Origin: an uncultured Lishizhenia sp.
Lineage (GTDB): Bacteria > Bacteroidota > Bacteroidia > Flavobacteriales_D > Crocinitomicaceae
Direction: 5' to 3'
NCBI GenBank assembly: GCA_964506255.1
Contig: CAZDKE010000005.1
Span: 2,876-66,875 of the forward strand
Length of the DNA: 64,000 nt
In this document: piece after piece, positions 1 through 64,000 of the stretch
How positions within the stretch are numbered: the first letter of the stretch is position 1
How the letters are laid out: each line of letters starts with the position of its first letter
The notes under the pieces: model-generated
The model's database searches: none
Seen by the model: only the letters and a program-made list of their open reading frames with translations
What the model was told of the DNA's origin: nothing
Position numbers and translations under genes: made by a program

Positions 1-537
1 GAAAACAACTAAATAGGTCTTCCATTTACTTTCAGAAAAAACAAGGAACAAACGAGCAAGCGAATAAGAACCGATAAAGGTCAGGAAATTAAAAAAAAGA
101 CTGTGAACATGGTAATTACCGAAGGAGAACAAACGAACAAAGGCATTTAGTCGGATAACAAGGCGATTATCATTAAGTAAACCGTTGTCATAGGAACGAT
201 ACCAGTTATACATATCTGAATAATACTGTTTTAAGAAATAGTCATTTTCACAATTAATTCCGAAAAGCATTTTAAAATAATCTAAAGGATGTTCCCAAAG
301 CGCATTGTATAAATACTTACTATCATCGAAGTACTTGAAAGTATCAGCCTCCATTCGCACAGGATAGTAATAAGTGTAAATGAGGTAAATTACTAATCCA
401 CAAAAGGCTTTGATTAAAAAGGCAAATTGTAAGGAAAGTGTACTAAAGCCTGCAGTTTTGAAATAGTTTAATTTCCCAATTAGCCACAAAAAAAAGGCAA
501 GGTAGGTGAGGGGCAATAAGAAATTTAAAAATTGCAT
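1..537 (-). CDS. polytopic membrane protein of unknown function, N-terminal part (gene continues beyond the left edge)
   Basis: Minus-strand frame is open from the ATG at 537..535 (MQFLNFLLPLTYLAFFLWLIGKLNYF...) to position 1. It is absent from the ORF track because no stop lies in the window. It has several hydrophobic segments. Confidence 0.6.
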   Translation of the reverse strand, partial: MQFLNFLLPLTYLAFFLWLIGKLNYFKTAGFSTLSLQFAFLIKAFCGLVIYLIYTYYYPVRMEADTFKYFDDSKYLYNALWEHPLDYFKMLFGINCENDYFLKQYYSDMYNWYRSYDNGLLNDNRLVIRLNAFVRLFSFGNYHVHSLFFNFLTFIGSYSLARLFLVFSESKWKTYLVVF

Positions 538-627
538 TGTTACAAAAATACAATTTTAACTCCTAGTTTGAAGTATTGAATAGTATTGAAAGTAAGGTAA
601 ATTGAATTCTATTCTTGATTTTTTAAA

Positions 628-1338
628 TCAACGATCATTATTCCTTGACAACGTATAAGTCAATCCAACAAACATTCCTCCGGAAATAACATTAGAATCT
701 TGTCTTTCTGGATAGATAAGTGAATTATTCAAGTCATTAGCTAATGCATCTACTCCTTTAACATCTTCAAAACCATATTGTAAGCGAGCACCAATCAAGA
801 TTCCAAGTGGAAACTTTTTTATAGGCTTGATGTTTGCCCCAGCTCCTAAAACTGCTGATAAATAGGTTTTGGAATAACGATTCAACACATCATTGTTATT
901 TGTAGGAAAAACAACATCACCTGAAATAGTATAAGTTGCTTTAGAAATACTATTCATTTGAACTCCTGCTTCAAAATATCCTGCTTTTTTCCCTTTAATT
1001 TTTAATAATAGAGGAATATGAGATGTTTTTAAGTCAACTACCGAAGAATAATTCAATGGAATTGTAGTGCCAATAGTACCTGCATAAGCTGCTTTGTGAT
1101 TCCCAAATAATCCTTCTATTCCAACCCCAATTCTGCCAAGAAACAAATTGAATCCAGCTCCATAATTGTAGGCCCAAGCTAAATCATAATCTTGATCATC
1201 ACCTTTATCAGAAATATTTTTGTTGACAATCCAAGTGGAGTTGTAAGAACCTTTTCCTTGAATTTCAAAAGAGAGTTGTGCTAAACTAGTATTCAAACTA
1301 GCAATCAGAATAGTAGTGGTAAGAATTGCTTTTATCAT
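628..1338 (-). CDS. outer-membrane beta-barrel protein (porin/OmpW-like fold)
   Basis: Signal peptide MIKAILTTTILIASLNTSLAQ, followed by Gly/Tyr/Asn-rich alternating amphipathic strands typical of small OM barrels. Confidence 0.6.
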   Translation of the reverse strand: MIKAILTTTILIASLNTSLAQLSFEIQGKGSYNSTWIVNKNISDKGDDQDYDLAWAYNYGAGFNLFLGRIGVGIEGLFGNHKAAYAGTIGTTIPLNYSSVVDLKTSHIPLLLKIKGKKAGYFEAGVQMNSISKATYTISGDVVFPTNNNDVLNRYSKTYLSAVLGAGANIKPIKKFPLGILIGARLQYGFEDVKGVDALANDLNNSLIYPERQDSNVISGGMFVGLTYTLSRNNDR

Positions 1339-1400
1339 AAACTGTAAAAATTAATGTGGAAACGATTAATAATCAAACATAAAGAATAAAGAATCGAAAA

Positions 1401-2081
1401 TCAACTCACATGATAATCCGACAACTCTTGCTCATTGGCGTAATAGAAAATACGAACTTGTGCGGTGTCGTTTAAAAAGTCGATTTTACCAACCTCAACT
1501 CGGTTGATTACCAAGCCTGTTCTTTTTTCAAGGTCAGCTTTCATTTGCTCATTTTTGTCAGGTGTGATTAAGTCAATGCGCTCATAGTTAATGGTTTTGC
1601 GCGTTTCGTGTTTCATCAACCACAGATTTTCCAGCACAAAAGTGAGGGCAATTACGGTTAAATTAATCAAAGCTACTTCTGAAATACTGATTTGATTAGA
1701 AGCTAAAGCATTCACCACACTAATCCCAATTATCAAAAATAAATAAGTCATTTCTTTGATTTCAATCGCATCGGTGCGGTAGCGGATAATTCCAAAAATG
1801 GCAAACAATCCTAAGCCCATTCCTGTGTCGATGTCTAGTTTTTTCAGTCCAAAGCACAAGAAAAAGGTAATCGTTCCAATCAAATAATAAGTGAAAAGGT
1901 AATCTTTACGTTTGGTGCGAGGGTAATAGAGGAAACGAATGATTATGGTTAGAAAAATAAGATTTACAAGTAATCTAAAAATCAAGGTGTAGAAATCTTC
2001 TGAAAACCAAGTAATTTGATTGGTTTCAACAACTGCTTTTTTTAGTGGTAGGAATAATAGGTTAAAGAATGTCATTTTCAA
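1401..2081 (-). CDS. DUF4956-like membrane protein, the usual partner of bacterial VTC-domain proteins
   Basis: Four to five hydrophobic helices followed by a soluble C-terminal tail. Its start overlaps the stop of the upstream VTC-domain gene by 20 nt. Confidence 0.6.
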   Translation of the reverse strand: MKMTFFNLLFLPLKKAVVETNQITWFSEDFYTLIFRLLVNLIFLTIIIRFLYYPRTKRKDYLFTYYLIGTITFFLCFGLKKLDIDTGMGLGLFAIFGIIRYRTDAIEIKEMTYLFLIIGISVVNALASNQISISEVALINLTVIALTFVLENLWLMKHETRKTINYERIDLITPDKNEQMKADLEKRTGLVINRVEVGKIDFLNDTAQVRIFYYANEQELSDYHVS

Positions 2082-2820
2082 TTTTTTTTAAATGAAGTAA
2101 TTTTTTTTTGAATCGGTTGAATTTTAATTGATTTTCGCCATAGATTTCTATCGAACCTAAGCAATATTTACTCAAGCGATATGGACGAATTTGTTGTTTT
2201 TTCATCAAGACATAAAATGGTGAGTTTCTATCTAAGTCCTCTTGTTTGAGTTCGGCAATCATCAAATTATTAAAGTTTCGTTCGGTGTATTGATGATGAA
2301 AGTTAATGTTGAAATCAAAGGTTAAGCGTTCGTTAAGCGTTTTGTTTATCAGTGTGATGCGTTGAAAAGAATTCCACATCGTCGGCATCAATTGACTTTC
2401 AGCTTGCAATTGTTTGGTCAAAAATTGAAGTTGTTTTTCATCAAATACTTCATCAAATCCATTGGCAGGAATTCGTTTTTTATCTGTTCTACCTTTAAAC
2501 TTATGTTTTACCTCTAAAAATAGAATTTCTGATTCCACGTATTTTCTAATTCTCACTTTGAAACGATTGGTTTTTCCATTGTGATGGTCTTTGAAAAACG
2601 AAAATTGTTCATCGTCGAAATACAAACTTTCGTAATGAGGCGTGCGTGTATTTGCAATTTCAAGTACGTCGTAAAATTGATTTAAACTTTCAAGAAATCC
2701 TGTGAACTTTTCAACTGAAAAAGCAAATTTAGTATCCGTTCGATTCATCAGTTTAACCCGATCCATTTCTGCTAGAGAAATTGGTTTAAAGTTTTGAAGT
2801 ATCGTTTCTATTTTGCTCAT
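2062..2820 (-). CDS. VTC-domain (polyphosphate-polymerase-like, triphosphate-tunnel) protein
   Basis: 252 aa with basic beta-strand motifs (DRVKLMNRTDTKF, RFKVRIRKY, LEVKHKFKGRTDKKR, AELK) resembling the VTC4/CYTH tunnel fold. Family recognised from memory. Confidence 0.65.
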   Translation of the reverse strand: MSKIETILQNFKPISLAEMDRVKLMNRTDTKFAFSVEKFTGFLESLNQFYDVLEIANTRTPHYESLYFDDEQFSFFKDHHNGKTNRFKVRIRKYVESEILFLEVKHKFKGRTDKKRIPANGFDEVFDEKQLQFLTKQLQAESQLMPTMWNSFQRITLINKTLNERLTFDFNINFHHQYTERNFNNLMIAELKQEDLDRNSPFYVLMKKQQIRPYRLSKYCLGSIEIYGENQLKFNRFKKKLLHLKKIENDIL

Positions 2821-2896
2821 TTATATTAATTCAAAGTTAAAGTAATTTTAACTATAAGTGAATAGATGTTGAAAGTTTTGAATACTTGCACAGTTT

Positions 2897-3856
2897 TTAA
2901 ATCTTTAATTCGTTGCCGCACCTAAAATTTCCCTTCGGACACTCTTTGTGTCCGTGTAAGCCGCAAGGGCGACAAGAAAGATTTTCGACCTCAATAATTT
3001 CTGAATTATCTGAAAGTGGACCGAACCCAAATAGAGGAGTGGTGGAACAGAAAAAAGCAATAACTGGTGCGTTCATTGCTGATGCTAAATGCAATGGTCC
3101 TGAGTCGTTTACGAAATTTCTTTTTGCGTTTTTCATCAAAGCCGCTGATTGCATTAAACTTAGTTTTCCAGCGAGATTTATAACTTTTTCAGCGTTAGTT
3201 TTTGCTTTTACTTCTTCACACAATTCTTTGTCATCTGGACCTCCAAGCAGATAAATTGTAGAGTTTTCAGCTGACAATTTAGCAATTAATTTTAACCAAA
3301 TTTCTTTTGGTGCTTGTTTCGTAAACCAAACGGAAGCAGGTGCTAAACAGTAGTAATTTTCTGTTTGATACGTTTTAATTGCTTCAAAATCTTCTGAAGA
3401 TGGATAGAGCTTTGGCTGTCTGTTAACGCTCGAAGTAAGGTGTTTTATTAATTCTAAATTGCGATCTACTTCGTGTTTTCCATTATTAATTTCGTGCGGA
3501 AATGATTGGGTGTAAGCAAAAGAAAATGGATTTTTTTTAAAACCCAGTTTTTGCTTTGCACCAGATAAAAAAATCAAAATTCCTGAAGAGGCAAAACGAT
3601 GCAGATTGATGACTAAATCATATTTATTGGCTCTGATTTTTTTCAGTAATTCGAGTAAAGAAGCGACTTTTTTCTTTTTGTCAAATACAAGTATTTCGTT
3701 TAAGTTCGGGTCATTTTTTAGTAGCGATTGATTGCCGTTTTTTACTAAGAAATCAATTTTAGCGTCGGAGAATTGCGTTTTTAAGTTTCCAATCAAAGGA
3801 GTCGCAAGAATTACATCACCGATAAAGGCTGTTTGAATAATTAAAATTTTCTGCAT
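2897..3856 (-). CDS. glycosyltransferase family 9 (ADP-heptose:LPS heptosyltransferase-like)
   Basis: N-terminus MQKILIIQTAFIGDVILATPLI and the C-terminal DSGPLHLA motif are typical of GT9 enzymes. Confidence 0.8.
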   Translation of the reverse strand: MQKILIIQTAFIGDVILATPLIGNLKTQFSDAKIDFLVKNGNQSLLKNDPNLNEILVFDKKKKVASLLELLKKIRANKYDLVINLHRFASSGILIFLSGAKQKLGFKKNPFSFAYTQSFPHEINNGKHEVDRNLELIKHLTSSVNRQPKLYPSSEDFEAIKTYQTENYYCLAPASVWFTKQAPKEIWLKLIAKLSAENSTIYLLGGPDDKELCEEVKAKTNAEKVINLAGKLSLMQSAALMKNAKRNFVNDSGPLHLASAMNAPVIAFFCSTTPLFGFGPLSDNSEIIEVENLSCRPCGLHGHKECPKGNFRCGNELKI

Positions 3857-3860
3857 CCGT

Positions 3861-6800
3861 TTATCTTAACAAAGCTACTGTTCCACGTTTGATGTATTTA
3901 TCATCGTTTTGATCGTAGTAAATTAACTCATATTGGAAAATATCACAAGTGGCATCTTTTCCTGAATTTGAAATTGTTCCATCCCAACCTTCAGCTGTGT
4001 CGAATGTTTGAAAAATAATTTGTCCCCAGCGGTCGATGATTGTGAAAGAGTAGCGTTCCATTGCCACATTTGAAAGCACGGGTTTGAAAATTGGATTCAA
4101 TCCGCCCGGTGTAAATGCATTGGGAACAAAAACTAAAGGTTTGTAGATAAAACAGAAATCATTGGAGCGACTTCTTTCCGAGAAATTATAAAAGTTGAAA
4201 GATTCTATTGCTTCCACGTGGTAGCAAATCTCACCGTCAGATTGAATTAAACTGACATCGTCCACGAAATACAGTGAATCTCCGTTTACATTTCCAATAG
4301 GTATTTGCTCAAATTCACCATTCACGCTGCGATAAACTTCATATTCAATTATTTCGCCATTAAATCCTTCATACGGGTTCCAATAAATCGTGTTTATCAT
4401 ATTGTATTCATCTGTTGTCCCAGTGACGAAAATGGTTTTATTGATGTTAGCAAAAGTTCCATCTCCTCCGCAACTATCGGTAAATTTTGTACGATAAAAC
4501 CAAGGATTTAACTCGGTATTTGCTGTATTGTCTAAGAAATAAGTTACATCTCCAGTTACGTTTACACGACCAATTTCTGACCAAGCGCTTTGTTCACTTC
4601 TTCGTTGGAAAATGATTTCTGAAATACCAACGGAAGCGTCAATGTAATCGTAAAGTTTAACTTGTTTATCCTCGATTGTCGCTAATTTGAAATAATGATA
4701 ACTCGGACTTCCTGGCAAAGGAACACTGAAACAATCGGGACTTGAAAAAGCGTATTTTCCGTTGGAGAAATTGGCTTTTACGTAAATGCAATACGTTTCT
4801 GTGCTGGAAACATTAATCGTGTCTGTTGTCGAGGTTGTAATTTTAAAGAGCTCCCAATTGTTGTTGATTTTACCCCAAATTTCATAATTAACGGTCGTAC
4901 TTCCAATGTATGGAACACAAGTAATTACTGCTTTTTGGTCACACATTAAGATCGAATGAGAAATGGTCATACTCGTGTGAATCGGACTTTTGGCTGAGGT
5001 TTGATAAGTCACAGGTACAGCGGATGTAAAACAAGAATCGAAGGCTGCAACTGAATAAGAAAAAGGTCCGTTTGTTAAGTCGGTGGGATACGTGTAAGAG
5101 GTATTATTCCAACCCCAAACGGTATCTAATTCAAATAAAAATCCATTTTCATCGAAGGTGTAAATTACATAACCATACGTATCAGGCTGTTGATTTTGAT
5201 TCCAAGTCAATAAAATTTGATTATTGCTCGTGTCCACACCTACTGAATAAATAATTGGAATATTTGGTGTGATCATATCTGTAAACAAATCGCCGACAAC
5301 GTTTGAAGTGAAATCACAAATCGAAGTTGGAAGCACCACTTTGTAGGAAATAAAAGCCTCACAAATGTCTATGGTATCGCGGTAAAGCGTTGTATTGTAA
5401 GGAACACTGTCTAAAAATGTAAAAGTTCCAGTTGGATATTCTCTGTAAATGTGATAGTGGGAATTGTAATGTGATTGAGGTGTTGCACTCGGTTTATTCC
5501 ATTGTAAAACGGCGGTTCCATTCAATGGATTATTGACGGATAAACGAATATTGGAAATCGTGTCGCTGTTGCGTTTAACGTTTCCATTGCAACCAGAACG
5601 AACTACGATAAAATAATCGCGAACGTTGGTAACACCTGAAATTGTTTGCTGAACAGTTGTAATATCATTAATTGTAGCAATTAGGCCATCTTGAACGGAG
5701 CGAACTTCGTAAGAGAGAAAAGATAAACTTGGGTTGTTTACTTGATTCCATTTCAAAATTAAATCTCCGTTACTTGCAGTTTCAATACAATTGATTTGAG
5801 TCGCAGGAATAATTCCAGGATTGAGCACGTTTATTTTAACGGTTGTGTAAGTCACACGCGGCACTTGACAGTAATTATCTTGCACTTTGAAAACGAAATT
5901 ATAAGGAATCACATCTGCTACAATTCCAAAATCGTTGATGAGATGATCGCAATCTGTTTGCCACGTGAAAGTTGCACCTGCATTCGTAACTCCTGAAATT
6001 GGAACTGGACTGTTTAGAAATGCACAAGGTTCAGTATCACAACCTGTTGCTGCTGTAAGGTTGGTACCAAACATTGGTCCAGAAGCAGTTAAGTAAACCG
6101 ATTGAGGTGAATTATCTTGCAATAAATCAGTGTCGCTAACATTCAAAGTGAAAGTTATTGGGTCACCAGCGCTTACCGTTGTTTCAAATGAATTTCCTGG
6201 GAAAGGAGCAACAATTGTTGGGGCATTATTGGCAGGATTACAACCCACTACAACAAGCTGCATTTCGCGTTCAACTTCAGAAATCAAATAACCTAAACGG
6301 TAGGATTTCACACTTAATTTCACTACAAAATTTCCCACTGTGTAGCTTGTGAAACGCAATTCTCCAGTTACAGGGTCAACTGTTGCGGGAACATTATTTG
6401 GGTTTAAACTCGTTCCGGGCGTTGGGCTTGAAAAGGAAAAACCACTTTCAAATGGAATAGCAATTGGATTGGTTGGTGGGTCAAAAACGCCAGTTGGGAA
6501 ATAGTTAAAAGGCATACTAAAATCAACGTGGATTGAATCTAAATCGGGGTCAACCGCATTCATATTATATTGGTATTGACTTCCGGCACAACTCACAAAA
6601 TACGGTTCTTGCAAGAAAATAGGAGAGGAGTCTAAACAAGAAATTCCGTTGTTACCCGGAATTGCATACATTTTTGCCATTAAAGTGATTCCGTAAGTGG
6701 AAGGATTGACAATGTTGGTCAGTGCGCTACTTCGAGAGAAATTTTCGTAAGTAAAAATCCAACCTTGCGTTGGTGGTGTTCCTAATAAAGTTATAGGATC

Positions 6801-7148
6801 GCTACTGTATTTTACACGCTCAATGGCACCGATTCCATTTCCTCCGCCTGCACCAATGCCACATTCTAGCATCGGAGGTGAACCAACAACAGGAGAACAT
6901 TGCGGTGAAATATCTTCTCTTGAGACAAATTGTAAACTTATACTTGTAACTGTTGAATGATTCCAAACACGCAGATTTTCAGTCGAAGTATTTACTTGCG
7001 CACCATTGCAATCACGATAAAAAATCAAATCAAAAATGAAGGTGTTTCCGCCAACGCATCGATAAGTTATTTCTCCTCCCATTGCGTGGGAAGCTTTAAA
7101 TGCAAAGGTTTGCATCAGTAGCAAGAGAAACAACACGTATTTTATCAT
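3861..7148 (-). CDS. 1095-aa secreted surface protein with T9SS type-B (gliding-motility-associated) C-terminal sorting domain
   Basis: Signal peptide, and C-terminus ...VFVPNAFTPGGLNPIFKPV...FTIIDRWGQIIFQT...GWDGT... matching the type-B CTD pattern. The body is long and Thr/Ser/Asn-rich with Ig-like character. Confidence 0.85.
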   Translation of the reverse strand: MIKYVLFLLLLMQTFAFKASHAMGGEITYRCVGGNTFIFDLIFYRDCNGAQVNTSTENLRVWNHSTVTSISLQFVSREDISPQCSPVVGSPPMLECGIGAGGGNGIGAIERVKYSSDPITLLGTPPTQGWIFTYENFSRSSALTNIVNPSTYGITLMAKMYAIPGNNGISCLDSSPIFLQEPYFVSCAGSQYQYNMNAVDPDLDSIHVDFSMPFNYFPTGVFDPPTNPIAIPFESGFSFSSPTPGTSLNPNNVPATVDPVTGELRFTSYTVGNFVVKLSVKSYRLGYLISEVEREMQLVVVGCNPANNAPTIVAPFPGNSFETTVSAGDPITFTLNVSDTDLLQDNSPQSVYLTASGPMFGTNLTAATGCDTEPCAFLNSPVPISGVTNAGATFTWQTDCDHLINDFGIVADVIPYNFVFKVQDNYCQVPRVTYTTVKINVLNPGIIPATQINCIETASNGDLILKWNQVNNPSLSFLSYEVRSVQDGLIATINDITTVQQTISGVTNVRDYFIVVRSGCNGNVKRNSDTISNIRLSVNNPLNGTAVLQWNKPSATPQSHYNSHYHIYREYPTGTFTFLDSVPYNTTLYRDTIDICEAFISYKVVLPTSICDFTSNVVGDLFTDMITPNIPIIYSVGVDTSNNQILLTWNQNQQPDTYGYVIYTFDENGFLFELDTVWGWNNTSYTYPTDLTNGPFSYSVAAFDSCFTSAVPVTYQTSAKSPIHTSMTISHSILMCDQKAVITCVPYIGSTTVNYEIWGKINNNWELFKITTSTTDTINVSSTETYCIYVKANFSNGKYAFSSPDCFSVPLPGSPSYHYFKLATIEDKQVKLYDYIDASVGISEIIFQRRSEQSAWSEIGRVNVTGDVTYFLDNTANTELNPWFYRTKFTDSCGGDGTFANINKTIFVTGTTDEYNMINTIYWNPYEGFNGEIIEYEVYRSVNGEFEQIPIGNVNGDSLYFVDDVSLIQSDGEICYHVEAIESFNFYNFSERSRSNDFCFIYKPLVFVPNAFTPGGLNPIFKPVLSNVAMERYSFTIIDRWGQIIFQTFDTAEGWDGTISNSGKDATCDIFQYELIYYDQNDDKYIKRGTVALLR

Positions 7149-7205
7149 AGTAACAAAACGTTATTAACGGCGTTGTAGTATAACGGAATCAATCTAATAA
7201 AGTTG

Positions 7206-8468
7206 CTATCCTGCCGAAACGATTGAAAAACTGTCCCAATCCAAGTATTTTTTGGCAAGTTCTCTTAGTTCTTCTGCTTGAATCGATTTGATTTTATGAA
7301 TGAAATCATTGAAGAAATCCAAGTCTAAATCTTGATTTTCAACGGATAAAAACAATTCCATCAAGGCATAAGGTCCATCGGCGTTTTTTAGAGTTTGACC
7401 AAGCAAGTAATTTCTAACCAAGTTCAATTCCTCTTCACTCACTAATTCTTGCTGTAATTTCTCGATTTCTTTACGAATTTCGGTCAAGGTCGCTTCTTTC
7501 AATTCTTTTCCAACTTCTGTTCCGATGACGAAATAACCACTGTCTTTAATTTCACTTAAGTAAGAACCAATTCCGTAAGTGTAGCCTTTATCTTCGCGGA
7601 TGTTTTTCATTAAACGACTTCCGAAGAAATCACCCAAAATTGTATTTAGAATCATAAATCCAAAATAATCTGGATGCGTTTTATTGAAAAGTGTTTTTCC
7701 AACTCGAATTGCTGTTTGAACAGCGTTTGCTTTTTCAACGTGAACTGTTGCTACTTTATTTTGAAAATTAAGAGTTGCTTTTTCTTGTTTTTCGACTGCC
7801 CAACTTGAAATCGAATTGGCAATAGCAGAAACAACTTCTTCTTTAAAATCACCGACCAAAAATACTTTTTTCAGTCCTTTTTTATAGTTCTTTTCAAAAT
7901 AGCTAACAATTTCTTCTCGGCTTACTGAATTGTAATCTTCTAAGTTAATTGTTCGGTTATAATGCGTTCCATCAAAAATCAACCCTTGAAATCTACGTTG
8001 CGCCAAAAAACTAACTTTTTCAAGGTTTATTTGAAGTTTTTGTTTGCGATCGTTTATTAATTCTTCGACTTCAGTTGAAGGAAAAGTTGCGTTTTCCATC
8101 ATTTCAACGAAAAGTTTTACAACGGTAGGAAGTTGCTCATTTAATGCGTAAAACGTAACAATAGCTGTTTCAAATCCTAGTCCGACATCAAAGTAAGCTC
8201 CCAAACTATCCAATTCGTTGTGGATTTGAGTAGAAGTTTTGTCTTTAGTTCCCGAAAAAAGCAATCCTGATGTTAAGGCACTTATTACATTGGAGCCAAC
8301 TGTAGTTCCTGCATCGAAATAAAAATCAATACGTGACGTAGCATTTGGAACTTTTCTCATCCAATACAAAGGCAAGCTTGGCGTACATTTTACCAATTCA
8401 GGGGTAACAAATGAAATGTCAGTTAATTCTCCAAGTGAAGGTGGGTTTTTTCTATTCAGCATTGGCAA
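7206..8468 (-). CDS. M16 (pitrilysin/insulinase) family protein, non-catalytic subunit type
   Basis: Length and sequence are M16-like but there is no HxxEH zinc motif. It overlaps the upstream M16 gene by 17 nt. Confidence 0.75.
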   Translation of the reverse strand: MPMLNRKNPPSLGELTDISFVTPELVKCTPSLPLYWMRKVPNATSRIDFYFDAGTTVGSNVISALTSGLLFSGTKDKTSTQIHNELDSLGAYFDVGLGFETAIVTFYALNEQLPTVVKLFVEMMENATFPSTEVEELINDRKQKLQINLEKVSFLAQRRFQGLIFDGTHYNRTINLEDYNSVSREEIVSYFEKNYKKGLKKVFLVGDFKEEVVSAIANSISSWAVEKQEKATLNFQNKVATVHVEKANAVQTAIRVGKTLFNKTHPDYFGFMILNTILGDFFGSRLMKNIREDKGYTYGIGSYLSEIKDSGYFVIGTEVGKELKEATLTEIRKEIEKLQQELVSEEELNLVRNYLLGQTLKNADGPYALMELFLSVENQDLDLDFFNDFIHKIKSIQAEELRELAKKYLDWDSFSIVSAG

Positions 8469-9699
8469 GGGCTTTAACTTTTAAAAGTGAACATCTTTTC
8501 TTAATCAATAAATTTTTGGCAACTGAAAGCAAGTGTTTGGAAGTGATTTGTTGATAGATTTCTTGTTCCTCGTTGATTCCATTTGCATCGCCTAATAACT
8601 CAAAGAAACTCAAATTCATTGCACGATTGAGCAATCCTTGTTCTTGAAATTCTTTAGCTGTTCTTAGTTTGATTTTCAAGCGATTCAATTCTTTTTCCGG
8701 TAACTCATTTTCTGTCGCTTTTTGCAATTCTATCCAAAGCGCTTCGTCTAAGGCTTCAAAGCTAACACCGTCGTTTAATTTTCCTGAAATAATCAGTAAA
8801 CCTTCATCGATAGAACCCGTAATATAGGCATTGATTTCTGCTACTAATTTCTTTTCTTTTTTCAGTGTAATGTAGAGATTGGAAGATTTCTCACTTCCCA
8901 AATAATCGCTTAATAAATCGGTAATATAATATTCTGGACTTTTACGTTCCGCCATTTTGAAGGCGTAGTAAAAAGCATTTGCAGGTACATTTCTTTCAAT
9001 AGTCAACTCGCGGTATTCCGTTTGAATGGGTTCTTTTGGAAGAATGCGAGGAGGTTTTAATCCTTTGGGAATAGCTCCAAACCAATAATTGACTTTTTCT
9101 TTTATTGTTGCTAGTTCAAAATTTCCAGCGATGCACAAAATTGCGTTGGAAGGGTTGTAAAACTTCGCGAAAAAGTTTTTTACATCCTCCATTTTCGTTT
9201 GCTCGATGTGACTTAATTCCTTACCAATTGTTGCCCATTTGTATGGATGTTCTTTGTAAGCAAGTGGTCGTAATTGCAACCAAACATCACCATATGGTTG
9301 ATTCAAATAACGTTGTTTGAATTCCTCAATTACCACATTTCGTTGTACTTCCAAGCTTTTCTCTGTGAAGGCAAGCGACAACATTCGATCACTTTCCAAC
9401 CAAAGCGCTGTGTCTAAATTGTTTGCGGGAAGCACGTCGTAATAGTTCGTGATATCGTTGCTAGTGAAAGCGTTACTTTCTCCGCCCGCCATTTGCAATT
9501 GCGTATCGAAGTCGCTGATATTTTTGGATCCACCAAACATCAAATGCTCAAATAAATGCGCAAAACCAGTATGTTCTTCGGATTCATCGCGAGCACCAAC
9601 ATCGTATAGTGTGTTGACAACCGCCATTGGAGTTGTTATATCTTGATGAAAAAGAACTTTGAGTCCATTTTCTAGTTCAAACCTTTCAAATTGTATCAT
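8452..9699 (-). CDS. M16 family zinc peptidase, catalytic subunit type
   Basis: Inverted zinc motif HLFEH within GFAHLFEHLMFGGS near the N-terminus. Confidence 0.85.
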   Translation of the reverse strand: MIQFERFELENGLKVLFHQDITTPMAVVNTLYDVGARDESEEHTGFAHLFEHLMFGGSKNISDFDTQLQMAGGESNAFTSNDITNYYDVLPANNLDTALWLESDRMLSLAFTEKSLEVQRNVVIEEFKQRYLNQPYGDVWLQLRPLAYKEHPYKWATIGKELSHIEQTKMEDVKNFFAKFYNPSNAILCIAGNFELATIKEKVNYWFGAIPKGLKPPRILPKEPIQTEYRELTIERNVPANAFYYAFKMAERKSPEYYITDLLSDYLGSEKSSNLYITLKKEKKLVAEINAYITGSIDEGLLIISGKLNDGVSFEALDEALWIELQKATENELPEKELNRLKIKLRTAKEFQEQGLLNRAMNLSFFELLGDANGINEEQEIYQQITSKHLLSVAKNLLIKKRCSLLKVKALANAE

Positions 9700-10656
9700 T
9701 TAAAATTGAAATTTAGGTGAGTTTTGTTCTTTAAGTGCGTTCGTAAATTCTGTAACAATATCTTCTACAACTTGTTTCGCGGGAATAATTTCATTGATTA
9801 AACCTGAAATTTGACCAATTTCTAATTCTCCTTCCACAATATCGCCTTCAAACATACCTTTTTTAGCGCGACCTCTGCCTAATAATTTATTCAAATCGTC
9901 AACACTTGCATTTTGCTCGTAGGCATTTTCAAGTTGTTTGAAGAATTCATTTTTCACCAAACGCACTGGAGTTAATTCTTTCAAGGTCAATAAAGTATCG
10001 CCTTCTTGTGCATCAACAACCACTTTCTTAAAGTTTTCGTGCGCACTCGATTCAGGCGTTGCGACAAATCTACTTCCGATTTGAACGGCGTCGGCTCCAA
10101 GATTCATTGCAGCGAGCATTCCACGTCCTGTTCCGATACCACCTGCAGCAATCAATGGAATCTTAATCGCTTTCGCCACCATTGGAATCAAACACAAAGT
10201 CGTCGTTTCGTCTCTACCGTTGTGTCCGCCTGCTTCAAAACCTTCTGCAACCACAGCGTCAACACCAGCTTCTTCTGCTTTTTTAGCAAATTTCACACTT
10301 GAAACAACGTGTACAACTGTAATTCCGTGTGCTTTTAAGTGAGCTGTCCACGTTTTTGGATTTCCCGCTGAGGTGAACACGATTGGCACTTTATGTTTGA
10401 TAATTGTTTCGATATGTTTGTCGATATCTGGGTAAAGCATTGGGAGATTCACTGCGAAAGGTTTATTTGTTGCTGCTTTACATTTTTGAATCTGTTGGTC
10501 TAAAATTTCGGGATACATTGAGCCGGAGCCAATAATTCCCAAACCGCCAGCATTAGATACAGCGCTTGCTAATTCCCAACCGGAGCACCAAATCATTCCA
10601 GCTTGAATAATTGGATAGTGTATGTTAAACAAGGTACAAATTCTGTTGCTTTCCAT
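9700..10656 (-). CDS. NAD(P)H-dependent flavin oxidoreductase of the nitronate monooxygenase / FabK family
   Basis: YPIIQAGM, GGLGIIG and EGFEAGGHNG motifs of the 2-nitropropane dioxygenase/FabK TIM-barrel family. Confidence 0.8.
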   Translation of the reverse strand: MESNRICTLFNIHYPIIQAGMIWCSGWELASAVSNAGGLGIIGSGSMYPEILDQQIQKCKAATNKPFAVNLPMLYPDIDKHIETIIKHKVPIVFTSAGNPKTWTAHLKAHGITVVHVVSSVKFAKKAEEAGVDAVVAEGFEAGGHNGRDETTTLCLIPMVAKAIKIPLIAAGGIGTGRGMLAAMNLGADAVQIGSRFVATPESSAHENFKKVVVDAQEGDTLLTLKELTPVRLVKNEFFKQLENAYEQNASVDDLNKLLGRGRAKKGMFEGDIVEGELEIGQISGLINEIIPAKQVVEDIVTEFTNALKEQNSPKFQF

Positions 10657-10791
10657 CGTTTTTAATTTTTACGAAATTAGTTAATAAGTTCTTTTTAATT
10701 CAATCTTATTCATTGGAATTCAGACCTTGTTTTTTACATATTCTAATAAATTCACTTTTTTTTCCTATTTTAGTAAATCAAAACTCAGAAA

Positions 10792-13700
10792 ATGAAATTT
10801 TATATAAGTTTAGTATTAATCATTTTAAGTTGCTCTCTCCAAATAAACGCTCAGTCACTAGCAGGTGTTAAACAATTACACACGCACAATAATACCGGAA
10901 AAACGCTCATAGAAAACAAAGGTCAGTGGCCAAAAGGTGTTGTTTTTCGAGCAAATATGGATGGCGGAAAATTGTGGGTACTCGAAAATAAAATGATTTT
11001 CCACTTGCAAGATTATTCGGCGATGCACAAAGCACACGCTATGAATACGCCTGGATTTACTGGAGAAACAATTAAAGAAACTTTGGTGCATTTGAATTTT
11101 GTTGGATCCAAAAAAGCGACTCGAATTGAAAAAAATAACCCAACTAAATTTTATTACAATTACTTTATCGGTACTGACCAAAGCAAGTGGGCATCTGATG
11201 TACACGGCTTTGAATCTGCTGTGATGAAAGAGTTTTACACTGGAATTGATTTTAAAGTTATCGGTCAAGGTGATGAAGTTAAATATGAATTTATAGTTCA
11301 ACCTAAAATAGATCCTTCTGTAATTAAATTGAACTATGCAGGACAAAAAAATCTTCGAATCGACCGAAAAGGAAATTTGGTAATTGATACCGAATTAGGA
11401 AAAATCTTTGAAAATAAACCTTATGCGTATCAAATTATTGAAGGTCAAAAAAAGGAAGTGGCAGTTAAATTTGTTTTGGAAGGTGATAATGTTACGTTTG
11501 ATTTGGGTAAATACAATCCAAATTTTCCTTTAGTTATAGATCCAGTGCTTATTTTTTCAACTTATGTAGGTGCAACCTCAGATAATTTTGGAATGACAGC
11601 CACTTATGGTCATGATGGAACTGCTTATTCTGGCGGAATTGTTTACGGAAATAACTTTCCAATTCCAGATAATCAGACTTATGACATTACTTCAAACTTT
11701 ACGGCCTTGTCAGGTTCTTATGGAGTTACAGATGTATTCATTACAAAATACAATCCGACAGGAACACAAATGTTATGGAGTACTTTCATTGGTGGAGGAA
11801 ATAATACTGCAGGTACAGAAACGGTTCACAGTATGATTTGTGATTTAGATGATAATCTCTATTTTTTTGGTGCAACTTCAAGTTCAGATTTCCCAACCAC
11901 AGCAAATGCTTTTGATCAAACTCACAATGGCGGTGGAACTGCTGAGTTCTATTTTAATGGTGTTTATTATTCTAGTCAAGGTTCAGATATTTATGTAGCT
12001 AAGTTGAGCACAAATGGTCATAATTTATTGGGTTCAACACTTGTAGGAGGCTCAGCAAATGATGGAGTTAATTATACAGATGCCTCACTTCCTTATAATT
12101 CTGTAAATGCTTATTCTGGTTTAATTTCAAACTACGGTGACCAATTTAGAGGGGAAATAATGCTCGACCAAAATAACAATGTTCTCGTCGCATCTTGTAC
12201 AAAATCATCTAATTTTCCTGTTGCAAATGCCGTTCAAGGAACAAATGGAGGTGGACAAGATGGTGTTGTTTTCAAATTAGCAGCAGATTTTCAAAGTTTG
12301 CTTTTTTCAAGTTATTATGGAGGTTCTGCCGATGATGCTTGTTATTCCGTCAAAGTGGATGATTTTGATAACATCATTTTTGCAGGAGGAACCAAATCAA
12401 CAAATTTAATAGCAACAACAGGTGGATGGCAGCCTGCAAATGCTGGAGGTACGGCTGAAGGATTTGTAGTGAAATTACCTCCAACAGGAAATAATATTAC
12501 CCAAGCAAGTTACATCGGGAGAAATCAATACGATCAAGTTTTCTTTGTTGAAGTGGACCGAGATAATAATATCTTTCTACTTGGTCAATCCGTTGGTGGA
12601 ACTTTTCCAGTTGTCAATGCGCCTTATTCAAATGGAAACAGTAGCAATTTTATCATCAAATTAAATCCTGCCCTAAACACCAATCTAGCATCAACTCGAT
12701 TTGGAAATGGAAGTACAGCAATCAATGTTTCGCCAGCGGCATTTTTAGTCGATGTTTGTGGAAATATCTATGTTTCCGCTTGGGGAGCGAATATTTTACA
12801 AAGTACAGCATTGAACGGAATGCCGGTTACACCCGATGCATTTCGTTTAACACCTCCAAATGGTTTTGATTTTTATTTGTTGGTACTTGAACGAGACTTC
12901 GGTGGTATTCTTTATGGTTCATACATTGGCGGAAATCAATCTCAAGAACACGTTGATGGTGGAACTTCTCGCTTCGATAAAAATGGAATTGTGTATCAAT
13001 CAGTTTGTGCAGGATGCAGTAATCACGATGATTTTCCAACCACTCCAGGTGCTTGGTCGGCAACAAATAATAGTAGCAATTGTAACAATGCAATCTATAA
13101 ATTCGACACGGGTGTAATTCCAAATGCAGAATTTACTACCGATCAAGTTGAAGGTTGCCAAGATTTTACAGTAACCTTTGACAACAGTTCTTCGGAAGAC
13201 GATTCGTTTCTTTGGGATTTTGGCAACGGAAATTTGGATTCAGTTACCGTAAATCCAGTTATAACTTACGATACACCAGGTACCTACCAAGTAAATTTAT
13301 ATGTAACAGATAGCTTTTGTTTGATAGTTGACACTGCTCGCGTTACCATTACTGTGTTAGACTCTATCCAAATTGATGTTCCAGACACCTTAAAATTATG
13401 TAACTCACTTCCAACTCAATTGATTGCAAATAGCTACGGAACAGGCGATTATTTCATTTGGTCAACGTCTCCGAATTTTACAAATCCCCTAAATATCCCA
13501 TCAGATTCAATAATAACAGTTTCTCCTCCTGATGGTAAATATTATATTAAAGTTGGAAATCAATATTGTAATAGAATAGATAGTGTAGTGGTAATTTTTG
13601 ATGTACCGCCAACTGCCGAAATAACCTTAAATAATCAACAAGGATGTGCTCCTTTGACCGTCACGGTTACAAATTCTTCCGTACAAACAAGTTATTTCTT

Positions 13701-14871
13701 ATGGAATTTTGGAAATGGAACCCTTGATTCAGTGAACACAACAACATCTGTAACTTATTCAACGCCAGGAACCTATCAAATAACCCTCACAATAGTTGAT
13801 GATGTCTGTTCTACAAACGATACCGAAACTGTCACCATTGTTGTTTCTCCTGGAGTAACTATAAATTTAGTGGATACAATTTCCTTATGTGCTTCTGTTC
13901 CTATTACTTTTAATCCAATTGTGGGTGGTGGAGCAACAGAATTCATTTGGTCTTCAACTAATCAATTTAGCGATACCTTAAATACCGATTTATCCCAGTC
14001 TTCACTAACAGTAAATGACCCAGCAACTGGATATTATTATTTTCAAGCAAGTAGTAATGAGTGTGAAAATAGCGATAGTGTTTATGTTGAATTTACAAGT
14101 GCAAGTTTGTCTTTAACTGGTGATAATTTAATTTGTTTAGGTGAAACAACAACTATCACTGCTGTAAGTGCCAATCCATCTATTACGTTTACGCATTCGT
14201 GGTCGCCTTCTACTATTATTGTTTCGCCAACAACAAGTAACCAAGTTCAAGTAAATCCAACGACTTCGCAATATTTATATTTAAATGCTAGTTCTTCCAA
14301 TGGTTGTTTCATTGAAGATTCAATTTATATTTCAGTTTCAACCATAAATCCAACAAGTGTAGTTGCAAGTGCTTCGCAGACAATCGTTTCACCAGGAACT
14401 ACTGTAGTTTTGAGTGGAACACCTTCAGGGATGAGTTCTTACTCTTGGACACCAACAGTTGGGTTAGCAACGCCTAACGCTCAATCGACAAATGCTTTGG
14501 TAAACGAAACAACAATTTTCACATTGACTGTTTCCGATGGGATATGTGAGGTTTCCGACACAGTGGAGGTTAAGGTTTACACTATCATTTGTGAAGATCC
14601 GTATGTTTTTATTCCAAATGCATTTACTCCAAATGGAGATAATAACAACGATGTTTTGTATGTAAGAGGTATTTGGATTGAAAAAATGATTTTCAGGGTT
14701 TTTGACCGCTGGGGAGAAATGGTCTTTGAATCTACTGATCCGAACTTTGGTTGGGACGGAATTTTTAGAGGGAAAAAATTAGATCCAGATGTTTACGATT
14801 ATTATTTAGATGTTACGTGTATTGGAGGTTTGCAATCCATCACGAAAGGAAATGTTACGTTAATGAAATAA
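10792..14871 (+). CDS. 1359-aa secreted protein with beta-propeller (SBBP-like) repeats, PKD domains and a T9SS type-B C-terminal domain
   Basis: Signal peptide. Repeated ...FPTT.NAFDQT..GG.D.FV.K motifs are SBBP-like. Two PKD modules are present (FLWDFGNG...TYDTPGTYQV). The C-terminus is YVFIPNAFTPNGDNNNDVLYVRG...FDRWGEMVFES...GWDG. Confidence 0.9.
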   Translation: MKFYISLVLIILSCSLQINAQSLAGVKQLHTHNNTGKTLIENKGQWPKGVVFRANMDGGKLWVLENKMIFHLQDYSAMHKAHAMNTPGFTGETIKETLVHLNFVGSKKATRIEKNNPTKFYYNYFIGTDQSKWASDVHGFESAVMKEFYTGIDFKVIGQGDEVKYEFIVQPKIDPSVIKLNYAGQKNLRIDRKGNLVIDTELGKIFENKPYAYQIIEGQKKEVAVKFVLEGDNVTFDLGKYNPNFPLVIDPVLIFSTYVGATSDNFGMTATYGHDGTAYSGGIVYGNNFPIPDNQTYDITSNFTALSGSYGVTDVFITKYNPTGTQMLWSTFIGGGNNTAGTETVHSMICDLDDNLYFFGATSSSDFPTTANAFDQTHNGGGTAEFYFNGVYYSSQGSDIYVAKLSTNGHNLLGSTLVGGSANDGVNYTDASLPYNSVNAYSGLISNYGDQFRGEIMLDQNNNVLVASCTKSSNFPVANAVQGTNGGGQDGVVFKLAADFQSLLFSSYYGGSADDACYSVKVDDFDNIIFAGGTKSTNLIATTGGWQPANAGGTAEGFVVKLPPTGNNITQASYIGRNQYDQVFFVEVDRDNNIFLLGQSVGGTFPVVNAPYSNGNSSNFIIKLNPALNTNLASTRFGNGSTAINVSPAAFLVDVCGNIYVSAWGANILQSTALNGMPVTPDAFRLTPPNGFDFYLLVLERDFGGILYGSYIGGNQSQEHVDGGTSRFDKNGIVYQSVCAGCSNHDDFPTTPGAWSATNNSSNCNNAIYKFDTGVIPNAEFTTDQVEGCQDFTVTFDNSSSEDDSFLWDFGNGNLDSVTVNPVITYDTPGTYQVNLYVTDSFCLIVDTARVTITVLDSIQIDVPDTLKLCNSLPTQLIANSYGTGDYFIWSTSPNFTNPLNIPSDSIITVSPPDGKYYIKVGNQYCNRIDSVVVIFDVPPTAEITLNNQQGCAPLTVTVTNSSVQTSYFLWNFGNGTLDSVNTTTSVTYSTPGTYQITLTIVDDVCSTNDTETVTIVVSPGVTINLVDTISLCASVPITFNPIVGGGATEFIWSSTNQFSDTLNTDLSQSSLTVNDPATGYYYFQASSNECENSDSVYVEFTSASLSLTGDNLICLGETTTITAVSANPSITFTHSWSPSTIIVSPTTSNQVQVNPTTSQYLYLNASSSNGCFIEDSIYISVSTINPTSVVASASQTIVSPGTTVVLSGTPSGMSSYSWTPTVGLATPNAQSTNALVNETTIFTLTVSDGICEVSDTVEVKVYTIICEDPYVFIPNAFTPNGDNNNDVLYVRGIWIEKMIFRVFDRWGEMVFESTDPNFGWDGIFRGKKLDPDVYDYYLDVTCIGGLQSITKGNVTLMK
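13126..14094 (+). repeat. intragenic tandem duplication of a ~163-aa module (PKD domain plus Cys-containing beta domain) inside the adhesin gene
   Basis: Module 1 (13126..13614) and module 2 (13615..14094) align at protein level: GC..FTVTF.NSS...FLW.FGNG.LDSV....TY.TPGTYQ..L...D..C....T..VTI.V. Confidence 0.6.
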
Positions 14872-14886
14872 CTTTTAAAATTAAAA

Positions 14887-15966
14887 ATGAAGAAAATTAT
14901 CACCCCAAAATCAGAAAAATTTTTAGAAAACTACTTGAATAATGCAAGTCCAACAGGTTTTGAATCAGAAGGTCAGAAAATGTGGTTGGATTATGTAAAA
15001 CCTTATATTGATGACTATTTTGTTGATAATTATGGTTCAGTAGCAGGAATCATCAACCAAGGAATGGATTACAAAGTAGTGATTGAAGCACATGCTGACG
15101 AAATTTCTTGGTTCGTTCATTATATCACAAAAGACGGCTTTATTTACCTAAAACGAAATGGTGGTTCTGATCACATGATTGCTCCTTCAAAGCGCGTGAA
15201 TATCCACACTGACAAAGGAATTGTAAGAGCTGTTTTTGGTTGGCCAGCAATTCATATGCGTCATACCAAAGAGGAAACTCCAAGTATGAAAAACATTTTT
15301 CTAGACTGTGGTTGTGCTTCAAAAGAAGAAGTGGAAGCTTTGGGTGTTCATGTAGGTTGTGTAGCGACTTTCGAAGATGAGTTTATGATTTTAAATAAAA
15401 ATAAATATGTCGGACGAGCTTTAGATAATAGAGTAGGAGGGTTTATGATTGCTGAGGTCGCACGTTTATTGAAAGAATCAAAAACGAAATTGCCTTTCAG
15501 TTTATACGTTGTAAATGCAGTTCAAGAAGAAATTGGTTTACGTGGAGCGGAAATGATTGCGCATAAAATTAAGCCTGATGTTGCTTTAATCACAGATGTT
15601 TGCCACGATACAGCGACACCAATGGTTGATAAAATTGAAAATGGCGACCAACAATCAGGAAAAGGTCCAGTGTTGACTTATGGTCCTGCAGTACAAACGA
15701 ATTTCTTGAAATTAATCATCAAAGCAGCAGACAAAAACAAAATACCATTCCAACGTGCGGCAGTTTCGCGCTCAACAGGAACAGATACGGATGCTTTTGC
15801 GTATTCTAATGAAGGAGTAACGAGCGCATTGATTTCTTTACCATTGCGATATATGCATACAACTGTGGAAATGGTTCAAAAAGAAGATGTTGAAAATTGT
15901 ATCCGATTGATTTTTGAAACTTTGAAAACCATAAAAGTAGGTCAAGATTTTAGGTATTTGAAATAA
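14887..15966 (+). CDS. M42 family metallopeptidase (glutamyl aminopeptidase / FrvX-like)
   Basis: EAHADEI, LDNRVGG and QEEIGLRGA motifs characteristic of the M42 family. Confidence 0.85.
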   Translation: MKKIITPKSEKFLENYLNNASPTGFESEGQKMWLDYVKPYIDDYFVDNYGSVAGIINQGMDYKVVIEAHADEISWFVHYITKDGFIYLKRNGGSDHMIAPSKRVNIHTDKGIVRAVFGWPAIHMRHTKEETPSMKNIFLDCGCASKEEVEALGVHVGCVATFEDEFMILNKNKYVGRALDNRVGGFMIAEVARLLKESKTKLPFSLYVVNAVQEEIGLRGAEMIAHKIKPDVALITDVCHDTATPMVDKIENGDQQSGKGPVLTYGPAVQTNFLKLIIKAADKNKIPFQRAAVSRSTGTDTDAFAYSNEGVTSALISLPLRYMHTTVEMVQKEDVENCIRLIFETLKTIKVGQDFRYLK

Positions 15967-15989
15967 ACCAAGACGAAAATTAATTCTGT

Positions 15990-16589
15990 ATGAAAGTAGT
16001 TTCATTTTTTATTTATTTTTTGTTGCTACTTTCATTCAGTGCTTGTAGCCAACCAGAACTTAAAGATGGCGATATTTTCTTTCAATCTTCAACTTCATTG
16101 CAAAGTAAAGCGGTTGAAATTGCTACCAATTCTCCCTATTCACATTGTGGAATTTTGTTTTATGAAAACGGTCAAGCTTATGTTTATGAGGCTGTTCAAC
16201 CAGTTGGAAAACGAAAATTAGAAGATTGGATTGCATCAGGAGTTGGTGGCAAATACGAAGTCAAAAGGTTGAAAGACATATCGAAATTAACACCTGAAAA
16301 TATCAAAGCGATGAAACAATTTGCCGCAAGTCAATTTGGAAAAAATTACGATGGTTATTTCAATTGGAATGACAAAGAATTGTACTGTTCAGAATTAGTT
16401 TGGAAAGTTTACTTTGAAAAATTAGGGATTAAACTAGCGAAACCTATGCCACTTCGAGATTTTAATATTGATGCAATTGAAGTTAGACGGATTTTGGAAA
16501 AAAGGTATGGCAATCAAATTCCTTATGATGAATCGATGGTGGCCCCAAGTCAATTGTTTGAATCTGATTTATTAGTATCACCAGAGTGA
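15990..16589 (+). CDS. YiiX/YebB-like permuted NlpC/P60 cysteine hydrolase lipoprotein
   Basis: Lipobox LLSFSAC. The SPYSHCGIL and LYCSELVWKVY motifs are typical of the YiiX family. Confidence 0.7.
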   Translation: MKVVSFFIYFLLLLSFSACSQPELKDGDIFFQSSTSLQSKAVEIATNSPYSHCGILFYENGQAYVYEAVQPVGKRKLEDWIASGVGGKYEVKRLKDISKLTPENIKAMKQFAASQFGKNYDGYFNWNDKELYCSELVWKVYFEKLGIKLAKPMPLRDFNIDAIEVRRILEKRYGNQIPYDESMVAPSQLFESDLLVSPE

Positions 16590-16662
16590 TTTTTTTCTAT
16601 TCTCACTTTAAATTGTACCCGATTTCCACAAATTTCGTTTGACTTAATTACATTACATAATT

Positions 16663-17232
16663 ATGAACTTCTATTCTTTTGGTGTTGTTTTAACCCTGTC
16701 TTTCCTTGCATTTGCTTGTGAAGAAACAAATCCGAATGAGCCTAAACAAGAACTGTTGGAAGTTGAAAAAGATAAGATTGAAGACAAAGAAGTTACTGAT
16801 TCTGAAGAAGAACAAATCATTGAAGAACAAACAAAACAATCTAATAAAACAAACTCAGTAAATTCAAAGGAACCTGTTGTTTCAACTCTTTCAAATTCTA
16901 TTGCTAAAAAACAAGCAAGTACAAAAAAACAAGTAATTGAAGAAAAAAAAGAGGTGATACCACCGAAATGGAAAAACACTTATTCGCAAGATAAAAAATG
17001 GATGGAGTTGTATGAATCGTCACGCACTTTTTTTCTGAATGGTTGGGATACCGAGTTTTATAGCAATCCTGATGCTTCGATTTCTAGAGATGAATTATTG
17101 CTTGCCTATCGCAAACGAATGGAAAATATCTTTTACGAAACTCCTTCATTCATTGAGTTTTGTGTGCAAGAAATGAAAGTCTCATCTGAGTTTGAATTGT
17201 TTTGTCAAAAGTGGAAGGAGAATGTGAATTGA
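16663..17232 (+). CDS. lipoprotein of unknown function with an acidic/Lys-rich low-complexity linker
   Basis: Lipobox LAFAC, a Glu/Lys-rich stretch (EVEKDKIEDKEVTDSEEEQIIEEQTKQ), and a structured C-terminal ~90 aa. Confidence 0.55.
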   Translation: MNFYSFGVVLTLSFLAFACEETNPNEPKQELLEVEKDKIEDKEVTDSEEEQIIEEQTKQSNKTNSVNSKEPVVSTLSNSIAKKQASTKKQVIEEKKEVIPPKWKNTYSQDKKWMELYESSRTFFLNGWDTEFYSNPDASISRDELLLAYRKRMENIFYETPSFIEFCVQEMKVSSEFELFCQKWKENVN

Positions 17233-17422
17233 GATAGCTTGATTCGACTCGTTTTAATGGTTTCAGTTTCATTTTAGAGGAATTTAAACACTCTTTAATC
17301 GCAGAAAGATGAACCAAAACTAGACCTATTTGCGTTCATTGTTCCTAACAAACTTTTAACTCCAAGGAATTGTTAGATTTATGGAAAAATAGTTGGTTTA
17401 GCATCTTAGTAAAAATGCATAT

Positions 17423-18167
17423 ATGAAGATTACAATTCCTGAGCCATGTGACCAAAAATGGAGTGAAATGCAAGCGTGTGTCAAATCGTTTCTGTAACAA
17501 ATGTGAGAAACAAATTATTGATTTCACGTATTATTCAGACGCTGCTTTAACAAAAGTGATTGAAGAGAATGAAGGTCGCATTTGCGGAAAATTCACTAAA
17601 GATCAGTTAGATAGGGAATTGATTTCAAGTTACAAGAAGCAATCATTTTTCTCGAATATCTCAGCGCGTTGGTTGGGTTTATGGTTGTTTTTGTCTTCAC
17701 CTTTTAATTCTATCAAAGCACAAACACCAATATAAGTGTCTCCTGAATTGAAAACGACAAATGTTGACACGAATCAATTTTTTATTTCTGGAACTGTTCT
17801 TAACCAAAATAATGAACCTGTTCAGGGAATTAAAGTAAAATTAGTAGAACTTGGATTAATGACTCGATCAGACTTTGATGGTAAATTTAAGTTTGTCTTT
17901 GAAAGCAATGCTACGGCAAGTTATTCATTAGAGTTTAATGGAACTGCTGTTTCTAAGGAATTGGAAGGATTTAGTCAAGATGATACATTAAGAATAAATA
18001 ATGTTCAGGCAAATACATCAGATATTAAATTGCAGATAATCAGTAAAAAGATAAGTGAAATCGATTTGAAAGGAGAAATTGCAGTTGTTGTGGTTAAGTC
18101 TAAATTTAGTATTTTCCGACCTAAAACATGGAATATAAGAAGTCACAAACGTTCCAGAAAGAAATAG
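17423..18167 (+). pseudogene. disrupted gene for a zinc-ribbon + carboxypeptidase-regulatory-like domain protein (one frameshift and one in-frame TAA)
   Basis: ATG 17423 gives MKITIPEPCDQKWSEMQ..., which stops after 24 codons. The family continuation ...RFCNKCEKQIIDFT lies in the +1 frame (track ORF 17448..17735). TAA at 17733..17735 is followed in the same frame by VSPELK...FFISGTVLNQNNEPVQGIKVKL, which is CarboxypepD_reg-like. Confidence 0.65.
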
Positions 18168-18280
18168 GATGATTTTTAATCTTTAATTTGATAGATAGCA
18201 TCCTACGTTGTATGAGTTGATGAATCATTAATAATATCTAATTTCAGAATTGTAGCTTGTTCTTTCATTTACCTTTTATT

Positions 18281-21091
18281 CTAAAAAATCTTTTTTTCTT
18301 TCTTTTCCCAAAACCCTGGTTTTTTAAAAAAGTAAAGAAATAAGACTATGGTCATTAAGAAAAACAACCAACCTGGTTCACTCATTTCAGTATTTTCATC
18401 TTCAATATCGTAGGACTGTTTACCGTTTAAAACCTGCTTTTGTTTTCGCAATAAACTGTTCTTTTGTGCTTGATTTTCAACAACTAGATAAGAAGTGTAA
18501 GGAGTCAAAATCCGCGATTGAAAGCTAAATTTTACTTGTTGCACCCATTTTGAATCTACTAGTTCTGGATGCTCAATGTGATTTCTATAGTTTGCTTGTA
18601 AATGTAAACCCGACAACCAATCTTTTTGCATTGCATACTTTGTAGATTTTATGATAGCTGCGTTTTTGAAAATCAAACTTCCTTTTTGGTTATCAGGAAT
18701 ATACACCTTGCTTTTTGAATCAATTGGATATTCCAAAACCTCATTTCCAACTTGAATAGATGTGTCTTTTAAAGCAATTTCAAAAGGATTATTATCTAAA
18801 AAATGAGCGTTAAGCACCTTATGATTTTTTAAATGATAGAAAAAGTTGTTCTCTGGGTACAAGTGTTTCCAGTCAGCAAAGTCTTTTGTGATGATTGAAG
18901 TTGTTATGTTATCTGTAACAACCACAAAAATGGGATAAGTTGAATATTGGTTTTGTTCTGTAAAAGCTTTTTGAATGGCTCTTTCAAGAAAAAATCCTCC
19001 TTTTGAATCCGCCACTTTGATTTGTGTTTTCCAATTTTCTTGAATGGAAAAAAGAGTACTATAACTGGCTACACAACTGATTACTGCGTTTTTACAAAGC
19101 TGTTTGTTGGCTTTTAAAAAATTCTCAATGACTTGTGTATATTTCTCTTTCTTAGCTGGATCACTTACATCAACCATAAAATGAATGTAAGGTTTACGTT
19201 TGATTTTTCTTAGTTTTCGCTTTTCATTACTCGAAACATAAATTGCTGTTTCGTCTTCAAAATGGGAATTACTTTTTTCATTTTCGTTCCCAAGCTTTAC
19301 AATTTCCCCATCTATCTCTAATTGAATAGGTTCTTTGTGGATGAATTGAATACCCGTTTTCCGCACTTCTTGGTTGTTAAATGGAAAAACCCTAAACTCA
19401 ACTTTATTACCTGTTTTATAGAATAGAATTCCCGGGTCACGATTTTGATTTTTGATATTGGAATAAATCCAAAATGCAGTTTTCTTTTCTGCCAAAATGC
19501 CCATTTCTTTTCTTTTTCCAACGTATAAATAGTAATCGCTAATCCAGCAGGCGTCAGGTAAATTCAAGAGTGTGGCATATTCTTGCTTACCAAAATCAGC
19601 AGAAGTATTTGTTAACTGAAAATCAACCCAAGTTGTCCAATAGTTTTCTTTTTTATTGAAGGTGCTTCTCGAAGAAAGCTTTGAAATTTGAACTGTTGAG
19701 TCCAATTTAGATTCTGGGAAACTTCGAAAGTATTTTCCTTCTGAAAAGATTCGCTCCAAGGTATTGATTTTTGTTTCTGAAAGTGTCAAATTATCCAATA
19801 CAAGCCAATTGTAATAGCTTGATAAATAAGGTTTTTGATTGCTAGAGGTGAAAAAATCAGAGTTGGATTTGTTGCTTTTAATCGCATCTAAAGTCCTTAA
19901 CAGTGCTTTTTCGTCTATTTTCTTGTTATTTGAAAAATCAGGTGAATAAACGTAATTCAATGCCTGACTCAAATTATTTCTATCGTTCCAATAATCTAAA
20001 GTGATAATGCTAGGTATTACAAGAAATGCTATTAAACCTATGATTCTAAGTTTTGGTTTGGAATAAAATTGACTCAAAAATTGAAAATCTTTATGAAGTA
20101 CGGTGATATGTATAATGAAAAGAATTAAAGGTGTCAACATTAAAATTCCAATTCCTAAAGCAAAAATGGCTATTACTGAAAGCGGAAGAAAAGGCAAAAA
20201 CACCATGAAAAAGTAGAAAGTATAAGCGAAGGTTAGCATCCGAAAGCTAAAAATTAAGAGTTGACGTCGCGGATTATCTTTTTTAGAAAGGCATAATAAA
20301 ACACCATTTAAAATCGCAAGAAAAGGAAACCAAAGACTAGAAAAATCTCCAATAACATCAGAGAAATCAAGCCCTGAATTACTTTTTCTACACAGTGATA
20401 AACCGATAAGTGGCAGAATTATCGCAAATAGTACTTTCCAAATTAGCACATTTTCGTTGTAATTCTTGGCGTTTTTTGACATCAATGTATAAATGAAGCG
20501 AACCAGAAAAAACAAAAACAAAATGATTGCTGTAATAACAATGATAAGAATAGAATGTACTCCAAAGCCTTGATCAACCGTTTTCCAAAATGGCGCGATG
20601 ATAAAGAAATAAACAAATGAAATCATTGGAAATAATATGGCATAAAGCACATTAGACCACGGATTAATATTCTTGTTTTCTGGAACGGAAAGTGTCACCA
20701 AAATAAAAAGAGCAAAAGCCATTGTTGGCATCAGAAAAGTCCCTGTGTAAAGCAATAAATTTCCTGTAAGCATCCAATTTGGAATAGATCTCGGAATAAG
20801 TAAATCGAAATTATAACTGAAAGCATACAAATAAATTAGGTAGAAAAATAAAGTTCCCAATGCCCAAAATAGCGTTGTTTTTTGCTTTTTAAATAGAGCA
20901 TAAATTGTGTACGCGATTTGGATAGCTGTTATGAAACTAAAGGAGAATCCAAAAGCTAACCATTGATTTTTTGTTTCAGAATTGAGTAAAGGCTGAATAA
21001 CGTTATAATCTCCCCAAAACACTAAAATTAAAAGTAAGGAAGGAACGATTGTTACAAAAACAATCCATTTAGGATGAAGCAAGAATTTCAT
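18281..21091 (-). CDS. MSEP-CTERM sorting-domain protein (polytopic N-terminal domain + VIT-like + degenerate vWA-like + MSEP-CTERM signal)
   Basis: C-terminus ...NTEMSEPGWLFFLMTIVLFLYFFKKPGFWEKKEKKIF has motif, TM helix and basic cluster. The first ~370 aa contain 10 or more hydrophobic helices. VIT-like segment: EYATLLNLPDACWISDYYLYVGKRKEMGILAEKKTAFWIY. vWA-like segment: MVDVSDP...GGFFLERAIQKA...VVVTDN. Confidence 0.85.
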   Translation of the reverse strand: MKFLLHPKWIVFVTIVPSLLLILVFWGDYNVIQPLLNSETKNQWLAFGFSFSFITAIQIAYTIYALFKKQKTTLFWALGTLFFYLIYLYAFSYNFDLLIPRSIPNWMLTGNLLLYTGTFLMPTMAFALFILVTLSVPENKNINPWSNVLYAILFPMISFVYFFIIAPFWKTVDQGFGVHSILIIVITAIILFLFFLVRFIYTLMSKNAKNYNENVLIWKVLFAIILPLIGLSLCRKSNSGLDFSDVIGDFSSLWFPFLAILNGVLLCLSKKDNPRRQLLIFSFRMLTFAYTFYFFMVFLPFLPLSVIAIFALGIGILMLTPLILFIIHITVLHKDFQFLSQFYSKPKLRIIGLIAFLVIPSIITLDYWNDRNNLSQALNYVYSPDFSNNKKIDEKALLRTLDAIKSNKSNSDFFTSSNQKPYLSSYYNWLVLDNLTLSETKINTLERIFSEGKYFRSFPESKLDSTVQISKLSSRSTFNKKENYWTTWVDFQLTNTSADFGKQEYATLLNLPDACWISDYYLYVGKRKEMGILAEKKTAFWIYSNIKNQNRDPGILFYKTGNKVEFRVFPFNNQEVRKTGIQFIHKEPIQLEIDGEIVKLGNENEKSNSHFEDETAIYVSSNEKRKLRKIKRKPYIHFMVDVSDPAKKEKYTQVIENFLKANKQLCKNAVISCVASYSTLFSIQENWKTQIKVADSKGGFFLERAIQKAFTEQNQYSTYPIFVVVTDNITTSIITKDFADWKHLYPENNFFYHLKNHKVLNAHFLDNNPFEIALKDTSIQVGNEVLEYPIDSKSKVYIPDNQKGSLIFKNAAIIKSTKYAMQKDWLSGLHLQANYRNHIEHPELVDSKWVQQVKFSFQSRILTPYTSYLVVENQAQKNSLLRKQKQVLNGKQSYDIEDENTEMSEPGWLFFLMTIVLFLYFFKKPGFWEKKEKKIF

Positions 21092-21608
21092 TTGGTTGAA
21101 GTTTAATTAGTAATTTTTCGGTGAAGTAATAGGCTACAATCAAAAAGGTTAAATTGTTAATAATCCCAATAGATTCGTGAATGATTGAAGCGTCAAGTGA
21201 GGTGAGACGTTGAAGTTTTTCTTGTAAAATAATTGAAGAATAAATTCGTGAGGAATTAGCTAAAATGCTTAAAATGTAAGCTCCAAAAAGACTTAAACTA
21301 ATGGAAATGACTTTTTGATTGTGAAATTTCAAATAGCCTATTGAAAGTACTGACAGTAAAATAAAACTTAGGATAAAAAAATTAAAACCTGAGCAGGATT
21401 TATTGATAGTCACATTCAATTCTTCGAAGAAATAACCATTATCAGAAGTAAAAAAGTAAGTGCTAGCCGTTAAAAATTCAACTGCTTTTGAAGTTGGCTG
21501 TAACAAAAGTTTTAAATCACTTGTTTCTGTTTGTGTGTAAAGAATTTTAAGTGAAAGGAACGTAACAGCGAGAAAAAAATAATAAGGAATATTTTGCTTG
21601 ATTTTCAT
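21069..21608 (-). CDS. xrtK: exosortase family protein (XrtK-like), the dedicated partner of the MSEP-CTERM protein
   Basis: 179-aa polytopic protein with ordered Cys (INKSCSGFNFF), Arg (LANSSRIYS) and His (IIHESIGI) motifs of the exosortase/archaeosortase fold. It overlaps the substrate gene by 23 nt. Confidence 0.8.
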   Translation of the reverse strand: MKIKQNIPYYFFLAVTFLSLKILYTQTETSDLKLLLQPTSKAVEFLTASTYFFTSDNGYFFEELNVTINKSCSGFNFFILSFILLSVLSIGYLKFHNQKVISISLSLFGAYILSILANSSRIYSSIILQEKLQRLTSLDASIIHESIGIINNLTFLIVAYYFTEKLLIKLQPNEILASS

Positions 21609-21649
21609 AGAAAGTGAATATTTATAGTAGTCATTGTTATTTAAGTTTT

Positions 21650-21930
21650 GGTTAATTCAGTAGAACTATTTCCAGTTACCAACGTTAGCGAACATTTTAG
21701 GCCTTGAATTTCTAGGTTTTAACTACTGAACTGAAACTGGCAAATTTTAATGATTTCTGTAATCAGTCAGCAGACTGACGCCAAAATCCAGTTTCAGAAA
21801 GGAGTTAAAATTGTTCGCCACGAGTTGTAAATAGTTATAGAATATAGTTTGCGAACAAAAAGAAATTCAGAGCCTTGATTTTTTAGCTTCGCTGCTTCTT
21901 CGAGGTGATTCTTTTTGATCAAGCAAAAAG
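21650..21930 (+). repeat. copy A of a ~220-280 bp structured intergenic repeat (candidate sRNA or MITE-like element)
   Basis: Core 21700..21928 matches 24991..25210 with identical runs of 51, 36 and 40 nt. It has nested inverted repeats: ggccttgaatttct/agaaattcagagcc, ttttaact/agttaaaa, ctgaaactgg/ccagtttcag and ttgttcgc/gcgaacaa. A T-run follows the outer stem on the plus strand. Confidence 0.8.
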
Positions 21931-22000
21931 AATGGCAAAAGAAATATTGATTAAGGTTAGTTTTACCAAGTATAGAACCTAATCAAGTTTTGAATAAATC

Positions 22001-23425
22001 TCAATTTATATCCAGCAATTCCTTCTCCACCTCACTATCCAAATAAGTCCAAGACTTCCAGGTTTTTTCAGCTTGATTGGTTTTGAATACATTGATTTTT
22101 CTAATTAATCGTTTATGGAAAAATCTTTTTTTACCTTCACTTTTGATATTTGCTTCCATTTTTAAGAGGCTTGGAATTGTGGTATCTGAGAGCGCTAGCA
22201 TGTAATATAAATCGATTTCACTTTTCAATGATTGATTGTTGTTGACGATTATTTGGTCCCAATTGATTAAAGATGAAAAGATTAGTACTAAGAAGAAAGA
22301 CCAACCATTCATCCTAAATAAGAACAGATTCTTTTTCACTAAATAGATTTTCAAGATCGTTGAAATCAAACCAACAAAGGTCAAGAAAGTGTATACATAT
22401 ACACCGATTCGCTTGTGAGTTAAACCGTATAAGTCAATGTACATAGCGTTTTTTGCCCCAACGGAAACAAGTAGTATTAGATTTTGAATCAACCAAATGT
22501 ATGCTAGCACTTTCACGAACTTATTATTGGTAAAGAAGTTCATTGCTCCGCGGAAATAGAACAAAACAATAGCAATAGAAATGAGGATTGTAAAAATCAG
22601 CGTTCCCACACTTTGATGTAGGAACGATGCAAAAGTCACATTTTCAGGTAATTCTTGATTGAAAAGGAGAAAATTCATATCCCCAAGATTGACAATTAGA
22701 ATCAATAAATTGAGTAAGATGAACAATACCTTGGCAGAGAAATATTCATCAACTAAAGTCAGCGTTTTGCCCCATAGCGACCATTCTTCGTGTTTATAGT
22801 TGGTGATTCTTAAGGTTTCAGGTTCATCGAATCGTTGTAAGTCTTCGATGTATTTGACATTGTAAAAGCCATAAATCAACCACAATCCAAACAAGGTGAA
22901 GAAAATCCAATACATTGAAATCCAATCTAAATTGATTTTGTCGGTCAATGATTCAAAAATGGGGTTTGAAACGCGATACATTCCGAAAAATAGAAACGCA
23001 ACTAGTATCGGGATTCCAATGAGCATCAGTTTTTTGGCGCTGGGAGTTTGATCTTTTGAAAAACGTTTTGGAAGTTGATTAATGTCGTCGATTCCTGAAA
23101 GAAACCACGAGTTTAACCCATAAATACTCGCAACTAGAATACTTGAATTTGCACTTGCACTCATTCCTGTTAGAACTAAAAGCGAAGTTAAGGATGCGAT
23201 GATTGAAAGTAAGTTACCATAGTAAGCAACACTGAAAGAAGCGATTAAACTCAAAAAAGCTACAATCAACCAATTTCTGTTTTTGAGCAAGCTTGCATTT
23301 TTGATGAGAGCGAAAATTAAAAGAATTACTGTTAAAATACTGAGGTTTATTCCCAACATTTCTTTGTAAAATAGATAGCTGTAAACTCCTGTTACAACTA
23401 GAATAATCCAATCGTTTTTTTTCAT
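22001..23425 (-). CDS. large polytopic membrane protein (DUF4173-like), unknown function
   Basis: 474 aa with about 12 hydrophobic helices and no recognisable catalytic motif. It has its own copy of the operator/promoter palindrome upstream. Confidence 0.6.
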   Translation of the reverse strand: MKKNDWIILVVTGVYSYLFYKEMLGINLSILTVILLIFALIKNASLLKNRNWLIVAFLSLIASFSVAYYGNLLSIIASLTSLLVLTGMSASANSSILVASIYGLNSWFLSGIDDINQLPKRFSKDQTPSAKKLMLIGIPILVAFLFFGMYRVSNPIFESLTDKINLDWISMYWIFFTLFGLWLIYGFYNVKYIEDLQRFDEPETLRITNYKHEEWSLWGKTLTLVDEYFSAKVLFILLNLLILIVNLGDMNFLLFNQELPENVTFASFLHQSVGTLIFTILISIAIVLFYFRGAMNFFTNNKFVKVLAYIWLIQNLILLVSVGAKNAMYIDLYGLTHKRIGVYVYTFLTFVGLISTILKIYLVKKNLFLFRMNGWSFFLVLIFSSLINWDQIIVNNNQSLKSEIDLYYMLALSDTTIPSLLKMEANIKSEGKKRFFHKRLIRKINVFKTNQAEKTWKSWTYLDSEVEKELLDIN

Positions 23426-23455
23426 TTTATTTGTTTTTTAGTTTATTTTAAAAGT

Positions 23456-23474
23456 ACTTTGTATTTCAAAGTTA
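23456..23474 (-). promoter_or_regulatory. palindromic operator ACTTTG-N5-CAAAGT overlapping a TAACTTTG -7 promoter box, upstream of the DUF4173-like gene
   Basis: Plus strand reads aaaagtACTTTGtatttCAAAGTtaaaa. Read on the minus strand, TAACTTTG (23474..23467) fits TAnnTTTG. A near-identical site lies at 24442..24460. Confidence 0.55.
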
Positions 23475-23488
23475 AAATGCAAATTTTT

Positions 23489-23788
23489 TTAGTTCGTCTT
23501 TTTGATCAACGATTCCAAAGCGCTCAAATGCTCCATAAAAGCACTTTTTCCTTGGCTCGTTGCTGCGTAAGTTGTGTTAGGTTTTTTTCCAATGAATTGT
23601 TTGTTTACCAGTACATATTCCAGTTTTTCCAATGCTGAAACGTGACTTGCTAAATTCCCATCTGTGATGTCTAGCATTTCCTTTAATGTTGCAAAATCAA
23701 CGGTATCATTGACCATCAAAATGGACATAATTCCAAGTCGAATTCTACTTTCGAAGGCTTTGTTCAGGTGTTCAATGTAGTTTTTCAT
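23489..23788 (-). CDS. small winged-helix DNA-binding transcriptional regulator
   Basis: 99 aa starting MKNYIEHLNKAFESRIRLGIMSIL...GNLASHVSALEKLEYV, an ArsR/MarR-like wHTH pattern. This start gives an ATGA overlap with the upstream gene. The 22-codon N-terminal extension in the track ORF is rejected. Confidence 0.75.
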   Translation of the reverse strand: MKNYIEHLNKAFESRIRLGIMSILMVNDTVDFATLKEMLDITDGNLASHVSALEKLEYVLVNKQFIGKKPNTTYAATSQGKSAFMEHLSALESLIKKTN

Positions 23789-24423
23789 TTTTCGTATTTG
23801 AAATACATTAAAGTACCGTAAATAATATGTAAAACTCCAAAACCTAAAGCCCAAAAAAGTAAGCCGTAACCAATATAGATAGAAGCAATAAGTCCGAGAA
23901 TGATCTCTAAAACTCCAAGGTATTGAATGTCGTGTAAGGTATATTTTCCCGCATTGATCAAAGCTAAACCGTAGAATATTAGGGTAGCAGGTGCAATCAA
24001 TTCAATCATTCCGTGATAAAATAGAATAAGGCAGAAGATTCCACCAGTCATCAAGGGTAAAAGTAGATTTGTAAGTAATCTCTTGGAACTCGAATTCCAA
24101 ATCGTTTGATTGTTTCGCTTTGCTTTTCTGGAAGTAAAATAAACTCCGAATGTTAAAGCTAAAGTCAAAACAGATAAACCATTGATAATAAAAAAAGTAA
24201 AGAAATTTTTGTTGGGTGTACCGTCGTTGCGATACGCATAATCGTAATAATTATCTGAGCTAAAGTCGATTTCCAAATAAACATAAGCAGCAATAGCACC
24301 GATTAAACCAAAAATACCAGCGGCTACACCAGACAATCCACTTAGCGAAATGAACTTAGTCGATTTTTCCATCATTGCTCGAATCTCGGTCAATGCTTCT
24401 AAATGCTGTTTGTTTTCTTCCAT
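23785..24423 (-). CDS. membrane protein of unknown function (about 6 TM), first gene of the regulator module
   Basis: 212 aa with an amphipathic N-terminus followed by hydrophobic helices. It is translationally coupled (ATGA) to the wHTH gene. Confidence 0.6.
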   Translation of the reverse strand: MEENKQHLEALTEIRAMMEKSTKFISLSGLSGVAAGIFGLIGAIAAYVYLEIDFSSDNYYDYAYRNDGTPNKNFFTFFIINGLSVLTLALTFGVYFTSRKAKRNNQTIWNSSSKRLLTNLLLPLMTGGIFCLILFYHGMIELIAPATLIFYGLALINAGKYTLHDIQYLGVLEIILGLIASIYIGYGLLFWALGFGVLHIIYGTLMYFKYEK

Positions 24424-24441
24424 ATTTTAATTTTAAAAAGT

Positions 24442-24460
24442 ACTTTGAGTTGCAAAGTTA
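24442..24460 (-). promoter_or_regulatory. second copy of the ACTTTG-N5-CAAAGT operator with the overlapping TAACTTTG -7 box, upstream of the membrane-protein/wHTH operon
   Basis: Plus strand reads aaaagtACTTTGagttgCAAAGTtaaat. It lies 19 nt from the ATG at 24423 and shares flanks with the site at 23456..23474. Confidence 0.55.
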
Positions 24461-24656
24461 AATTAAAATTTGAATTTGAAAAGAAAAAATTGTTTTTTTT
24501 TTATGCTTATCCTTTACTTTCCCCAATGGATTTGTAATTGATTTTAAAACAACGCTTTTTTTATATTTTTCCTTCGGAGATGCTTTGCGATTTAGTTATT
24601 TTTCAACAATGGCAACTTTAGAATGTTAAATCCGCAGCTTATAGTTACTCTTTTCA

Positions 24657-24774
24657 AAAGATTCCTCGCTGTGCTCGGAAGGACTTTTGGGTTGGGAAAG
24701 TAGGCGAAAATGCGAAGCATTTTCGCAACCCCCTCTTAGTGCAAGTCCTTCCGAGCGAAGTGAGGAATCTTTTT
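24657..24774 (+). other. 118-nt extended imperfect hairpin (three stacked stems), a candidate structured RNA or palindromic repeat element
   Basis: Outer arms aaaagattcctcgctgtgctcggaaggactt / aagtccttccgagcgaagtgaggaatctttt. Middle stem gggtt/aaccc. Apical perfect 10-bp stem gcgaaaatgc-gaa-gcattttcgc (24704..24726). The mismatches become G-U pairs only in a plus-strand transcript. Confidence 0.6.
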
Positions 24775-24944
24775 ATTTGTCATTTCAAACAAAGTATGAC
24801 CGCGCTAGCAGAAACGTAGTTAAATTCATTTGAGTAAGTTTAAGGTTTGTTTGGGGAAACAAACGGATATGCATTTTTTTGTATTGAATTTTAATAGTCG
24901 ATATTGTGCTTATCAAAGTACATTTTAAACTTGTAAGTCAAGGA

Positions 24945-25212
24945 TTTAATTGAAGTGAGAACTATTTGAATAATAGTACCGAAACTAAGCGGCCTTGAAT
25001 TTCTAGGTTTTAACTACTGAACTGAAACTGGCAAATTTTAAAGATTTCTGTAAGAACTTCCGCCAAAATCCAGTTTCAGAAAGGAGTTAAAATTGTTCAC
25101 TACTCGTTTTAATTGTTTATAGAACAAGGATTTGCGAATAAAAAGAAATTCAGAGCCTTGATTTTTTAGCTTCGCTGCTACTTCGTGGTGATTCTTTAGA
25201 TAAAGCAAAAAA
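24945..25212 (+). repeat. copy B of the structured intergenic repeat
   Basis: Same architecture as copy A. It differs by a 9-nt shorter apical loop (gaacttccg versus tcagtcagcagactgacg) and a diverged third hairpin. Confidence 0.8.
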
Positions 25213-25294
25213 AAATAGAACAATGAATTTTAATAAATGCAAGATTTACAAGAAGTTTAAATTGTTTTTAGTCTTAAAACTTAAAAACAATGCA

Positions 25295-25325
25295 CAAAAA
25301 AAAGAGGTCTCACAATGAAACCTCT
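25295..25325 (-). terminator. Rho-independent terminator of the HU gene
   Basis: Minus strand reads agaggtttc-attgt-gagacctct, a 9-bp stem with one G-U pair, followed by eight T. Confidence 0.8.
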
Positions 25326-25347
25326 TTCAATTTAGAAAATATTCTAA

Positions 25348-25620
25348 TTAGTTTACGCTAGAAGAAAGGTCTGAACCTGCTTTGAAACGTACTGTGTTTT
25401 TAGCTGCGATTTCAATAACTGCACCTGTTTTAGGGTTACGACCGTTACGAGCATTTCTTTTAGAAACGTCGAAAGAACCAAAACCAACTAAAGAAATTTT
25501 ATCTCCACTTTTCAATGCACCAGTTGTAGCTGATACAAATGCATCTAATGCTTTTTTAGAGTCTGCTTTAGATAATCCAGATTCTGCTGCAATAGCGTCA
25601 ATTAATTCTGCTTTGTTCAT
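25348..25620 (-). CDS. HU family DNA-binding protein
   Basis: 90 aa: MNKAELIDAIA...GFGSF.V..R.AR.GRNP.TG..I.I, the canonical HU/IHF signature. Confidence 0.95.
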   Translation of the reverse strand: MNKAELIDAIAAESGLSKADSKKALDAFVSATTGALKSGDKISLVGFGSFDVSKRNARNGRNPKTGAVIEIAAKNTVRFKAGSDLSSSVN

Positions 25621-25662
25621 AGTAATTTGTTTTAATGAGTTAATTAATATTTTTTATTAGAA

Positions 25663-25670
25663 CAAATATA
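25663..25670 (-). promoter_or_regulatory. Bacteroidota -7 promoter box (TATATTTG) for the HU gene
   Basis: Matches TAnnTTTG on the minus strand, 42 nt upstream of the ATG. Confidence 0.45.
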
Positions 25671-25825
25671 TCTGAATATCAATGCGAATAATCAAATCAC
25701 CAAAAAAAAAGTCAAAAAATGTTGAAAAAAGCTTGATTTTGTTGATAAAGGTAGGGTTTTTCCCATCTCAATGCCGACTTTTCTTTGAAATGTAGTATTA
25801 ATTTTCATAGTATCTTCGAGCCAAA

Positions 25826-26869
25826 ATGGAAGAGAAAAGAAAAAAAATAATTTATTGGATTTTGCAAATTATAGGCTGGTTGATGTATGGAACCTTGCTT
25901 TTTCTTGCTGCCTATCGAAATGCTAACAATCAATTTAATTTGAAAATTGTCCTTAATCTTTCCATTTATATATTTCTAGGTATTTTATTAAGTCATTTTT
26001 TACGTTATTTATACCTTAAAAAACAATACTTTCAATTCAATGCGCCAATTCTAGTTTCTAGAATTATACTTTACTCAGGATTAGTATCTTTTATTTATAC
26101 AATCTCCAACAAATTAATCGCCTCCTTTATTTACTTAACTTTTTCAAAATGGGATTTATTTACCATCTTGTTAAATACTGCCTCAATTTATGTAGTTTTT
26201 ATTCTTTGGAGTTCCATCTATATCACCTTTCTTTTATTTGAAGAGTCACGTAAAAAGGAAATTAATAACTTACTTCTTACAAAAACACAAACAGAATTAG
26301 AACTTCAAAATTTGCGAGCGCAGTTGAATCCTCATTTTTTATTTAATTCATTAAATGCAATTCGCGCCTTGATTGAGGTAGAACCAGCAAAAGCAAAAAA
26401 TGGGATCAATCTATTATCTAATTTGTTGCGTTCAACTTTAAAATTAAATAGCGATAAATTAGTACCGATTCACAAGGAAATGGAATTAGTTGACGCTTAT
26501 CTTCAATTGGAGAAAATTCGTTTCGAGGAGCGATTAGAAGTGCGAAATTTTATTGATGATACTTGTCTCTACATTGAAATTCCAGCTTTTACCATTCAAA
26601 CATTGGTGGAAAACTCGATTAAACACGGCATTTCAATGCTGATTAATGGTGGATTTATTGAAATTAATGTTTACAAGGAAGAAGACCTTTGTCGAATTGT
26701 GGTTGTTAATTCAGGAACGTTAGGTGAAAAAGTGGATTTAGGAATTGGTTTGGATAATCTTAAAAAGAGATTAAAGTTGCAATATCAGGATAAGTTTACT
26801 TTCTCTATTGTTAGCTCTGGCGATTGCGTAAAAGTAGCAATTAGCATTCCAGCGAACATATCAATTTAA
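25826..26869 (+). CDS. LytS/YehU-type sensor histidine kinase (membrane sensor + His_kinase + HATPase)
   Basis: Five to six N-terminal TM helices, then QLNPHFLFNSLNAI (H-box of the LytS family) and a C-terminal ATPase domain with ENSIKHG. Confidence 0.8.
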   Translation: MEEKRKKIIYWILQIIGWLMYGTLLFLAAYRNANNQFNLKIVLNLSIYIFLGILLSHFLRYLYLKKQYFQFNAPILVSRIILYSGLVSFIYTISNKLIASFIYLTFSKWDLFTILLNTASIYVVFILWSSIYITFLLFEESRKKEINNLLLTKTQTELELQNLRAQLNPHFLFNSLNAIRALIEVEPAKAKNGINLLSNLLRSTLKLNSDKLVPIHKEMELVDAYLQLEKIRFEERLEVRNFIDDTCLYIEIPAFTIQTLVENSIKHGISMLINGGFIEINVYKEEDLCRIVVVNSGTLGEKVDLGIGLDNLKKRLKLQYQDKFTFSIVSSGDCVKVAISIPANISI

Positions 26870-26885
26870 TTTTTGTTTGCCAACT

Positions 26886-28361
26886 ATGAAGAAGTTAAAT
26901 GCAATTGTTATTGGTTCTGGAGTTGGCGGATTAGCTACAGCAATACGTTTGGCTAAAAAAGGAATTCAAGTCACTGTTTTTGAAGCAAACGCATTTCCCG
27001 GTGGAAAAGTTAATTCAAAGCAATTTGGCGATTATCGTTTTGATATGGGACCTTCTGTTTTCACGGAGCCACATTTAATTGATGAATTAATTTCACTTTC
27101 TGGTTCAAAAGAAGTTACTTTTCAATTTCATCAGCTGGAAGAATCTTGCCGCTATTTCTTTTCTGATGGTCAAGAATTAACAGTAATTGCTGGGGAAGAT
27201 AAAGTTGCTGAAACTTTTTCAAAAGCCTTAGGTGAAGACAAAACGGTTGTTGCTAATTTTCTAAAGCGTCAACGCAAAAACTATGAAGCAGTTTATCCTG
27301 TTTTTATTGCAGTTTCATTGCATCGTTTCAAGCATTGGTTTAATCGACATATCCCAAACGCATTGCTTCGATTGACAAAATATGGTCTTCTTAGCTCTAT
27401 GCACAAGGTGAATTCAAAAACATTTTCAAATCCAAAAACGACACAAATATTCGACCGATTGGCAACTTATAATGGAAGCAGTCCTTATAAAACGCCTGGA
27501 ATGTTGAACATTATTTCGCATTTGGAATTAAACGTTGGACCAGCAATGCCAGTAGGAGGGATGGTAGCAATTTCTGATACTTTGTATAAGTTGTGTTTAG
27601 AATTGGGTGTAAATTTTCGCTTTAATGAGAAAGTAACTTCTATTTTACATACAAATAATCAAGTTACTGGCGTTCAAACTTCATTAGGGAAATATTCCAC
27701 TGAAATTGTTGTGAGTAATATGGATGTTCATTTTACGTATGAAAAGTTGTTGTCTAATTTCGCCGCACCAAGCCTGAATTTAAAGCAAGAAAAATCGAGT
27801 TCGGCGATTGTTTTCTATTGGGGCATTAAGAAGCTGTTTCCAAAATTAGGGGTTCATTCTATTTTCTTTGCTGAAAATTATAAAGAAGAGTTTAAAGCTA
27901 TTTTTGAAACGAAGGAAGTGTATTATGATCCAACTATTTATGTTCACATCAGCTCTAAAGTTGAAAAAACGGATGCACCTTCATCAGGAGAAAATTGGTT
28001 TGTAATGATTAATTCTCCAATAAATGTTGGACAAAATTGGGACGAAGAAATTCAAAAAATACGAATTCACATTTTAAAAAAACTGAGTAAAGCTTTAGGT
28101 GAAGACATCGAACCATTAATTGAAGTCGAGGAAATCAATGAACCTCGAAAAATAGAAGCTATTTACAGTGGAAAACAAGGTTCAATTTATGGAAATTCTT
28201 CTAACAGTTCATTTGCTGCTTTTTATCGTCACCCTAATTTTTCAAAACAATTGAAAGGGCTTTATTTCGCTGGCGTTACGGTTCATCCTGGGGGAGGAAT
28301 TCCATTAGCCTTAAATAGTGCTAAAATTGTAGAAAGATGTGTTAAAGAGGATTTTCGATAA
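26886..28361 (+). CDS. phytoene desaturase (CrtI/CrtD) family FAD-dependent oxidoreductase
   Basis: MKKLNAIVIGSGVGGLATAIRLAKKG dinucleotide-binding fold and the C-terminal GLYFAGVTVHPGGGIP motif. ATG 26886 is preferred over the TTG at 26877. Confidence 0.8.
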   Translation: MKKLNAIVIGSGVGGLATAIRLAKKGIQVTVFEANAFPGGKVNSKQFGDYRFDMGPSVFTEPHLIDELISLSGSKEVTFQFHQLEESCRYFFSDGQELTVIAGEDKVAETFSKALGEDKTVVANFLKRQRKNYEAVYPVFIAVSLHRFKHWFNRHIPNALLRLTKYGLLSSMHKVNSKTFSNPKTTQIFDRLATYNGSSPYKTPGMLNIISHLELNVGPAMPVGGMVAISDTLYKLCLELGVNFRFNEKVTSILHTNNQVTGVQTSLGKYSTEIVVSNMDVHFTYEKLLSNFAAPSLNLKQEKSSSAIVFYWGIKKLFPKLGVHSIFFAENYKEEFKAIFETKEVYYDPTIYVHISSKVEKTDAPSSGENWFVMINSPINVGQNWDEEIQKIRIHILKKLSKALGEDIEPLIEVEEINEPRKIEAIYSGKQGSIYGNSSNSSFAAFYRHPNFSKQLKGLYFAGVTVHPGGGIPLALNSAKIVERCVKEDFR

Positions 28362-28458
28362 AAGCTTTATAACCATCAATGAGTTAATAACTTTAATAAA
28401 AATCTGACTTAAATCAGCGTTTTTTAAATAAAAATATCGTTAATTTGCTATCAAATCA

Positions 28459-29127
28459 TTGAAAATAGACACTTTGAAAAGAAAACATCGACCATTTTTA
28501 TTAAAACACAAAATAATTACTGGTGTTATCGTATTATTCACTTTGCTTGTAATCATTGTGTTTTTTAACCATTATTCAATTCAAAAATCAGCTCAAAATC
28601 TGATTTATAGTAAAATTGAAAATGTTCCATATCGCAAAACCGCTGTTCTACTCGGAATGGAAAAAAAGTTTACCAACGGAAAGCTGAATCGGTTTTACAT
28701 AAATCGTATAGATGCTACGGTAAATTTGTTTAATGCAAAGAAAATAGATATTATCATTGTTAGTAGAAATCAGGGGAATGTGGTGAATGATGTCAAGAAA
28801 GATTTAATTAAAAGAGGAATTCCAAAGGATAAAATTATTCTCGATTATGCTGGATTAAGAACTTATGATTCAATGTACAGAATGTATAAGGTTTATGGTC
28901 AAAAAGAATTCATTGTCATTGCTCAAAGAAAACAAAATGAGCGTGCCATTTACATTGCAAAAAAGAATGGTTTAAATGCTATTGCGTTCAATGCTGGTGA
29001 GTATTCAGGATATAATTCATTTCGATTAAACATGATTGAAAAGCTAGAAAGAACCCGTTTGTTTTTTGAGTTTCTTGTAAATAAAAAACCAATCTATTCA
29101 GGTGAAAAGGTAACTATCGCAATGTAA
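28459..29127 (+). CDS. SanA/YdcF (DUF218) family protein
   Basis: One N-terminal TM helix followed by a DUF218-like domain (VLLGMEK..., IIVSRNQGN, DYAGLRTYDS). The TTG start is uncertain. Confidence 0.6.
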   Translation: MKIDTLKRKHRPFLLKHKIITGVIVLFTLLVIIVFFNHYSIQKSAQNLIYSKIENVPYRKTAVLLGMEKKFTNGKLNRFYINRIDATVNLFNAKKIDIIIVSRNQGNVVNDVKKDLIKRGIPKDKIILDYAGLRTYDSMYRMYKVYGQKEFIVIAQRKQNERAIYIAKKNGLNAIAFNAGEYSGYNSFRLNMIEKLERTRLFFEFLVNKKPIYSGEKVTIAM

Positions 29128-29710
29128 ATTCACATTTCTTATTAATTCCTAAAGGCAATATTTCATCAAATTTTTTCTTCGGAATTTCTATGGCGCCATA
29201 TCTTTTGACATTATCATTCATAAATTGAGAATCTAACAGTACAAATTCATTGTCTTTTAAGATTTTAATCAAGTAATGAAAAGCGACTTTTGAAGCGTTT
29301 GAAACCTTTGAAAACATTGACTCTCCAAAGAAAACTCCTCCGATACAAACACCATAAAGTCCTCCAACTAACACATTGTTTTGATAAGCTTCCACTGAAT
29401 GAGCAAATCCAATTTTGTGTAATTGTGTGAACGCTTGAACCATTTCTTCTGAAATCCAAATTCCACCGTCGTCTTTTCGGGGTAAAGCACAATTACGCAT
29501 CACTTGTTCAAACTGTTGATTTATTCTGATTTCAAAAGTTTTCCGATTGATAACCGGCCGAAGGGATTTTGAAGGTTTATATGTTTCGATTGGAATAATT
29601 GTACGCGGGTCCGGACAAAACCAACTAATTTCATTGGATTCATCCGACATCGGAAAAATTCCTTGGCAATAAGCGGAGAGTAAAGTTGTAAGTTCTAATT
29701 TTGCTTTCAA
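29114..29710 (-). CDS. aat: leucyl/phenylalanyl-tRNA--protein transferase
   Basis: LLSAYCQGIFPM, WFCPDPR and GGLYGV.IGGVFFGESMFS motifs of Aat. The TTG start is uncertain. Confidence 0.85.
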   Translation of the reverse strand: MKAKLELTTLLSAYCQGIFPMSDESNEISWFCPDPRTIIPIETYKPSKSLRPVINRKTFEIRINQQFEQVMRNCALPRKDDGGIWISEEMVQAFTQLHKIGFAHSVEAYQNNVLVGGLYGVCIGGVFFGESMFSKVSNASKVAFHYLIKILKDNEFVLLDSQFMNDNVKRYGAIEIPKKKFDEILPLGINKKCEFTLR

Positions 29711-29795
29711 ATTGACAATTTAAAGCATTAAATTTACAAAAGAGAACAATTTTTTGGTTCTTTTTTGATTGTTAAAAAAAACTATTTTTTCAAGC

Positions 29796-30845
29796 TTAAT
29801 CAGTGAATTTATCACCTAGTAAAAATCCCCAAGCATTTAAAAAATCAACGTGATCGCACACAACTTTCACAATTGCAATCAACGGAATTGATAAAAACAT
29901 TCCTGGAATTCCCCAAATCGCACCGCCAACAATAACTGAAATAATAGATGCTAAAGCATTGATTTGTACACGTGAAGCAACAATTCGAGGGATTAAAAAG
30001 TTATTGTCGATTACTTGAATTACACCATACATAATCAAAACATAAACGACAAAAATCGGAGGCATCGTAATAAATGCAATTAACATATAAATGGTGGCTG
30101 CAATCATCGCACCGAAGTAAGGAATGAGGTTGAACAAAGCCCCAACAACTCCAAGTAAAAAGGCATAACGAATTCCCATCATCAGCAGTCCGAGTGAATT
30201 TAGAATTGCTATAATTATGAATTCTATGAATAAACCAACCACATAACTTTGAATGATTTTTTTTGTGTTTAACAGCACTTCTTCCACTGCAATAAAATCT
30301 CTGTCACGGAAAAGTCGTCTAAAAAATTCAAGTAATAAGGGCTTATAGTAAAGAATCATAACCATATAAACAGGTAATAAAACGGTTGTAATTAAAACAT
30401 TTCCAACACTACTAATTTTTTCACCGATTTTAAATTGCTTGATTTGATCTTTTTGAGCATCTAGCATCCAAGATTGAATTTTAGCCTCTTTTAAATTTGT
30501 TTTTTCAGCTATCCAAGTAATAATATCTGCACTGCTTTCATTAAATCTCTTTTTTAAAATTGGAAGTGCGTCGCTAAAACTGGATGCTTGTGAAATTAGA
30601 AAAAACAATAATCCTGAAACAATTAACAATCCCAAAAACACGGTCAATGAAATAGCAAAAAACTTATTGATTTTTTTAGATTCCAAAAAGTTGACAATAG
30701 GATTTAAAAGCACCGAAAAAATCGTTGCCATAGCAATTGGAATCAATATATCTTGTGCAATTTGAAGCGCATAAACAAGTCCAAATAGACTAATGAAAAT
30801 TAATGCAATTTTTGCGTAAAATGGCAATTTTAAGGTTTCTTGCAT
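29796..30845 (-). CDS. AI-2E family transporter (PerM/YhhT-like permease)
   Basis: 349-aa polytopic protein with the characteristic C-terminal IPGMFLSIPL motif. Confidence 0.8.
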   Translation of the reverse strand: MQETLKLPFYAKIALIFISLFGLVYALQIAQDILIPIAMATIFSVLLNPIVNFLESKKINKFFAISLTVFLGLLIVSGLLFFLISQASSFSDALPILKKRFNESSADIITWIAEKTNLKEAKIQSWMLDAQKDQIKQFKIGEKISSVGNVLITTVLLPVYMVMILYYKPLLLEFFRRLFRDRDFIAVEEVLLNTKKIIQSYVVGLFIEFIIIAILNSLGLLMMGIRYAFLLGVVGALFNLIPYFGAMIAATIYMLIAFITMPPIFVVYVLIMYGVIQVIDNNFLIPRIVASRVQINALASIISVIVGGAIWGIPGMFLSIPLIAIVKVVCDHVDFLNAWGFLLGDKFTD

Positions 30846-31173
30846 AGGTTAAAATTAATTCGTTTTCTCTTTTTTATTCCTTGAGGTGAATAAATTTAAA
30901 ACATTACGACCTATTTTTGATTTACTAATCAATTACTTAATCTTTTTTATGAAATAAGTAATTCACTTACTCCCATCTATATTAAACTAAATATGATTTT
31001 AATATAAAATCGATAGGATATATTTGAGTATCAACAAAATGCGCAAGCATCAATTTTTGTTCCTTTTTTTGATAAAAGTGAACACTAAATTTAATACTTG
31101 ATACTAGTTAACTAACTATTTGTTATCGAAACTTTTGAGTATGATTATTTGATTTGCGTATTCGAAGACGACA

Positions 31174-32313
31174 TTACGCCAAAGCCTGCATCAAGTCTTC
31201 AATTAAATCTTCAGCATCTTCTACGCCAACACTTAATCGTATCAAAGAGTCAACCACGCCACTTTGCTCACGAACTTCTTTCGGAATGGAGGCATGCGTC
31301 ATGGTAGCTGGATGTCCAATTAATGATTCAACACCACCTAAAGATTCAGCCAAAGCAAAAATCTCCACTTTTTTCACGATTTCAAGTGCGTCTTCCAATT
31401 TATTTCCTTTCAAATTGAACGAAATCATTCCACCAAAACCACGCATTTGTTTTTTGGCAACATCGTGATTTGGATGCGATTCAAAACCTGGCCAATATAC
31501 TTTGTCAATTTTCGGATGTATTTTCAAGAAATGAGCCACTTTTTCGCCGTTTTCGCAATGACGTTGCATTCTTAAATGAAGCGTTTTTATTCCTCTCAAA
31601 ACCAAAAAAGAATCCATTGGTGCAGTAACCGCTCCCGATGAATTTTGAATACGGTACATTTCATTTGCGATGTCATCGTTTGAAGTAACCAAAGCTCCCA
31701 TCACAACGTCTGAGTGTCCACCCAAATATTTTGTCACTGAATGCATAACGATATCTGCACCTAAATCTAAAGGGTTTTGTAAGTAAGGCGTTGCAAATGT
31801 GTTATCGACAGCTAACATTGCACCAGCTTTTTTAGAAATCGCGGCAATTGCAACAATATCTACGATATTCATCATTGGATTTGTCGGAGTTTCAACCCAA
31901 ATCAACTTTGTATTAGCATTCACTAAAGCTTCCACTTCAGTTGGATGTTGCATATTCACAAAGTGAAACTTAATACCATATTTTTCAAAAATTGTTTTAA
32001 AGATTCTGTAAGATCCACCGTATAAATCGTTGGTTGAAATTACTTCGTCGCCTGGATTCAACATTTTGATAATACAATCAATTGCAGCCAAACCCGAACC
32101 AAAGCAAGCACCATATTTTCCATTTTCGATAGCAGCAATGTTTTTTTCCAATGCGTGACGAGTCGGATTCAAAGTTCTTGAATATTCATATCCTTTGTGG
32201 TTTCCAACACCTTCTTGAACATACGTTGAAGTTTGATAAATTGGTGTCATTATTGCACCTGTCGTAGGATCTGGGTGAACACCCGCATGGATTGCTTTTG
32301 TACCGAATTTCAT
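31174..32313 (-). CDS. Cys/Met-metabolism PLP-dependent enzyme (cystathionine gamma-synthase / beta-lyase / methionine gamma-lyase family)
   Basis: Starts MKFGTKAIHAGV. PLP-lysine signature DIVMHSVTKYLGGHSD. The 28-codon extension in the track ORF is rejected. Confidence 0.9.
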   Translation of the reverse strand: MKFGTKAIHAGVHPDPTTGAIMTPIYQTSTYVQEGVGNHKGYEYSRTLNPTRHALEKNIAAIENGKYGACFGSGLAAIDCIIKMLNPGDEVISTNDLYGGSYRIFKTIFEKYGIKFHFVNMQHPTEVEALVNANTKLIWVETPTNPMMNIVDIVAIAAISKKAGAMLAVDNTFATPYLQNPLDLGADIVMHSVTKYLGGHSDVVMGALVTSNDDIANEMYRIQNSSGAVTAPMDSFLVLRGIKTLHLRMQRHCENGEKVAHFLKIHPKIDKVYWPGFESHPNHDVAKKQMRGFGGMISFNLKGNKLEDALEIVKKVEIFALAESLGGVESLIGHPATMTHASIPKEVREQSGVVDSLIRLSVGVEDAEDLIEDLMQALA

Positions 32314-32330
32314 TTTAAAAAGTTTTTTGG

Positions 32331-32338
32331 CAAAAATA
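32331..32338 (-). promoter_or_regulatory. -7 promoter box (TATTTTTG) for the Cys/Met PLP enzyme gene
   Basis: Matches TAnnTTTG on the minus strand, 17 nt upstream of the ATG. Confidence 0.45.
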
Positions 32339-32385
32339 ATAGAATTACTTAATGATTGAGAATTGTAGATAGTGAATTGATGATT

Positions 32386-32425
32386 GCGAATTAGCAAATC
32401 CGCAAATTAGCGAATCAGCAAATCA
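32386..32425. repeat. five in-phase tandem 8-mers GCRAATYM
   Basis: GCGAATTA GCAAATCC GCAAATTA GCGAATCA GCAAATCA, with degenerate units on both flanks. It lies between the ATL stop and the PLP-enzyme promoter. Confidence 0.7.
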
Positions 32426-32445
32426 GTAATTTATAAAACAACGAT

Positions 32446-32796
32446 TCAAATTTCATCAAGTTCTTCAGGATTCCAAAAGTGGGTATTAAAGTTTTGAATT
32501 TCATCCTCTATAATTTCAATTCCTTCAGCTTCTAATCTTTCTTGCATGGCGGTTGGAGTAGCGAAGTGCATCTTTCCAGTCAATAAACCATTTCGATTTA
32601 CAACGCGATGTGCTGGAATTTCAGGATTTGAGTGTGCTGCATTCATTGCCCAACCAACCATTCTTGAAGCTCTTTTTGCGCTTAGATAGTTGGCAATTGC
32701 ACCATAGGATGTAACTCTTCCTTTTGGTATTAATTTCACAATTGCATGAACTTGCTCAAAGAAATCTTTATTTTTATCGTTCAAAGAAGTAACCAT
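32446..32796 (-). CDS. alkyltransferase-like (ATL) protein: MGMT DNA-binding domain lacking the acceptor cysteine
   Basis: 116 aa with the MGMT fold (KGRVTSYGAIA...). The active-site PCHRV is replaced by PAHRVVN. Confidence 0.8.
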   Translation of the reverse strand: MVTSLNDKNKDFFEQVHAIVKLIPKGRVTSYGAIANYLSAKRASRMVGWAMNAAHSNPEIPAHRVVNRNGLLTGKMHFATPTAMQERLEAEGIEIIEDEIQNFNTHFWNPEELDEI

Positions 32797-32800
32797 AAAG

Positions 32801-32808
32801 CAAATATA
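32801..32808 (-). promoter_or_regulatory. -7 promoter box (TATATTTG) placed 4 nt before the ATL start codon (leaderless geometry)
   Basis: Minus strand reads TATATTTGctttATG. The box overlaps the first base of the divergent DMT gene ATG. Confidence 0.4.
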
Positions 32809-33176
32809 TGAAGGGTTTTGGAGCAATTGCACTTTTAGTAGCATCGAATGTATTTATGACTTTAGCTTGGTATGGACATTTGAAATTCAGTGAAAACAAA
32901 AAAATAGCGAGTTTAGGTTTATTCGCAGTTATACTTATCAGTTGGGGAATCGCATTTTTTGAATATTGTTTACAAGTTCCAGCCAATAGAATGGGCTATA
33001 AAGAACACGGAGGTCCTTTTTCACTCTTAGAGTTAAAAGTTATACAAGAAGTAATAACCTTGTTGGTTTTTTTGATTTTTTCTTTGTTGTTTTTTAAAAA
33101 TGAGTCATTTAAATGGAATCACATTGCTGGAATGATTTGTTTGGTGATGGCAGTTTATTTTATTTTTAAAAAGTAA
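32808..33176 (+). CDS. DMT-superfamily small membrane protein (DUF486-like)
   Basis: 122 aa with 4 TM helices; N-terminus MKGFGAIALLVASNVFMTLAWYGHLKF. Confidence 0.75.
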   Translation: MKGFGAIALLVASNVFMTLAWYGHLKFSENKKIASLGLFAVILISWGIAFFEYCLQVPANRMGYKEHGGPFSLLELKVIQEVITLLVFLIFSLLFFKNESFKWNHIAGMICLVMAVYFIFKK

Positions 33177-33224
33177 CATTAGCAATAAGATACTTTTATC
33201 ATTCACGACTTTACCACATTTTAT

Positions 33225-33232
33225 TACTTTTG
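33225..33232 (+). promoter_or_regulatory. -7 promoter box (TACTTTTG) for fabI
   Basis: Matches TAnnTTTG, 15 nt upstream of ATG 33248. Confidence 0.45.
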
Positions 33233-33247
33233 TTTAAAACAAAACAC

Positions 33248-34060
33248 ATGGCAAACGATTTATTAAAAGGAAAAAGAGGGATTATTTTTGGTGCATTGAA
33301 TGACCAATCAATCGCTTGGAAAGTGGCAGAAAGAGCTCATGAAGAAGGTGCTCAATTTGTTCTTACAAATGCTCCTATTGCAATGAGAATGGGAGAAATC
33401 AATGTGTTGGCTGAAAAAACAGGGAGTAAAATTATTCCTGCTGATGCAACAAGTATTGAAGATTTAGAAAACTTAGTGACACAATCGATGGAGATTTTAG
33501 GGGGTAAAATTGATTTTGTTCTTCACTCTATAGGTATGTCACCAAATGTAAGAAAAGGAAAACATTACACTGAAAATAATTATCAGTTCTATAATCAAAC
33601 AATGGATGTTTCTGCAATTTCTTTACATAAAACATTAGCAACACTTTACAAACATGATGCAGTTAGTGAGTGGGGTTCTGTTGTAGCATTAACTTACATT
33701 GCTGCTCAACGTATTTTCCCAGATTACAATGATATGGCTGATGCGAAATCTTTATTGGAATCTATCACTCGCTCGTTTGGTTATCACTACGGAATTAAAA
33801 ATAAAGTACGTGTGAATACAATTTCACAATCACCAACTGTTACAACTGCTGGGCAAGGGATTAAAGGATTTAAAGAATTTATAAATTTCTCGGAACAAAT
33901 GTCTCCACTTGGAAATGCTTCTGCACTTGCTTGTGCTGATTATTGTATTACCATGTTCTCTGACTTAACTCGTTACGTAACCATGCAAAATCTTTTCCAT
34001 GATGGAGGATTTTCAAATACAGGTGTAACACAGCAAGTTATCGATAAATTCGGAGAGTAA
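33248..34060 (+). CDS. fabI: enoyl-[acyl-carrier-protein] reductase (NADH), FabI
   Basis: LLKGKRGIIFG...SIAW N-terminus and the SDR Tyr/Lys context (LTYIAAQR...MADAKSLLE) typical of FabI. Confidence 0.85.
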   Translation: MANDLLKGKRGIIFGALNDQSIAWKVAERAHEEGAQFVLTNAPIAMRMGEINVLAEKTGSKIIPADATSIEDLENLVTQSMEILGGKIDFVLHSIGMSPNVRKGKHYTENNYQFYNQTMDVSAISLHKTLATLYKHDAVSEWGSVVALTYIAAQRIFPDYNDMADAKSLLESITRSFGYHYGIKNKVRVNTISQSPTVTTAGQGIKGFKEFINFSEQMSPLGNASALACADYCITMFSDLTRYVTMQNLFHDGGFSNTGVTQQVIDKFGE

Positions 34061-34085
34061 AATTTTCAAACCAATTTTAATTAGA

Positions 34086-34115
34086 AGTCATAAGTTTCCT
34101 TATGGCTTTTTTTTA
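34086..34115 (+). terminator. Rho-independent terminator after fabI
   Basis: agtcataag-tttc-cttatggct, a 9-bp stem with one G-U pair, followed by a T-run. Confidence 0.75.
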
Positions 34116-34209
34116 TTTCTAAAAATTTTAAAGTGTATTTATATTAACTGTAAATTTTATTTATGGTTATCTATTTGTTATTTAAATTTCCTTTATCTAG
34201 AAATCCTTT

Positions 34210-34217
34210 TACATTTG
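34210..34217 (+). promoter_or_regulatory. -7 promoter box (TACATTTG) heading the dab operon region
   Basis: TACATTTGcactGTG has the same box-N4-start geometry seen at smpB and the ATL gene. Confidence 0.4.
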
Positions 34218-34221
34218 CACT

Positions 34222-34599
34222 GTGAAAAATTGTGTCTTCCATAAATGTATTCTTGTTGTTGCAGCTTTTTGTCTGTTCTTCAACAGCATTGGATTTCAAC
34301 ATTTTCCTATAGAGCCTCGAACTTTTTCCAAACTTCAATCGACAGAAATTTCAAGTGGTGAAGAGATAAAATCTTCTGTTTTGGTTTCATTTATTGACTC
34401 TGAAGAACGAAATTTAGAACTTGAAAATGAAAGAGATGCGGAAGAAGATGGGGATAATGACCATTTAATTGCAACACTAGAACAACAATTAATAGCGGTT
34501 TACATAAATGATTTCGATGAAAATTCAATTGAAAATCAAAGTGTAAAACACGCTCACAGCCTTCCACTTTACATTCAATACGAAAATTTTAGACTTTAG
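34222..34599 (+). CDS. hypothetical small protein (hydrophobic N-terminus, acidic C-terminal half); could instead be an untranslated leader
   Basis: Track ORF with a GTG start 4 nt after a -7 box. N-terminus CILVVAAFCLFFNSIGF, followed by an acidic region ELENERDAEEDGDNDH. No family recognised. Confidence 0.4.
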   Translation: MKNCVFHKCILVVAAFCLFFNSIGFQHFPIEPRTFSKLQSTEISSGEEIKSSVLVSFIDSEERNLELENERDAEEDGDNDHLIATLEQQLIAVYINDFDENSIENQSVKHAHSLPLYIQYENFRL

Positions 34600-34653
34600 A
34601 ATTTACATTCAACTTTAAGTAAAATACTTAGTTACGAATGTAAAATTTAATTT

Positions 34654-37134
34654 ATGAACACAAATAAAAATTTCCAATTATCGGAAGTCGTTCATCACCT
34701 CAAACATTATTTACCTGCACAGGCACCTCTTAAAGATTTTATTCATCACAATACCCTTCATGCATTTCAAAGTGACAATTTTCACGATGCATTAAACGAA
34801 GCTAATAAAATTTTTGGATACAAAACCTACTTACAGATTGAGGATTTTCGACGACTTTTTAATGAAGGAAAAATAGATAAAGAAATTGTAATGCGATTTA
34901 TTCCATCAGAAAATCAAGCGATTTGGATGGATAAATTACTGAATCAAAAATGGGATGAAAGTAGTGTCCCACGTTGTGGATTACTCAGAAATCAGTGGAA
35001 AGAAAATTTCCATATCGATTTGGATTCAATGACACATCCGCTTTTATTCAGAATTGTGAGTAGTTACCTCGATCAAGGTATTTCAATTTGGAATTTCCCT
35101 GTTCATCACGTTGGATTTTTGCAAGCAATTCGCATTTTAGAATCCAATGGAACAGTTAGTTTTTTTAAAACGAAAAGAGCAAAAGCCTTATTAGCAAAAG
35201 AAGAAACAACAATTGAAGATCTTTTAAAATTGGTTGTTGGAAACGAAAAATGGTTTGAATATTACCTTTTTGATCAACAATTTGCGCATCCGGGTTATTC
35301 AGGAATTGTTGCAGTTTTAGAAGATAATCCAAATTTGTTAATTGATAATCGTACCGTTTCATTGACAGAATTCATGTTTTTTGAGTTGCTTCTTGAAATT
35401 GACACCTTAGATAATTACTTTGGTGAAATTTGGGCACCGATTTCTGTTAAAATGACAACGGATTTAGTTCCGCTTTTTGCACCAGTAGCAGTAGATGAGC
35501 TCAATGAAGTTAGAAGAATCTGGCAAGAAGCTTATGAATGGACTTATTATGATGAAGTAATAAATGGTATTTTACACAAACATCAAAGCGTTCTAGCAGA
35601 AACAGAATTACAGGCCTTATTTTGTATTGATGACCGCGAATGTTCAATTAGAAGACACATCGAAGAACAACTGCCAGGTGCTAAAACGTATGGAACAGCT
35701 GGGTTTTTCAATGTTGAGTTTTATTTTCAACCCGCTAATTCTGATTTTAGAACAAAAGTTTGTCCTGCGCCATTAACTCCCAAATATCTAGTAAAAGAAA
35801 TCATAGGCGATAAAAAGCAATCCACTGATTTTCATTTCCATAAACGAGCGCATGGTTTAGTTTTTGGTTGGTTGATTACGCACACGATTGGATTTTGGTC
35901 AGCATTGAAATTAGTTGGTTCAATTTTAAAACCTATTCAAAATGCTGCTGCTGTTTCGGCTGCTCGACACATGCATACAGATTCAGAATTGACTTATGAA
36001 AATCTTAATGGTGAAAGAACAGAGGATGGTTTGCAAATCGGATTTACAATTTCAGAAATGGCTGATCGATTGGAGGGATTGCTAAAAAGCATTGGTTTAG
36101 TTGATTGTTTTGCTCCGATAATTTATATCGTTGGACATGGTTCAAGTAGTTCCAATAATACTCATTATGCAGGTTATGATTGTGGTGCTTGTTCTGGACG
36201 TCCAGGTTCTGTTAATGCAAGGGTAATTTCAAAAATTGGAAACAATCCGAAAGTGAGAGCAATTTTAACTGAAAGAGGAATTGTTATTCCTGCATCCACA
36301 CAGTTTTTACCAGTTCTCCACGATACTTCCCGCGATGAGTTTTCCTATTTCGATACAGAGATTTTAAGTGAATCCAATAAAATAAGACAAGAGATTAATA
36401 ATGATGCATTTAATCGCGCATTGAATTTGAATGCAATGGAGCGTTCAAGAAGATTTGTCTTAGTGGATTCTCATAAAAACCTTAAAAAAGTGCATGAAGC
36501 CGTTAAATTACGTTCTGTTTCATTGTTTGAACCTCGACCAGAATTGAATCACTCTAACAATACATTGTGTATTGTTGGTCGCAGAGAAATCACTCGAAAT
36601 TTGTTCTTGGATAGAAGAGCTTTCTTAAATTCATTTGATTACCAAGTGGATCCAGAAGGTAAGTATTTATTAGGGATATTAAATGCAATCGCTCCTGTTT
36701 GTGGAGGAATTAATTTAGAATATTATTTCTCAAGAGTTGATAATCAAAAATTAGGTGCAGGCACAAAATTACCGCATAATGTGATGGGTTTAATTGGTGT
36801 AGCAAACGGGATTGATGGTGATTTACGAACAGGTTTACCAAGTCAAATGATTGAAGTTCATGATCCAATTCGATTATTAGCGATTGTGGAACATTTTTCA
36901 GAAGTGGTTTTGAAAACCATGCAAATCAATCCTGCAACGTATGAATGGTTTAAAAATGAATGGGTTCGATTAGTGGTAATTGATCCAGCTTCTAAAAAGC
37001 CATTTCTTTTTAAAAATGGTGCTTTTGAGCCGTATCATTTAGTGGATAGACAACTTCCTGAAGTGGATGATTTATTACCTGTTTTTAAGAAGGAACATAC
37101 TAATTTGCCAGTTTACGAACTTCAAACTCATTAA
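34654..37134 (+). CDS. dabA: DabA (DUF2309/UPF0753), beta-carbonic-anhydrase-like subunit of a DAB inorganic-carbon pump
   Basis: 826 aa. N-terminus ...LKHYLPAQAPLKDFIHHNTLHAF. Putative zinc ligands lie in LFCIDDRECS (Cys ~35623, Asp) and in GHGSSS...YDCGACSG (His ~36136, Cys 36181/36190). Confidence 0.85.
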   Translation: MNTNKNFQLSEVVHHLKHYLPAQAPLKDFIHHNTLHAFQSDNFHDALNEANKIFGYKTYLQIEDFRRLFNEGKIDKEIVMRFIPSENQAIWMDKLLNQKWDESSVPRCGLLRNQWKENFHIDLDSMTHPLLFRIVSSYLDQGISIWNFPVHHVGFLQAIRILESNGTVSFFKTKRAKALLAKEETTIEDLLKLVVGNEKWFEYYLFDQQFAHPGYSGIVAVLEDNPNLLIDNRTVSLTEFMFFELLLEIDTLDNYFGEIWAPISVKMTTDLVPLFAPVAVDELNEVRRIWQEAYEWTYYDEVINGILHKHQSVLAETELQALFCIDDRECSIRRHIEEQLPGAKTYGTAGFFNVEFYFQPANSDFRTKVCPAPLTPKYLVKEIIGDKKQSTDFHFHKRAHGLVFGWLITHTIGFWSALKLVGSILKPIQNAAAVSAARHMHTDSELTYENLNGERTEDGLQIGFTISEMADRLEGLLKSIGLVDCFAPIIYIVGHGSSSSNNTHYAGYDCGACSGRPGSVNARVISKIGNNPKVRAILTERGIVIPASTQFLPVLHDTSRDEFSYFDTEILSESNKIRQEINNDAFNRALNLNAMERSRRFVLVDSHKNLKKVHEAVKLRSVSLFEPRPELNHSNNTLCIVGRREITRNLFLDRRAFLNSFDYQVDPEGKYLLGILNAIAPVCGGINLEYYFSRVDNQKLGAGTKLPHNVMGLIGVANGIDGDLRTGLPSQMIEVHDPIRLLAIVEHFSEVVLKTMQINPATYEWFKNEWVRLVVIDPASKKPFLFKNGAFEPYHLVDRQLPEVDDLLPVFKKEHTNLPVYELQTH

Positions 37135-37137
37135 GCC

Positions 37138-39003
37138 ATGGAAGGATTTATTCATTTGTTTATTTTACTTCCATTTGTGAGTTTTTTCTTGAGTCTATTG
37201 ATTCCGAAGAAAAATGAACAGGCACTTTCTGTATTGGCTTACACTTCCGTTGGAATCCAGTTTTTTACAGCCTTGGTGTTCTCCGTTATTTGGATTATAA
37301 ATAAAATGCCGGTTATCAATTTGAAAGAGTTTTCGGTTTATCAAGCTTCCAATTACGACTTTTTTATTGATTTTTATTTTGATAAAATCACCTTAGTTTA
37401 CTTGATTTTAGGTTCAATGATAACGTTTGTAATTACCATTTATAGTCGTTATTATCTTCACCGAGAAGAAGGTTACAAAAGATTTTTCAATACCATTTTA
37501 TTCTTTTATCTAGGGTTTAACATCATTATTTTTTCTGGAAATGTTGAAACTTTATTTATCGGTTGGGAAATTTTGGGCTTATCTTCCTTTTTGTTAATCG
37601 CCTTTTATCGCGATCGCTATTTACCTGTAAAAAATGCGGTGAAGGTCTTTTCAATCTATCGTATTGGGGATGTTGGATTAATTTTGGTAATGTGGTTATC
37701 ACATCATTTATGGCATGAGAATATTTCATTTTTTAAACTCAATAATGCGGAACTTGTCCATTCACATTTGACGGAAAATTCACTAGTTGGATTGGCAATT
37801 TCAATGATGATATTTGTTTCAGCAGCTGCTAAATCGGCTCAATTACCTTTTTCATCGTGGTTGCCTCGTGCAATGGAAGGACCAACACCTTCAAGTGCTA
37901 TTTTTTATGGATCCTTATCGGTTCATATTGGCGCATTTTTGATGTTGCGAACTTATCCTTTTTGGGAATTTCAAACCGGATTTAGAATTTTCCTTGGTTT
38001 TGCGGGGTTCGCAACTGCAATTGTTTCCACCTTCATTGGTCGAGTTCAAAGCTCTATAAAAAGTCAAATCGCTTATTCTTCGATTGCTCAAATAGGCTTG
38101 ATTTTCATTGAAATCGCTTTAGGATTAGAAAATATTGCTTTAGTTCACATAACAGGAAATGCCTTTTTAAGAACGTATCAATTATTGGTTTCGCCTTCAA
38201 TTGTAAGTTATAAAATCAGAGAGCAGTTTTACAATTTCGTTCCTAGAGCTAAAACAATTGAAGATTCTTGGCCAAAACGAGTTGAATATGCGCTTTATAT
38301 TTTGAGTTTAAAAGAGTGGAATTTAGATAGTATGCTTTATGCTTATCTCTGGAATCCATTAAAGCGAATAGGTACATATTGGAAAATATTAAACTTTAAG
38401 TATATTTTTGTATTTGCTGGAATTGTAGTTTTTATTGGTTTGATTTTACTAAATTTCGCAACGATTATTCCTGAGAAATACAAAAGTAATTTTCCTGTTT
38501 TGTTTGCTATCGTTGGTTTTCTCATTGTTATCAAGGCATTTACAGAAAGAGATAGTGTTCGCAAAAGTTGGACATTAATTCTATTGAACCACCTAACAAT
38601 CGCAATCGCCATTTCTTTCAACGAACATTTTGATTGGATGCATCATGTTTGGTATTTAAGTGGAATCGTAACAGCCTGGTTTATTGGGTTAATAGTGTTA
38701 AACAACCTACGAAAACAAGAATGGGTAAGTTTGAATCAGTTTTATGGTCATTCGTATGAACATCCAAAAATTGCCATTCTGTTTTTGCTTTGCGCACTTG
38801 GATTGTCAGGATTTCCGATAACTCCTTCATTTGTTGGGGAGGATTTGATTTTTTCACACATTCACTACAATCAAATAGGTTTGGCTTTTTTCACTGCATT
38901 GAGCTTGATTATTAATGGACTAGCAACGATACGTATTTATGCACGTGTTTTTCTTGGTCCACATATTAAAACGTATCACGAGGTAGCAAAACGCTCTTCT
39001 TAG
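37138..39003 (+). CDS. dabB: DabB, NuoL/MrpA-like proton-conducting membrane subunit
   Basis: 621-aa polytopic protein with the NuoL/ND5 core (GWEILGLSSFLLI, AAAKSAQLPFSSWLPRAMEGPTP). It starts 3 nt after the dabA stop. Confidence 0.85.
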   Translation: MEGFIHLFILLPFVSFFLSLLIPKKNEQALSVLAYTSVGIQFFTALVFSVIWIINKMPVINLKEFSVYQASNYDFFIDFYFDKITLVYLILGSMITFVITIYSRYYLHREEGYKRFFNTILFFYLGFNIIIFSGNVETLFIGWEILGLSSFLLIAFYRDRYLPVKNAVKVFSIYRIGDVGLILVMWLSHHLWHENISFFKLNNAELVHSHLTENSLVGLAISMMIFVSAAAKSAQLPFSSWLPRAMEGPTPSSAIFYGSLSVHIGAFLMLRTYPFWEFQTGFRIFLGFAGFATAIVSTFIGRVQSSIKSQIAYSSIAQIGLIFIEIALGLENIALVHITGNAFLRTYQLLVSPSIVSYKIREQFYNFVPRAKTIEDSWPKRVEYALYILSLKEWNLDSMLYAYLWNPLKRIGTYWKILNFKYIFVFAGIVVFIGLILLNFATIIPEKYKSNFPVLFAIVGFLIVIKAFTERDSVRKSWTLILLNHLTIAIAISFNEHFDWMHHVWYLSGIVTAWFIGLIVLNNLRKQEWVSLNQFYGHSYEHPKIAILFLLCALGLSGFPITPSFVGEDLIFSHIHYNQIGLAFFTALSLIINGLATIRIYARVFLGPHIKTYHEVAKRSS

Positions 39004-39027
39004 TATTCAAAAATTAAAACATAATAA

Positions 39028-40689
39028 ATGAAAAATATAATTCCAAAAGACGGATTTGAAGGATTAAAACAAAATTTTTCAAGTGACGCAATTTCAGGTT
39101 TTTTAGTGTTTCTCTTAGCTTTACCTTTAAGTTTAGGTATTGCAGGAGCAAGTGATTTCCCACCAATTTATGGATTAGTTTCTGCAATGATTGGTGGTTT
39201 GATAGTAACCTTTTTTGTTGGTTCACCACTGACAATCAAAGGTCCAGCAGCAGGTTTGATTGTGATTGTTGCGGGAGCAGTTGCTGAATTTGGTTTAGGT
39301 GCACCGCAAGGTTCAACAGCAGAAGAAATTGGCCGTTATGGTTGGCAATTAGCCCTTGGTGCTGTAGTGGTGGCTGGTGTTTTGCAAGTAATTTTTGGAC
39401 TTTTAAAGTTAGGAGGATTAAGTGATTTTTTCCCTTTACCTGCCGTTCATGGAATGTTAGCTGCTATTGGGATAATTATCATAAGTAAGCAAATACACAT
39501 TCTTGTTGGAATGAATCCATTAACATCCGAAGGAAAAGCGATGGTTGAACCGATGGAACTGTTACAAGAAATTCCAACGACTTTATCACACATATTCTTG
39601 CATGAACATGTTGCCATTGTTGGAATTCTAAGTTTAATCATCGTCTTTGGTTGGCCTTATATCCCGATTAAATTATTAAAGAAAATTCCAGCTTCATTGG
39701 TAGTGTTAGTTGTTGCAATTCCACTCACAAAAATCTTAGATATTCACAACAGTATGGAACTGAGAAATTCTGCTGGGATGCTGATAAATAAAGGGTATAA
39801 ACCACTTTTAGAATTTGATAAAGGATTATTGGACATTATCGGAATCAATGTTTCGTTTCAAGGATTTTCGCAAATTGGCGTTTTTATCAAATATGTGGTA
39901 ATGTTTGCTTTAGTTGGAAGTTTAGAGGCTTTATTAACCTTAAAAGCAATCGATTTATTAGATCCATTTAAAAGAAAATCAAATTCTAATAAAGATTTGG
40001 TTGCCGTTGGAATTGGGAATATTATCGCTGGTGTGTTAGGAGGATTACCGATGATTAGTGAAGTTGCTCGTTCTTCTGCAAATATTAGCAATGGCGGAAA
40101 AACGCGTTGGGCCAATTTCTTTCACGGATTTTTTATCTTGATTTTCTTACTGTTTGCTGTCTATTTTTCAGATTTAATTCCAAAATCAGCTTTGGCAGCT
40201 ATGTTAATTGGAGTAGGGTGGAAGTTAGCTCATCCAAGGGAATTTGGAAGCATGATTAAAATTGGAACAGATCAGTTTTTAATTTTTGTTGTTACCATTA
40301 TTTTCACTTTGATTACCGATTTATTAATTGGTATTGCAGCAGGGATTTTACTGAAATTGATTATGCATTTGATACATGGTGTGCCAGCAAAAAGTTTATT
40401 CAACGCGCAAACAATAGTTAAAGAATCGGGTCTTGAAGTACATGGTGCTGTTGTGTTTAGCAACTTTATCAAAGTGAAAAATTTATTGAATAAATTTCCA
40501 AAAACAGAAGAAATTTTCTTGGATGTTCGGGATTGTAAACTTATTGACCACTCTGTAATTGAATCAATACATCATTTAAAAGGTGAATTCAAAGAAGAAG
40601 GTGGTTCACTAACAATTATAGGAATCGAAGAATTTAAAAATATGAACCGTTCTACGCATGAATTGGCGACCAAAAAAAAGAAAAAATGA
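39028..40689 (+). CDS. SulP family inorganic anion transporter with C-terminal STAS domain (BicA-like)
   Basis: N-terminal SulP signature (DAISGFLVFLLALPLSLGIAGAS), about 10-12 TM helices, and a C-terminal STAS-like ~110 aa. Confidence 0.85.
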   Translation: MKNIIPKDGFEGLKQNFSSDAISGFLVFLLALPLSLGIAGASDFPPIYGLVSAMIGGLIVTFFVGSPLTIKGPAAGLIVIVAGAVAEFGLGAPQGSTAEEIGRYGWQLALGAVVVAGVLQVIFGLLKLGGLSDFFPLPAVHGMLAAIGIIIISKQIHILVGMNPLTSEGKAMVEPMELLQEIPTTLSHIFLHEHVAIVGILSLIIVFGWPYIPIKLLKKIPASLVVLVVAIPLTKILDIHNSMELRNSAGMLINKGYKPLLEFDKGLLDIIGINVSFQGFSQIGVFIKYVVMFALVGSLEALLTLKAIDLLDPFKRKSNSNKDLVAVGIGNIIAGVLGGLPMISEVARSSANISNGGKTRWANFFHGFFILIFLLFAVYFSDLIPKSALAAMLIGVGWKLAHPREFGSMIKIGTDQFLIFVVTIIFTLITDLLIGIAAGILLKLIMHLIHGVPAKSLFNAQTIVKESGLEVHGAVVFSNFIKVKNLLNKFPKTEEIFLDVRDCKLIDHSVIESIHHLKGEFKEEGGSLTIIGIEEFKNMNRSTHELATKKKKK

Positions 40690-41456
40690 GATTTAAATCA
40701 TTTTTATTCGTGGTAACTATTGCTGTTTGTAATCTAGCTTTTTCTCAGAAAACGATTAGCAATCAGAATCATGCTTGGGTGACTTATTTAGGAAACCATA
40801 AATTGACAGATAAAATTAGTTTGCATACTGAATATCAATGGCGTCGTGCGGATGGATTTCAAAATTGGCAACAATCTTTGGCAAGAATTGGTATTGATTA
40901 TAATTTACTTCCAAATTTTTCTATCACAGCAGGTTATGGATGGATTGTTTCTTATCCGTATGGTGATCAAGCAATCGCACACACCTATAACGAACATCGT
41001 ATTTGGCAACAAGTTAATGCTAAGGCTAAATATGGACGATTTGAATTGCAACATCGCTATCGTTTAGAACAACGTTTCTTGGAAAATTACATCAGAAATC
41101 AAGACGGAACTTTTTCGAAAGGAGCTGATTTATTCCGTCAACGAGTCCGATATCGAGCAATGGTTTTGGTTCCATTATCGCGCAAAGAAATGTTAGATAA
41201 TACCTTGTTTTTAAACGTAAACAACGAGCTATTTCTTGGTTTTGGAAAAGGAATAGGAAAAAATATTTTAGACCAAAACCGAATGAATTTTGCTCTTGGT
41301 TGGCGCTTCAACAAAGATTTTAATGTTCAAATGGGTTATTTGAATCAATTTGTTGTGAAATCGGATGGCGTTAAAGCAGAGCGAAATCATACTTTACTCA
41401 TTTCAACCGTCCATAATATTGATTTTACAAAAAGGAAAAAAGCATTTAAGATGTAG
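40686..41456 (+). CDS. DUF2490-like predicted outer-membrane beta-barrel protein
   Basis: Signal peptide, then Tyr/Trp/Arg-rich alternating strands (HTEYQWRR, ELQHRYRLEQRF). ATGA overlap with the SulP gene. Confidence 0.65.
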   Translation: MRFKSFLFVVTIAVCNLAFSQKTISNQNHAWVTYLGNHKLTDKISLHTEYQWRRADGFQNWQQSLARIGIDYNLLPNFSITAGYGWIVSYPYGDQAIAHTYNEHRIWQQVNAKAKYGRFELQHRYRLEQRFLENYIRNQDGTFSKGADLFRQRVRYRAMVLVPLSRKEMLDNTLFLNVNNELFLGFGKGIGKNILDQNRMNFALGWRFNKDFNVQMGYLNQFVVKSDGVKAERNHTLLISTVHNIDFTKRKKAFKM

Positions 41457-41461
41457 GTAGG

Positions 41462-41522
41462 ACCTGTCACTGGAATTTAGTTTTTTAGTAATTTAACTAG
41501 AGGAAGGTGGCAGGTTTTTTTG
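41462..41522 (+). terminator. probable terminator of the dab-SulP-DUF2490 operon
   Basis: acctgtcac ... gtggcaggt, a 9-bp stem with one G-U pair and a long loop, followed by seven T. Confidence 0.5.
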
Positions 41523-41795
41523 ATTTAGATTAATTTTCAGTTCAGGAAATAAAGAATGATAAATAAATTGAAAGAATGTTTCCTACCATATTCGTTTCCT
41601 CTTTCAAGACTTATTTCAAATGGAAGTTAGAAATGTTCTTTTCTTCAACTATTCTTATTCATTATCTTTAGTTGTGTTCTTTTTTCTTTGAATGGATTTA
41701 ATGCTATTGTTTTTAAATTCAACCCTGATATCAATCGTTTTAATAAAGAAAACAAACTTTTTATAGGTTTTACCACATACTAAAACCTTGTCGTA

Positions 41796-42110
41796 TTAAT
41801 AATTTTCAAAAGGAATTTCAATGATATCAAAAGACAATTTTGCTTGGTTGATAGTATCAATTAGGCTCATTTCTGAATTTCTCAATGAACCCAAAATATA
41901 ACGGTCAATTTCAGGTAAGAAATTTTTAAAATTAGCTTTGAATTCATTGAACTTGTCAACTTGATCTTGTTTGATTTGTTTATCTTTTGCTTGAATATAC
42001 AATTCACATAAAACGCCATAACCTTCAAAAACTTGTGCATTGTGATAGGTTTCTGAATTACCTGTAAATGCTTTTATGTAGGAAAAATCTGATTTTTCTT
42101 TATAATTCAT
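41796..42110 (-). CDS. hypothetical 104-aa cytoplasmic protein
   Basis: ORF with a clean ATG, predicted helical, and no recognised motif. Confidence 0.45.
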   Translation of the reverse strand: MNYKEKSDFSYIKAFTGNSETYHNAQVFEGYGVLCELYIQAKDKQIKQDQVDKFNEFKANFKNFLPEIDRYILGSLRNSEMSLIDTINQAKLSFDIIEIPFENY

Positions 42111-42159
42111 AAAAAAGGTATTTCTAAAAAAACACCTTGTAATTTATAATCTAAATTGA

Positions 42160-43305
42160 TTATATAGATTCTATCAACCCCATAGCAATTTTCATGCGAA
42201 TAATTCTTTTTACTGAAGCGTCGGCTTTTATTTTGAAGTTCTTATCTTTTTTATAAGCTGCGAGAAGTTCTTCATGTGATTTTTTAACATCTAAAGGCAT
42301 CAATAATATATCACAACCAGCATTAATTGCTTTAAAAGAAGCTTGAGGTACGCTTGCAACTCCTCCCATATTCATAGCATCAGTAACAATCAATCCTTTG
42401 AAATTCAAGCTGTCACGCAAAAGATTTGTAACGATTTTTTCTGAACAAGTAGAAGGTAAACCATCAGTATTAAACTTTGGATTATTTACAACTGCGATGT
42501 GGGCTACCATAATTGAAAGCACTCCGTTTTTGATTAATTCAGGATAGTTTTTCACTTCTTTCATTTCTCCATCTATGGATTGTAAAGAGTGATGTGTATC
42601 GCCAGAAACCAATCCGTGACCAGGAAAATGTTTGGCCGTTGCGATTATGTTATTCTTTTGAGTTACTTGTATAAACGCATCAGACCAAGGAATTAAATTC
42701 GCAGCAACCGCACCAAAACCTCTATATCCAACCGTTTTATTAGCCGACATATCTACAACTGGAGCAAAATTAAAATTGATTCCGATTGATTTTAAATCAG
42801 TTGAAATCGTTTGAGCGACTGTATTTACTTCTTCCAAAGTAGCAACTTCATTTGCTTTTTTTACTTGTGTGGAACCCGTTATTTTACGATTTACTAAACT
42901 AGGCTCTGCATCAGCGCTATATAAGAAAGGTAAATTTCCAACTTTCTTATTGTTAGCTTCAAAATCTTTAATCCAAGTTGTAAATTCTTCTTTTGTACCA
43001 TTTAACATTAAAACTCCACCAATGATTCGCTCTTTAATGTACTGATCGATTTGTTCTTTCGTTTTTCCTAAACGACCAACAGCGGGCATAATCAATTGTG
43101 CAACTCGAGCAGTATCGTCCATTTCTTTGAAAATTCGATCAACTTCTTTGTCTAAATCTTTATTATCTGCCAAATAATCAGTTAATTGAAAACTTATCTT
43201 TGTAACAGGTTGTTTTATTTCCTTTTTAACTTCTTTGGATGGACTTTGAGCGCAACTTTGAAAAAGTAATGTACTCAGAGCAATTGCTGTAAATAATTTT
43301 GTCAT
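42160..43305 (-). CDS. glycoside hydrolase family 3 lipoprotein (NagZ-like beta-N-acetylhexosaminidase)
   Basis: Lipobox LLFQSC and the GH3 motif AKHFPGHGLVSGDTHH. Confidence 0.8.
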   Translation of the reverse strand: MTKLFTAIALSTLLFQSCAQSPSKEVKKEIKQPVTKISFQLTDYLADNKDLDKEVDRIFKEMDDTARVAQLIMPAVGRLGKTKEQIDQYIKERIIGGVLMLNGTKEEFTTWIKDFEANNKKVGNLPFLYSADAEPSLVNRKITGSTQVKKANEVATLEEVNTVAQTISTDLKSIGINFNFAPVVDMSANKTVGYRGFGAVAANLIPWSDAFIQVTQKNNIIATAKHFPGHGLVSGDTHHSLQSIDGEMKEVKNYPELIKNGVLSIMVAHIAVVNNPKFNTDGLPSTCSEKIVTNLLRDSLNFKGLIVTDAMNMGGVASVPQASFKAINAGCDILLMPLDVKKSHEELLAAYKKDKNFKIKADASVKRIIRMKIAMGLIESI

Positions 43306-43321
43306 TGATAATTAATTTGTT

Positions 43322-43329
43322 CAAATTTA
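43322..43329 (-). promoter_or_regulatory. -7 promoter box (TAAATTTG) for the GH3 gene
   Basis: Matches TAnnTTTG on the minus strand, 16 nt upstream of the ATG. Confidence 0.4.
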
Positions 43330-43419
43330 AAAATTCATTTATTTTATTTCTTCCAATGCTTAACTATTAACTAAGATTGAATAGTTGAAAACCAACCTAA
43401 TCTCTTATCAAGAATAAAT

Positions 43420-43872
43420 TTACTGAATGCTTAAAATTTCTGTAGTTTTTCCGTTAAATTGAACTTTGTCTCCTTTCGTTTTACCTATGAGTAATTCGCC
43501 AATTGGTGCTTTAGGGTTTAGTGCAAAAACGATTTCTTTATCTATTATAATAGAACCTAATCCAATGGAGAAATAATAGTTGCCATTGTTAGTTTCAACC
43601 AAGCTTCCCAAACCTACTTTAGTGTTTTTGATGCTTGGATTTATTTTAACCAAATTTTCTTGAAGTTTTAATAGTTCGTTGATTTGTTTAGTTAATTTCT
43701 CTTGTTCTAATTGAGCCATTGCAACACCAGTTTCATGTTTGTCACCGGCTGAACTTTTTGCATCCGTTCCACCAGCAGCTTCAAACATTTCGTTCAAAAT
43801 GTTTTTAAGTTCTCCAATGCGTTTTTCTAACTCGACTAATAAATGTTGGTGGATGGTTTCTTTACTGCGCAT
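43420..43872 (-). CDS. GreA/GreB C-terminal-domain-like protein with an N-terminal coiled coil
   Basis: 150 aa: coiled coil, a conserved SSAGDKHETG loop, and a C-terminal beta domain (VGLGSLV...IG..LIGK.KGD). Confidence 0.6.
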   Translation of the reverse strand: MRSKETIHQHLLVELEKRIGELKNILNEMFEAAGGTDAKSSAGDKHETGVAMAQLEQEKLTKQINELLKLQENLVKINPSIKNTKVGLGSLVETNNGNYYFSIGLGSIIIDKEIVFALNPKAPIGELLIGKTKGDKVQFNGKTTEILSIQ

Positions 43873-43945
43873 TTGGTGTTGTTCTTAAAAATTGGTGTAA
43901 AATTGAATTTTTAGTTATTAATTTTTTGATTTATTTTTTAAAAGT

Positions 43946-44002
43946 TGACTGAGGTTCTCGAAGGTAACTTTTAATGACTGAGGCGCTCAAAGGAAATTTT
44001 TA
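43946..44002. repeat. two tandem 28-nt direct repeats, 29 nt apart start to start
   Basis: tgactgaggttctcgaaggtaactttta / tgactgaggcgctcaaaggaaattttta. The second copy ends on the stop codon of the amidotransferase gene. Confidence 0.65.
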
Positions 44003-44767
44003 CCTCGTAGATACATTTTTAAGCTGTTTAACAAATTCTTTCAGAATCAATAAGTTTTCAGTTTGTTCAGTGTAGTATCTTTCGGGATGCCATTGTACGC
44101 CAAGAATCCAACGTTTTTCTAGTCCTTCTTTCCATTCAATTGCCTCAATAATTCCGTCGGGACTTGTGGCACCAATACGTAGTTTTTTACTTAATTCCGA
44201 TACAGTTTGATGATGCCAACTATTGACTTTCGTTTGCCCGACTCCAAGAATTTTATATAAATCGGAATTAGTATAAACAACAATTGGATGAATTACGTCA
44301 TTTAATTCTTTAGGGTCGCGATGGGTAACAATAACGCTGTCATTAGTACAAAAAGTTGGAATATCGACACATAATTGTCCGCCGAAATAAACATTCATCA
44401 ATTGCATTCCTCGACAAATCCCTAAGATTGGAAGCGAATCGTTCATGGCATTATTAAGTAGCAACAACTCAATTTTGTCTCTTTCAATTTCTGTTTTGCA
44501 AAACGTTTCTAATGAGTCAAGTCCATAATTTTTAGGGTGAATATCTAATCCTCCGCTCAATAAAAGTCCAGAACATTTTTTGAGACTTGCATTCCATTTT
44601 TTTTTATCAACTTTCATGAAATCAATTAGTTCAATTGACGTATCTACTTCTTTAAAATAGTTTTCAATGTTTTTGTTCGTTTTCGCAGTGGCAATATAGA
44701 TTTTATCAGTTTGACAAAAAATAGTGACACAAACAAATAGGAATGATACTAGAACTAGGTTTCTCAT
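44000..44767 (-). CDS. class I glutamine amidotransferase / peptidase C26 (gamma-glutamyl-GABA hydrolase family), secreted
   Basis: Signal peptide, nucleophile elbow LGICRGMQLMNV, and SWHHQ and GVQWHPE motifs. Confidence 0.8.
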   Translation of the reverse strand: MRNLVLVSFLFVCVTIFCQTDKIYIATAKTNKNIENYFKEVDTSIELIDFMKVDKKKWNASLKKCSGLLLSGGLDIHPKNYGLDSLETFCKTEIERDKIELLLLNNAMNDSLPILGICRGMQLMNVYFGGQLCVDIPTFCTNDSVIVTHRDPKELNDVIHPIVVYTNSDLYKILGVGQTKVNSWHHQTVSELSKKLRIGATSPDGIIEAIEWKEGLEKRWILGVQWHPERYYTEQTENLLILKEFVKQLKNVSTR

Positions 44768-45378
44768 TTATTAGCAAGTTGAAAAGGGTGACGGTGTTGC
44801 ATTGAACGTCCAAGTGTTACCTCGTCTGCATATTGTAATTCTGAACCAACGGAAATTCCTCGAGATAAAGTCGTAATTAGTATTTCGAAGGATTGTAATT
44901 TTTTGAATAAATAAAAATTGGTTGTATCGCCTTCCATTGTTGGACTCAATGCAAAAATAACTTCGATTAGGTCGTTTGAAGCTGCTTTCTGAACAAGCCT
45001 TTCAATATTTAAATCTGCAGGACCAATTCCGTCCATTGGGGAAATGAGTCCACCTAAAACGTGATAAATCCCTTTGAATGTTGATGTTGATTCAATTGCC
45101 ATAACATCTCTAATATCCTCAACCACACAAACAATTGAATGGTCGCGTGCAGGATTTTCACAAATCGAACAAATAGGTTCATCAGAAATATTTCCACAGC
45201 TTGTACAATTCTTTAAATTACTCTTCAACTCAAGAATCGCTTTTGTGAAGTCTGAGATTTCAATTTCCGAACGTTTTAATAAATTTAATGCTAGACGTAA
45301 TGCGGTTTTTTTGCCAATTCCTGGTAAAGAAGCAATTTGCTCCGTTGCATTTTCAAGGTATTTAGAAGGAATTTGCAT
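44764..45378 (-). CDS. recR: recombination protein RecR
   Basis: LPGIGKKTALRLA helix-hairpin-helix, CTSCGN...CSIC zinc finger, and a Toprim domain. Confidence 0.95.
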   Translation of the reverse strand: MQIPSKYLENATEQIASLPGIGKKTALRLALNLLKRSEIEISDFTKAILELKSNLKNCTSCGNISDEPICSICENPARDHSIVCVVEDIRDVMAIESTSTFKGIYHVLGGLISPMDGIGPADLNIERLVQKAASNDLIEVIFALSPTMEGDTTNFYLFKKLQSFEILITTLSRGISVGSELQYADEVTLGRSMQHRHPFQLANK

Positions 45379-45530
45379 GAATTATTTTTTCGAGTCAAAA
45401 TTAAGAAATCTTTGCGAAGAAAGATTTTAGTAAAAACTTATAATCAACAATAATAAAAAGAACAATAATTCTGATTCACATCTATTTTTTTTAGCCGTGA
45501 ACTGTGAAATGTAATAACCATTGTTTTTCT

Positions 45531-45538
45531 TAAATTTG
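45531..45538 (+). promoter_or_regulatory. -7 promoter box (TAAATTTG) 4 nt before the smpB ATG (leaderless geometry)
   Basis: The sequence reads TAAATTTGcattATG. Confidence 0.4.
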
Positions 45539-45542
45539 CATT

Positions 45543-45995
45543 ATGTCAGTGAAAGAACTAAATATTCGCAATAAAAAAGCCAAGTTTGAATACTATTTAG
45601 AGGATCAATTTACCGCTGGAATTCAACTTTCAGGAACTGAAATCAAAAGTATTAGAAGCGGAAAGGCTAGTATTTTAGAAGCATACTGTATATGTGAAAA
45701 CCGTGAAGTTTGGATTCGAAATATGCACATCAATGAGTATGTGAATGGTTCGTTTTATAATCATAAACCAAAGGCCGATAGAAAACTGTTACTCAATAAA
45801 AAAGAAATTATTTCAATAGAGAAATTTCTGAAAATAAAAGGGAATACCCTTGTTCCATTAAAATTATTTTTATCTGAAAAAGGTTGGGTTAAGGTTGAGT
45901 TTGCTTGTGCAACTGGTAAAAAACTCCATGATAAACGCCAAGATTTGAAGGAAAAGGATGATAGACGTGAAATGGATCGAGCAATGAAAAAGTAA
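45543..45995 (+). CDS. smpB: SsrA-binding protein SmpB
   Basis: 150 aa: NKKAKFEY...G.EIKS.R.GK.S motif and a basic C-terminal tail. Confidence 0.95.
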   Translation: MSVKELNIRNKKAKFEYYLEDQFTAGIQLSGTEIKSIRSGKASILEAYCICENREVWIRNMHINEYVNGSFYNHKPKADRKLLLNKKEIISIEKFLKIKGNTLVPLKLFLSEKGWVKVEFACATGKKLHDKRQDLKEKDDRREMDRAMKK

Positions 45996-46227
45996 TAAGT
46001 TCTAAATTAAGTTAACTGATACATTGATTATCTAATCTATTATTTTGTATATAATGATAAATTAGTTAAGTGTTTTTTTTTGGTTCATATAACTCACTTT
46101 TATATGCTTGGCATTGTTCATTTTTAACATTTTTGTTAAAATCAAATTTCAGGGAATAAACATAAAGGGTTATCCCTTAAAAAAAAAGGGTTTGTTACTA
46201 AAGTAGTTTTTAACCACAAATTAATTC

Positions 46228-46235
46228 TAATTTTG
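46228..46235 (+). promoter_or_regulatory. -7 promoter box (TAATTTTG) for the OmpA-family gene
   Basis: Matches TAnnTTTG, 13 nt upstream of ATG 46249. Confidence 0.45.
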
Positions 46236-46248
46236 TAAAAAAAAGAAC

Positions 46249-47883
46249 ATGTCAAAAAAAATAGTTAAACTTTTATTTTTGGTTTTTTGCTTTTCTCAAT
46301 TTTATTTCGCTCAAGAAAATCCAAAAAATAAATCATTAGGTGGCTCAAATTATAATTCACAAACTTCTTTTGAATCGTATAAAAAACATTCAGTTAGCTT
46401 TGATATTGGTGGAAAAGATGGTGTTAGGTATCCTGGTGTTACGTCAACAAGAATAACACAAATTAATTCATATGTTTTAGGATACAGATACATGTTCAAT
46501 AATCGGTTTGGAATTTCTCCAGAGTTCGGTTGGGAAAGGTTTAAAGATTTAAACGATAGTGTTGGAACAGGGCATTATATGCGCTTCTCCATGCAAACAT
46601 GTTATAATTTGACAGATTTATTGAGATTCAATTCTTTTTCAAAAAGACTTGGAATGCTTGCAATCGCTGGAGCTGGTTACTCGATATGTTTTAATCCCTC
46701 CGGTGTAGTTTCCCTTACTGATACATCTACCTATACTTTATTAGGGGATGAAAAGATTGATAAAATGCTAAGTGGTTATTTTGGTGCAAGGGTTATGTTT
46801 AAATGTACTGAAAAATTTAGTATTCATAGTACATTAGGTACTGTATTTAATTTGAGACAAGATAGAACTTTTGATGGTCAAAGAAAACTTGGGAGGGGAG
46901 GATTTACTGGGAAATATTACAATTTAACTCTTGGTGCAACTTTATATTTGGGCAAACAAAAACAGCATGCTGATTGGTATTCCAGCAAAATTCAAGAAAA
47001 AGATAATTATCTAGAAATATCAAGTCAATTAAGTATTTTAAGAAAGTCATTGGAGGATGATGATGCAGATGGTGTAATTAATGCGGTAGATGTTTCACCG
47101 AATACCCCTGAAGGGACATTAGTTGACTTGAAGGGAGTACCTTTAACTAAAGACACTGTTTCATTAGGAAATAGTTTGAAATTAATTGAAGGAATAGACA
47201 GTTTGAAAAATGGCGATTCTTTATTAGTAATTCAACTAATAAATGAATTTTCCAATGAGTTCACAACTCAATTGAATATGTTAAAAAAGGAATTGGAAAG
47301 TGATACTTTACATCACAGAAGTAATTCTCGAAATTCAGACGACTTCGATAATGATGGACTAAACAATTCTGTGGACATATGTCCCTATATTAAAGGGCAA
47401 AGTTTTGGATGTCCTGATAGCGATAACGATGGTATACCTGATTTTATGGATGCATGTCCTGAGCTTCCAGGAACATTGAAATTTAATGGTTGTAGTGAAG
47501 GTGATTATAAGGTAGAATCAATCGTTAATAAATCAAGTTTAATTTTGGAAGAAAATGGTGTTTATGATGTTTTATTTGAAATTAATAAAAGTGAGTTACT
47601 TCTTTCAAGTAAATTGATTTTGGATCGTCTAGTTAAGTTGATGAATAATGAAAAAGATTTAAAGATTATCATATCTGGGCACGCTGACAAAACAGGCAAT
47701 AAAGAGAACAATGAAAAATTATCAAGGCAACGCGCTGAAACATGTCAAAAATATTTAGTATCCAAAGGTATTGAAGCAGATAGATTGATTATCGAATTTT
47801 ATGGTTCCGAAATTGAAAAATACACTTCTAACGGCGTTGATTTAAATCTTGCGAATAGAAGAGTTTCTTTTAGAGTAAAGTAA
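46249..47883 (+). CDS. OmpA family outer-membrane protein with thrombospondin type-3 (calcium-binding) repeats
   Basis: Signal peptide and an N-terminal barrel. Asp-rich repeats DDDADGVINAVDVSPNTPEG, DDFDNDGLNNSVDICP and DSDNDGIPDFMDACP. C-terminal OmpA domain (GHADKTGN...LS..RA...NRRV). Confidence 0.85.
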   Translation: MSKKIVKLLFLVFCFSQFYFAQENPKNKSLGGSNYNSQTSFESYKKHSVSFDIGGKDGVRYPGVTSTRITQINSYVLGYRYMFNNRFGISPEFGWERFKDLNDSVGTGHYMRFSMQTCYNLTDLLRFNSFSKRLGMLAIAGAGYSICFNPSGVVSLTDTSTYTLLGDEKIDKMLSGYFGARVMFKCTEKFSIHSTLGTVFNLRQDRTFDGQRKLGRGGFTGKYYNLTLGATLYLGKQKQHADWYSSKIQEKDNYLEISSQLSILRKSLEDDDADGVINAVDVSPNTPEGTLVDLKGVPLTKDTVSLGNSLKLIEGIDSLKNGDSLLVIQLINEFSNEFTTQLNMLKKELESDTLHHRSNSRNSDDFDNDGLNNSVDICPYIKGQSFGCPDSDNDGIPDFMDACPELPGTLKFNGCSEGDYKVESIVNKSSLILEENGVYDVLFEINKSELLLSSKLILDRLVKLMNNEKDLKIIISGHADKTGNKENNEKLSRQRAETCQKYLVSKGIEADRLIIEFYGSEIEKYTSNGVDLNLANRRVSFRVK

Positions 47884-47899
47884 CATTAATAATCACATA

Positions 47900-48904
47900 A
47901 TGAAAACAGTTTTGATTTCAGGTGCGGCAGGATTTATTGGTTATCATTTATGTGTTAATCTGTTAAAATTAGGTTATAAAGTTGTTGGTTTAGACAATAT
48001 CAATGGTTACTATGATATTAAACTAAAGATGGCACGATTGAATGAATTAGGTATTCGAGATGTCTATGAACATAAACTTTCAAAAAGTATAATTTATGAT
48101 TCACAGTTTCAATTTGTAAAAATGTCCTTGGAGGATCAAATTCATTTGCCTCAATTGTTTCAAAAGTTCGATTTTGATGTAGTTTGCAATCTAGCTGCAC
48201 AAGCGGGTGTTAGGTACAGTATTGAAGACCCAATGGTTTATGCAGAAAGTAATATTATTGGTTTTCTAAATCTTCTAGAATGTATTCGAAATTATAAGGT
48301 TAAAAAACTTGTATATGCAAGTAGCTCAAGTGTTTATGGAAATAGTGATCAAGTTCCTTTTACAACTGAACAAACTGTGGATGAACCTATAAGTTTATAT
48401 GCTGCTTCGAAGAAAACGAATGAATTAATGGCTCATACTTATTCACATTTATTTGGTTTTCAAACAATTGGCCTTAGGTTTTTTACTGTTTATGGTCCTT
48501 GGGGGCGTCCAGATATGGCAATGTTTTTATTCACAGATGCAATTTTAAACAATCGACCAATCAAGGTTTTTAATCACGGAGAATTATATCGTGATTTCAC
48601 TTATATAGATGACATTGTAGAAGGGCTCACAGCAACAATTGAAAAACCAAATTCAAAACAATATGCTATTTATAATATTGGTAATTCAAAACCAATTAAA
48701 CTTTTGGATTTTATAAACGAAATCGAAACAAATTTGGGTAGAGTTGCTGTAAAAGAAATGCTTCCAATGCAAGCTGGTGATGTTGAAAAGACTTGGGCAG
48801 ATGTAACTAATCTTCAAAAAGACTATGATTACAAACCAACTACAGATGTGAAAACCGGTGTCGGTAATTTTATAGAATGGTATAAAGCATTTTACTTAAG
48901 TTGA
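47900..48904 (+). CDS. NAD-dependent sugar-nucleotide epimerase (UDP-glucuronate 4-epimerase-like)
   Basis: GAAGFIGYHL Rossmann motif and catalytic YAASKKTNE. Resembles the Cap1J/WbnF-type uronate epimerases. Confidence 0.8.
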   Translation: MKTVLISGAAGFIGYHLCVNLLKLGYKVVGLDNINGYYDIKLKMARLNELGIRDVYEHKLSKSIIYDSQFQFVKMSLEDQIHLPQLFQKFDFDVVCNLAAQAGVRYSIEDPMVYAESNIIGFLNLLECIRNYKVKKLVYASSSSVYGNSDQVPFTTEQTVDEPISLYAASKKTNELMAHTYSHLFGFQTIGLRFFTVYGPWGRPDMAMFLFTDAILNNRPIKVFNHGELYRDFTYIDDIVEGLTATIEKPNSKQYAIYNIGNSKPIKLLDFINEIETNLGRVAVKEMLPMQAGDVEKTWADVTNLQKDYDYKPTTDVKTGVGNFIEWYKAFYLS

Positions 48905-50341
48905 ATGTCATTAAAAAAACAAGCAATATCGGGAGTTTTTTGGACAGGTCTTCAACAGTTCGGAAGACAAGGTATTGCCTTTGTAACCTCAATTGTTTTA
49001 GCAAGAATTCTATCACCATATGAATTTGGTTTGATTGCAATGATTGGGATTTTTATTGCACTGGGTGACAGTTTAATAAAAAGTGGTCTTACTAATTCTT
49101 TGATTCGCACAGAGAATATAAACGAAGATGATTACTCTACTGTTTTCATTTTTAACATGGTCGGTAGTGTGCTCATCTATTTGATAATGTTTCTATTAGC
49201 TCCGTTTATTGCTAATTTTTATAAACAAATCGAACTAGTTGAAATAATTAGATGGTATAGTTTGGTTTTTATAATAAATGCATTGTCAGCAGTTCAATTG
49301 ACAAGATTAACCAAGATAATGGATTTCAAAACTCAATTAATCGTTTCGCTCCCATCAATTATAATTAGCAGTTTAATTGGGATTTATATGGCCTATGCTA
49401 ATTATGGAGTCTGGAGTTTAATTTGGAGTGCCATTATACAATCGCTGCTTTCAACAGTTCAAGTTTGGTTTTATTCGAAATGGATTCCAAATTTTGTCTT
49501 TAGCATTGAAAAATTTAAATTACATTTCACTTATGGTTTTAAAATAATGTTATCAAGCCTTTTGGATATAATTTTTGTAAATATCTACACCTTAGTAATT
49601 GGACGTTTTTTCCATCCTTTACAGGTCGGTTATTACAATAGAGCAAACACATTGCAAATGTTTCCTGTCACCAATCTCAGTATGATAGTAAATAAAGTTT
49701 CTTTTCCTTTATTTGCATCTATTCAAAATGATGATATTCGTTTAAAAGAAGTTTACAGAAAAATGATGCAATTAGTCTTGTTCATTAGTGCACCGATTTT
49801 AGTTTTAATGGCAGTTTTGGCTGAACCAATTTTCAGATTTTTGTTCACAGAAAAATGGCTTCCTGCTGTTCCATATTTTCAAATTTTATGCTATAACGGT
49901 ATCTTGTATCCTATTCATTCTTATAATCTTCAAATATTAAATGTAAAAGGCAGAAGTGATCTTTTTCTAAAATTGGAGGTTCTTAAAAAATCGTTAGTGG
50001 TAGTAATGATTCTGATTACATTTCAATTCGGAATTTATGGGCTTTTAATAGGAAGTACTATCACTTCAACAATTGCATTTTTTATTAATACTTATTTTTC
50101 AGGAAAACTAATAAATTACAATGCTTTTAGCCAAATTAAAGATTTAATGCCGATTCTTGTGATTACTTCTTTGATGGGAGGTTTGATTTTCTTTTCCGAT
50201 TATTTTGCAAAAAACTTTTTATCTGATTTTGTAAGAATAGTTAGTCTAGGTTTATTAGGTGTAGGGATTTTTATCTCATTTTCTTTATTTTTTAAATTAA
50301 ATTCTTATATTGAGCTAAAAAGTATAATTCTAAAAAAATGA
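48905..50341 (+). CDS. polysaccharide flippase (Wzx/MOP family)
   Basis: 478 aa with about 12-14 TM helices and the N-terminal pattern of Wzx-type polysaccharide biosynthesis proteins. Confidence 0.75.
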   Translation: MSLKKQAISGVFWTGLQQFGRQGIAFVTSIVLARILSPYEFGLIAMIGIFIALGDSLIKSGLTNSLIRTENINEDDYSTVFIFNMVGSVLIYLIMFLLAPFIANFYKQIELVEIIRWYSLVFIINALSAVQLTRLTKIMDFKTQLIVSLPSIIISSLIGIYMAYANYGVWSLIWSAIIQSLLSTVQVWFYSKWIPNFVFSIEKFKLHFTYGFKIMLSSLLDIIFVNIYTLVIGRFFHPLQVGYYNRANTLQMFPVTNLSMIVNKVSFPLFASIQNDDIRLKEVYRKMMQLVLFISAPILVLMAVLAEPIFRFLFTEKWLPAVPYFQILCYNGILYPIHSYNLQILNVKGRSDLFLKLEVLKKSLVVVMILITFQFGIYGLLIGSTITSTIAFFINTYFSGKLINYNAFSQIKDLMPILVITSLMGGLIFFSDYFAKNFLSDFVRIVSLGLLGVGIFISFSLFFKLNSYIELKSIILKK

Positions 50342-51405
50342 TTCCAGTAACAAAGTCGTTCATACCACCAATTCAAGAATATACTGCTCAAGTACAAAGA
50401 GCATTTAAAAATGAATGGCTCACAAATCGCGGCGAATTAATTAAAGAATTGGAAGAAAAATTGAAATCATTTCTAGAAATCGATAATATTCTGATTACTA
50501 ATAATGGAACAATTCCGCTCCAAATTGCACTAAAATTACTCGGTAATCAAGGTGAAATTATAACGACACCATTTAGCTATGTGGCTACCACAGCAGCAAT
50601 TGTTTGGGAAAATTGCACTCCTGTTTTTGTAGATATAAACCCTGAAACGCTTACAATTGATACACAGTTAATTGAAGCTGCCATTACTCCTAAAACAACA
50701 TGTATTTTAGCAACACATGTTTTTGGTAATGCTTGTGATATTGATGAAGTTGACAGAATAGCAAAAGCACATAATCTTAAAGTAATTTATGACGCAGCTC
50801 ATTGCTTTGGAGTTAAATATAAAGGAAAATCAATTTTCGATTACGGAGACATTAGTACTTGTAGTTTTCATGCGACGAAGTTGTTTCATACAGGAGAAGG
50901 AGGAGCAGTTTTTTGTAAAGATGAAATCCTAAGACATAAAATTTTCTACAGTCATAATTTTGGACATAATGGACCTCTTGATTTTTTTGGGTTGGGAATT
51001 AATGGGAAAAACAGTGAGTTGCATGCTGCGATGGGATTAGCTTTATTTCCTTACCTAGATCACATCATTTCAGAAAGAAAAAAAATTATTGAAAACTATT
51101 TAGAAAATCTTGATTTTTCGAGAGTGCAAACAATGAAACTCAATGAAGATTTAACTTGGAATTATAGTTATTTTCCACTTTTATTCGAAGATGAATCAAC
51201 TTTGTTAATCACACTTGAAAAGTTAAATAAAGCAGCTATCTTCCCCAGAAGGTATTTTAATCCATCTTTAAATACGATTGAATATACTAAAGGTTCAGCA
51301 ATGCCTAATAGTGAAAGTGTTGCGAGAAGAATAATTTGTTTACCGCTATTTGTTGGACTTACAACTGATGAATTAAATCAAATTGTTAAAATTATTAATG
51401 GATGA
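50338..51405 (+). CDS. DegT/DnrJ/EryC1/StrS family sugar aminotransferase
   Basis: PLP-lysine context STCSFHATKLFHTGEGG. ATGA overlap with the flippase gene. Confidence 0.85.
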   Translation: MIPVTKSFIPPIQEYTAQVQRAFKNEWLTNRGELIKELEEKLKSFLEIDNILITNNGTIPLQIALKLLGNQGEIITTPFSYVATTAAIVWENCTPVFVDINPETLTIDTQLIEAAITPKTTCILATHVFGNACDIDEVDRIAKAHNLKVIYDAAHCFGVKYKGKSIFDYGDISTCSFHATKLFHTGEGGAVFCKDEILRHKIFYSHNFGHNGPLDFFGLGINGKNSELHAAMGLALFPYLDHIISERKKIIENYLENLDFSRVQTMKLNEDLTWNYSYFPLLFEDESTLLITLEKLNKAAIFPRRYFNPSLNTIEYTKGSAMPNSESVARRIICLPLFVGLTTDELNQIVKIING

Positions 51406-52343
51406 GAAAAGTCAAGTTAAAGCAACTTATTGATTTTTTAGAAGAAGAAAATATTGACTTCGAATTGTTTTTTAATGAATTTAAAAGCGATATCGAGTTG
51501 ACATTTGCAAGTGTTAAGAATTGTATAAAAAATGGCATTTTTTACTTAGAAAATAGTGAAGCACTATTAAAATTTGAAATTGAAGAGAGTGTGGTAATTT
51601 CTAACAAGAATACAGAAACTAAAAATTGTTTAATCGTTGTTTCAAATCCGCAATTAGTACATTACAAACTTTGCAATATTGTAATAGAACCTGTAGTTTA
51701 TGAAATTGCCAATAGTTCCAAAATTCATAAAAATGCTCAATTAGCAAAAAATATTTCGATTGGTGAGAACTGTGTGCTTGGTGAATGTATTATTGAGGAA
51801 GGTGTCGTAATTAAGCATAATGTGGTAATTGAAGATAATGTTACTATAAAGAAAAATACATTTATCGATAGTAATTCTATTATTGGTGCTGGAGGATTAG
51901 CTTGGATTTGGGACGAGAATGGTAATCGTATTATTCAACCACAATTAGGTGGTGTTATTATTGAAGAAGATTGTGTTTTGGCGACTGATGTAACTATTGT
52001 CAGAGGATCACTTTCGGAAAATACAACAATTGGAAAAGGTACAGTTATCTCTCATGGAACAAAAATAGGTCATGGAGTTCAAGTTAAAGAGGATGTTCAC
52101 ATGGCAAATAACGTAAGTATTGCAGGAAATGCAATTGTTGGACAACGTTGTTTTTTAGGAAGCGCATGTGTTGTTTCTTCAAGTGTTAAAATTGCTGATA
52201 ATACAATTGTTGGAGCAGGAGCAGTGGTAAATAAATCATTCGTTGAAGAATACTTGACCTTGGCTGGAGTTCCTGCAAAAGTTATCGCAACAAATAATTT
52301 TGAATCAAAACCGACTGGAGCACCAAAACCTTTTAAAAACTAA
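51402..52343 (+). CDS. LpxD-like left-handed beta-helix N-acyltransferase
   Basis: LpxD-type N-terminal domain followed by many hexapeptide repeats (IGENCVLGECIIEEGVVIKHNVVIEDNVTI...). Confidence 0.7.
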   Translation: MRKVKLKQLIDFLEEENIDFELFFNEFKSDIELTFASVKNCIKNGIFYLENSEALLKFEIEESVVISNKNTETKNCLIVVSNPQLVHYKLCNIVIEPVVYEIANSSKIHKNAQLAKNISIGENCVLGECIIEEGVVIKHNVVIEDNVTIKKNTFIDSNSIIGAGGLAWIWDENGNRIIQPQLGGVIIEEDCVLATDVTIVRGSLSENTTIGKGTVISHGTKIGHGVQVKEDVHMANNVSIAGNAIVGQRCFLGSACVVSSSVKIADNTIVGAGAVVNKSFVEEYLTLAGVPAKVIATNNFESKPTGAPKPFKN

Positions 52344-52356
52344 AAACCTACATATT

Positions 52357-52890
52357 ATGAATACGAGTGTAATTTCAGAAAAAGCAAAAATTGGTCAAAA
52401 CGTAACAATTGGACATTTTTGTATAATTGAAGACGATGTTGAAATTGGTGATAATACTACAATTGAACACTATTGTCTCTTAAAAAATGGAGTTAGGATT
52501 GGAAATAATAACGTCATTAAAAGTAACGTAGAGTTAAGAGAAAACACAGTTATTGGTAATAATTGCTATATCGATTCAAAAGTTTCTAGTTCAGGAAATT
52601 GCAAGGTTGGTGATAATGTTACTTTACGCTACGAAACAATTTTAGCAAGAGGTGTAGAAGTTGGTGACAATAGTTATCTGTGTCCTCGCGTTATGACAAA
52701 CAATTTAAATAATAGCCAAAACCAAATCGGAGGTGCAAAAATTGGTAAAAATTGCTTCATAGGAACCCATTCTGTTTTACAGTACGGAATAACCTTGGAG
52801 GATAATGTAACCGTTGGCTCTATGGCATTTGTAAACAAAGATGTTGCTGAAGGTTTAACAGTTGTTGGTATTCCTGCAAAGTCAAGATAA
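52357..52890 (+). CDS. hexapeptide-repeat sugar O/N-acetyltransferase
   Basis: Starts MNTSVISEKAKIGQNVTIGHFCII and carries hexapeptide repeats throughout. The upstream extension in the track ORF is rejected because it overlaps the previous gene. Confidence 0.75.
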   Translation: MNTSVISEKAKIGQNVTIGHFCIIEDDVEIGDNTTIEHYCLLKNGVRIGNNNVIKSNVELRENTVIGNNCYIDSKVSSSGNCKVGDNVTLRYETILARGVEVGDNSYLCPRVMTNNLNNSQNQIGGAKIGKNCFIGTHSVLQYGITLEDNVTVGSMAFVNKDVAEGLTVVGIPAKSR

Positions 52891-52891
52891 A

Positions 52892-53803
52892 ATGACCAAT
52901 CCACTTGTTTCAATTTCTTGTATTACTTATAATCACGCACCATACATTCGGCAATGTTTGGATGGGTTTTTAAGTCAAAAAACAAATTTTGACTTTGAAA
53001 TCGTTATTCATGATGATGCATCTAAGGATGGGACAAGCGAGATAATTCTTGAATATGCAACAAAATATCCTACAAAAATTTTCCCTCTGATTCAAAAGGA
53101 AAACCAATATTCAAAAGGTTTAAGAGGAATGATGGCTAGGTTTAATTTTCCACGTTGTAAAGGAAAATACATTGCAATTTGTGAAGGTGATGATTTTTGG
53201 ACAGATGAAACTAAGCTTCAAAAACAAGTTGATTTTCTTGAACAAAATCCTACTTTTAGTATGTGTTTTCACAATGTAAATTGGCTGTATGATTTACAAA
53301 AATCAAATGCTAATGTAAATTATGTTGAAGATAAAGAATATTCTATTAACGAGTTATTTTTAAAGTGGATAGCGCCAACTTCTTCTATTGTTTTTCATAA
53401 TAAAGTCGTTCCTAAAATTACAGAAATCGCTTTAGATAAAAGAGTATTGAATGGGGATATAATTATCGTTCTTTCTGCCTTCGAGTTCGGAAAAGTAAAA
53501 GGTTTTAGTAATTCAATGTCAACTTATAGAATTCACGAAAACGGTGTGTCTCATTCAAGAATTTCCGAGAATCAACTAAACCATTTATTGAATTATATTT
53601 CTCATTATGAATTGATTAGAGAGAAAATTTTAGGAATTGACAAGAAAATCTTCAATATCAAATTAGTTGATAATTATATGTCAATAACCTTGTATTATTT
53701 AAAGCGAAAAAAAATTCAGTTTTTGTACTATTTGTTTTTGGCAATTTACCACCGACCTGACTTAATTACAAAAGCAATCTTAAAACCATTTAAAAGAAAA
53801 TGA
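52892..53803 (+). CDS. glycosyltransferase family 2
   Basis: VSISCITYNHAPYI, HDDASKDGT and the DxD-like EGDDFW. ATG 52892 is preferred. Confidence 0.8.
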   Translation: MTNPLVSISCITYNHAPYIRQCLDGFLSQKTNFDFEIVIHDDASKDGTSEIILEYATKYPTKIFPLIQKENQYSKGLRGMMARFNFPRCKGKYIAICEGDDFWTDETKLQKQVDFLEQNPTFSMCFHNVNWLYDLQKSNANVNYVEDKEYSINELFLKWIAPTSSIVFHNKVVPKITEIALDKRVLNGDIIIVLSAFEFGKVKGFSNSMSTYRIHENGVSHSRISENQLNHLLNYISHYELIREKILGIDKKIFNIKLVDNYMSITLYYLKRKKIQFLYYLFLAIYHRPDLITKAILKPFKRK

Positions 53804-54906
53804 CTCAATACGACTACTTAATAATTGGAGCTGGACTTTACGGGTCAGTGTTTGCACATGAAGCAACAAAAAAAGGAAAAAAATGCTTGATTGTTGACAA
53901 ACGAAACCACATTGCTGGAAATATATATACCGAGAATATTGAAGGAATTAATGTCCATAAATACGGAGCGCATATTTTTCACACAAGCAATAAACGAGTT
54001 TGGGATTATGTTAATTCTTTCGTCGAATTTAACCGTTTTACAAATTCGCCTGTTGCTAATTATCAAGGTAAATTCTACAATCTACCTTTCAATATGAATA
54101 CCTTTTATCAATTATGGGGAGTGAAAACACCGGAAGAAGCTCGACTTAAAATTGAGGAACAAAGAAGTGAATTTGCACACATCACTGAACCTAAAAATTT
54201 AGAAGAACAAGCTTTAGTGTTAGGTGGAAGAGATATTTATGAGAAATTGATAAAAGGTTATACGGAAAAACAGTGGGGGAGACCAGCGACTGAAATTCCA
54301 GCGTTTATCATTCGAAGATTACCGTTTCGTTTCACCTTTGACAACAACTATTTTAACGATACCTATCAAGGAATTCCTATTGGAGGTTACACTAAATTGG
54401 TCGAGAAATTACAAGAGGGAATTGAAGTACGATTAGGAGTTAATTACTTCGAACAAAAAACTGAATTAGACCAATTAGCAAATGAAATTGTGTACACCGG
54501 AAAAATTGATGAGTTTTTTGATTTTGAGTTTGGTGAGCTTGAATATAGAAGTTTACATTTCGAAAACGAGTTGTTAGATACTCCAAATTTTCAAGGAAAT
54601 GCAGTAATCAATTATACTGAGAATACTATCCCATTTACTCGAATTATAGAACATAAGCACTTTGAGTTCGGGACACAAGAAAAAACATACATAACTCGAG
54701 AGTATCCACATGAGTTTTCAACCGATAACGAACCGTATTATCCAATCAATGATGATAAAAATCAAGCCATTTTAACAAAGTATCAAGAAAAAGCGAATGG
54801 CTTTCAAAATTATATCTTTGGTGGAAGATTGGCAGAATATAAATATTACGATATGCACCAAGTTATTGAAAGTGCATTGAATAAAGTAGAAGAATTATTA
54901 AAATAA
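53800..54906 (+). CDS. glf: UDP-galactopyranose mutase
   Basis: YDYLIIGAGLYGSVFA FAD fold, plus NIYTE...GINVHKYGAHIFHT and the C-terminal GRLAEYKYYDM. Confidence 0.9.
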   Translation: MTQYDYLIIGAGLYGSVFAHEATKKGKKCLIVDKRNHIAGNIYTENIEGINVHKYGAHIFHTSNKRVWDYVNSFVEFNRFTNSPVANYQGKFYNLPFNMNTFYQLWGVKTPEEARLKIEEQRSEFAHITEPKNLEEQALVLGGRDIYEKLIKGYTEKQWGRPATEIPAFIIRRLPFRFTFDNNYFNDTYQGIPIGGYTKLVEKLQEGIEVRLGVNYFEQKTELDQLANEIVYTGKIDEFFDFEFGELEYRSLHFENELLDTPNFQGNAVINYTENTIPFTRIIEHKHFEFGTQEKTYITREYPHEFSTDNEPYYPINDDKNQAILTKYQEKANGFQNYIFGGRLAEYKYYDMHQVIESALNKVEELLK

Positions 54907-55863
54907 GTGAAGGTGAGAACTGTAGCAATTGTAGTAACATTTAATAGAGAAAACCAATTAATTGATTGTTTGGAGGCTATTTTAGCCCAAACCGAAATTC
55001 CAAGTCATCTAGTGATAATTGACAATCATTCCAATGAGAAAACACCTCAAATGTTAATGGAAAAAGGTTATATCAATCAATTACCTCAAGAAAGTAAGGA
55101 AAATAAAGTTTATTCTTCAAGTGTTTTATCAACGAAAGACAGTTCCGTTTCAATTCCAATTTCATATGTGAGAAAATTCGAAAATGATGGAGGCGCAGGT
55201 GGTTTTTACGCTGGAATGAAACACGCTTACGAATTAGAAGCAACTTACCTTTGGATGATGGATGACGATGGTGTCCCGGCTGAAAATCAATTAGAAAAAC
55301 TTATAGAAGGCTCGATTAAAAATGAACTTTTTTATTGTAATGCACTTGTTACTTCAATTGATAATCCAACCGAATTCGCATTTTCTTTGGGAAGTTACAA
55401 ATCAGTAGAGGAAGCATCAAAGTTAGCGGTTTTACCTAATTTAATAAATCCATTCAATGGTACTTTAATCCATCGTAAAGTGGTTGAAAGAATTGGGATG
55501 ATCAAACGCGAAATGTTTATTTGGGGCGACGAGACAGAATATACGAATCGAGTTAGAAAGTATGGTTTCAAAATAGGAACAATTACAGCTGCAGTTCACA
55601 AACATCCTGTAATGAAAGGTAAATTTGATAAAGTTTTACCAGGTTTAAGTAATGCTCAAATCGTGGTAAAACCAGCACATTTCTCACATTTTTATTACAG
55701 GAATTTGGGTTACAATCAATCTTTATATGCTTCTAAAAAAGCAACAACTGTTCTATATTGGATGTATGTATTTTATTTTTTGACGCGTTTTAAATTCAAG
55801 GAGTTAGCGAAGTTTAAAGCTTTTTTCAAAGACGGAACCTTGAACAAATTTGATAGAAAATGA
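54907..55863 (+). CDS. glycosyltransferase family 2 (candidate galactofuranosyl/rhamnosyl transferase type)
   Basis: VAIVVTFNRENQL, IIDNHSNEKT and WMMDDDG. GTG start immediately after the glf stop. Confidence 0.7.
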   Translation: MKVRTVAIVVTFNRENQLIDCLEAILAQTEIPSHLVIIDNHSNEKTPQMLMEKGYINQLPQESKENKVYSSSVLSTKDSSVSIPISYVRKFENDGGAGGFYAGMKHAYELEATYLWMMDDDGVPAENQLEKLIEGSIKNELFYCNALVTSIDNPTEFAFSLGSYKSVEEASKLAVLPNLINPFNGTLIHRKVVERIGMIKREMFIWGDETEYTNRVRKYGFKIGTITAAVHKHPVMKGKFDKVLPGLSNAQIVVKPAHFSHFYYRNLGYNQSLYASKKATTVLYWMYVFYFLTRFKFKELAKFKAFFKDGTLNKFDRK

Positions 55864-56849
55864 AATTATCGATTACAATAGCAACTTATAATGTCCAAAA
55901 TTTCATTCGTGAAAGTATGGAAAGCATCTTGAATCAATCCTTTCAAGACTTTGAAGTAATTTGTATCGACGATGGCTCCAAAGACAATACAGTTTCCATA
56001 CTTAAGGAATTTGCTTCAAAAGATAATCGCATTCATATAGTTGAAAAAGAAGTTAATGAAGGATTAGCAGTTGCACGAAATCTATCTTTGGAATTAGCTA
56101 AGGGAGAGTATGTTACCTTTTTAGATGGGGACGATTTCTACGACCTAACGTTATTTGAAAAAGCAGTTAGTTTGGCTGACAAAACCCAAGCAGATTTAGT
56201 TCTTTGGGATTATGTTACTTTTTATGAAGTGAATGAAATACCAAAATTGAAAGCAATTCCTTCGGATTTGTTGAATTTTGATACCTCCAATAAAATCGCT
56301 CTTTTACAGCGACCATCATTCACATGGGTGAAATTACTTCGAACAGAAACGGCTAAATCATTCGGAATTCATTTCCCAAAAGGCTTCACGCGACAAGATA
56401 TTCCGGTGCATTGGCATTTGATTACAAAGTTGTCGAAAATTGAAGTCTTACCCGAGCGATTAGCCTATTATCGTCAACAAAATGAAGCAACAACTGCAAA
56501 AAAGGATAAGAAACTATTTCATCTTGCTTTTGTAATGGATGTGGTTGAAAAGTATTTGAAAGATGAGCAGCTTTTCGAAACGTATAAACTTCAATTTTAT
56601 ACCCAACAGTTGAATTTTTTCCACGGGATGCATGACAACATCAAGGAAGAGTTTAAAGAGGAAGCATTAAAAATAATTCAAGATAGACTCAATTCTGACC
56701 ACCTACAGTTTTTAAAATCTACAGATTTAGTTCGACCACAAACCAAGTTTTTTCTTCTTGGATTAAAAGGAGATGGATTTTCAGTTATTAAATTGAAAAT
56801 ATGGAAATTAACGCGATCTTTTTATAGAATTTTAAAAGGAACTAAATGA
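55860..56849 (+). CDS. glycosyltransferase family 2
   Basis: LSITIATYN, IDDGSKDNT and LDGDDF. Confidence 0.8.
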   Translation: MKLSITIATYNVQNFIRESMESILNQSFQDFEVICIDDGSKDNTVSILKEFASKDNRIHIVEKEVNEGLAVARNLSLELAKGEYVTFLDGDDFYDLTLFEKAVSLADKTQADLVLWDYVTFYEVNEIPKLKAIPSDLLNFDTSNKIALLQRPSFTWVKLLRTETAKSFGIHFPKGFTRQDIPVHWHLITKLSKIEVLPERLAYYRQQNEATTAKKDKKLFHLAFVMDVVEKYLKDEQLFETYKLQFYTQQLNFFHGMHDNIKEEFKEEALKIIQDRLNSDHLQFLKSTDLVRPQTKFFLLGLKGDGFSVIKLKIWKLTRSFYRILKGTK

Positions 56850-57772
56850 GAGAATTTTTAGTAAAATTAAAAAATACAAATCCTTTTTTATTGTATATCT
56901 GGACGAAACAGCAACAGAAGAAAGGTAAAATTAACTTAGCTAAATTCACAGATGAAGAGGCAATTAATAATCTTTATTCATCCTACGCTGGTAGAAAACC
57001 AAATTTAACCAATCCATCTACTTTTAGTGAAAAGTTGCAATGGCTTAAATTAAACTACCAAAATCCACTTCAAACTATTTGTGCTGATAAATTTTTAGTA
57101 AGAGACTACCTAACAAACAAGGGATATGAATCAATCCTTAGTAAAGTTATTCTTGTGGCAGAACGTGTTGAAGATTTAAACATCAATACTTTACCTGAAA
57201 AATTTGTAATCAAAGCAACTCATGGTAGTGGATGGAATTTGATTTGTACTGACAAAAAGAAAGTCAATTGGTTTTGGTGGAGAAAAATAATGAATATTTG
57301 GCTGCACAATAACATTTTTTGGCCAGGGCGGGAATGGCCTTATAAAAACATGAAACCTCGCTTGATAGTCGAAGAATTTATGACCGATAAAAGTGGTTTA
57401 TTAATGGATTATAAGTTTTTCTGCTTCAATGGTAAAGCTAAGTTTATTCAAGCAAATAAAGGCAGAGATACTCCAAATCATGCTCAAAATTTCTACGACT
57501 TAGAATGGAAAATTTTACCATTTGGAAAGGATTTAAAACCAAGACCAGATATAACGATTGATGCACCAAGTTGCATGCAGCAAATGATAGAAATAGCAGA
57601 GGATTTGGCGAGAGAATTTCCGTTTGTTCGGGTTGATTTTTATGAAGTAAATGGAAAAGTGATTTTTGGTGAATTAACTTTTTATCCAAAAAGTGGTTTG
57701 CCAGACTTTACACCACCTGAATACGATGAAATTTTAGGGTCATACTTCGAACTACCAAATTCAATAACATGA
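56846..57772 (+). CDS. TupA-like ATP-grasp amidoligase family protein
   Basis: FSEKLQWLKLNY...DKFLVRDYL, IKATHGSG and RVDFYEVNGKVIFGELTFYP, matching the TupA-like ATP-grasp pattern (family recognised from memory). Confidence 0.7.
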   Translation: MREFLVKLKNTNPFLLYIWTKQQQKKGKINLAKFTDEEAINNLYSSYAGRKPNLTNPSTFSEKLQWLKLNYQNPLQTICADKFLVRDYLTNKGYESILSKVILVAERVEDLNINTLPEKFVIKATHGSGWNLICTDKKKVNWFWWRKIMNIWLHNNIFWPGREWPYKNMKPRLIVEEFMTDKSGLLMDYKFFCFNGKAKFIQANKGRDTPNHAQNFYDLEWKILPFGKDLKPRPDITIDAPSCMQQMIEIAEDLAREFPFVRVDFYEVNGKVIFGELTFYPKSGLPDFTPPEYDEILGSYFELPNSIT

Positions 57773-58929
57773 AAATAAAAGTATTACAAGTTGTTGGGAC
57801 AATGAATAGAGGTGGGGCTGAGGTTATGTTAATGGATTTATTTCGTCAAATTAATACTGATTTTCAATTTGAGTTTTTAGTTAATTACAAACTTTCTGCT
57901 GGTAAACCAATTGGAGATTTTGACGATGAGATTTTAGAAAAAGGTTCAAAAATTCATTACATACCTGCTCAATGGGATCTTGGTTTAAAAAAATATATTC
58001 AAGCCTTTCAACAACTAATAACAGAAATCGGTGTCCCAGACATTGTACACATTCATATGAATTCAAAATGTGGCGTGATAGCTAAGGCCGCAAAAAAAGC
58101 AGGTGTCAAACATGTCATAGCTCATTCACATGCCGATTTGAAATTTAGAGGTAGTTTAAAAAGTCGTTTAGCAAATAACTTGGAGCTTAACTTTCAAAAA
58201 CGTTTAATTGCTAAATATGCCGATAATTTTTGGGGTTGTTCTCCTGAAGCAAATGCCAGCTTATTCTATAAAAGATTATTAACTCCCACTAAGTCAGCGG
58301 TTATAAACAACGCAATTGATGTCAACGTTTATTTAGAAGTTCAAAAAAACGATATAGAATCCATTAGAAAATCTTGGGGAGTTGGTTCTAAAACCATTGT
58401 TTTTGGCAATGTTGGTAGAATAGTAGCACATAAAAATATTGGTTTTCTTCTAGATGTTTTGAAAGAATATAAAACCTACAACTCGGATTTTCTTTTTGTA
58501 ATTGCAGGAAGAGTAGAAGATGAAAATTATTTTAATCAATTCAATGAGAAGGCTAAACAATATGATTTAACAGAAAAGATAAAGTACATCGGAGTTCGAT
58601 CGGATGTGCCACTTATTTTTAGAAGTTTTGATGTGTTTTTAGGTCCGGCATTAAAGGAAGGTTTCGGAATGGTTGCTGTTGAAGCACAAGCTGCTGGTTT
58701 ACAAAGTGTTTTATATACTGGTTTCCCTAGAACAGTGGATATGGAATTAGGACTTGTAACTTATATCCACGATTTTGTTGTTGAAAATTGGGTTAATGCA
58801 ATTAAAAATCGACCACTTAAAATTGTAGATTTGGAAATTGTAAAAGAAAAAATTGTTTCAAAAGGTTTTGATATTCAGACAAATGTGAAAACGATTGAAA
58901 AGTTATATAGAAGTTTATTGAATGAGTAA
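57769..58929 (+). CDS. glycosyltransferase family 4 (GT-B, GT1-type)
   Basis: MKIKVLQVVGTMNRGGAE and the C-terminal EGFGMVAVEAQAAG. Confidence 0.8.
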   Translation: MKIKVLQVVGTMNRGGAEVMLMDLFRQINTDFQFEFLVNYKLSAGKPIGDFDDEILEKGSKIHYIPAQWDLGLKKYIQAFQQLITEIGVPDIVHIHMNSKCGVIAKAAKKAGVKHVIAHSHADLKFRGSLKSRLANNLELNFQKRLIAKYADNFWGCSPEANASLFYKRLLTPTKSAVINNAIDVNVYLEVQKNDIESIRKSWGVGSKTIVFGNVGRIVAHKNIGFLLDVLKEYKTYNSDFLFVIAGRVEDENYFNQFNEKAKQYDLTEKIKYIGVRSDVPLIFRSFDVFLGPALKEGFGMVAVEAQAAGLQSVLYTGFPRTVDMELGLVTYIHDFVVENWVNAIKNRPLKIVDLEIVKEKIVSKGFDIQTNVKTIEKLYRSLLNE

Positions 58930-60007
58930 AATTGTACATTTTAAAGGCTTAAATGGAATACGTGCTATTGCGGCAGTTGGTGTTATGCTTGCTCATATTT
59001 TTGGAGATTTAGGGCAATTAGGATTAAAAAGATTACCAGAATCATTGAATATTGCTTCTTTAGGTGTTACTATGTTTTTTACATTAAGTGGTTTTTTGAT
59101 AACTTTTTTGTTGTTAAAAGAAAAAACATCAAGTGATAAAAATCAAATTAACATTTCTAATTTTTACGTAAGAAGAATTTTAAGAATTTGGCCATTGTAT
59201 TTCTTATACGTCATTATTTGCTTAATAACCTATTGGTTTTTCAGTATAGACTTTGACAAAAGCATGCTGTTTTATTATATTTTCTTATTAGCAAATGTGC
59301 CTCTAATTATTGAATCTACATTACCGTTTATTGGTCATTTGTGGTCGGTTGCAGTTGAGGAACAGTTCTATTTATTTTGGCCATGGTTTTCAAAAATCAA
59401 CACACAGAAGTTACTTTTTTATACCATTTCCCTATTAGTTACATTGATTCTTCTAAAGGATTTTACTTATATCATAGGTAGTAAATACAATTATAAAATT
59501 CCACTCATTGCACTTACAGTGACTCGATTTTATTGTATGCTAATAGGTTGTATTTTCGCCATTTTATATTTTCAGAAATCAATTTGGATAGAAAGATTAA
59601 CAAATAGATATGTTTCAATTTTTGCTTGGATGATTATGCTACTTGCGATTTTTGATAAATTTCAAATTTCATCTGCTTTGATTGACCATGAAATTATGTC
59701 TATAGTAACTGCTATAATTATATTAAATCAAATTACTGAAAAAAATAAAATTATAAGTTTGGACAATAGATTTTTAGATTTTTTTGGTAAAATTTCATAC
59801 GGTATTTATGTCTACCATCCAATCATAATTTTTTTGACAATTAAATTTTTTGGCAAATTCAAAAATGACGTTTTAATTAACTATTTATTGGTGTTTTCTG
59901 TGATTTTTGGCTCAACAATTATTGTTTCTTACCTTTCATTTCATTTTTTTGAAAATAAGTTTATTAGGATGAAGGATAAGTTTTCAAGTGTTAAAAGTAG
60001 AATGTGA
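58922..60007 (+). CDS. acyltransferase family 3 (membrane O-acyltransferase)
   Basis: GLNGIRAIAAVGVMLAHI, about 10 TM helices, and WSVAVEEQFYLFWP. Confidence 0.85.
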   Translation: MSKIVHFKGLNGIRAIAAVGVMLAHIFGDLGQLGLKRLPESLNIASLGVTMFFTLSGFLITFLLLKEKTSSDKNQINISNFYVRRILRIWPLYFLYVIICLITYWFFSIDFDKSMLFYYIFLLANVPLIIESTLPFIGHLWSVAVEEQFYLFWPWFSKINTQKLLFYTISLLVTLILLKDFTYIIGSKYNYKIPLIALTVTRFYCMLIGCIFAILYFQKSIWIERLTNRYVSIFAWMIMLLAIFDKFQISSALIDHEIMSIVTAIIILNQITEKNKIISLDNRFLDFFGKISYGIYVYHPIIIFLTIKFFGKFKNDVLINYLLVFSVIFGSTIIVSYLSFHFFENKFIRMKDKFSSVKSRM

Positions 60008-60012
60008 TAAAT

Positions 60013-61152
60013 ATGAATTCAAAAATTACCCTTTTCGGAGATATTTGCCCAACAAAAGATACATTTTCACTTTTTGAAACTGGTGACGCTAAAAATTTGT
60101 TTAATGATTTGTTGGAGGATCTGCATACATCTGATTATGTTGCTGGAAATCTTGAATTTGTTTTAAGTGATTCACCAAAATCAATACAAAAAGCAGGACC
60201 TGTTTTAGTTGCAAAAACAAATTGTATTAACGTTTTAAAGCAAGCAAACTTCAAGCTGTTGAGCTTAGCAAATAATCACATTAAAGATTGTGGAGAAGAC
60301 GGAGTAGCCTCTACTATGAATGCGTGTGAACAAGCTTCCATTACAACGTTAGGTGCTGCTGAAAATTTAAAAAAAGCAAAAGAACCTTATTTTACAACTA
60401 TAAAAGGTGTTAAAATTGCTTGGATTGCTTTTGCGGAACAAGAATTTAATATAGCTTCCTCAACAGAATATGGTGCAAACTATTTTGATCCATATGATGA
60501 TTTAGATTTGATTGAGCAAACTAAAGCAAAAGTTGATTACTTAATTGTAATTTATCATGGAGGTGTTGAGTATTATCCGTACCCAAGTCCACAATTGAAA
60601 AAGAAATGCAGAAAATTTGTTGACAAAGGAGCAGATTTAGTAACCTGTCAGCATTCTCATTGTATCGGAACAATAGATAATTACAAGGATAAAAAAATAA
60701 TCTATGGTCAAGGAAATTCTGTTTTTGGATTTCGAGAAAATGATGTTTCTTGGAATCAAGGTTTGCTTGTTGAGCTAATTTGGAAAAACCAATTTGAAGC
60801 ACCTCAAGTTAAACTAGTTCCAATAGAAGCTACAAAGAATGGAATTCGAAAAATGGAAGAATCTGCGGGATTAAAATTATTGGAAACAGTTAATCAAATG
60901 TCCTCTAAAATTGAAGATGATCAGTTTTTGGAAAAGGAATGGTTGAATTTCTGTAAACAAAAACAAGGCTTATATTTTCCATTTTATTTTGGTTACAATA
61001 GAGTCTTGATACATTTAAATAGGTTGACAAACAATGGTTTAGTTAAATTGTTTTACCCAAAATCTAAATTGAGAACATCTCATAATATCATTCGTTGCGA
61101 AGCCCATAACGAAGTAATTCAAACATTACTTTCAAATCAAGTTAAAAGTTAA
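60013..61152 (+). CDS. CapA/PGA_cap family metallophosphatase-fold protein (poly-gamma-glutamate capsule synthesis-like)
   Basis: LFGDICP, GNLEF, LSLANNHIKDCGEDG and VIYHGGVEY motifs. The start is either ATG 60013 or GTG 60004. Confidence 0.7.
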   Translation: MNSKITLFGDICPTKDTFSLFETGDAKNLFNDLLEDLHTSDYVAGNLEFVLSDSPKSIQKAGPVLVAKTNCINVLKQANFKLLSLANNHIKDCGEDGVASTMNACEQASITTLGAAENLKKAKEPYFTTIKGVKIAWIAFAEQEFNIASSTEYGANYFDPYDDLDLIEQTKAKVDYLIVIYHGGVEYYPYPSPQLKKKCRKFVDKGADLVTCQHSHCIGTIDNYKDKKIIYGQGNSVFGFRENDVSWNQGLLVELIWKNQFEAPQVKLVPIEATKNGIRKMEESAGLKLLETVNQMSSKIEDDQFLEKEWLNFCKQKQGLYFPFYFGYNRVLIHLNRLTNNGLVKLFYPKSKLRTSHNIIRCEAHNEVIQTLLSNQVKS

Positions 61153-62222
61153 TGTTTATTTATCTTCAAATATTAGCATTAGTTTGCCTTCTGGTTTTTG
61201 TATCCTCTAAACTCAAGGATACTGGATTAGCTTCAAATGTGGTGTTTTACTTCTCTGCAATTTTTTTGATTTGTTTAGCAGGTTTTCGCTCCAATTTTGT
61301 TGGGACTGATACTAATAATTACATTAGTATGTTCATTTCCTACAATAATTTTAAGGAATCTATTTTTAAAATGGAAACGAGTATTGAGATAGGATATTTG
61401 TTTTTACAGCTAGTAGCTTCCTTATTTTCAGATAATTATTGGTCTATTTTAACAACAATTGCTGTTGTCTCAATAGTACCTATTTACTATGTGGTTAAGG
61501 AGTTGTCTTACAATACAACTTTATCAATTTTTATCTATTTCACACTTGGAATTTATTTGTTATTCTTTAATGCAGGTCGGCAAGGTATCGCAGTTTCAAT
61601 CGCTTCGGTTGGAATTATCTACATTCTAGAAAGAAAGTTATTGTGGTTTTTGGTTTGCATTTTTATTGCATCCTTATTCCACCGCACCGCTTTAATAATG
61701 ATTCCATTTTACTTCATTTTAGTACTTCCATTTTCTTTGAGAAATCTCGTGCTTTTTACAGTCATTGGTTTCTTTAGCTTTTATTTTTTGAGTACAATAC
61801 TTGGGTTTTTATCTCCGGAGGTTGAGTCGCGTTATGCAGTATATGAGGACAGAGGAGCTACAGGTGGATTTTTATTAGCTACTTTCTTTATCCTAGTTTC
61901 AGTCTTTTTAATTGTTTTGCGACCTCAAATTTCAGAAGAGAAAATGTATGTATTTGACGTTTATTTAAATCTAACCGTTTTTACAGCCATTGTTTATTTG
62001 GTTGTGATTCTCACCGGAAGTGATGTGAATTTCATACGATTAACTAATTATTTTGCAATAGGTTTTGTATTGATTTGGCCAATCGTTTTTGATGAAGTTA
62101 AATTCTTTAAATTACCAACAACACGTTTTTTGGTTATTGCTGTCCATCTCGCTTATTTAACAATTTATCTCGGTAAAATGTCCAACTTGATACCTTATAC
62201 CGTTAACAAATTCTTCTTGTAA
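61152..62222 (+). CDS. EpsG family polysaccharide polymerase-like membrane protein
   Basis: LAGFRSNFVGTDTNNYISMF signature and about 10 TM helices. TAATG overlap at both ends. Confidence 0.75.
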   Translation: MFIYLQILALVCLLVFVSSKLKDTGLASNVVFYFSAIFLICLAGFRSNFVGTDTNNYISMFISYNNFKESIFKMETSIEIGYLFLQLVASLFSDNYWSILTTIAVVSIVPIYYVVKELSYNTTLSIFIYFTLGIYLLFFNAGRQGIAVSIASVGIIYILERKLLWFLVCIFIASLFHRTALIMIPFYFILVLPFSLRNLVLFTVIGFFSFYFLSTILGFLSPEVESRYAVYEDRGATGGFLLATFFILVSVFLIVLRPQISEEKMYVFDVYLNLTVFTAIVYLVVILTGSDVNFIRLTNYFAIGFVLIWPIVFDEVKFFKLPTTRFLVIAVHLAYLTIYLGKMSNLIPYTVNKFFL

Positions 62223-63094
62223 TGCCAGTTACTATAGCTATACCTTTTTTTAACGCTGAAAATTACATTTTGGATGCTGTACGTTCCATCTTTGCACAAA
62301 CATATATTGATTGGGAACTGTTTTTAATAGACGATGGTTCAACCGATAATTCGTTAAAGTTGGTTCAAAAGATTACTGATCCACGTGTCAAAATTATTAG
62401 TGATGGGAAAAATAAACGCTTAGCCGGAAGACTTAATGAAGTTCCAAATTTTGCGAACTATGATTTTATCCTCAGAATGGATGCTGATGATATGATTTTT
62501 CCAACTAAAATTGAGCGTCAATTGTCCGTTTTTAATGAATATCCAGATTTGGATATCGTAACAACAGGTGTTTATTCAGTTACAAACGATTTGAAAATTC
62601 AAGGAGTAAGAGGAATGGATTACTATTTACCTGAATTTGATGATATTATAAGTCGTAGAAAAGGAGTTGTCCACGCGGCAATGATGGTTAAAAAATCATG
62701 GTATACTAGAAATAAATACGACGAGACATTGAAAATTGCCCAAGATTTAGATTTGTGGATAAGAGCTTCTAAATCAAATGATTTTAAAATAAAATCGATC
62801 AATGAATATTTGTATATATACCGCGAAGAAGGAAATGTCACAAAAGATAAATTACTAAGAGCTTATAGTAATGAACGAGCAATGATTCGAAAATATGCAA
62901 TAAACAATAAGTTCAAATTACTAGCTAAATCCTATTTAAAATCATTAGTTGTAAGAGGTCTTGCTTTATTTGGTAGAATAAATTCGCTACAGAAAAGAAG
63001 AAGTGATTTTGAAATTTCAGCCACTTTACAAAATGAATTTCAACTTGCTGTAAATACTATAAAATCAACTAAAATTCCTGGAATCGATGTCTGA
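62222..63094 (+). CDS. glycosyltransferase family 2
   Basis: VTIAIPFFNAENYI, IDDGSTDNS and MDADDM. Confidence 0.8.
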   Translation: MPVTIAIPFFNAENYILDAVRSIFAQTYIDWELFLIDDGSTDNSLKLVQKITDPRVKIISDGKNKRLAGRLNEVPNFANYDFILRMDADDMIFPTKIERQLSVFNEYPDLDIVTTGVYSVTNDLKIQGVRGMDYYLPEFDDIISRRKGVVHAAMMVKKSWYTRNKYDETLKIAQDLDLWIRASKSNDFKIKSINEYLYIYREEGNVTKDKLLRAYSNERAMIRKYAINNKFKLLAKSYLKSLVVRGLALFGRINSLQKRRSDFEISATLQNEFQLAVNTIKSTKIPGIDV

Positions 63095-64000
63095 AGAGAA
63101 AAAAAAGTTCTTTGTAGTAACAACAATTCCGTTGTCTTTTATTTTTTTTAAAGGTCAATTAAAGGTATTAAATGAAAACTTTGACGTTCATATTGTTTCC
63201 TCTCCCGAGCAGAAACTGTTTGACGTTGCAACTGCTGAAGGAGTAAAAGCCCACCCAATTTCAATGGCTCGAGAAATTTCATTATTAAAGGATTTCAAGG
63301 CGCTGATTGCATTCATAGTATTATTCTTAAAGGAAAAACCGTATTATGTACATGGTAACACTCCCAAAGGTTCTTTTCTTTCAATGCTTGCTGCTTTTAT
63401 TACCAGACGTCCTGTGAGAATCTACTATTTACATGGACTTAGGTATCAAGGCGCAGTTAGACTGAAACGAAAGTTGTTGATTTACATGGAGAAAATCACT
63501 TGTTTTTGCGCTACATCTATATTTGCTGTGAGTAATGGTGTGAAAGATATAGCAGAGAAGGAATTGACAAAAAAAAAGATTCAAGTTATAGGACATGGAA
63601 GTCCAAATGGTATTGATTTAGATTTCTTTAACCCAAACTTGTTTGATAAATCAGCACAAAGAAATTTATTAAATATTCCAGCTGATAATTTCGTTTTTGG
63701 ATTTGTTGGACGATTTGTAAAAGATAAAGGCCTAAATGAATTGATAGCAGTTTTCGATAGAATAAATGTTGAATTTCCGAAGACTAAATTACTGTTAGTA
63801 GGTTTTTTTGAAGACGAATTGGATCCGCTTGAAAGTAAAACGAAAGAAACTATAAATAATCATCCGTCAATAATAAACGTTGGTTTTCAGAAAGATGTAA
63901 GACCATTTTTAGTCGCCATGGATTGTTTTGTTTTTCCTTCATATCGCGAAGGATTTGGATTAACTTTAATTGAAGCAAATGCGATGGGAGTTCCTGTAAT
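63087..64000 (+). CDS. glycosyltransferase family 4, truncated by the right edge of the window
   Basis: Frame is open from ATG 63087 (MSEEKKKFFVVTTIPLSF...) to the window end. It includes the GT4 motif REGFGLTLIEANAMGVPV. Absent from the track because no stop lies in the window. Confidence 0.75.
   Translation, partial: MSEEKKKFFVVTTIPLSFIFFKGQLKVLNENFDVHIVSSPEQKLFDVATAEGVKAHPISMAREISLLKDFKALIAFIVLFLKEKPYYVHGNTPKGSFLSMLAAFITRRPVRIYYLHGLRYQGAVRLKRKLLIYMEKITCFCATSIFAVSNGVKDIAEKELTKKKIQVIGHGSPNGIDLDFFNPNLFDKSAQRNLLNIPADNFVFGFVGRFVKDKGLNELIAVFDRINVEFPKTKLLLVGFFEDELDPLESKTKETINNHPSIINVGFQKDVRPFLVAMDCFVFPSYREGFGLTLIEANAMGVPV

Follow-up and report, generated by a model that had tools for sequence, protein, structure and literature searches.

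The exosortase K/MSEP-CTERM gene pair: a mini-exosortase with a predicted dedicated, polytopic substrate

Why would a protein that is held in the inner membrane by many helices also carry a C-terminal sorting signal? This question is raised by two genes on the minus strand of the 64-kb stretch of DNA analysed here (the window): xrtK (21069-21608), whose 179-aa product belongs to the exosortases, and the gene for a 936-aa MSEP-CTERM sorting-domain protein (18281-21091), its dedicated substrate. The usual rationale for sorting, in which a transmembrane (TM) anchor is replaced or the protein is released, is inapplicable here, because the MSEP protein would keep an anchor of 11 TM helices. We therefore examined the pair, its relatives and the possible outcomes of processing.

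The gene pair and its conservation

Both reading frames proposed in the initial annotation are present, as is their 23-nt overlap, a dual-coding junction between the 3' end of xrtK and the 5' end of the MSEP gene (21069-21091, minus strand; ATGAAATTCTTGCTTCATCCTAA). Such an overlap implies translational coupling, and the two genes form a translationally coupled two-gene unit, a one-enzyme/one-substrate exosortase pair. Among 78 loci, 55 show an overlap of 17 nt, 7 of 23 nt, 7 of 4 nt and 2 of 8 nt, and the xrtK stop codon, TAA, sits inside codons 5-6 of the conserved MRNLLNPKW.

The initial annotation had given exosortase K and MSEP-CTERM as the family names, and profile searches agreed. XrtK scored 142.7 bits against the NCBIfam exosortase K model TIGR04287 (curated cut-off 55), with residues 5-169 aligned on profile positions 1-161 of 163. 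The 936-aa protein scored 833.3 bits against the MSEP-CTERM model TIGR04286 (curated cut-off 150; residues 4-924 on positions 3-914 of 920), which is an equivalog model for one protein family. This family has 624+ homologues with a conserved length of ~940 aa and 759 representatives when clustered at 50% identity; among the 150 best-scoring listed, the full-length proteins all have ~930-960 aa. The pair thus shares HMM scores, length, motif, tail, adjacency and lineage with exosortase K/MSEP-CTERM systems, while the Crocinitomicaceae-like clade of the window departs from the usual form in no substantive way, having an overlap of 23 nt where 17 nt is usual and a basic tail that is a little longer.

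Moreover, the MSEP gene immediately follows xrtK in 77/77 informative loci. These come from Bacteroidota and Balneola and represent Flavobacteriales, Chitinophagales/Saprospiraceae, Cytophagales, Bacteroidales/Marinilabiliales and Balneola. Because the features of the pair are conserved across 80 loci, they are not due to chance. Family membership and the pairing of XrtK with the MSEP protein as enzyme and substrate are, in our judgement, very highly probable.

It should be noted that the pair is already catalogued. Public databases name its relatives, including cluster mates of the window's XrtK, exosortase K and MSEP-CTERM, so that its earlier presentation as novel was overstated. A full-text literature search for 'MSEP-CTERM' and 'exosortase K' gave zero matches and returned no experimental work on any XrtK or MSEP-CTERM protein, in line with the earlier remark that no biochemical description was known. 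What is added here is the 11-TM topology, the ITIH1-like module, the 4-TM mini-exosortase, one fusion and an upstream module in ~30% of loci.

The enzyme, the substrate and the sorting signal

In addition to the exosortase K model, XrtK matches the exosortase/archaeosortase signature TIGR04178 (27.1 bits, cut-off 23, residues 66-163) and Pfam Exosortase_EpsH (PF09721; 33 bits, gathering score 25.7). The Pfam match spans only profile positions 104-247 of 254 and four TM helices are predicted (N-in/C-in), so we rejected a full-length polytopic exosortase domain. XrtK is a mini-exosortase that corresponds to about the C-terminal 60% of the canonical domain. Given that the N-terminal ~100 positions of this domain are missing, autonomous activity of XrtK is not guaranteed. 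In the AF2 model (pLDDT 86.9, pTM 0.80) a helix spanning residues 72-92 begins at Cys72, and aa 29-68 are predicted to form a small periplasmic helix and a three-stranded sheet.

The Cys, Arg and His motifs noted earlier as those expected of the exosortase/archaeosortase fold were found as KSCSGFN (21381-21401, minus strand, with the Cys72 codon at 21393-21395), NSSRI (Arg121 codon, 21246-21248) and HESIG (His144 codon, 21177-21179). Cys72, the predicted nucleophile, would lie at the periplasmic start of TM2, Arg121 at the periplasmic end of TM3 and His144 at the periplasmic start of TM4; the three conserved residues are thus all modelled at the periplasmic membrane interface. Their assignment as catalytic residues is supported by their position inside the region matched by both TIGR04178 and PF09721, and by their conservation: Arg121, His144 and also G148 are invariant in 77/77 orthologues, and Cys72 is kept in 76/77, the lone exception looking like a local alignment shift.

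The N-terminal polytopic domain of the MSEP protein (aa 1-366; 19994-21091, minus strand) was initially described as having 10 or more TM helices. This number is refined to 11 by family-averaged hydropathy, by the positive-inside tally and by the AF2 model, which has 11 long helices. The N-terminus is predicted to be cytoplasmic; the mean K+R count of a loop is 2.0-4.0 on the cytoplasmic side and 0-2.2 (mostly <1) outside. The full-length AF2 model is moderately confident (pLDDT 71, pTM 0.55). No Pfam family matched this domain at E<=10. Its core, however (aa 151-373, approximately TM5-TM11; 19973-20641, minus strand), matches positions 4-211 of TIGR04477, the VIT-containing substrate model of the XrtN system (E 2.1e-5 for the window's protein, 3.6e-4 for that of locus L078), and the VIT-like segment described below matches positions 349-439. 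The same order of blocks, a polytopic TM core followed by a VIT domain, therefore occurs in both families, and the view of this layout as unique went too far. Membership of TIGR04477 was rejected, as only these two parts match and the score of 43.7 bits is far below the cut-off of 250, which makes the MSEP protein a member of a sister family, with ~150 extra N-terminal residues and ~4-5 more TM helices than the model.

The ~540-aa periplasmic module is, as judged from models, ITIH-like, with a VIT/hybrid sandwich and a vWA-like domain. In a Foldseek search, the only significant PDB fold matches were to ITIH1 (6fpy/6fpz, E 2e-5); the alignment covers ~590 of 599 columns, essentially the whole heavy chain, at low TM-scores (0.20-0.27) and ~9% sequence identity. 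The VIT-like beta-sandwich (aa 467-600; 19292-19693, minus strand) is the most conserved globular part (mean column identity 0.83, pLDDT 80-92). Its score against Pfam VIT, PF08487, is 21.5-23 bits, below the gathering score of 26.5, and several MSEP-CTERM homologues carry precomputed PF08487 matches; together with the ITIH1 match, this supports the VIT-like segment of the initial annotation.

The vWA-like segment (aa 633-764; 18800-19195, minus strand) stood at the level of fold and secondary structure, with alternating strands and helices in the AF2 model at moderate pLDDT (58-76), and did not stand at the level of families, as no Pfam VWA match was found in the 936-aa protein. Its MIDAS-like residues are D641-x-S643-x-P, GGF (698-700) and T726-D727. 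Of these, D641 and S643 do not vary and T726/D727 hardly do, whereas the second Ser lacks conservation and an invariant F700 takes the Thr position of GGT; the MIDAS is indeed incomplete. A von Willebrand A domain with a complete MIDAS (DxSxS...T...D) was rejected, given the DxSxx pattern, the Phe for Thr and the missing Pfam match. 'vWA-like' is thus supported as a fold-level resemblance only, within the ITIH1 alignment. In ITIH1 itself, which is eukaryotic and secreted, the MIDAS is intact (D298, S300, S302, D403). The module is closed by a conserved C-terminal segment (aa 841-890, TPYTSYLVVENQAQK; 18422-18571, minus strand) with a mean column identity of 0.84 and 18 invariant columns, which is modelled as a strand (866-870) plus helices and falls inside the ~590-column alignment.

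The protein ends, as first proposed, in a tripartite signal (aa 903-936): the MSEP motif (aa 903-906; 18374-18385, minus strand), the predicted site of recognition and cleavage by XrtK, directly abuts a hydrophobic helix with zero spacer (GWLFFLMTIVLFLYFF), which is followed by a cytoplasmic basic cluster (KKPGFWEKKEKKIF); helix and cluster (18284-18373, minus strand) are predicted to be removed. The motif is unchanged in 31/31 aligned homologues, and MSEP, helix and basic tail are exact in 73/81 substrates, the other loci having MTEP (3), MSDP (1), MSGP (1), MAEP (1) or truncated genes. Conservation in orthologues, of this tail as of the adjacency to xrtK, thus agreed with the initial proposal. 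Across loci, a median of 25 aa follows MSEP and the tail contains a median of 5 K/R, and the sequence of helix and tail is poorly conserved (0.45). The signal follows the logic of PEP-CTERM, in which a short motif with EP at its end adjoins a TM helix, with basic residues after it. Membership of the PEP-CTERM sorting domain (TIGR02595) was nevertheless rejected: this model is not among the NCBIfam matches at E<=0.01, and the motif, being MSEP, is analogous only. Neither the window nor the flanks of the 80 loci held other MSEP-type tails, apart from locus L070, in which the MSEP gene is split and its second half bears one.

Proposed processing at the MSEP motif and alternative readings

The proposed explanation, a bona fide XrtK/MSEP-CTERM system with C-terminal processing, is as a whole quite probable. 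Sequence and models place the MSEP protein in the inner membrane, with a cytoplasmic N-terminus, 11 N-terminal TM helices, the ITIH-like module in the periplasm and, C-terminal to it, a twelfth TM helix whose basic tail lies in the cytoplasm. The module would thus be pinned to the membrane at both ends, and MSEP would abut TM12 at the same periplasmic interface as Cys72, Arg121 and His144 of XrtK. By precedent from ArtA and XrtA, XrtK is predicted to act on the signal as an endopeptidase/transpeptidase: Cys72 would attack a peptide bond in or next to MSEP to form an acyl-enzyme, and the C-terminal helix and basic tail would be discarded. By this analogy, cleavage at MSEP is likely.

These precedents differ from XrtK in several respects. 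XrtA/EpsH is of the same superfamily (PF09721, the TIGR04178 signature and a weak XrtA match), but it serves many substrates, lies in EPS loci and has a full-length polytopic domain, whereas XrtK has ~60% of the domain, one substrate and no EPS neighbours; PEP-CTERM substrates are secreted and lack a polytopic anchor, unlike the MSEP protein with its 11 helices. ArtA of Haloferax volcanii, a homologous but archaeal enzyme with many substrates and a PGF motif (PGF-CTERM), is the only family member for which experiments have proved that it needs the Cys and Arg and that it couples removal of the C-terminal helix to lipidation: the essential residues are Cys173 and Arg214, and lipid attachment is coupled to cleavage (PMC9263693). 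ArtA substrates become lipid-anchored on losing their sole anchor, whereas the MSEP protein would keep 11 TM helices.

The least certain step is the fate of the acyl intermediate. It may be resolved by transfer to an envelope acceptor, such as a lipid head-group or glycan, and not by water. In that case the 11-TM domain would continue to anchor the mature protein, and the new C-terminus would be covalently coupled elsewhere. Such a transfer would parallel archaeosortase-dependent lipidation as well as the processing of ITIH heavy chains, which lose a C-terminal pro-domain and become ester-linked through their C-termini to chondroitin sulfate, a glycosaminoglycan (PMC7170535), although the chemistry and enzyme of ITIH processing are unrelated to exosortase. 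We hold transfer, as opposed to plain hydrolysis, only tentatively.

The alternative, that water resolves the acyl-enzyme and nothing is attached, is a real possibility that falls short of being probable. XrtK would then clip the C-terminal helix and unlatch the doubly anchored module at one end, leaving it free to extend or change conformation. A permanent 11-TM anchor makes a new one unneeded, and exosortases and archaeosortases are not established as one-step transpeptidases (Haft 2023 preprint). Moreover, no glycosyltransferase, EPS or lipid-modifying gene adjoining the pair is conserved across loci, so that nothing points to a particular acceptor. Against hydrolysis alone speak the coupling of cleavage to lipid attachment in ArtA, the sole studied homologue, and the Cys/Arg/His arrangement, which mirrors sortase transpeptidases; this triad and dedicated adjacent enzyme-target pairs have been described (Haft 2023 preprint). 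ITIH-like proteins, in addition, are repeatedly paired with attachment-type sorting systems, VIT/vWA proteins being recurrent cargo of rhombosortase, exosortase and a dedicated Gram-negative sortase (PMC3237569). Rhombosortase (GlyGly-CTERM) and the Gram-negative sortase (LPXTG, TIGR03784) share with the MSEP protein this type of cargo (VIT/vWA/ITIH homology), and the latter also forms an adjacent dedicated pair with it, but their enzymes and signal motifs are unrelated to XrtK/MSEP.

Given that XrtK covers only part of the exosortase profile, the polytopic domain might instead be its structural partner, supplying helices or an acceptor-binding site, so that TM12 would be processed within an XrtK-substrate complex, and it is this complex that would function as a unit, rather than XrtK by itself. 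This reading is favoured by the strict 1:1 synteny and the conserved overlap, which imply that the two proteins are made in stoichiometric amounts. It is also favoured by the match of the TM core to the substrate model of XrtN, a second dedicated system, and by the conservation of the TM domain, which equals that of the globular parts (0.75) and includes many invariant polar residues. The invariant core positions are H179, K206, W218-K219, G248/F250, C267, R284 and H328; most of the polar ones (C267, R284, H328), however, are predicted on the cytoplasmic side, away from the periplasmic active site. A natural in-frame fusion (P0261/L081) joins the C-terminus of XrtK to the N-terminus of the TM domain and is compatible with XrtK C-in, substrate N-in and physical proximity of both, but it was seen only once, on a single metagenomic contig. 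The TM domain shows no homology to XrtK (hhalign probability 0.2%), and no Pfam exosortase match was found in it at E<=10. In mirror-tree comparisons XrtK co-diverges with every substrate region (r 0.80-0.85), which speaks for the pairing of enzyme and substrate as such, and there is no TM-specific signal (partial r 0.27 for the TM core against 0.27 for the vWA region). This reading is unlikely.

More improbable still is an extension of it in which the XrtK and XrtN systems form a class: a truncated exosortase would work with the polytopic domain of its substrate, which would present a lipid- or glycan-linked acceptor, and XrtK would transfer to it the C-terminus of the ITIH-like module. If true, bacteria would have their own equivalent of the transesterification of ITIH heavy chains, and its product would be a protein of the inner membrane with a covalent link to another layer of the envelope.

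That the 936-aa protein is not, or not only, the substrate, and that XrtK processes proteins elsewhere with adjacency reflecting co-regulation only, is very improbable: classic exosortases are one-to-many (Haft 2023 preprint) and the search covered the window and a total of ~1 Mb of flanking sequence, but the genes adjoin in every informative locus with overlapping frames, the MSEP motif is invariant only in the MSEP-CTERM family, TIGR04286 describes a single protein family, and no other xEP motif with TM helix and basic tail was found in the window or these flanks.

Genes upstream of the pair

A loosely associated module, identified by Pfam matches and lying outside the core pair, is found upstream of xrtK on the same strand (22001-24423, minus strand). 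It encodes a 212-aa membrane protein (23785-24423), an HTH_34 winged-helix regulator (23489-23854) and a polytopic DUF4153 protein (22001-23425). The pair of 212-aa membrane protein and HTH_34 regulator precedes xrtK in 18/60 loci with at least 3 kb of upstream sequence, and is followed by DUF4153 in 11 of the loci and by a CreD-like protein in 4. At one locus (L082), the CreD, xrtK and MSEP genes are joined in succession by 4-nt overlaps.

The exosortase K gene pair and its conservation

The two genes lie on the minus strand, where xrtK (21069-21608, 179 aa) and the gene for the MSEP-CTERM protein (18281-21091, 936 aa) overlap by 23 nt (ATGAAATTCTTGCTTCATCCTAA), in exact agreement with the coordinates, lengths and overlap of the initial annotation. 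The motifs it had described were also found: XrtK carries KSCSGFN (Cys72), NSSRI (Arg121) and HESIG (His144), and the 936-aa protein ends in MSEP (aa 903-906) followed by GWLFFLMTIVLFLYFF and the basic cluster KKPGFWEKKEKKIF. The model searches it had proposed placed both proteins above the curated cut-offs. XrtK scored 142.7 bits against NCBIfam TIGR04287, exosortase K (cut-off 55), and its residues 66-163 scored 27.1 bits against the exosortase/archaeosortase signature TIGR04178 (cut-off 23); residues 4-924 of the 936-aa protein scored 833.3 bits against TIGR04286, MSEP-CTERM (cut-off 150). With Pfam, XrtK matched Exosortase_EpsH at 33 bits (GA 25.7), at profile positions 104-247 of 254 only, and the larger protein matched VIT at 21.5 bits, under the GA of 26.5. 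The G+C content is ~32% across the window and the locus shows no compositional break.

Relatives in public sources are already called 'MSEP-CTERM sorting domain-containing protein' and 'exosortase K', and both exact proteins are already in NCBI on a 127.6-kb contig; the nearest genome loci belong to Crocinitomicaceae MAGs with 86% identity. A full-text literature search returned no paper with either term, 'MSEP-CTERM' or 'exosortase K'. The pair is thus an already known, standard member of a database-defined, experimentally untouched system, and for annotation the finding is routine, since standard pipelines already name both genes correctly. The new details are the ITIH-like (inter-alpha-inhibitor heavy chain) cargo, a TM core matching the XrtN-system model, the topology of the mini-enzyme, a fusion and a linked regulator module, which lead to specific, testable hypotheses.

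Scanning one genome per species, we found 215 genomes with a relative and assessed synteny in the best 80 loci, which come from Flavobacteriales, Chitinophagales/Saprospiraceae, Cytophagales, Bacteroidales (including Marinilabiliales-type genera) and Balneola. Culturable genera in which the system is widespread include Flavobacterium, Aquimarina, Polaribacter and Tenacibaculum. A few MAGs bear other contig labels (L048, L053, L075 and L076: Elusimicrobia, Spirochaetales, Leptospiraceae and Spirochaetia); these may be mis-binned Bacteroidota contigs or may reflect lateral transfer outside the FCB group. Annotated relatives borne on plasmids were not found.

The adjacency of the two genes and the tail of the substrate are both conserved among orthologues. 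xrtK lies directly 5' of the MSEP gene on the same strand in 77 of 80 loci, the remaining three having <152 bp upstream. Among 78 pairs, 55 overlap by 17 nt, seven (the window among them) by 23 nt, seven by 4 nt and two by 8 nt. The xrtK stop codon TAA falls in codons 5-6 of MRNLLNPKW, the conserved N-terminus of the substrate, and the junction is therefore dual-coding. Such a conserved overlap argues for translational coupling of the two genes, whose products would be made 1:1. Of 81 substrates, 73 have MSEP as the tail motif, three have MTEP, and MSDP, MSGP and MAEP occur once each; the remaining two genes are truncated. Tails have a median of 25 residues past the motif and 5 K/R. The Cys, Arg and His of XrtK, its predicted catalytic residues, fall in the region matched by TIGR04178 and are conserved: R121 and H144, together with G148, are invariant in 77/77 sequences and C72 is present in 76/77, the lone exception resembling an alignment shift. 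The observation is correct and the exosortase/substrate interpretation is supported, neither of the two refuting outcomes named in the initial annotation having been found.

XrtK co-diverges with every substrate region (r 0.80-0.85); in this mirror-tree comparison all r were about 0.8 and the TM domain was not singled out by partial correlations. A further xEP motif with helix and basic tail was found neither in the window nor in the flanks, except in the second half of a split gene from Unidentified eubacterium SCB49 (L070 6001-8820). There, the MSEP-CTERM gene consists of two ORFs of 578 aa and 322 aa, the latter being the second half with the MSEP tail, possibly as a pseudogene or a sequencing frameshift. 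The MSEP gene of locus L063 is likewise truncated. P0209 (1241 aa), an MSEP-CTERM protein from the representative search, continues past the basic tail into lipoprotein-like downstream sequence (MILLISLLFYASC...), probably because its stop codon was lost or the gene was miscalled.

Predicted topology and fold of the two proteins

The AF2 model of XrtK is confident (pLDDT 86.9, pTM 0.80), with helices at 7-26, 29-47, 72-92, 96-136 (the long one) and 140-170 and a three-stranded sheet at 51-68. Cys72 starts helix 72-92, Arg121 is in 96-136 and His144 is near the start of 140-170. XrtK lacks about the first 100 positions of the Pfam exosortase domain. It has no sequence relative in the PDB at E<=10, and a fold search of the PDB with the model gave no structural relative (best E 0.28, all generic helical bundles). 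Basic residues lie at both termini and at 93-99; from these we infer N-in/C-in with four TM helices as the simplest topology. It would place Cys72, Arg121 and His144 at the periplasmic interface of the membrane, the position at which MSEP adjoins the substrate signal helix TM12.

For the substrate, '10 or more' TM helices had been proposed. Family-averaged hydropathy resolved 11 TM segments within aa 1-366 and, at 907-922, the signal helix; the AF2 model (pLDDT 71, pTM 0.55) likewise has 11 long helices in the aa 1-366 domain. Mean K+R per loop is 2.0-4.0 for cytoplasmic loops and 0-2.2, mostly <1, for outside loops; this bias indicates a cytoplasmic N-terminus and a periplasmic location for aa 367-906. 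Many of the invariant polar residues in the TM core (C267, R284 and H328) are predicted at the cytoplasmic face, and H179, W106 and G248/F250 at the outer face.

The TM domain matched nothing in Pfam, even at E<=10. By exhaustive profile search it was detected in 759 representatives after clustering at 50% identity, and the full-length proteins among the 150 best-scoring of these are all about 930-960 aa. Its core (aa 151-373, window 19973-20641, minus strand) matches positions 4-211 of TIGR04477, the XrtN-system substrate model, with an E of 2e-5, and the VIT region matches positions 349-439 of the same model, which suggests that XrtK and XrtN substrates share a polytopic-core-plus-VIT layout. 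We also considered the TM domain as a hidden exosortase half (hhalign probability 0.2% against XrtK, no Pfam hit) and as kin to the neighbouring DUF4153 protein (0.1%), and both were rejected at sequence level. Comparing its halves and the domain with itself by hhalign, we found no internal repeat or transporter-like pseudo-symmetry (probability 0.4%).

For the periplasmic block, the sole significant fold matches in the PDB were to ITIH1 (6fpy/6fpz; E 2e-5, ~590/599 target columns), with low TM-scores of 0.20-0.27; by sequence, only a faint VIT match to ITIH4 was found among solved structures (E 0.54). The best-conserved parts of the substrate are the VIT sandwich (aa 467-600, pLDDT 80-92, conservation 0.83) and the segment aa 841-890 (TPYTSYLVVENQAQK, conservation 0.84). 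The vWA-like region is modelled with moderate confidence, has a conservation of 0.67 and does not match Pfam VWA. Its metal-site motif (MIDAS), noted initially as looking degenerate, is indeed incomplete in the alignment: DxS is kept, the second Ser is lost and F replaces Thr.

Probable processing and possible fate of the substrate

To our knowledge, the question of what exosortases join their substrates to has stood since the PEP-CTERM/EpsH system was described in 2006, and a strict one-enzyme, one-substrate system would be among the simplest settings in which to address it. With only one protein to track and one Cys to mutate, the XrtK pair offers a clean model for exosortase chemistry. The topology predictions put the active residues of XrtK and the MSEP motif on the same membrane side. 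Judging from homologues, Cys-dependent cleavage would occur at MSEP and the C-terminal helix would be lost. ArtA requires Cys173 and Arg214 and couples cleavage to the attachment of a lipid (PMC9263693); Cys/Arg/His is the suspected triad of exosortases and archaeosortases (Haft 2023 preprint).

Because the substrate keeps its 11-TM anchor, processing cannot serve anchor replacement. The following step is the least certain: the new C-terminus might be covalently coupled to another envelope component, or hydrolysis might free one end of a doubly pinned ITIH-like module. In ITIH heavy chains, a C-terminal pro-domain is removed and the C-termini become ester-linked to chondroitin sulfate (PMC7170535), and VIT/vWA proteins are found repeatedly among the cargo of rhombosortases, exosortases and dedicated Gram-negative sortases (PMC3237569). 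By this parallel and this recurrence, covalent C-terminal coupling is attractive but unproven, and the ITIH-like fold of the cargo provides a concrete hypothesis, namely coupling to a glycan. Near the pair, no acceptor-pathway genes are conserved. Release of the tail as a regulated signal was rejected, since the cytoplasmic tail has few residues and is weakly conserved (column identity 0.45).

Gene fusion, upstream module and other genes of the window

At one locus (L081 3001-6474, P0261), on an 8-kb metagenomic contig, XrtK and the MSEP-CTERM protein are fused in frame into 1157 aa, linked by ~20 aa without a stop codon. The fusion fits with a C-in XrtK, an N-in substrate and a close association of both. 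This may be a genuine Rosetta-stone fusion, a rare mutation or an assembly error. In its closest relative, L082, xrtK and the MSEP gene are separate and overlap by 4 nt. Searching with the fused protein recovered no second fusion, which makes it a singleton.

In 18 of the 60 loci that have 3 kb or more upstream (about 30%), spanning several orders, xrtK is preceded on the same strand by a membrane protein of 212 aa and a winged-helix regulator of the HTH_34 type (TM212-HTH_34). In the window, this module (22001-24423, minus strand) includes a DUF4153 gene. It also occurs at loci L001, L013, L023, L028, L032, L033, L040, L047, L052, L056, L057, L059, L061, L065, L067, L069, L071, L081 and L082. 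A third polytopic gene, which comes after these two, varies: it is DUF4153 at 11 loci and CreD-like at others, and elsewhere it is absent. At L082, CreD overlaps xrtK, and xrtK the MSEP gene, by 4 nt in each case, pointing to a single operon. The module may regulate the xrtK system or work with it. Upstream of xrtK, no regulatory RNA matched Rfam at E<=1 and sigma-70-like sites were no commoner than in shuffles; no Bacteroidota-type -33/-7 promoter was matched near the operon, and a hairpin 3' of the MSEP gene was not significant (z = -0.48).

The 64-kb window contains no tRNA genes and no Rfam families at gathering score. Two abutting GTG-start ORFs of 95 aa and 143 aa (17448-18167, plus strand) are convergent with the MSEP gene; the longer has a weak CarboxypepD_reg-like match under the gathering score, and the two could represent a single gene, mis-split or degenerate. 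A 1359-aa protein (10792-14871, plus strand) unrelated to the xrtK pair combines DUF7948, multiple PKD domains and a CHU_C signal for type IX secretion; it is a T9SS cargo protein, and the organism therefore has a T9SS.

Follow-up and report, generated by a model that had tools for sequence, protein, structure and literature searches.

DAB and MpsAB complexes rescue carbonic-anhydrase-free mutants of E. coli and S. aureus. The founding DAB preprint (10.1101/476713) described DabA in genomes without RuBisCO already in 2018/19, proposed a supply of bicarbonate to biotin carboxylases, and named pH regulation as a possible role of carbonic anhydrase (CA). Experimental examples of bicarbonate supply are MpsAB of S. 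aureus (PMC6689103, PMC8552792) and NdhF-YbcC of B. subtilis, which contributes to growth in air (10.64898/2026.09.08.750065). Given these precedents, a DAB system in a heterotroph, whose role the original prediction called unexplained, poses no puzzle in principle and is not new in itself. The cryo-EM papers of 2026 present five residues as defining or essential: the active-site Leu, coupling Trp and finger Glu of DabA and, in DabB, a His of TM8 and a Lys of TM11. In the DAB2 complex of H. neapolitanus (Hn), both H260 of DabB2 and E444 of DabA2 are essential, mutations of W656 uncouple the complex, and the L658Q substitution gave no uncoupled in-vitro CA activity. In DAB1, the lid motif and a Cys-Pro gate the buried active site. 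Phillips et al. describe the turnover of DAB as acidifying, with one proton admitted and one generated per bicarbonate. All functional data on DAB complexes come from those of the Leu type.

The window analysed here is a stretch of 64,000 nucleotides, in which two ORFs on the + strand, each with an ATG start, occupy positions 34654..37134 (826 aa) and 37138..39003 (621 aa) with a stop-to-start gap of 3 nt, as originally predicted. Judged by profile matches, they are genuine homologues of the DabA/DabB inorganic-carbon pump. The 826-aa protein covers Pfam PF10070 from end to end (1-747/747, E 2.1e-210), and the matches of its partner to PF00662 and PF00361 agree with the expected NuoL/Mrp-like identity. 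The gene content of the window (T9SS cargo, peptidases, a GH3 enzyme and polysaccharide-synthesis genes) provides a heterotrophic context. A Pfam scan of 37 window ORFs (628-16589 and 18281-50341) detected no RuBisCO, carboxysome or carbonic-anhydrase family, which bears out the remark that no CO2-fixation gene is in view. At about 50.3-63.1 kb, the ORFs continue a same-strand polysaccharide-biosynthesis cluster.

The pair had been taken for a two-gene unit. The dabA/dabB pairing stands, but the unit is not limited to it, as the cassette consists of five genes on the + strand: a small membrane ORF (34222..34599, 125 aa, GTG start), dabA, dabB, sulP encoding a SulP-family anion permease (39028..40689, 553 aa; PF00916, E 4e-63) and a DUF2490 gene (40686..41456, 256 aa; PF10677, E 7e-51). 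The dabB and sulP genes are separated by 24 nt, and sulP and the DUF2490 gene overlap by 4 nt. The likely 5′ boundary of the transcription unit is a terminator-like hairpin with a 12-bp stem and a T-run directly after fabI (34083..34110, + strand), although such sites around the cassette do not exceed the shuffled expectation, which makes the hairpin weak evidence alone. The small ORF has no Pfam or NCBIfam match; a hydrophobic segment at its N-terminus is followed by a linker, acidic and variable, and by the conserved C-terminal ending ...P..LYIxxxNFR[LI]. In 62 of 81 loci, dabA is preceded by a same-strand ORF of 90-180 aa that ends no more than 250 nt away, and 49 of these 62 belong to one BLAST-linked family. 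The DUF2490 protein has a signal-peptide-like N-terminus and also matches, weakly, a Pfam family of outer-membrane channels; it probably forms a beta-barrel in the outer membrane. Its gene is present in 32 of 80 related loci, while in 26 loci the position is taken by a 440-aa signal-peptide protein. The cassette is transcribed: the lake cDNA metatranscriptome X24 contains contigs on all five genes, 90-99% identical and mostly at least 95%. One contig (34243-35609) crosses the small-ORF/dabA junction, the dabA/dabB junction is spanned as well, and another contig (40992-41461) lies on the DUF2490 gene. These are assembled contigs of low depth from a related population, which show presence and not regulation.

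The zinc site of DabA could be placed by alignment with the DabA2 structure of H. neapolitanus. In a phmmer search of the PDB, residues 318-778 of the window protein align to 9RD0_A (E 8.8e-60), and the four zinc-site residues proposed earlier, together with the dyad Arg, fall on their counterparts: Hn C351, D353, R355, H524 and C539 correspond to window C324, D326, R328, H495 and C510. The zinc site consists of C324, H495 and C510, and the Asp-Arg dyad of D326 and R328. The motifs quoted in the original prediction were all located, FCIDDRECS at residues 323-331, GHGSSS at 494-499 and YDCGACSG inside NNTHYAGYDCGACSG (501-515). None of the five catalytic residues varies among 81 Bacteroidota sequences, and they are kept in 145-149 of 150 family representatives. 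The lid (GTAGFFN, 347-353) and the Cys-Pro (VCPAP) are present as well. The difference lies further downstream, where characterised DabAs have DWxxxRPEWGL and the window protein has S623-L624...R628-P-E-L631-N632-H633. Within the codons of L631-N632-H633 (36544..36552, + strand), H633 stands at the position of the active-site Leu (L658 in Hn, L825 in T. albus) and L631 at that of the coupling Trp (Hn W656). The HMMER alignment around RPE is ungapped with posterior '*', which supports this placement. The active-site residue is His in 81/81 Bacteroidota sequences and 146 of 150 representatives (His, or once Gln, in 147), whereas it is Leu in 8/8 comparators, where it was reported as strictly conserved. 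Such a His is the canonical residue of beta-CA and CsoSCA-type enzymes.

The DabB subunit differs in a similar manner. Its residues were placed by alignments to NuoL and DabB2, and they include E144 (TM5), R175 and D178 (TM6), K232 (TM7) and the TM12-type motif GFPITPSFVGEDLIF (558-572) with E568 and D569. Of these, the TM5 Glu and the TM12 Glu-Asp represent the two half-channels of the antiporter type, and both are kept. In TM8, Y257 replaces H254 of NuoL and H260 of Hn DabB2, and in TM11 the window has H337..N341..R345 against H334..H338..K342 of NuoL; Tyr, Asn and Arg hence stand in place of the His, His and Lys of NuoL/DabB2. E144, K232, Y257, H337, R345 and E568/D569 are invariant across 75 Bacteroidota DabB sequences. 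DabB partners from other phyla (n=7) again have the TM5, TM7 and TM8 residues together with the Arg of TM11, and four of them keep the second TM11 His. The DabB residues co-vary with the type of DabA, in 82/82 His-type and 7/7 Leu-type pairs.

The window DabA belongs to a well-separated His-type clade (bootstrap 100/100) with members in Bacteroidota, Myxococcota and Planctomycetota, and the sampled carriers are all freshwater or soil heterotrophs. Carriers in culture include Runella, Emticicia, Arcicella and Flavobacterium proteolyticum. No experimentally characterised member was found in the literature. As the window pair comes from a different clade with several key residues replaced, the H. 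neapolitanus mechanism, cited in the original prediction, is not simply transferable. How the pair is coupled cannot be read off from DAB1/DAB2, since all five residues singled out by the cryo-EM papers (Leu, Trp and Glu in DabA, His and Lys in DabB) are replaced. In particular, the change of H260 to Tyr and of W656 to Leu and the absence of E444 mean that ion coupling in the window pair could differ or be lost.

The clade is also distinguished by its SulP partner, which is found in 71 of 80 related loci, whereas none of seven Leu-type DAB loci has a SulP gene nearby. The order SulP-DabA-DabB occurs in Archangium and Sorangium (the Myxococcota link) and in three further His-type clades. The closest association is a 1390-aa SulP-DabA fusion (P0122; PF00916 at 22-394, PF10070 at 556-1323), known from six full-length copies in separate Saprospiraceae assemblies and one independent read-level assembly. 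The fusion gene is preceded by an equivalent 125-aa ORF and followed by a 622-aa DabB gene. Among solved structures, the window SulP, which has a weak C-terminal STAS match, is most similar to 6KI1_A, with SLC26 Cl-/HCO3- exchangers next. The NCBIfam BicA equivalog gives 117 bits (E 1e-33), and as the cut-off is 880, assignment as a BicA orthologue was rejected. These matches make bicarbonate a likely substrate, and from its context the permease would be the bicarbonate transporter of the cassette. Were SulP an importer, joining it to an enzyme that already releases the imported anion into that compartment would bring no evident kinetic gain, and the fusion fits export or a metabolon at least as well as import.

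Public annotations name the DabB protein as NADH-quinone oxidoreductase subunit L or MnhA, and the best NCBIfam, PDB sequence and Foldseek matches (the last from an AF2 model, pLDDT 66.6, closest to E. coli NuoL) are likewise NuoL. A plain complex I or Mrp subunit with incidental adjacency to dabA is nevertheless extremely improbable: the NuoL score is 212 bits against an equivalog cut-off of 556, no other nuo/mrp genes adjoin the window dabB, the gene adjoins dabA in 79 of 80 related loci and in all of the examined His-type loci from other phyla, and its residues track the type of DabA. A different possibility arises because the canonical catalytic His is kept while both residues that connect the two subunits in DAB2, the Trp and the finger Glu, are missing. 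DabA could then be an ordinary reversible beta-CA forming a non-vectorial, membrane-tethered transport metabolon with SulP, with DabB mainly as an anchor or regulator. The near-universal His/Gln at the transition-state-stabilising position, precisely the residues that canonical beta-CAs and CsoSCA employ there, is consistent with this, and so is the variability (L, Y, C, W or F) of the W656-equivalent position in the His-type clade. SulP-beta-CA fusions have reportedly been described. This reading is quite unlikely, since the invariant charged and polar channel residues of DabB, recurring across phyla, argue for a working ion path and not an anchor. DabB is moreover more conserved than DabA in the closest relative (94% vs 87% identity), the lid and Cys-Pro that gate the buried DAB1 site are conserved, and a change at the Leu position of DAB2 (L658Q) did not release CA activity.

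The substrate itself may also be questioned. Some hydrolases of COS and CS2 have a beta-CA fold, the surroundings of the active site are unlike those of characterised DabAs, and SulP scores higher against the generic sulfate-permease and DauA models than against BicA. A hydrolase of COS, CS2 or cyanate, for example, coupled to a SulP that moves a sulfur-containing or different anion, is very improbable, as the full catalytic set (Cys-His-Cys, Asp-Arg dyad, His hydrogen-bond donor) is kept and the related loci have no conserved sulfur-metabolism genes around the cassette. The enzymes that occasionally co-occur close by are ordinary beta-CAs and not sulfur enzymes. If cytoplasmic, such a CA would dissipate an accumulated bicarbonate pool, which counts against import. 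Rather unlikely, in turn, is a role in pH or ion homeostasis, in which DabAB would hydrate CO2 of metabolic or ambient origin in the cytoplasm to a proton and bicarbonate and admit further cations through DabB, SulP would export bicarbonate, and the outer-membrane barrel would let it out. The net acidification of the cytoplasm would help in weakly buffered lakes, whose water becomes alkaline during algal blooms. The acidifying turnover described by Phillips et al., the use of the Mrp/Nuo family in alkaline pH homeostasis, the direct product hand-over to an exporter that the fusion would permit, the habitats of the carriers and the mention of pH in the founding preprint fit such a role. Against it, every tested DAB/Mps system raises cellular inorganic carbon and rescues bicarbonate auxotrophy, and none was shown to act as a pH device. 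To our knowledge, characterised prokaryotic SulP bicarbonate carriers, e.g., BicA, are importers. No conserved pH-response regulator adjoins the cassette in the related loci.

The reading that we favour by a modest degree is that of an ion-coupled module for CO2 hydration and bicarbonate transport, which would feed heterotrophic carboxylases. In a freshwater heterotrophic Bacteroidota host (Crocinitomicaceae/Flavobacteriales-like), the five genes would be co-transcribed, and DabA would be a cytoplasmic beta-carbonic-anhydrase-like zinc enzyme seated on the NuoL-like membrane subunit DabB. The two subunits would jointly convert CO2 to bicarbonate, coupled to the ion flow through DabB. SulP would transport bicarbonate through the inner membrane, with import, as by BicA, the most likely direction, and the DUF2490 barrel would allow the passage of anions through the outer membrane. 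Cyanobacteria have an analogous layout, in which a bicarbonate importer works alongside the CO2-recapturing NDH-1/Cup complex. For the family, the His-type branch, with its different active site and ion path and its SulP partnership, appears to be undescribed; for the organism, the bicarbonate may serve anaplerotic reactions, acetyl-CoA carboxylase and carbamoyl-phosphate synthetase.

The two open reading frames lie on the plus strand where the original prediction had placed them, at 34654–37134 (826 aa) and 37138–39003 (621 aa), with 3 nt between them. The assignment of the first product to the DabA family was also right, as it covers the whole Pfam model PF10070 (1–747 of 747, E 2.1e-210, 701 bits against a cut-off of 25), and its residues 318–778 align to chain A of the DAB2 structure from Halothiobacillus neapolitanus (9RD0_A, E 8.8e-60, phmmer against PDB). 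NCBIfam gave nothing for DabA at E ≤ 0.001, hence no subfamily assignment comes from this source. The product of dabB matches PF00361 and PF00662 (Pfam). Residues were mapped between the window DabA and H. neapolitanus DabA2 in an alignment of 239 sequences, where C324, D326, R328, H495, and C510 match C351, D353, R355, H524, and C539. Since these five residues align and are also invariant in 81 close relatives from Bacteroidota, the zinc ligands proposed earlier, for which an alignment to H. neapolitanus DabA had been set as a check, are borne out. The two-gene unit of PF10070 and PF00361 proteins, the Cys-His-Cys zinc site, and the Asp-Arg dyad are all shared with DAB2 of H. neapolitanus (Desmarais et al. 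2019; Lo et al. 2026). Energy-coupled inorganic-carbon uptake and the rescue of a carbonic-anhydrase-free strain are predicted for the pair.

No RuBisCO, carboxysome, or carbonic-anhydrase gene was found by Pfam in 37 ORFs of the window (628–16589 and 18281–50341, with about 50.3–63.1 kb excluded), in agreement with the original prediction. T9SS cargo, peptidases, a GH3 enzyme, and a polysaccharide cluster are present among the scanned ORFs, and this gene content fits a heterotroph. The question of what the pair does in such an organism, raised as unexplained, has for the most part been answered by earlier papers. Many DabA homologues occur in RuBisCO-free genomes, where the supply of bicarbonate to biotin carboxylases or pH regulation has been proposed (10.1101/476713), and two experimentally supported DAB-family pairs of heterotrophs, MpsAB of Staphylococcus aureus and NdhF-YbcC/MpsB of Bacillus subtilis, provide bicarbonate for growth in air (MpsAB and B. 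subtilis papers). Thus, the occurrence of a DAB in a heterotroph has precedents.

Several other regions of the window were recorded alongside. Very large secreted proteins with CHU_C type IX secretion signal domains are encoded at 3861–7148 (minus strand) and 10792–14871 (plus strand), the latter also bearing DUF7948 and PKD repeats. At 18281–21608 (minus strand), a protein of 936 aa that weakly matches the VIT domain is followed by a fragment-sized exosortase (EpsH-like) ORF of 179 aa, and this pair may be an exosortase-type sorting system. At 25826–28361 (plus strand), a gene for a membrane His_kinase of the LytS type is directly followed by a flavin amine-oxidase/phytoene-desaturase-like gene. 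The long same-strand run of genes at 46249–63094 (plus strand), has the appearance of a cluster for polysaccharide biosynthesis; its first three genes, which were scanned, encode a protein with OmpA and thrombospondin repeats, an epimerase, and a flippase of the Wzx type.

One difference between the window DabA and the characterised systems lies in the active site. In their cryo-EM work, Phillips et al. 2026 (DAB1) and Lo et al. 2026 (DAB2) described an active-site Leu (L658 in H. neapolitanus, L825 in Thermocrinis albus), which replaces the canonical Gln/His and is called strictly or broadly conserved. The motif DW(xxx)RPEWGL is specific to DABs, mutation of its second Trp (W656 in H. neapolitanus) uncouples the complex, and the Glu of the DabA membrane finger (E444 in H. 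neapolitanus) is essential in DAB2 (Phillips et al., Lo et al.). The window DabA has His633 in place of Leu658 and Leu631 in place of Trp656. His occupies the Leu658 position in all 81 Bacteroidota relatives; among the nearest 150 representatives of 50%-identity clusters, 146 have His there and one has Gln. All eight comparators (H. neapolitanus DabA2, Thiodictyon, Pantoea, Leisingera, Pseudoalteromonas, the MpsB-like protein of a Staphylococcus pettenkoferi plasmid, Haloarcula, and Mycolicibacterium) have Leu there together with the associated motifs. These two forms are referred to as the His type and the Leu type, with the reservation that few Leu-type sequences were sampled (eight, and T. 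albus from the text of the paper) and that the His-type sampling has the window at its centre.

The surrounding motifs follow the same division. The RPE motif reads SLFEPRPELNH in the window, with only R-P-E kept and Ser-Leu for Asp-Trp, against DW...[RY]PEW[GA]L in the Leu type; the text of Phillips et al. gives DW(xxx)RPEWGL with Trp823 and Leu825 for T. albus DabA1. The context of the dyad is CIDDRE in place of CID[VT]R[SC] (CIDVRS in H. neapolitanus), and the loop ahead of the zinc Cys is AGYDCGAC in place of xLDCGAC. In the full loop NNPxxxxLDCGACGG, for which the window has NNTHYAGYDCGACSG, the residues N501, D509, and C510 are retained, with Tyr in place of Leu. The lid GI(A/G)GFFG corresponds to GTAGFFN with the GFF core kept. 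The GFF core of the lid, the NN...DCGAC loop in part, and the RPE motif are likenesses to DAB2. The finger Glu is present in 8/8 Leu-type comparators, whereas the His-type hairpin, in a region that aligns with gaps, has no acidic residue and a His or Gln nearby; in this alignment, the window DabA has no counterpart of Glu444. One likeness is to DAB1 rather than DAB2: the lid Cys-Pro of T. albus (C494-P495), in which C494F/W uncouples the complex (Phillips et al.), is found in the window DabA as well (VCPAP, residues ~370–372; columns C559/P560 of alignment A1) and is invariant in distant His-type representatives, while H. neapolitanus DabA2 has Asn-Pro. The position of His633 is also occupied by a His (H397) in CsoSCA (2FGY), the beta-carbonic anhydrase of alpha-carboxysomes and the closest structural relative of DabA (Phillips et al.), which differs in being soluble, shell-associated, and devoid of a membrane partner.

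A neighbor-joining tree of 34 sequences and 437 core columns, which is unrooted, splits the two types with a bootstrap of 100/100, and the active-site His may be ancestral or a reversion. The His-type clade also holds forms of ~1000 aa from Myxococcota and Planctomycetota, likewise heterotrophs. Judged by these alignments, the window DabA differs in type from every characterised DabA examined, and no His-type member is characterised as far as checked, with S. aureus MpsB and the DabA proteins of Bacillus anthracis and Vibrio cholerae lying outside the comparison. The literature yielded no description of a His-type, SulP-linked subtype, neither for DUF2309 together with SulP nor for DabA in Bacteroidota, Myxococcota, or Planctomycetes, the latter search being too unspecific to show absence, and such a cross-phylum variant of DAB is apparently undescribed. 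It contradicts the "strictly conserved" residues of current mechanistic models.

The membrane subunit was compared with Escherichia coli NuoL and H. neapolitanus DabB2, with the numbering anchored on K229/H254/H334 and K235/H260, respectively. The window DabB keeps the Glu of TM5 (E144), which is absent from all seven other DabBs and is Ile151 in DabB2, described as an adaptation by Lo et al. The Arg and Asp of TM6 and the Lys of TM7 (K232) are kept too. At the TM8 His site (H254 in NuoL, H260 in DabB2), the window protein has Tyr257; in DabB2, H260A abolishes the function of DAB2. In TM11, H337..N341..R345 stands against His..His..Lys of the others. Thus, K232 and H337 are retained as in DAB2, Tyr257, Asn341, and Arg345 are substituted, and all of them are invariant in 75 sequences. 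The same TM5 Glu, TM7 Lys, TM8 Tyr, and TM11 Arg occur in 7/7 His-type partners outside the 80 Bacteroidota loci inspected for gene content (Myxococcota, Planctomycetota, three intermediate clades, and a fusion locus). Four of these seven keep the second TM11 His, therefore the His-to-Asn change is not clade-wide. The type of DabB tracks that of DabA, with Tyr/Arg in 82/82 His-type pairs and His/Lys in 7/7 Leu-type pairs.

The window DabB, at 621 aa against 551 aa in H. neapolitanus, has its own broken-helix motif of the TM12 type, GFPITPSFVGEDLIF, whose counterpart in NuoL, AGFFSKDEIL, bears K399/D400. Its G567-E568-D569 is conserved in 73–75 of the 75 DabB sequences. DabB2 is devoid of the TM12 element, which is replaced by the finger Glu444 of DabA (Lo et al.). 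If this is right, the missing finger Glu of the His type and its retained TM12 Glu-Asp would be two sides of one architectural difference. Four one-subunit systems outside the 80 loci (L091, L093, L094, and L095) likewise have a TM12 Glu-Asp/Glu motif in DabB. The His-type systems of Myxococcota and Planctomycetota have two membrane subunits, and the C-terminus of the window DabB resembles the TM12–14 part of the second one. In Archangium and Sorangium, the motif sits in this second subunit (FVGEDL), and Paludisphaera has GLE instead of GED there (FIGLEM). This second subunit, a PF00361 protein of ~500 aa in which the TM5 Glu and the TM8 His are lost, is encoded at L088:11632–13158, L089:11469–12950, and L090:11495–13024, and an ECF sigma/anti-sigma pair lies upstream in the two Myxococcota loci. 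The possession of more membrane protein than DAB2, either as a second subunit or as the related C-terminal extension of the Bacteroidota DabB, is shared with DAB1 of T. albus and H. neapolitanus (DabA1/DabB1/DabC). However, DabC is small and without a Pfam domain, whereas the His-type second subunit is a full PF00361 protein or merged into DabB. The AF2 model of the window DabB (pLDDT 66.6, below 50 around 562–568) has a helix-break-helix at 543–572 and, compared at full length, matches E. coli NuoL best (TM ~0.54), with no DabB2 chain in the top 50; at this confidence, it hints at a NuoL-like overall fold.

Close relatives of the window DabA were found in 562 species-representative genomes, and gene content was taken from the loci of the best 80, all from Bacteroidota (Crocinitomicaceae, Flavobacteriales, Saprospiraceae, Cyclobacteriaceae, Runella, Emticicia, Arcicella, and Flavobacterium). 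In this set, dabB follows dabA in 79/80 loci, and a SulP permease is present in 71/80, mostly directly downstream and in Saprospiraceae upstream. The window has SulP at 39028–40689, 24 nt after dabB, and its gene overlaps by 4 nt that of the DUF2490 protein (40686–41456), which follows SulP in 32/80 loci. Another 26 loci have after sulP a signal-peptide protein of ~440 aa without a Pfam match (e.g., L030:7797–9194), and in these DUF2490-free loci it may be an alternative outer-membrane channel. The link to SulP extends to a fusion, represented by the 1390-aa family representative P0122, in which PF00916 covers residues 22–394 and PF10070 residues 556–1323. Its reading as a DabB-DabA fusion was dismissed, as the N-terminus is SulP. 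Six copies of full length were seen, each in a different Saprospiraceae assembly, and the locus order (small ORF, SulP::DabA, a 622-aa DabB, and a weak beta-carbonic-anhydrase-like ORF) is found in an NCBI MAG and again in a locus assembled independently at read level. The order SulP-DabA-DabB also exists beyond Bacteroidota, in Archangium, Sorangium, and three more clades, and is absent in Paludisphaera and one other. SulP was found near Leu-type DabA in 0/7 comparator loci. The window SulP is a member of the general SulP family (PF00916, E 4e-63), below the NCBIfam equivalog cut-off for BicA (116.7 bits against 880). Its best match among solved structures is 6KI1_A, presumably the membrane domain of BicA, with SLC26 Cl−/HCO3− exchangers next by small margins.

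A small ORF of ~115–135 aa precedes dabA in most loci (34222–34599 in the window). Its N-terminus is hydrophobic, its linker acidic, and its C-terminal end, ...LYIxxxNFR[LI], conserved. An equivalence to DabC was rejected, as it has one hydrophobic segment and not a half-NuoM helix bundle. A strong hairpin with a T-run at 34083–34110 separates the cassette from fabI and is the only noteworthy result of the sigma-70 promoter and terminator scan, whose counts are at the shuffled expectation. The Bacteroidetes −7 motif TAnnTTTG is not enriched (88 found, 108 expected), and its copy at 34210–34217 is too near the start codon to interpret. Rfam assigned no family at gathering score across the 64-kb window, with no riboswitch or leader detected; smpB is encoded at 45543–45995, yet no tmRNA or tRNA reached that score in the window. 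No exact match to the window DabA is on record, and the population of the window was found in lake, river, and estuary metagenomes. Contigs from the cDNA metatranscriptome X24, 90–99% identical and most at ≥ 95%, lie on all five genes of the cassette; one spans the junction of the small ORF and dabA, and another that of dabA and dabB. These contigs, assembled and of low depth, show transcription, not regulation. A beta-carbonic-anhydrase-like ORF lies near the cassette in seven related loci, and the window has none. The Saprospiraceae fusion locus has a weak Pro_CA match directly after dabB, without an obvious signal peptide (L091:12057–12602), and true beta-carbonic anhydrases lie ~6 kb downstream of the cassette in Runella (L050:20312–21007 and L054).

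The organization of the cassette also differs from that of known systems. The window has the order A-B, whereas 7/7 Leu-type loci with an annotated dabB, H. neapolitanus itself lying outside these seven, have B-A. Unlike DAB2, the window cassette is linked to SulP and has no LysR regulator nearby; unlike DAB1, it has no carboxysome context. MpsAB, argued to be Na+/bicarbonate-coupled, has no SulP partner, and the plasmid homologue of S. pettenkoferi (mpsA-mpsB-small-ORF) is of the Leu type, with His/His/Lys in DabB and the order B-A. The functional logic of a SulP-family carrier next to a NuoL-like (NdhF-like) subunit bearing a zinc CO2-hydrating protein resembles the cyanobacterial carbon-concentrating set of BicA, a SulP bicarbonate importer, and NDH-1MS/CupA. 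Nevertheless, CupA is unrelated to DabA and redox-driven within NDH-1, the cyanobacterial genes lie outside one operon, their system serves RuBisCO in carboxysomes, and the window SulP fails the BicA threshold. Bacterial fusions and gene neighbours of SulP and beta-carbonic anhydrase were reportedly described by Felce and Saier in 2004. Such a joining of SulP to a domain of carbonic-anhydrase fold, seen in the present case as well, suggests bicarbonate as the transported anion. Here, in contrast, the fused domain is a DabA of ~830 aa that also needs a NuoL-like subunit, and in most genomes, the window included, sulP and dabA are separate genes.

The best-supported reading of these comparisons, which has slightly better than an even chance of being correct, is a module in which DabAB would be an ion-coupled CO2-hydrating complex and SulP a bicarbonate carrier working with it. 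An outer-membrane channel would complete the module, and heterotrophic carboxylations would receive the bicarbonate. That an outer-membrane component is needed speaks for the passage of an ion, besides CO2, through the envelope. The SulP-DabA fusion fits well with an acidifying pH-homeostasis device that exports bicarbonate, and this role is unlikely but deserves some weight. The retained canonical His and the lost Trp link would suit a carbonic anhydrase tethered to the membrane in a non-vectorial metabolon. Such an arrangement is improbable, as the DabB channel residues are invariant and DabB is more conserved than DabA. That the substrate is other than CO2 and bicarbonate is very improbable. 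The DabB partner (37138–39003 in the window, and relatives P0426–P0541) is listed in public sources as "NADH-quinone oxidoreductase subunit L" or "MnhA", but a NuoL of complex I is ruled out for practical purposes by the score of 212 bits against the NCBIfam equivalog cut-off of 556 and by the context, with no adjacent nuo genes. Because of the constant adjacency to dabA and the sub-threshold NuoL score, the NuoL and MnhA labels are, on the present comparison, misleading for pathway reconstruction.

A bolder proposal than the ion-coupled module itself, tentative and judged well short of even, is that the cassette stands for a third class of DAB with a mechanism of its own, combining a canonical carbonic-anhydrase site, a complete antiporter-type ion path, and SulP as a physical partner. 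In such a class, the His would be kept as a hydrogen-bond donor, and the path would lead from the TM5 Glu to the TM12 Glu-Asp through a centre lined by Tyr and Arg. Its coupling could depart from that of DAB1 and DAB2. The proton from CO2 hydration might be removed through DabB, by analogy with what is proposed for NDH-1MS/CupA, Na+ might be used for coupling, or the bicarbonate product might be channelled straight into SulP in a metabolon of CO2 hydration and anion transport.

Two cryo-EM studies of 2026 base their models of vectorial CO2 hydration on residues that they call strictly or highly conserved: in DabA, the Leu of the active site, the linking Trp, and the Glu of the finger, and in DabB, the His of TM8 and the Lys of TM11. 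All of these residues are replaced together in the large natural clade of the window, which has close relatives in at least 562 species genomes and related forms in Myxococcota and Planctomycetota. If the third class is true, the active-site Leu, the Trp link, and the finger Glu would not be universal to vectorial carbonic anhydrases, as claimed, but confined to a single branch. The clade is a ready-made comparative test of which features energy coupling needs. Common freshwater heterotrophs (Crocinitomicaceae, Saprospiraceae, Runella, and Flavobacterium) invest in a dedicated module, putatively for inorganic carbon, which is transcribed and has an outer-membrane component; this bears on the estimates of dark or anaplerotic CO2 fixation in lakes. 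As its DabB is widely labelled NuoL or MnhA and its SulP a sulfate permease, pathway reconstructions would miss the system.

Follow-up and report, generated by a model that had tools for sequence, protein, structure and literature searches.

A DUF2490 outer-membrane barrel encoded with DabAB and a SulP transporter in Bacteroidota: a candidate envelope-spanning uptake unit for inorganic carbon or another small anion

The 64-kb stretch of DNA analyzed here, which we call the window, carries dabA, dabB, a SulP gene and a DUF2490 gene head-to-tail, all on the plus strand. The dabA gene (34654..37134) encodes the carbonic-anhydrase-like subunit of the DAB CO2-hydrating complex (PF10070, E 2e-210) and is separated by 3 nt from dabB (37138..39003), which encodes the NuoL/Mrp-antiporter-like membrane subunit (Proton_antipo_M, E 4e-37; Proton_antipo_N, E 5e-9). 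As originally noted, the gene for a SulP/SLC26-family anion transporter with a weak STAS domain (39028..40689; PF00916, E 4e-63) starts 24 nt past dabB, whose stop codon ends at 39003, with its ATG at 39028. Its own stop codon overlaps the start of the DUF2490 gene (40686..41456; PF10677, E 7e-51) as ATGA at 40686-40689. The proposed translational coupling to the dab genes is not supported, since the 24-nt gap between dabB and the SulP gene is merely close spacing and an overlap exists only between the SulP and DUF2490 genes.

These genes form a co-directional unit that is kept across genomes, judging from their open reading frames, Pfam matches and synteny. The unit had been described as comprising four genes, and this must be amended, because a conserved small ORF (34222..34599, plus strand, 125 aa) also belongs to it as its first gene. 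The product of this ORF has no Pfam or NCBIfam match; it is hydrophobic at the N-terminus, acidic in the middle, and carries a conserved motif at the C-terminus. In nearly all related loci an ORF of 96-146 aa precedes dabA at the same position, and a C-terminal ..LPLYIQYENFRL-like motif is common to many of them.

The likely upstream boundary of the unit is a terminator-like hairpin 3' of fabI (34083..34110, plus strand), in which a consensus scan found a 12-pair stem followed by a T-run. At the other end, RNA folding gave an intrinsic terminator 3' of the DUF2490 gene (41460..41523, plus strand), consisting of a long hairpin (41460-41516; -25.9 kcal/mol, z -4.72, equalled by 0 of 200 shuffles) and the seven U that come next. 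Terminator-like sites within the genes were weak only, with five seen against 4.6 expected by chance in the consensus scan; strong terminators are confined to the outside of the unit, in agreement with the earlier statement that a hairpin and T-run follow only the fourth gene. Just 5' of the small ORF lies a Bacteroidota-type -7 box, TACATTTG (34210..34217, plus strand), which by pattern search and by its position is a candidate operon promoter. The same kind of search found no plus-strand -7 box between 38884 and 41932, and hence none 5' of the DUF2490 gene, while a -7-like box inside dabB at 38876, 152 nt 5' of the SulP gene, makes an internal promoter possible. Statements about promoters are weak, since the TANNTTTG -7 box is not above chance in the window (88 found versus 108 expected), and a sigma-70-type promoter scan is uninformative for Bacteroidota. 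Spacing, terminators and synteny together indicate that the small ORF, dabA, dabB, sulP and duf2490 (34222-41456) are probably co-transcribed as one operon.

The DabA profile match (701 bits), beside a gene for a NuoL/Mrp-type subunit, places the dab gene pair within the DAB complex family. In a phmmer comparison DabA aligns with DabA2 (9rd0) at E 9e-60 over its C-terminal 460 residues only, and the four aligned positions corresponding to the DabA2 zinc ligands (C351, D353, H524 and C539) are all identical. Neither Rubisco nor an alpha-carbonic anhydrase was found in the host genome, which is rated 100% complete. The only beta-carbonic anhydrase of the genome has no signal peptide, and we therefore rejected it as a periplasmic carbonic anhydrase.

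The SulP protein matches Sulfate_transp (PF00916) over the full profile (positions 1-380), scoring 213.9 bits where the cut-off is 23.2. Its STAS domain falls below the Pfam cut-off (17.7 versus 22.6 bits, E 0.003), and alignments to the full-length SLC26 structures 5da0 and 9iar span the STAS region, to residues 533-534. The term "BicA-like" fits the protein loosely, in that no solved structure matches it better than the BicA membrane domain (6ki1, E 8.5e-20), but it is not a BicA orthologue, scoring 116.7 bits against a cut-off of 880 for the NCBIfam equivalog NF050096. Orthology to the C4-dicarboxylate transporter DauA was rejected in the same way (NF008660 equivalog, 170.8 bits versus a cut-off of 614). 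Three related loci encode long SulPs (712-738 aa), which we did not accept as carbonic-anhydrase fusions because their extra ~200 residues have no Pfam match.

The DUF2490 protein matches PF10677 over profile positions 2-182 of 186, scoring 172.9 bits where 29.8 is the cut-off. Apart from a sub-threshold match to Phenol_MetA_deg, DUF2490 was all that a Pfam scan at E<=0.01 gave. It begins with a hydrophobic signal peptide ending in ..AFS/QK. It had been described as rich in Tyr, Trp and Arg; the mature protein is indeed Arg-rich (7.6%), but its Tyr (5.1%) and Trp (2.5%) contents are only moderate. The prediction of a signal-peptide-bearing outer-membrane barrel was borne out by the AF2 model, which is an all-beta barrel (pLDDT 91.7) with outer-membrane barrels as all of its top fold matches, and the protein models confidently as a barrel of the 12-strand type.

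A Foldseek search of this model against the PDB gave no match at E<=0.001, and its structural neighbours were taken from a VIA-align wide search. The top matches were PcoB (Z 15.5), NanC (15.3), VhGalP (14.8), KdgM (14.4) and the COG4313 channel (13.1), with LpxR (12.8), OpcA (11.8) and OmpLA (11.2) also matching. By this comparison of a model with solved structures, the nearest neighbours of the DUF2490 protein are real channels for charged solutes. The channels NanC and KdgM are small monomers in which basic residues form tracks. In the DUF2490 model, strand parity places 12 Arg and 4 Lys toward the lumen against 6 Glu and 1 Asp, and the lumen so assigned is Arg-rich and net positive. Conserved Arg and Glu positions are found family-wide, including in the paralogues beside CotH or GH20 genes. 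A preprint describes the conserved Arg, Glu and Tyr residues of DUF2490 as a buried network of very low solvent accessibility in AlphaFold models (10.64898/2026.07.29.741452), so the lumen could be occluded.

The suggested co-occurrence survey, which we ran on 151 genomes of the window's own family and on a wider sample of the phylum, linked SulP and DUF2490 to dabAB in many genomes, including some with distant DUF2490 subfamilies. SulP was present in every family-sample operon of this DabA type examined. The gene directly 3' of SulP was DUF2490 in 17 genomes, an OprO/OprP-like porin in 16 and another gene in 16, a count that covers 49 operons and leaves 3 further genomes outside; thus 33 of the 49 operons end in a barrel gene and 16 have none after SulP. 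Three genera contain both barrel types, in different species. Of some 21 genomic and metagenomic loci with DUF2490 orthologues at 58-90% identity, 11 have the complete operon, and SulP-to-DUF2490 spacings are -4 to +20 nt. Among the 13 loci of the dabA-dabB type in the phylum sample, dab genes adjoin SulP in 11 and a beta-carbonic anhydrase in 2; DUF2490 lies 3' of SulP in 3 (distant subfamilies, 27-33% identity) and a porin of about 450 aa in 4. The 10 loci with the reverse order, dabB-dabA, had neither SulP nor a barrel. The deep branches of the DUF2490 tree are unresolved and the paralogues sit on very long branches; we therefore do not claim a common origin for the distant operon-linked DUF2490s. 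Our literature search found no paper joining DAB genes, SulP and an outer-membrane barrel, in keeping with the view that this layout had not been described.

The porin that takes the place of DUF2490 is absent from the window and from the window's own genome. It bears a signal peptide and ends in ..QYQFSF, and its model (pLDDT 93.7) has OprP (2o4v) as its top fold match (E 4.9e-13). Its own sequence has no Pfam match and the profiles A2 and A3 match no PDB sequence; the OprO/OprP connection comes from relatives, in that 12 of 54 family members match Pfam Porin_O_P (PF07396), from Atlas cluster names and from the fold match. The porin family is not generally linked to dab genes, as two randomly chosen members were in unrelated contexts. 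Only 2 of the 151 genomes contain both the DUF2490 orthogroup and this porin (naive odds ratio 0.10, p 2e-4), and the presence of either barrel is associated with DabA (odds ratio 4.5, also naive in that phylogeny is ignored). The earlier idea of a two-membrane module gains from the finding that an unrelated porin occupies the same slot in sister genera, the two barrels being almost mutually exclusive, but a barrel is missing from about one third of the operons.

The module is facultative and not obligate, and once the dab genes have been deleted the DUF2490 orthologue often persists by itself or paired with SulP. The orthologue is intact in many genomes without dabA; 13 of 32 orthologue loci stand alone, all encoding full-length proteins with signal peptides, and in the window's genus all 8 other genomes have DUF2490 while 3 of the 8 have DabA. 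At two loci the orthologue is convergent to a pair of SulP and beta-carbonic-anhydrase genes, and a further SulP-DUF2490 pair occurs at another. Adjacency to SulP is not a general property of DUF2490 paralogues in the host genome, where the four others adjoin CotH (twice), GH20/YkuD and OmpA/HipA.

The best reading of the system is an envelope-spanning uptake unit for inorganic carbon or a small anion, with an interchangeable channel in the outer membrane. The gene identities, the barrel fold, the conserved order and the near-exclusive alternation of the two barrels are shown, whereas we infer co-transcription, channel activity and bicarbonate as the substrate. We lean toward the view that through this operon (34222-41456) a freshwater heterotroph lacking Rubisco obtains bicarbonate across both membranes. 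The DUF2490 protein would be exported by the Sec system and fold into a small outer-membrane barrel of the 12-strand type, and its Arg-lined lumen would admit bicarbonate or another small anion to the periplasm. SulP would then carry the anion over the inner membrane, while DabAB, driven by an ion gradient, would hydrate in-diffusing CO2 and so trap bicarbonate in the cytoplasm. The outer-membrane step would be a replaceable slot, filled by the OprO/OprP-like porin in sister lineages. Since a phosphate-porin-like gene often stands in the place of the barrel in relatives, the DUF2490 barrel probably works as an anion channel in the uptake of inorganic carbon. The stricter proposal, that DUF2490 is a channel dedicated to the passage of bicarbonate or similar small anions through the outer membrane and is functionally interchangeable with the OprO/OprP-like porin, we put forward tentatively and regard as somewhat doubtful.

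The gene neighbourhoods could also be read with a different substrate in mind. SulP and DUF2490 could form a two-membrane route for sulfate, C4-dicarboxylate or oxalate, linked to DabAB for a reason other than bicarbonate import, such as anion exchange or the balancing of charge or pH. SulP falls below both equivalog cut-offs with the higher score for DauA (171 versus 117 bits), the SulP-DUF2490 pair is kept at two loci after deletion of dabA and truncation of dabB and occurs at another without dab genes, the barrel folds nearest to DUF2490 carry acidic sugars or metal ions and not bicarbonate, and the replacing porin resembles phosphate porins. We nevertheless consider this route unlikely, given that SulP constantly accompanies this DabA type (11 of 13 phylum-sample loci and all family operons examined) and that a beta-carbonic anhydrase joins the cluster or a second SulP at seven related loci and in the host itself, which points toward inorganic carbon.

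A lower likelihood still attaches to the absence of any coupling, with DUF2490 as a housekeeping outer-membrane protein at a fixed locus by a class-III aminotransferase gene, where the dabAB-SulP cassette has been repeatedly gained and lost. The anchor genes PGM/PMM and Aminotran_3 do lie beside DUF2490 at seven loci with the cassette and at four without it, DUF2490 is core in the genus where dabA is patchy, and the host's four other paralogues are in unrelated contexts. Counting against such an arrangement are distant DUF2490 subfamilies (27-42% identity) lying 3' of SulP in dab operons of other families and classes (four loci), stop/start overlaps maintained across lineages, and an unrelated porin at the exact DUF2490 position in 16 genomes, with the two barrels nearly mutually exclusive. 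At one further locus a C-terminal remnant of SulP is fused to the start of DUF2490; there the full operon was the earlier state and was later deleted. Least probable of these alternatives, in our estimation, is that DUF2490 forms no pore and that its barrel, with a filled lumen, serves as an enzyme, anchor or receptor in the manner of PagP, OmpLA, LpxR and OpcA. The fold matches to the last three, the reported burial of the invariant Arg/Glu/Tyr set (10.64898/2026.07.29.741452) and the lack of a demonstrated function for TC 1.B.81 (PMC4827864) would all suit such a protein. Against it, the best whole-barrel matches (PcoB, NanC, VhGalP, KdgM and the COG4313 channel) are channels, and a bona fide porin fold replaces DUF2490 in the same operon slot, which argues for a role in permeation.

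If the stricter proposal is true, Bacteroidota would possess a genuinely envelope-spanning inorganic-carbon uptake system made up of an outer-membrane channel, SulP, the DabAB vectorial CO2 hydratase and a small leader protein. DAB/Mps pumps, known as systems of two genes, have been studied in autotrophs and a few pathogens, and models of inorganic-carbon uptake take the outer membrane as freely permeable. In heterotrophic freshwater Bacteroidota, a widespread DAB branch is consistently wired to SulP and, in two thirds of cases, also to one or the other of two unrelated, mutually replacing outer-membrane barrels, which suggests that passage through the outer membrane can restrict the bicarbonate supply of bacteria that lack classical general porins. 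The DUF2490 family, which comprises more than 4,000 proteins and has no established function, would gain its first, and one that can be tested; the outer-membrane step in bacterial carbon acquisition would likewise be one not described in the literature searched. Nature provides the swaps, both of DUF2490 against the OprO/OprP-like porin and of genomes with dabAB against those without. The system bears on anaplerotic CO2 fixation in abundant lake bacteria and on the engineering of carbon-concentrating modules.

Among known systems, the closest to the dab genes is DabA2-DabB2 of Halothiobacillus neapolitanus (9rd0), to which both are homologous, with the zinc-ligand positions conserved and the genes likewise adjacent. 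MpsAB of Staphylococcus aureus (PMC13144422) is similar in belonging to a heterotroph, as does the operon here, with no Rubisco found. Described DAB/DAC systems are two- or three-gene units for which the literature searched mentions no SulP partner, outer-membrane component or small leader ORF. The cyanobacterial bicarbonate transporter BicA (6ki1) is of the same SLC26/SulP fold family as the window's SulP, and both BicA and the known SulP-carbonic-anhydrase pairs and fusions have, like this SulP, a genomic tie to carbonic-anhydrase-type functions; the window's protein differs in its short, weak STAS and is not orthologous.

The window's barrel is by sequence a full member of DUF2490/PF10677 (the TCDB 1.B.81 putative porin family), and its signal peptide and predicted barrel agree with the family prediction. 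No function has been established for this family (PMC4827864), of which one subfamily is here given a defined context, 3' of SulP in dab operons. The best whole-barrel structural matches are PcoB and the 12-stranded acidic-solute channels KdgM and NanC (4pr7, 2wjr, 8xua, 7pge), at Z 14.4-15.5 over 158-180 aligned residues (rmsd 2.9-3.5). At 8-12% identity to these structures, DUF2490 has no sequence-level relationship to them and does not belong to the KdgM/NanC family by sequence; the likeness is in fold only, and the substrates differ. The phosphate- and diphosphate-selective porins OprP and OprO of Pseudomonas (2o4v, 4rjw) are distant relatives of the porin that replaces DUF2490, which itself has an unrelated and smaller fold, and they set a precedent in which anion-selective channels of the outer membrane are encoded next to their own inner-membrane uptake systems.

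Five plus-strand open reading frames (ORFs) lie in this low-G+C window (about 33%) and are bounded by a terminator-like hairpin downstream of fabI (34083-34110), the likely upstream limit, and a strong hairpin followed by U7 (41460-41523, -25.9 kcal/mol, z -4.7). These are a small ORF of 125 codons (34222-34599), dabA (34654-37134), dabB (37138-39003), a SulP gene (39028-40689) and a DUF2490 gene (40686-41456). A 24-nt gap separates dabB from the SulP gene, whose end shares ATGA with the DUF2490 start, and the four named families each score well above their Pfam thresholds. Since ORFs, spacing, overlap and families were all confirmed, the original prediction of a dabA-dabB-SulP-DUF2490 layout, with a hairpin and T-run only after the fourth gene, was accurate. 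All four Zn-ligand positions of DabA2 are retained in the window DabA. Almost all operons of the window type have such a small ORF, of 96-146 aa, in front of dabA (sampled in the window and, among the loci compared from other genomes and metagenomes, at L006, L009, L013, L027-L037, L044-L056 and L061-L096). The encoded protein matched no Pfam family; its N-terminus is hydrophobic, its middle acidic, and a motif resembling LPLYIQYENFRL or LFHSWK lies at the C-terminus.

DabA is present in 24 of 401 Bacteroidota genomes. At ten loci the order is dabB-dabA, with neither SulP nor DUF2490 nearby; thirteen have the gene order and type of the window, and in 11 of these SulP adjoins the dab genes. A beta-carbonic anhydrase is in the cluster at L038 and L039. 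DUF2490 is next after SulP at L029, L035 and L036, which belong to other families (27-33% identity to the window protein), and a roughly 450-aa protein follows SulP at L027, L032 and L033 and dabB at L034. At L075 (G443:C3) both types occur side by side, dabB-dabA being convergent to an opposite-strand SulP-dabB-dabA of the window type.

The protein of roughly 450 aa carries a signal peptide, with ..QYQFSF at the C-terminus. It has no Pfam match itself; 12 of the 54 members of its family match Porin_O_P, and the Atlas places it with "OprO/OprP family" clusters. Its model (pLDDT 93.7) has OprP (2o4v, E 4.9e-13) and OprO as best folds, and we refer to it as the OprO/P-like porin. At L063:9139-10466 the porin gene after SulP is in two ORFs (252 + 176 aa), probably a frameshift or pseudogene.

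Among 151 genomes of the window's own family, DabA has a patchy distribution (64 genomes, 20 of 29 genera). We fetched every window-type operon without a close DUF2490; SulP and the small ORF occur in all window-type operons examined. Immediately downstream of SulP, 17 genomes have DUF2490 (fourteen by coordinates, plus G508, G528 and G486), 16 have the OprO/P-like porin (spacing -32 to +147 nt) and another 16 have an unrelated gene (for example Era, DPP-IV, FKBP or isocitrate dehydrogenase); in three the slot is at a contig end and no call was made. One third of the pumps function without a dedicated barrel. Both barrel types occur, in different species, within genera g191, g192 and g202. Genome-wide, the DUF2490 orthogroup is found in 31 genomes and the porin in 51, with both in only 2 of the 151, where the DUF2490 match is weak and distant in each case; the porin was not found in the window's own genome. 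The naive odds ratio for co-occurrence is 0.10 (p 2e-4), and that for either barrel with DabA is 4.5; neither test takes relatedness into account, and both serve only as an indication. Unrelated barrels with complementary distributions in one slot are the pattern expected when one function undergoes non-orthologous replacement, and the feature common to the two would be an outer-membrane passage for anions. Two loci, L088 (G533:C11) and L089 (G407:C88), have tandem window-type dabA genes with a small ORF between them (dabA-137 aa-dabA-dabB), the first dabA lacking its own dabB.

A search of 185,579 species genomes for the DUF2490 protein gave 11 loci, mainly Crocinitomicaceae MAGs, to which ten metagenome look-ups, selected solely for long contigs, added orthologue loci; genes were called with tblastn, phmmer and precomputed Pfam tags. 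The co-occurrence of DUF2490, SulP and dabAB proposed from the window extends to eleven loci having the complete small ORF-dabA-dabB-SulP-DUF2490 order (L006, L007, L009, L013, L014, L044, L045, L047, L054, L055 and L056), with DabA identity down to about 60%, but not to others, which have only the SulP-DUF2490 pair (L008) or DUF2490 alone (L012, L041/L042, L046 and L048). SulP-to-DUF2490 spacing at the DUF2490 loci is -4 to +20 nt. At L016, fabI is followed by the last roughly 117 SulP codons fused to an intact DUF2490 (L016:6139-6474), a deletion scar. In a maximum-likelihood tree the solitary L012 and L048 group with L054, while L016 joins the window; such loci nest in clades having full operons, as would be expected if the pump genes were lost repeatedly and the barrel kept. 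The MAG records of L009 and L013 bear the titles Chitinophaga pinensis and Akkermansia sp., yet the locus is Crocinitomicaceae-like (FabI at L009 is 97% identical to that of the window), and these labels look unreliable.

The family sample holds 32 DUF2490-orthologue loci, 16 of them in full operons. Two (L106 and L110) have an intact SulP-DUF2490 pair with dabA lost and dabB reduced to its 3' part, one (L115) has DUF2490 after a second type of SulP, and 13 are solitary, every one full length with a signal peptide. Other genomes of the window's genus have the barrel in 8 of 8 cases and DabA in 3 of 8. Since DUF2490 is retained full length at loci without dab genes, the barrel is useful in the absence of the pump.

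At the N-terminus of the DUF2490 protein is a Sec-type signal peptide, after which come Gln and Lys; both positions are conserved at 90% or more across 52 relatives. The AlphaFold2 model built from the alignment of these relatives is confident and all-beta (pLDDT 91.7, pTM 0.82), in agreement with the predicted barrel. Foldseek gave outer-membrane barrel matches, all sub-threshold; VIA-align against 48,161 chains ranked small monomeric channels at the top (PcoB, Z 15.5; NanC, 15.3; VhGalP, 14.8; KdgM, 14.4), with autotransporter barrels and a COG4313 channel at about 13. The polar, lumen parity of the predicted strands has 12 Arg and 4 Lys versus 6 Glu and 1 Asp, and includes R124/R126/R130 and R151/R153/R155/R157 on adjoining strands, which is compatible with an anion path. 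That the barrel is not a pore remains an alternative: the lumen Arg/Glu residues are also invariant in paralogues from other contexts, and the conserved residues have been interpreted as a buried network (preprint 10.64898/2026.07.29.741452). Given both points, we can only infer an open pore. In TCDB the family is entered as a putative porin with no established function (PMC4827864). Two of the four other DUF2490 copies in the window's genome (C64:8568-9251, L051; C86:2479-3189, L052) lie beside CotH-kinase-domain proteins carrying type IX secretion sorting domains, a second recurrent context of the family.

The description of the transporter as a BicA-like SulP/STAS protein holds in part. It is a SulP by Pfam, and its closest solved relative is the BicA membrane domain (6ki1, E 8.5e-20), but its STAS domain scores under the Pfam threshold and against the BicA and DauA equivalog models of NCBIfam it falls far short of the cut-offs. 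The same genome encodes a second SulP (516 aa) immediately upstream of its only beta-carbonic anhydrase, the pair lying at C27:9481-11673; this anhydrase has no signal peptide and is cytoplasmic. At L010 and L053 a DUF2490 orthologue is convergent to a small ORF-SulP-beta-carbonic-anhydrase unit; the small ORF there, which resembles in build the one before dabA, ends ..PYSPPE.., and one of this kind also precedes the C27 pair in the window's own genome (C27:11704-12057). Some operons have long SulPs of 712-738 aa (L013:7866-10004; L030:138-2342; L034:6790-8982; L044:6863-9001; L069; L071), whose C-terminal extension of about 200 residues has no Pfam match; carbonic anhydrase was considered for it and rejected.

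The evidence best supports an operon of three parts for the uptake of inorganic carbon or small anions, in which a facultative, interchangeable channel would serve the outer membrane and the SulP carrier the inner membrane, while DabAB would capture CO2 as bicarbonate. Adjacency might instead reflect a common locus and not a common function, or the SulP-DUF2490 pair might transport a different anion, and both explanations remain. The former is made less likely by the conservation of the overlap, by independent DUF2490 subfamilies occupying the same slot, by the replacement with a porin and by carbonic-anhydrase neighbours; in part, these points also count against the latter.

Within the three-part uptake operon, the system may supply bicarbonate to the carboxylases of a heterotroph, as proposed for MpsAB (PMC13144422). 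The window's genome has no Rubisco, and a carboxysomal carbon-concentrating mechanism was rejected. The original prediction knew of no description of this context, and full-text literature searches found no paper that connects an outer-membrane barrel and SulP to DAB genes or assigns DUF2490 a function; recent papers on DAB structures make no mention of outer-membrane components. New here are the family-wide count of the gene after SulP, the near-exclusive distribution of DUF2490 and the OprO/P-like porin, and a decay series (L016, L106, L110) in which the barrel outlives the pump. Cyanobacteria employ bicarbonate transporters alongside complexes that hydrate CO2, and the arrangement proposed here resembles theirs in that respect.
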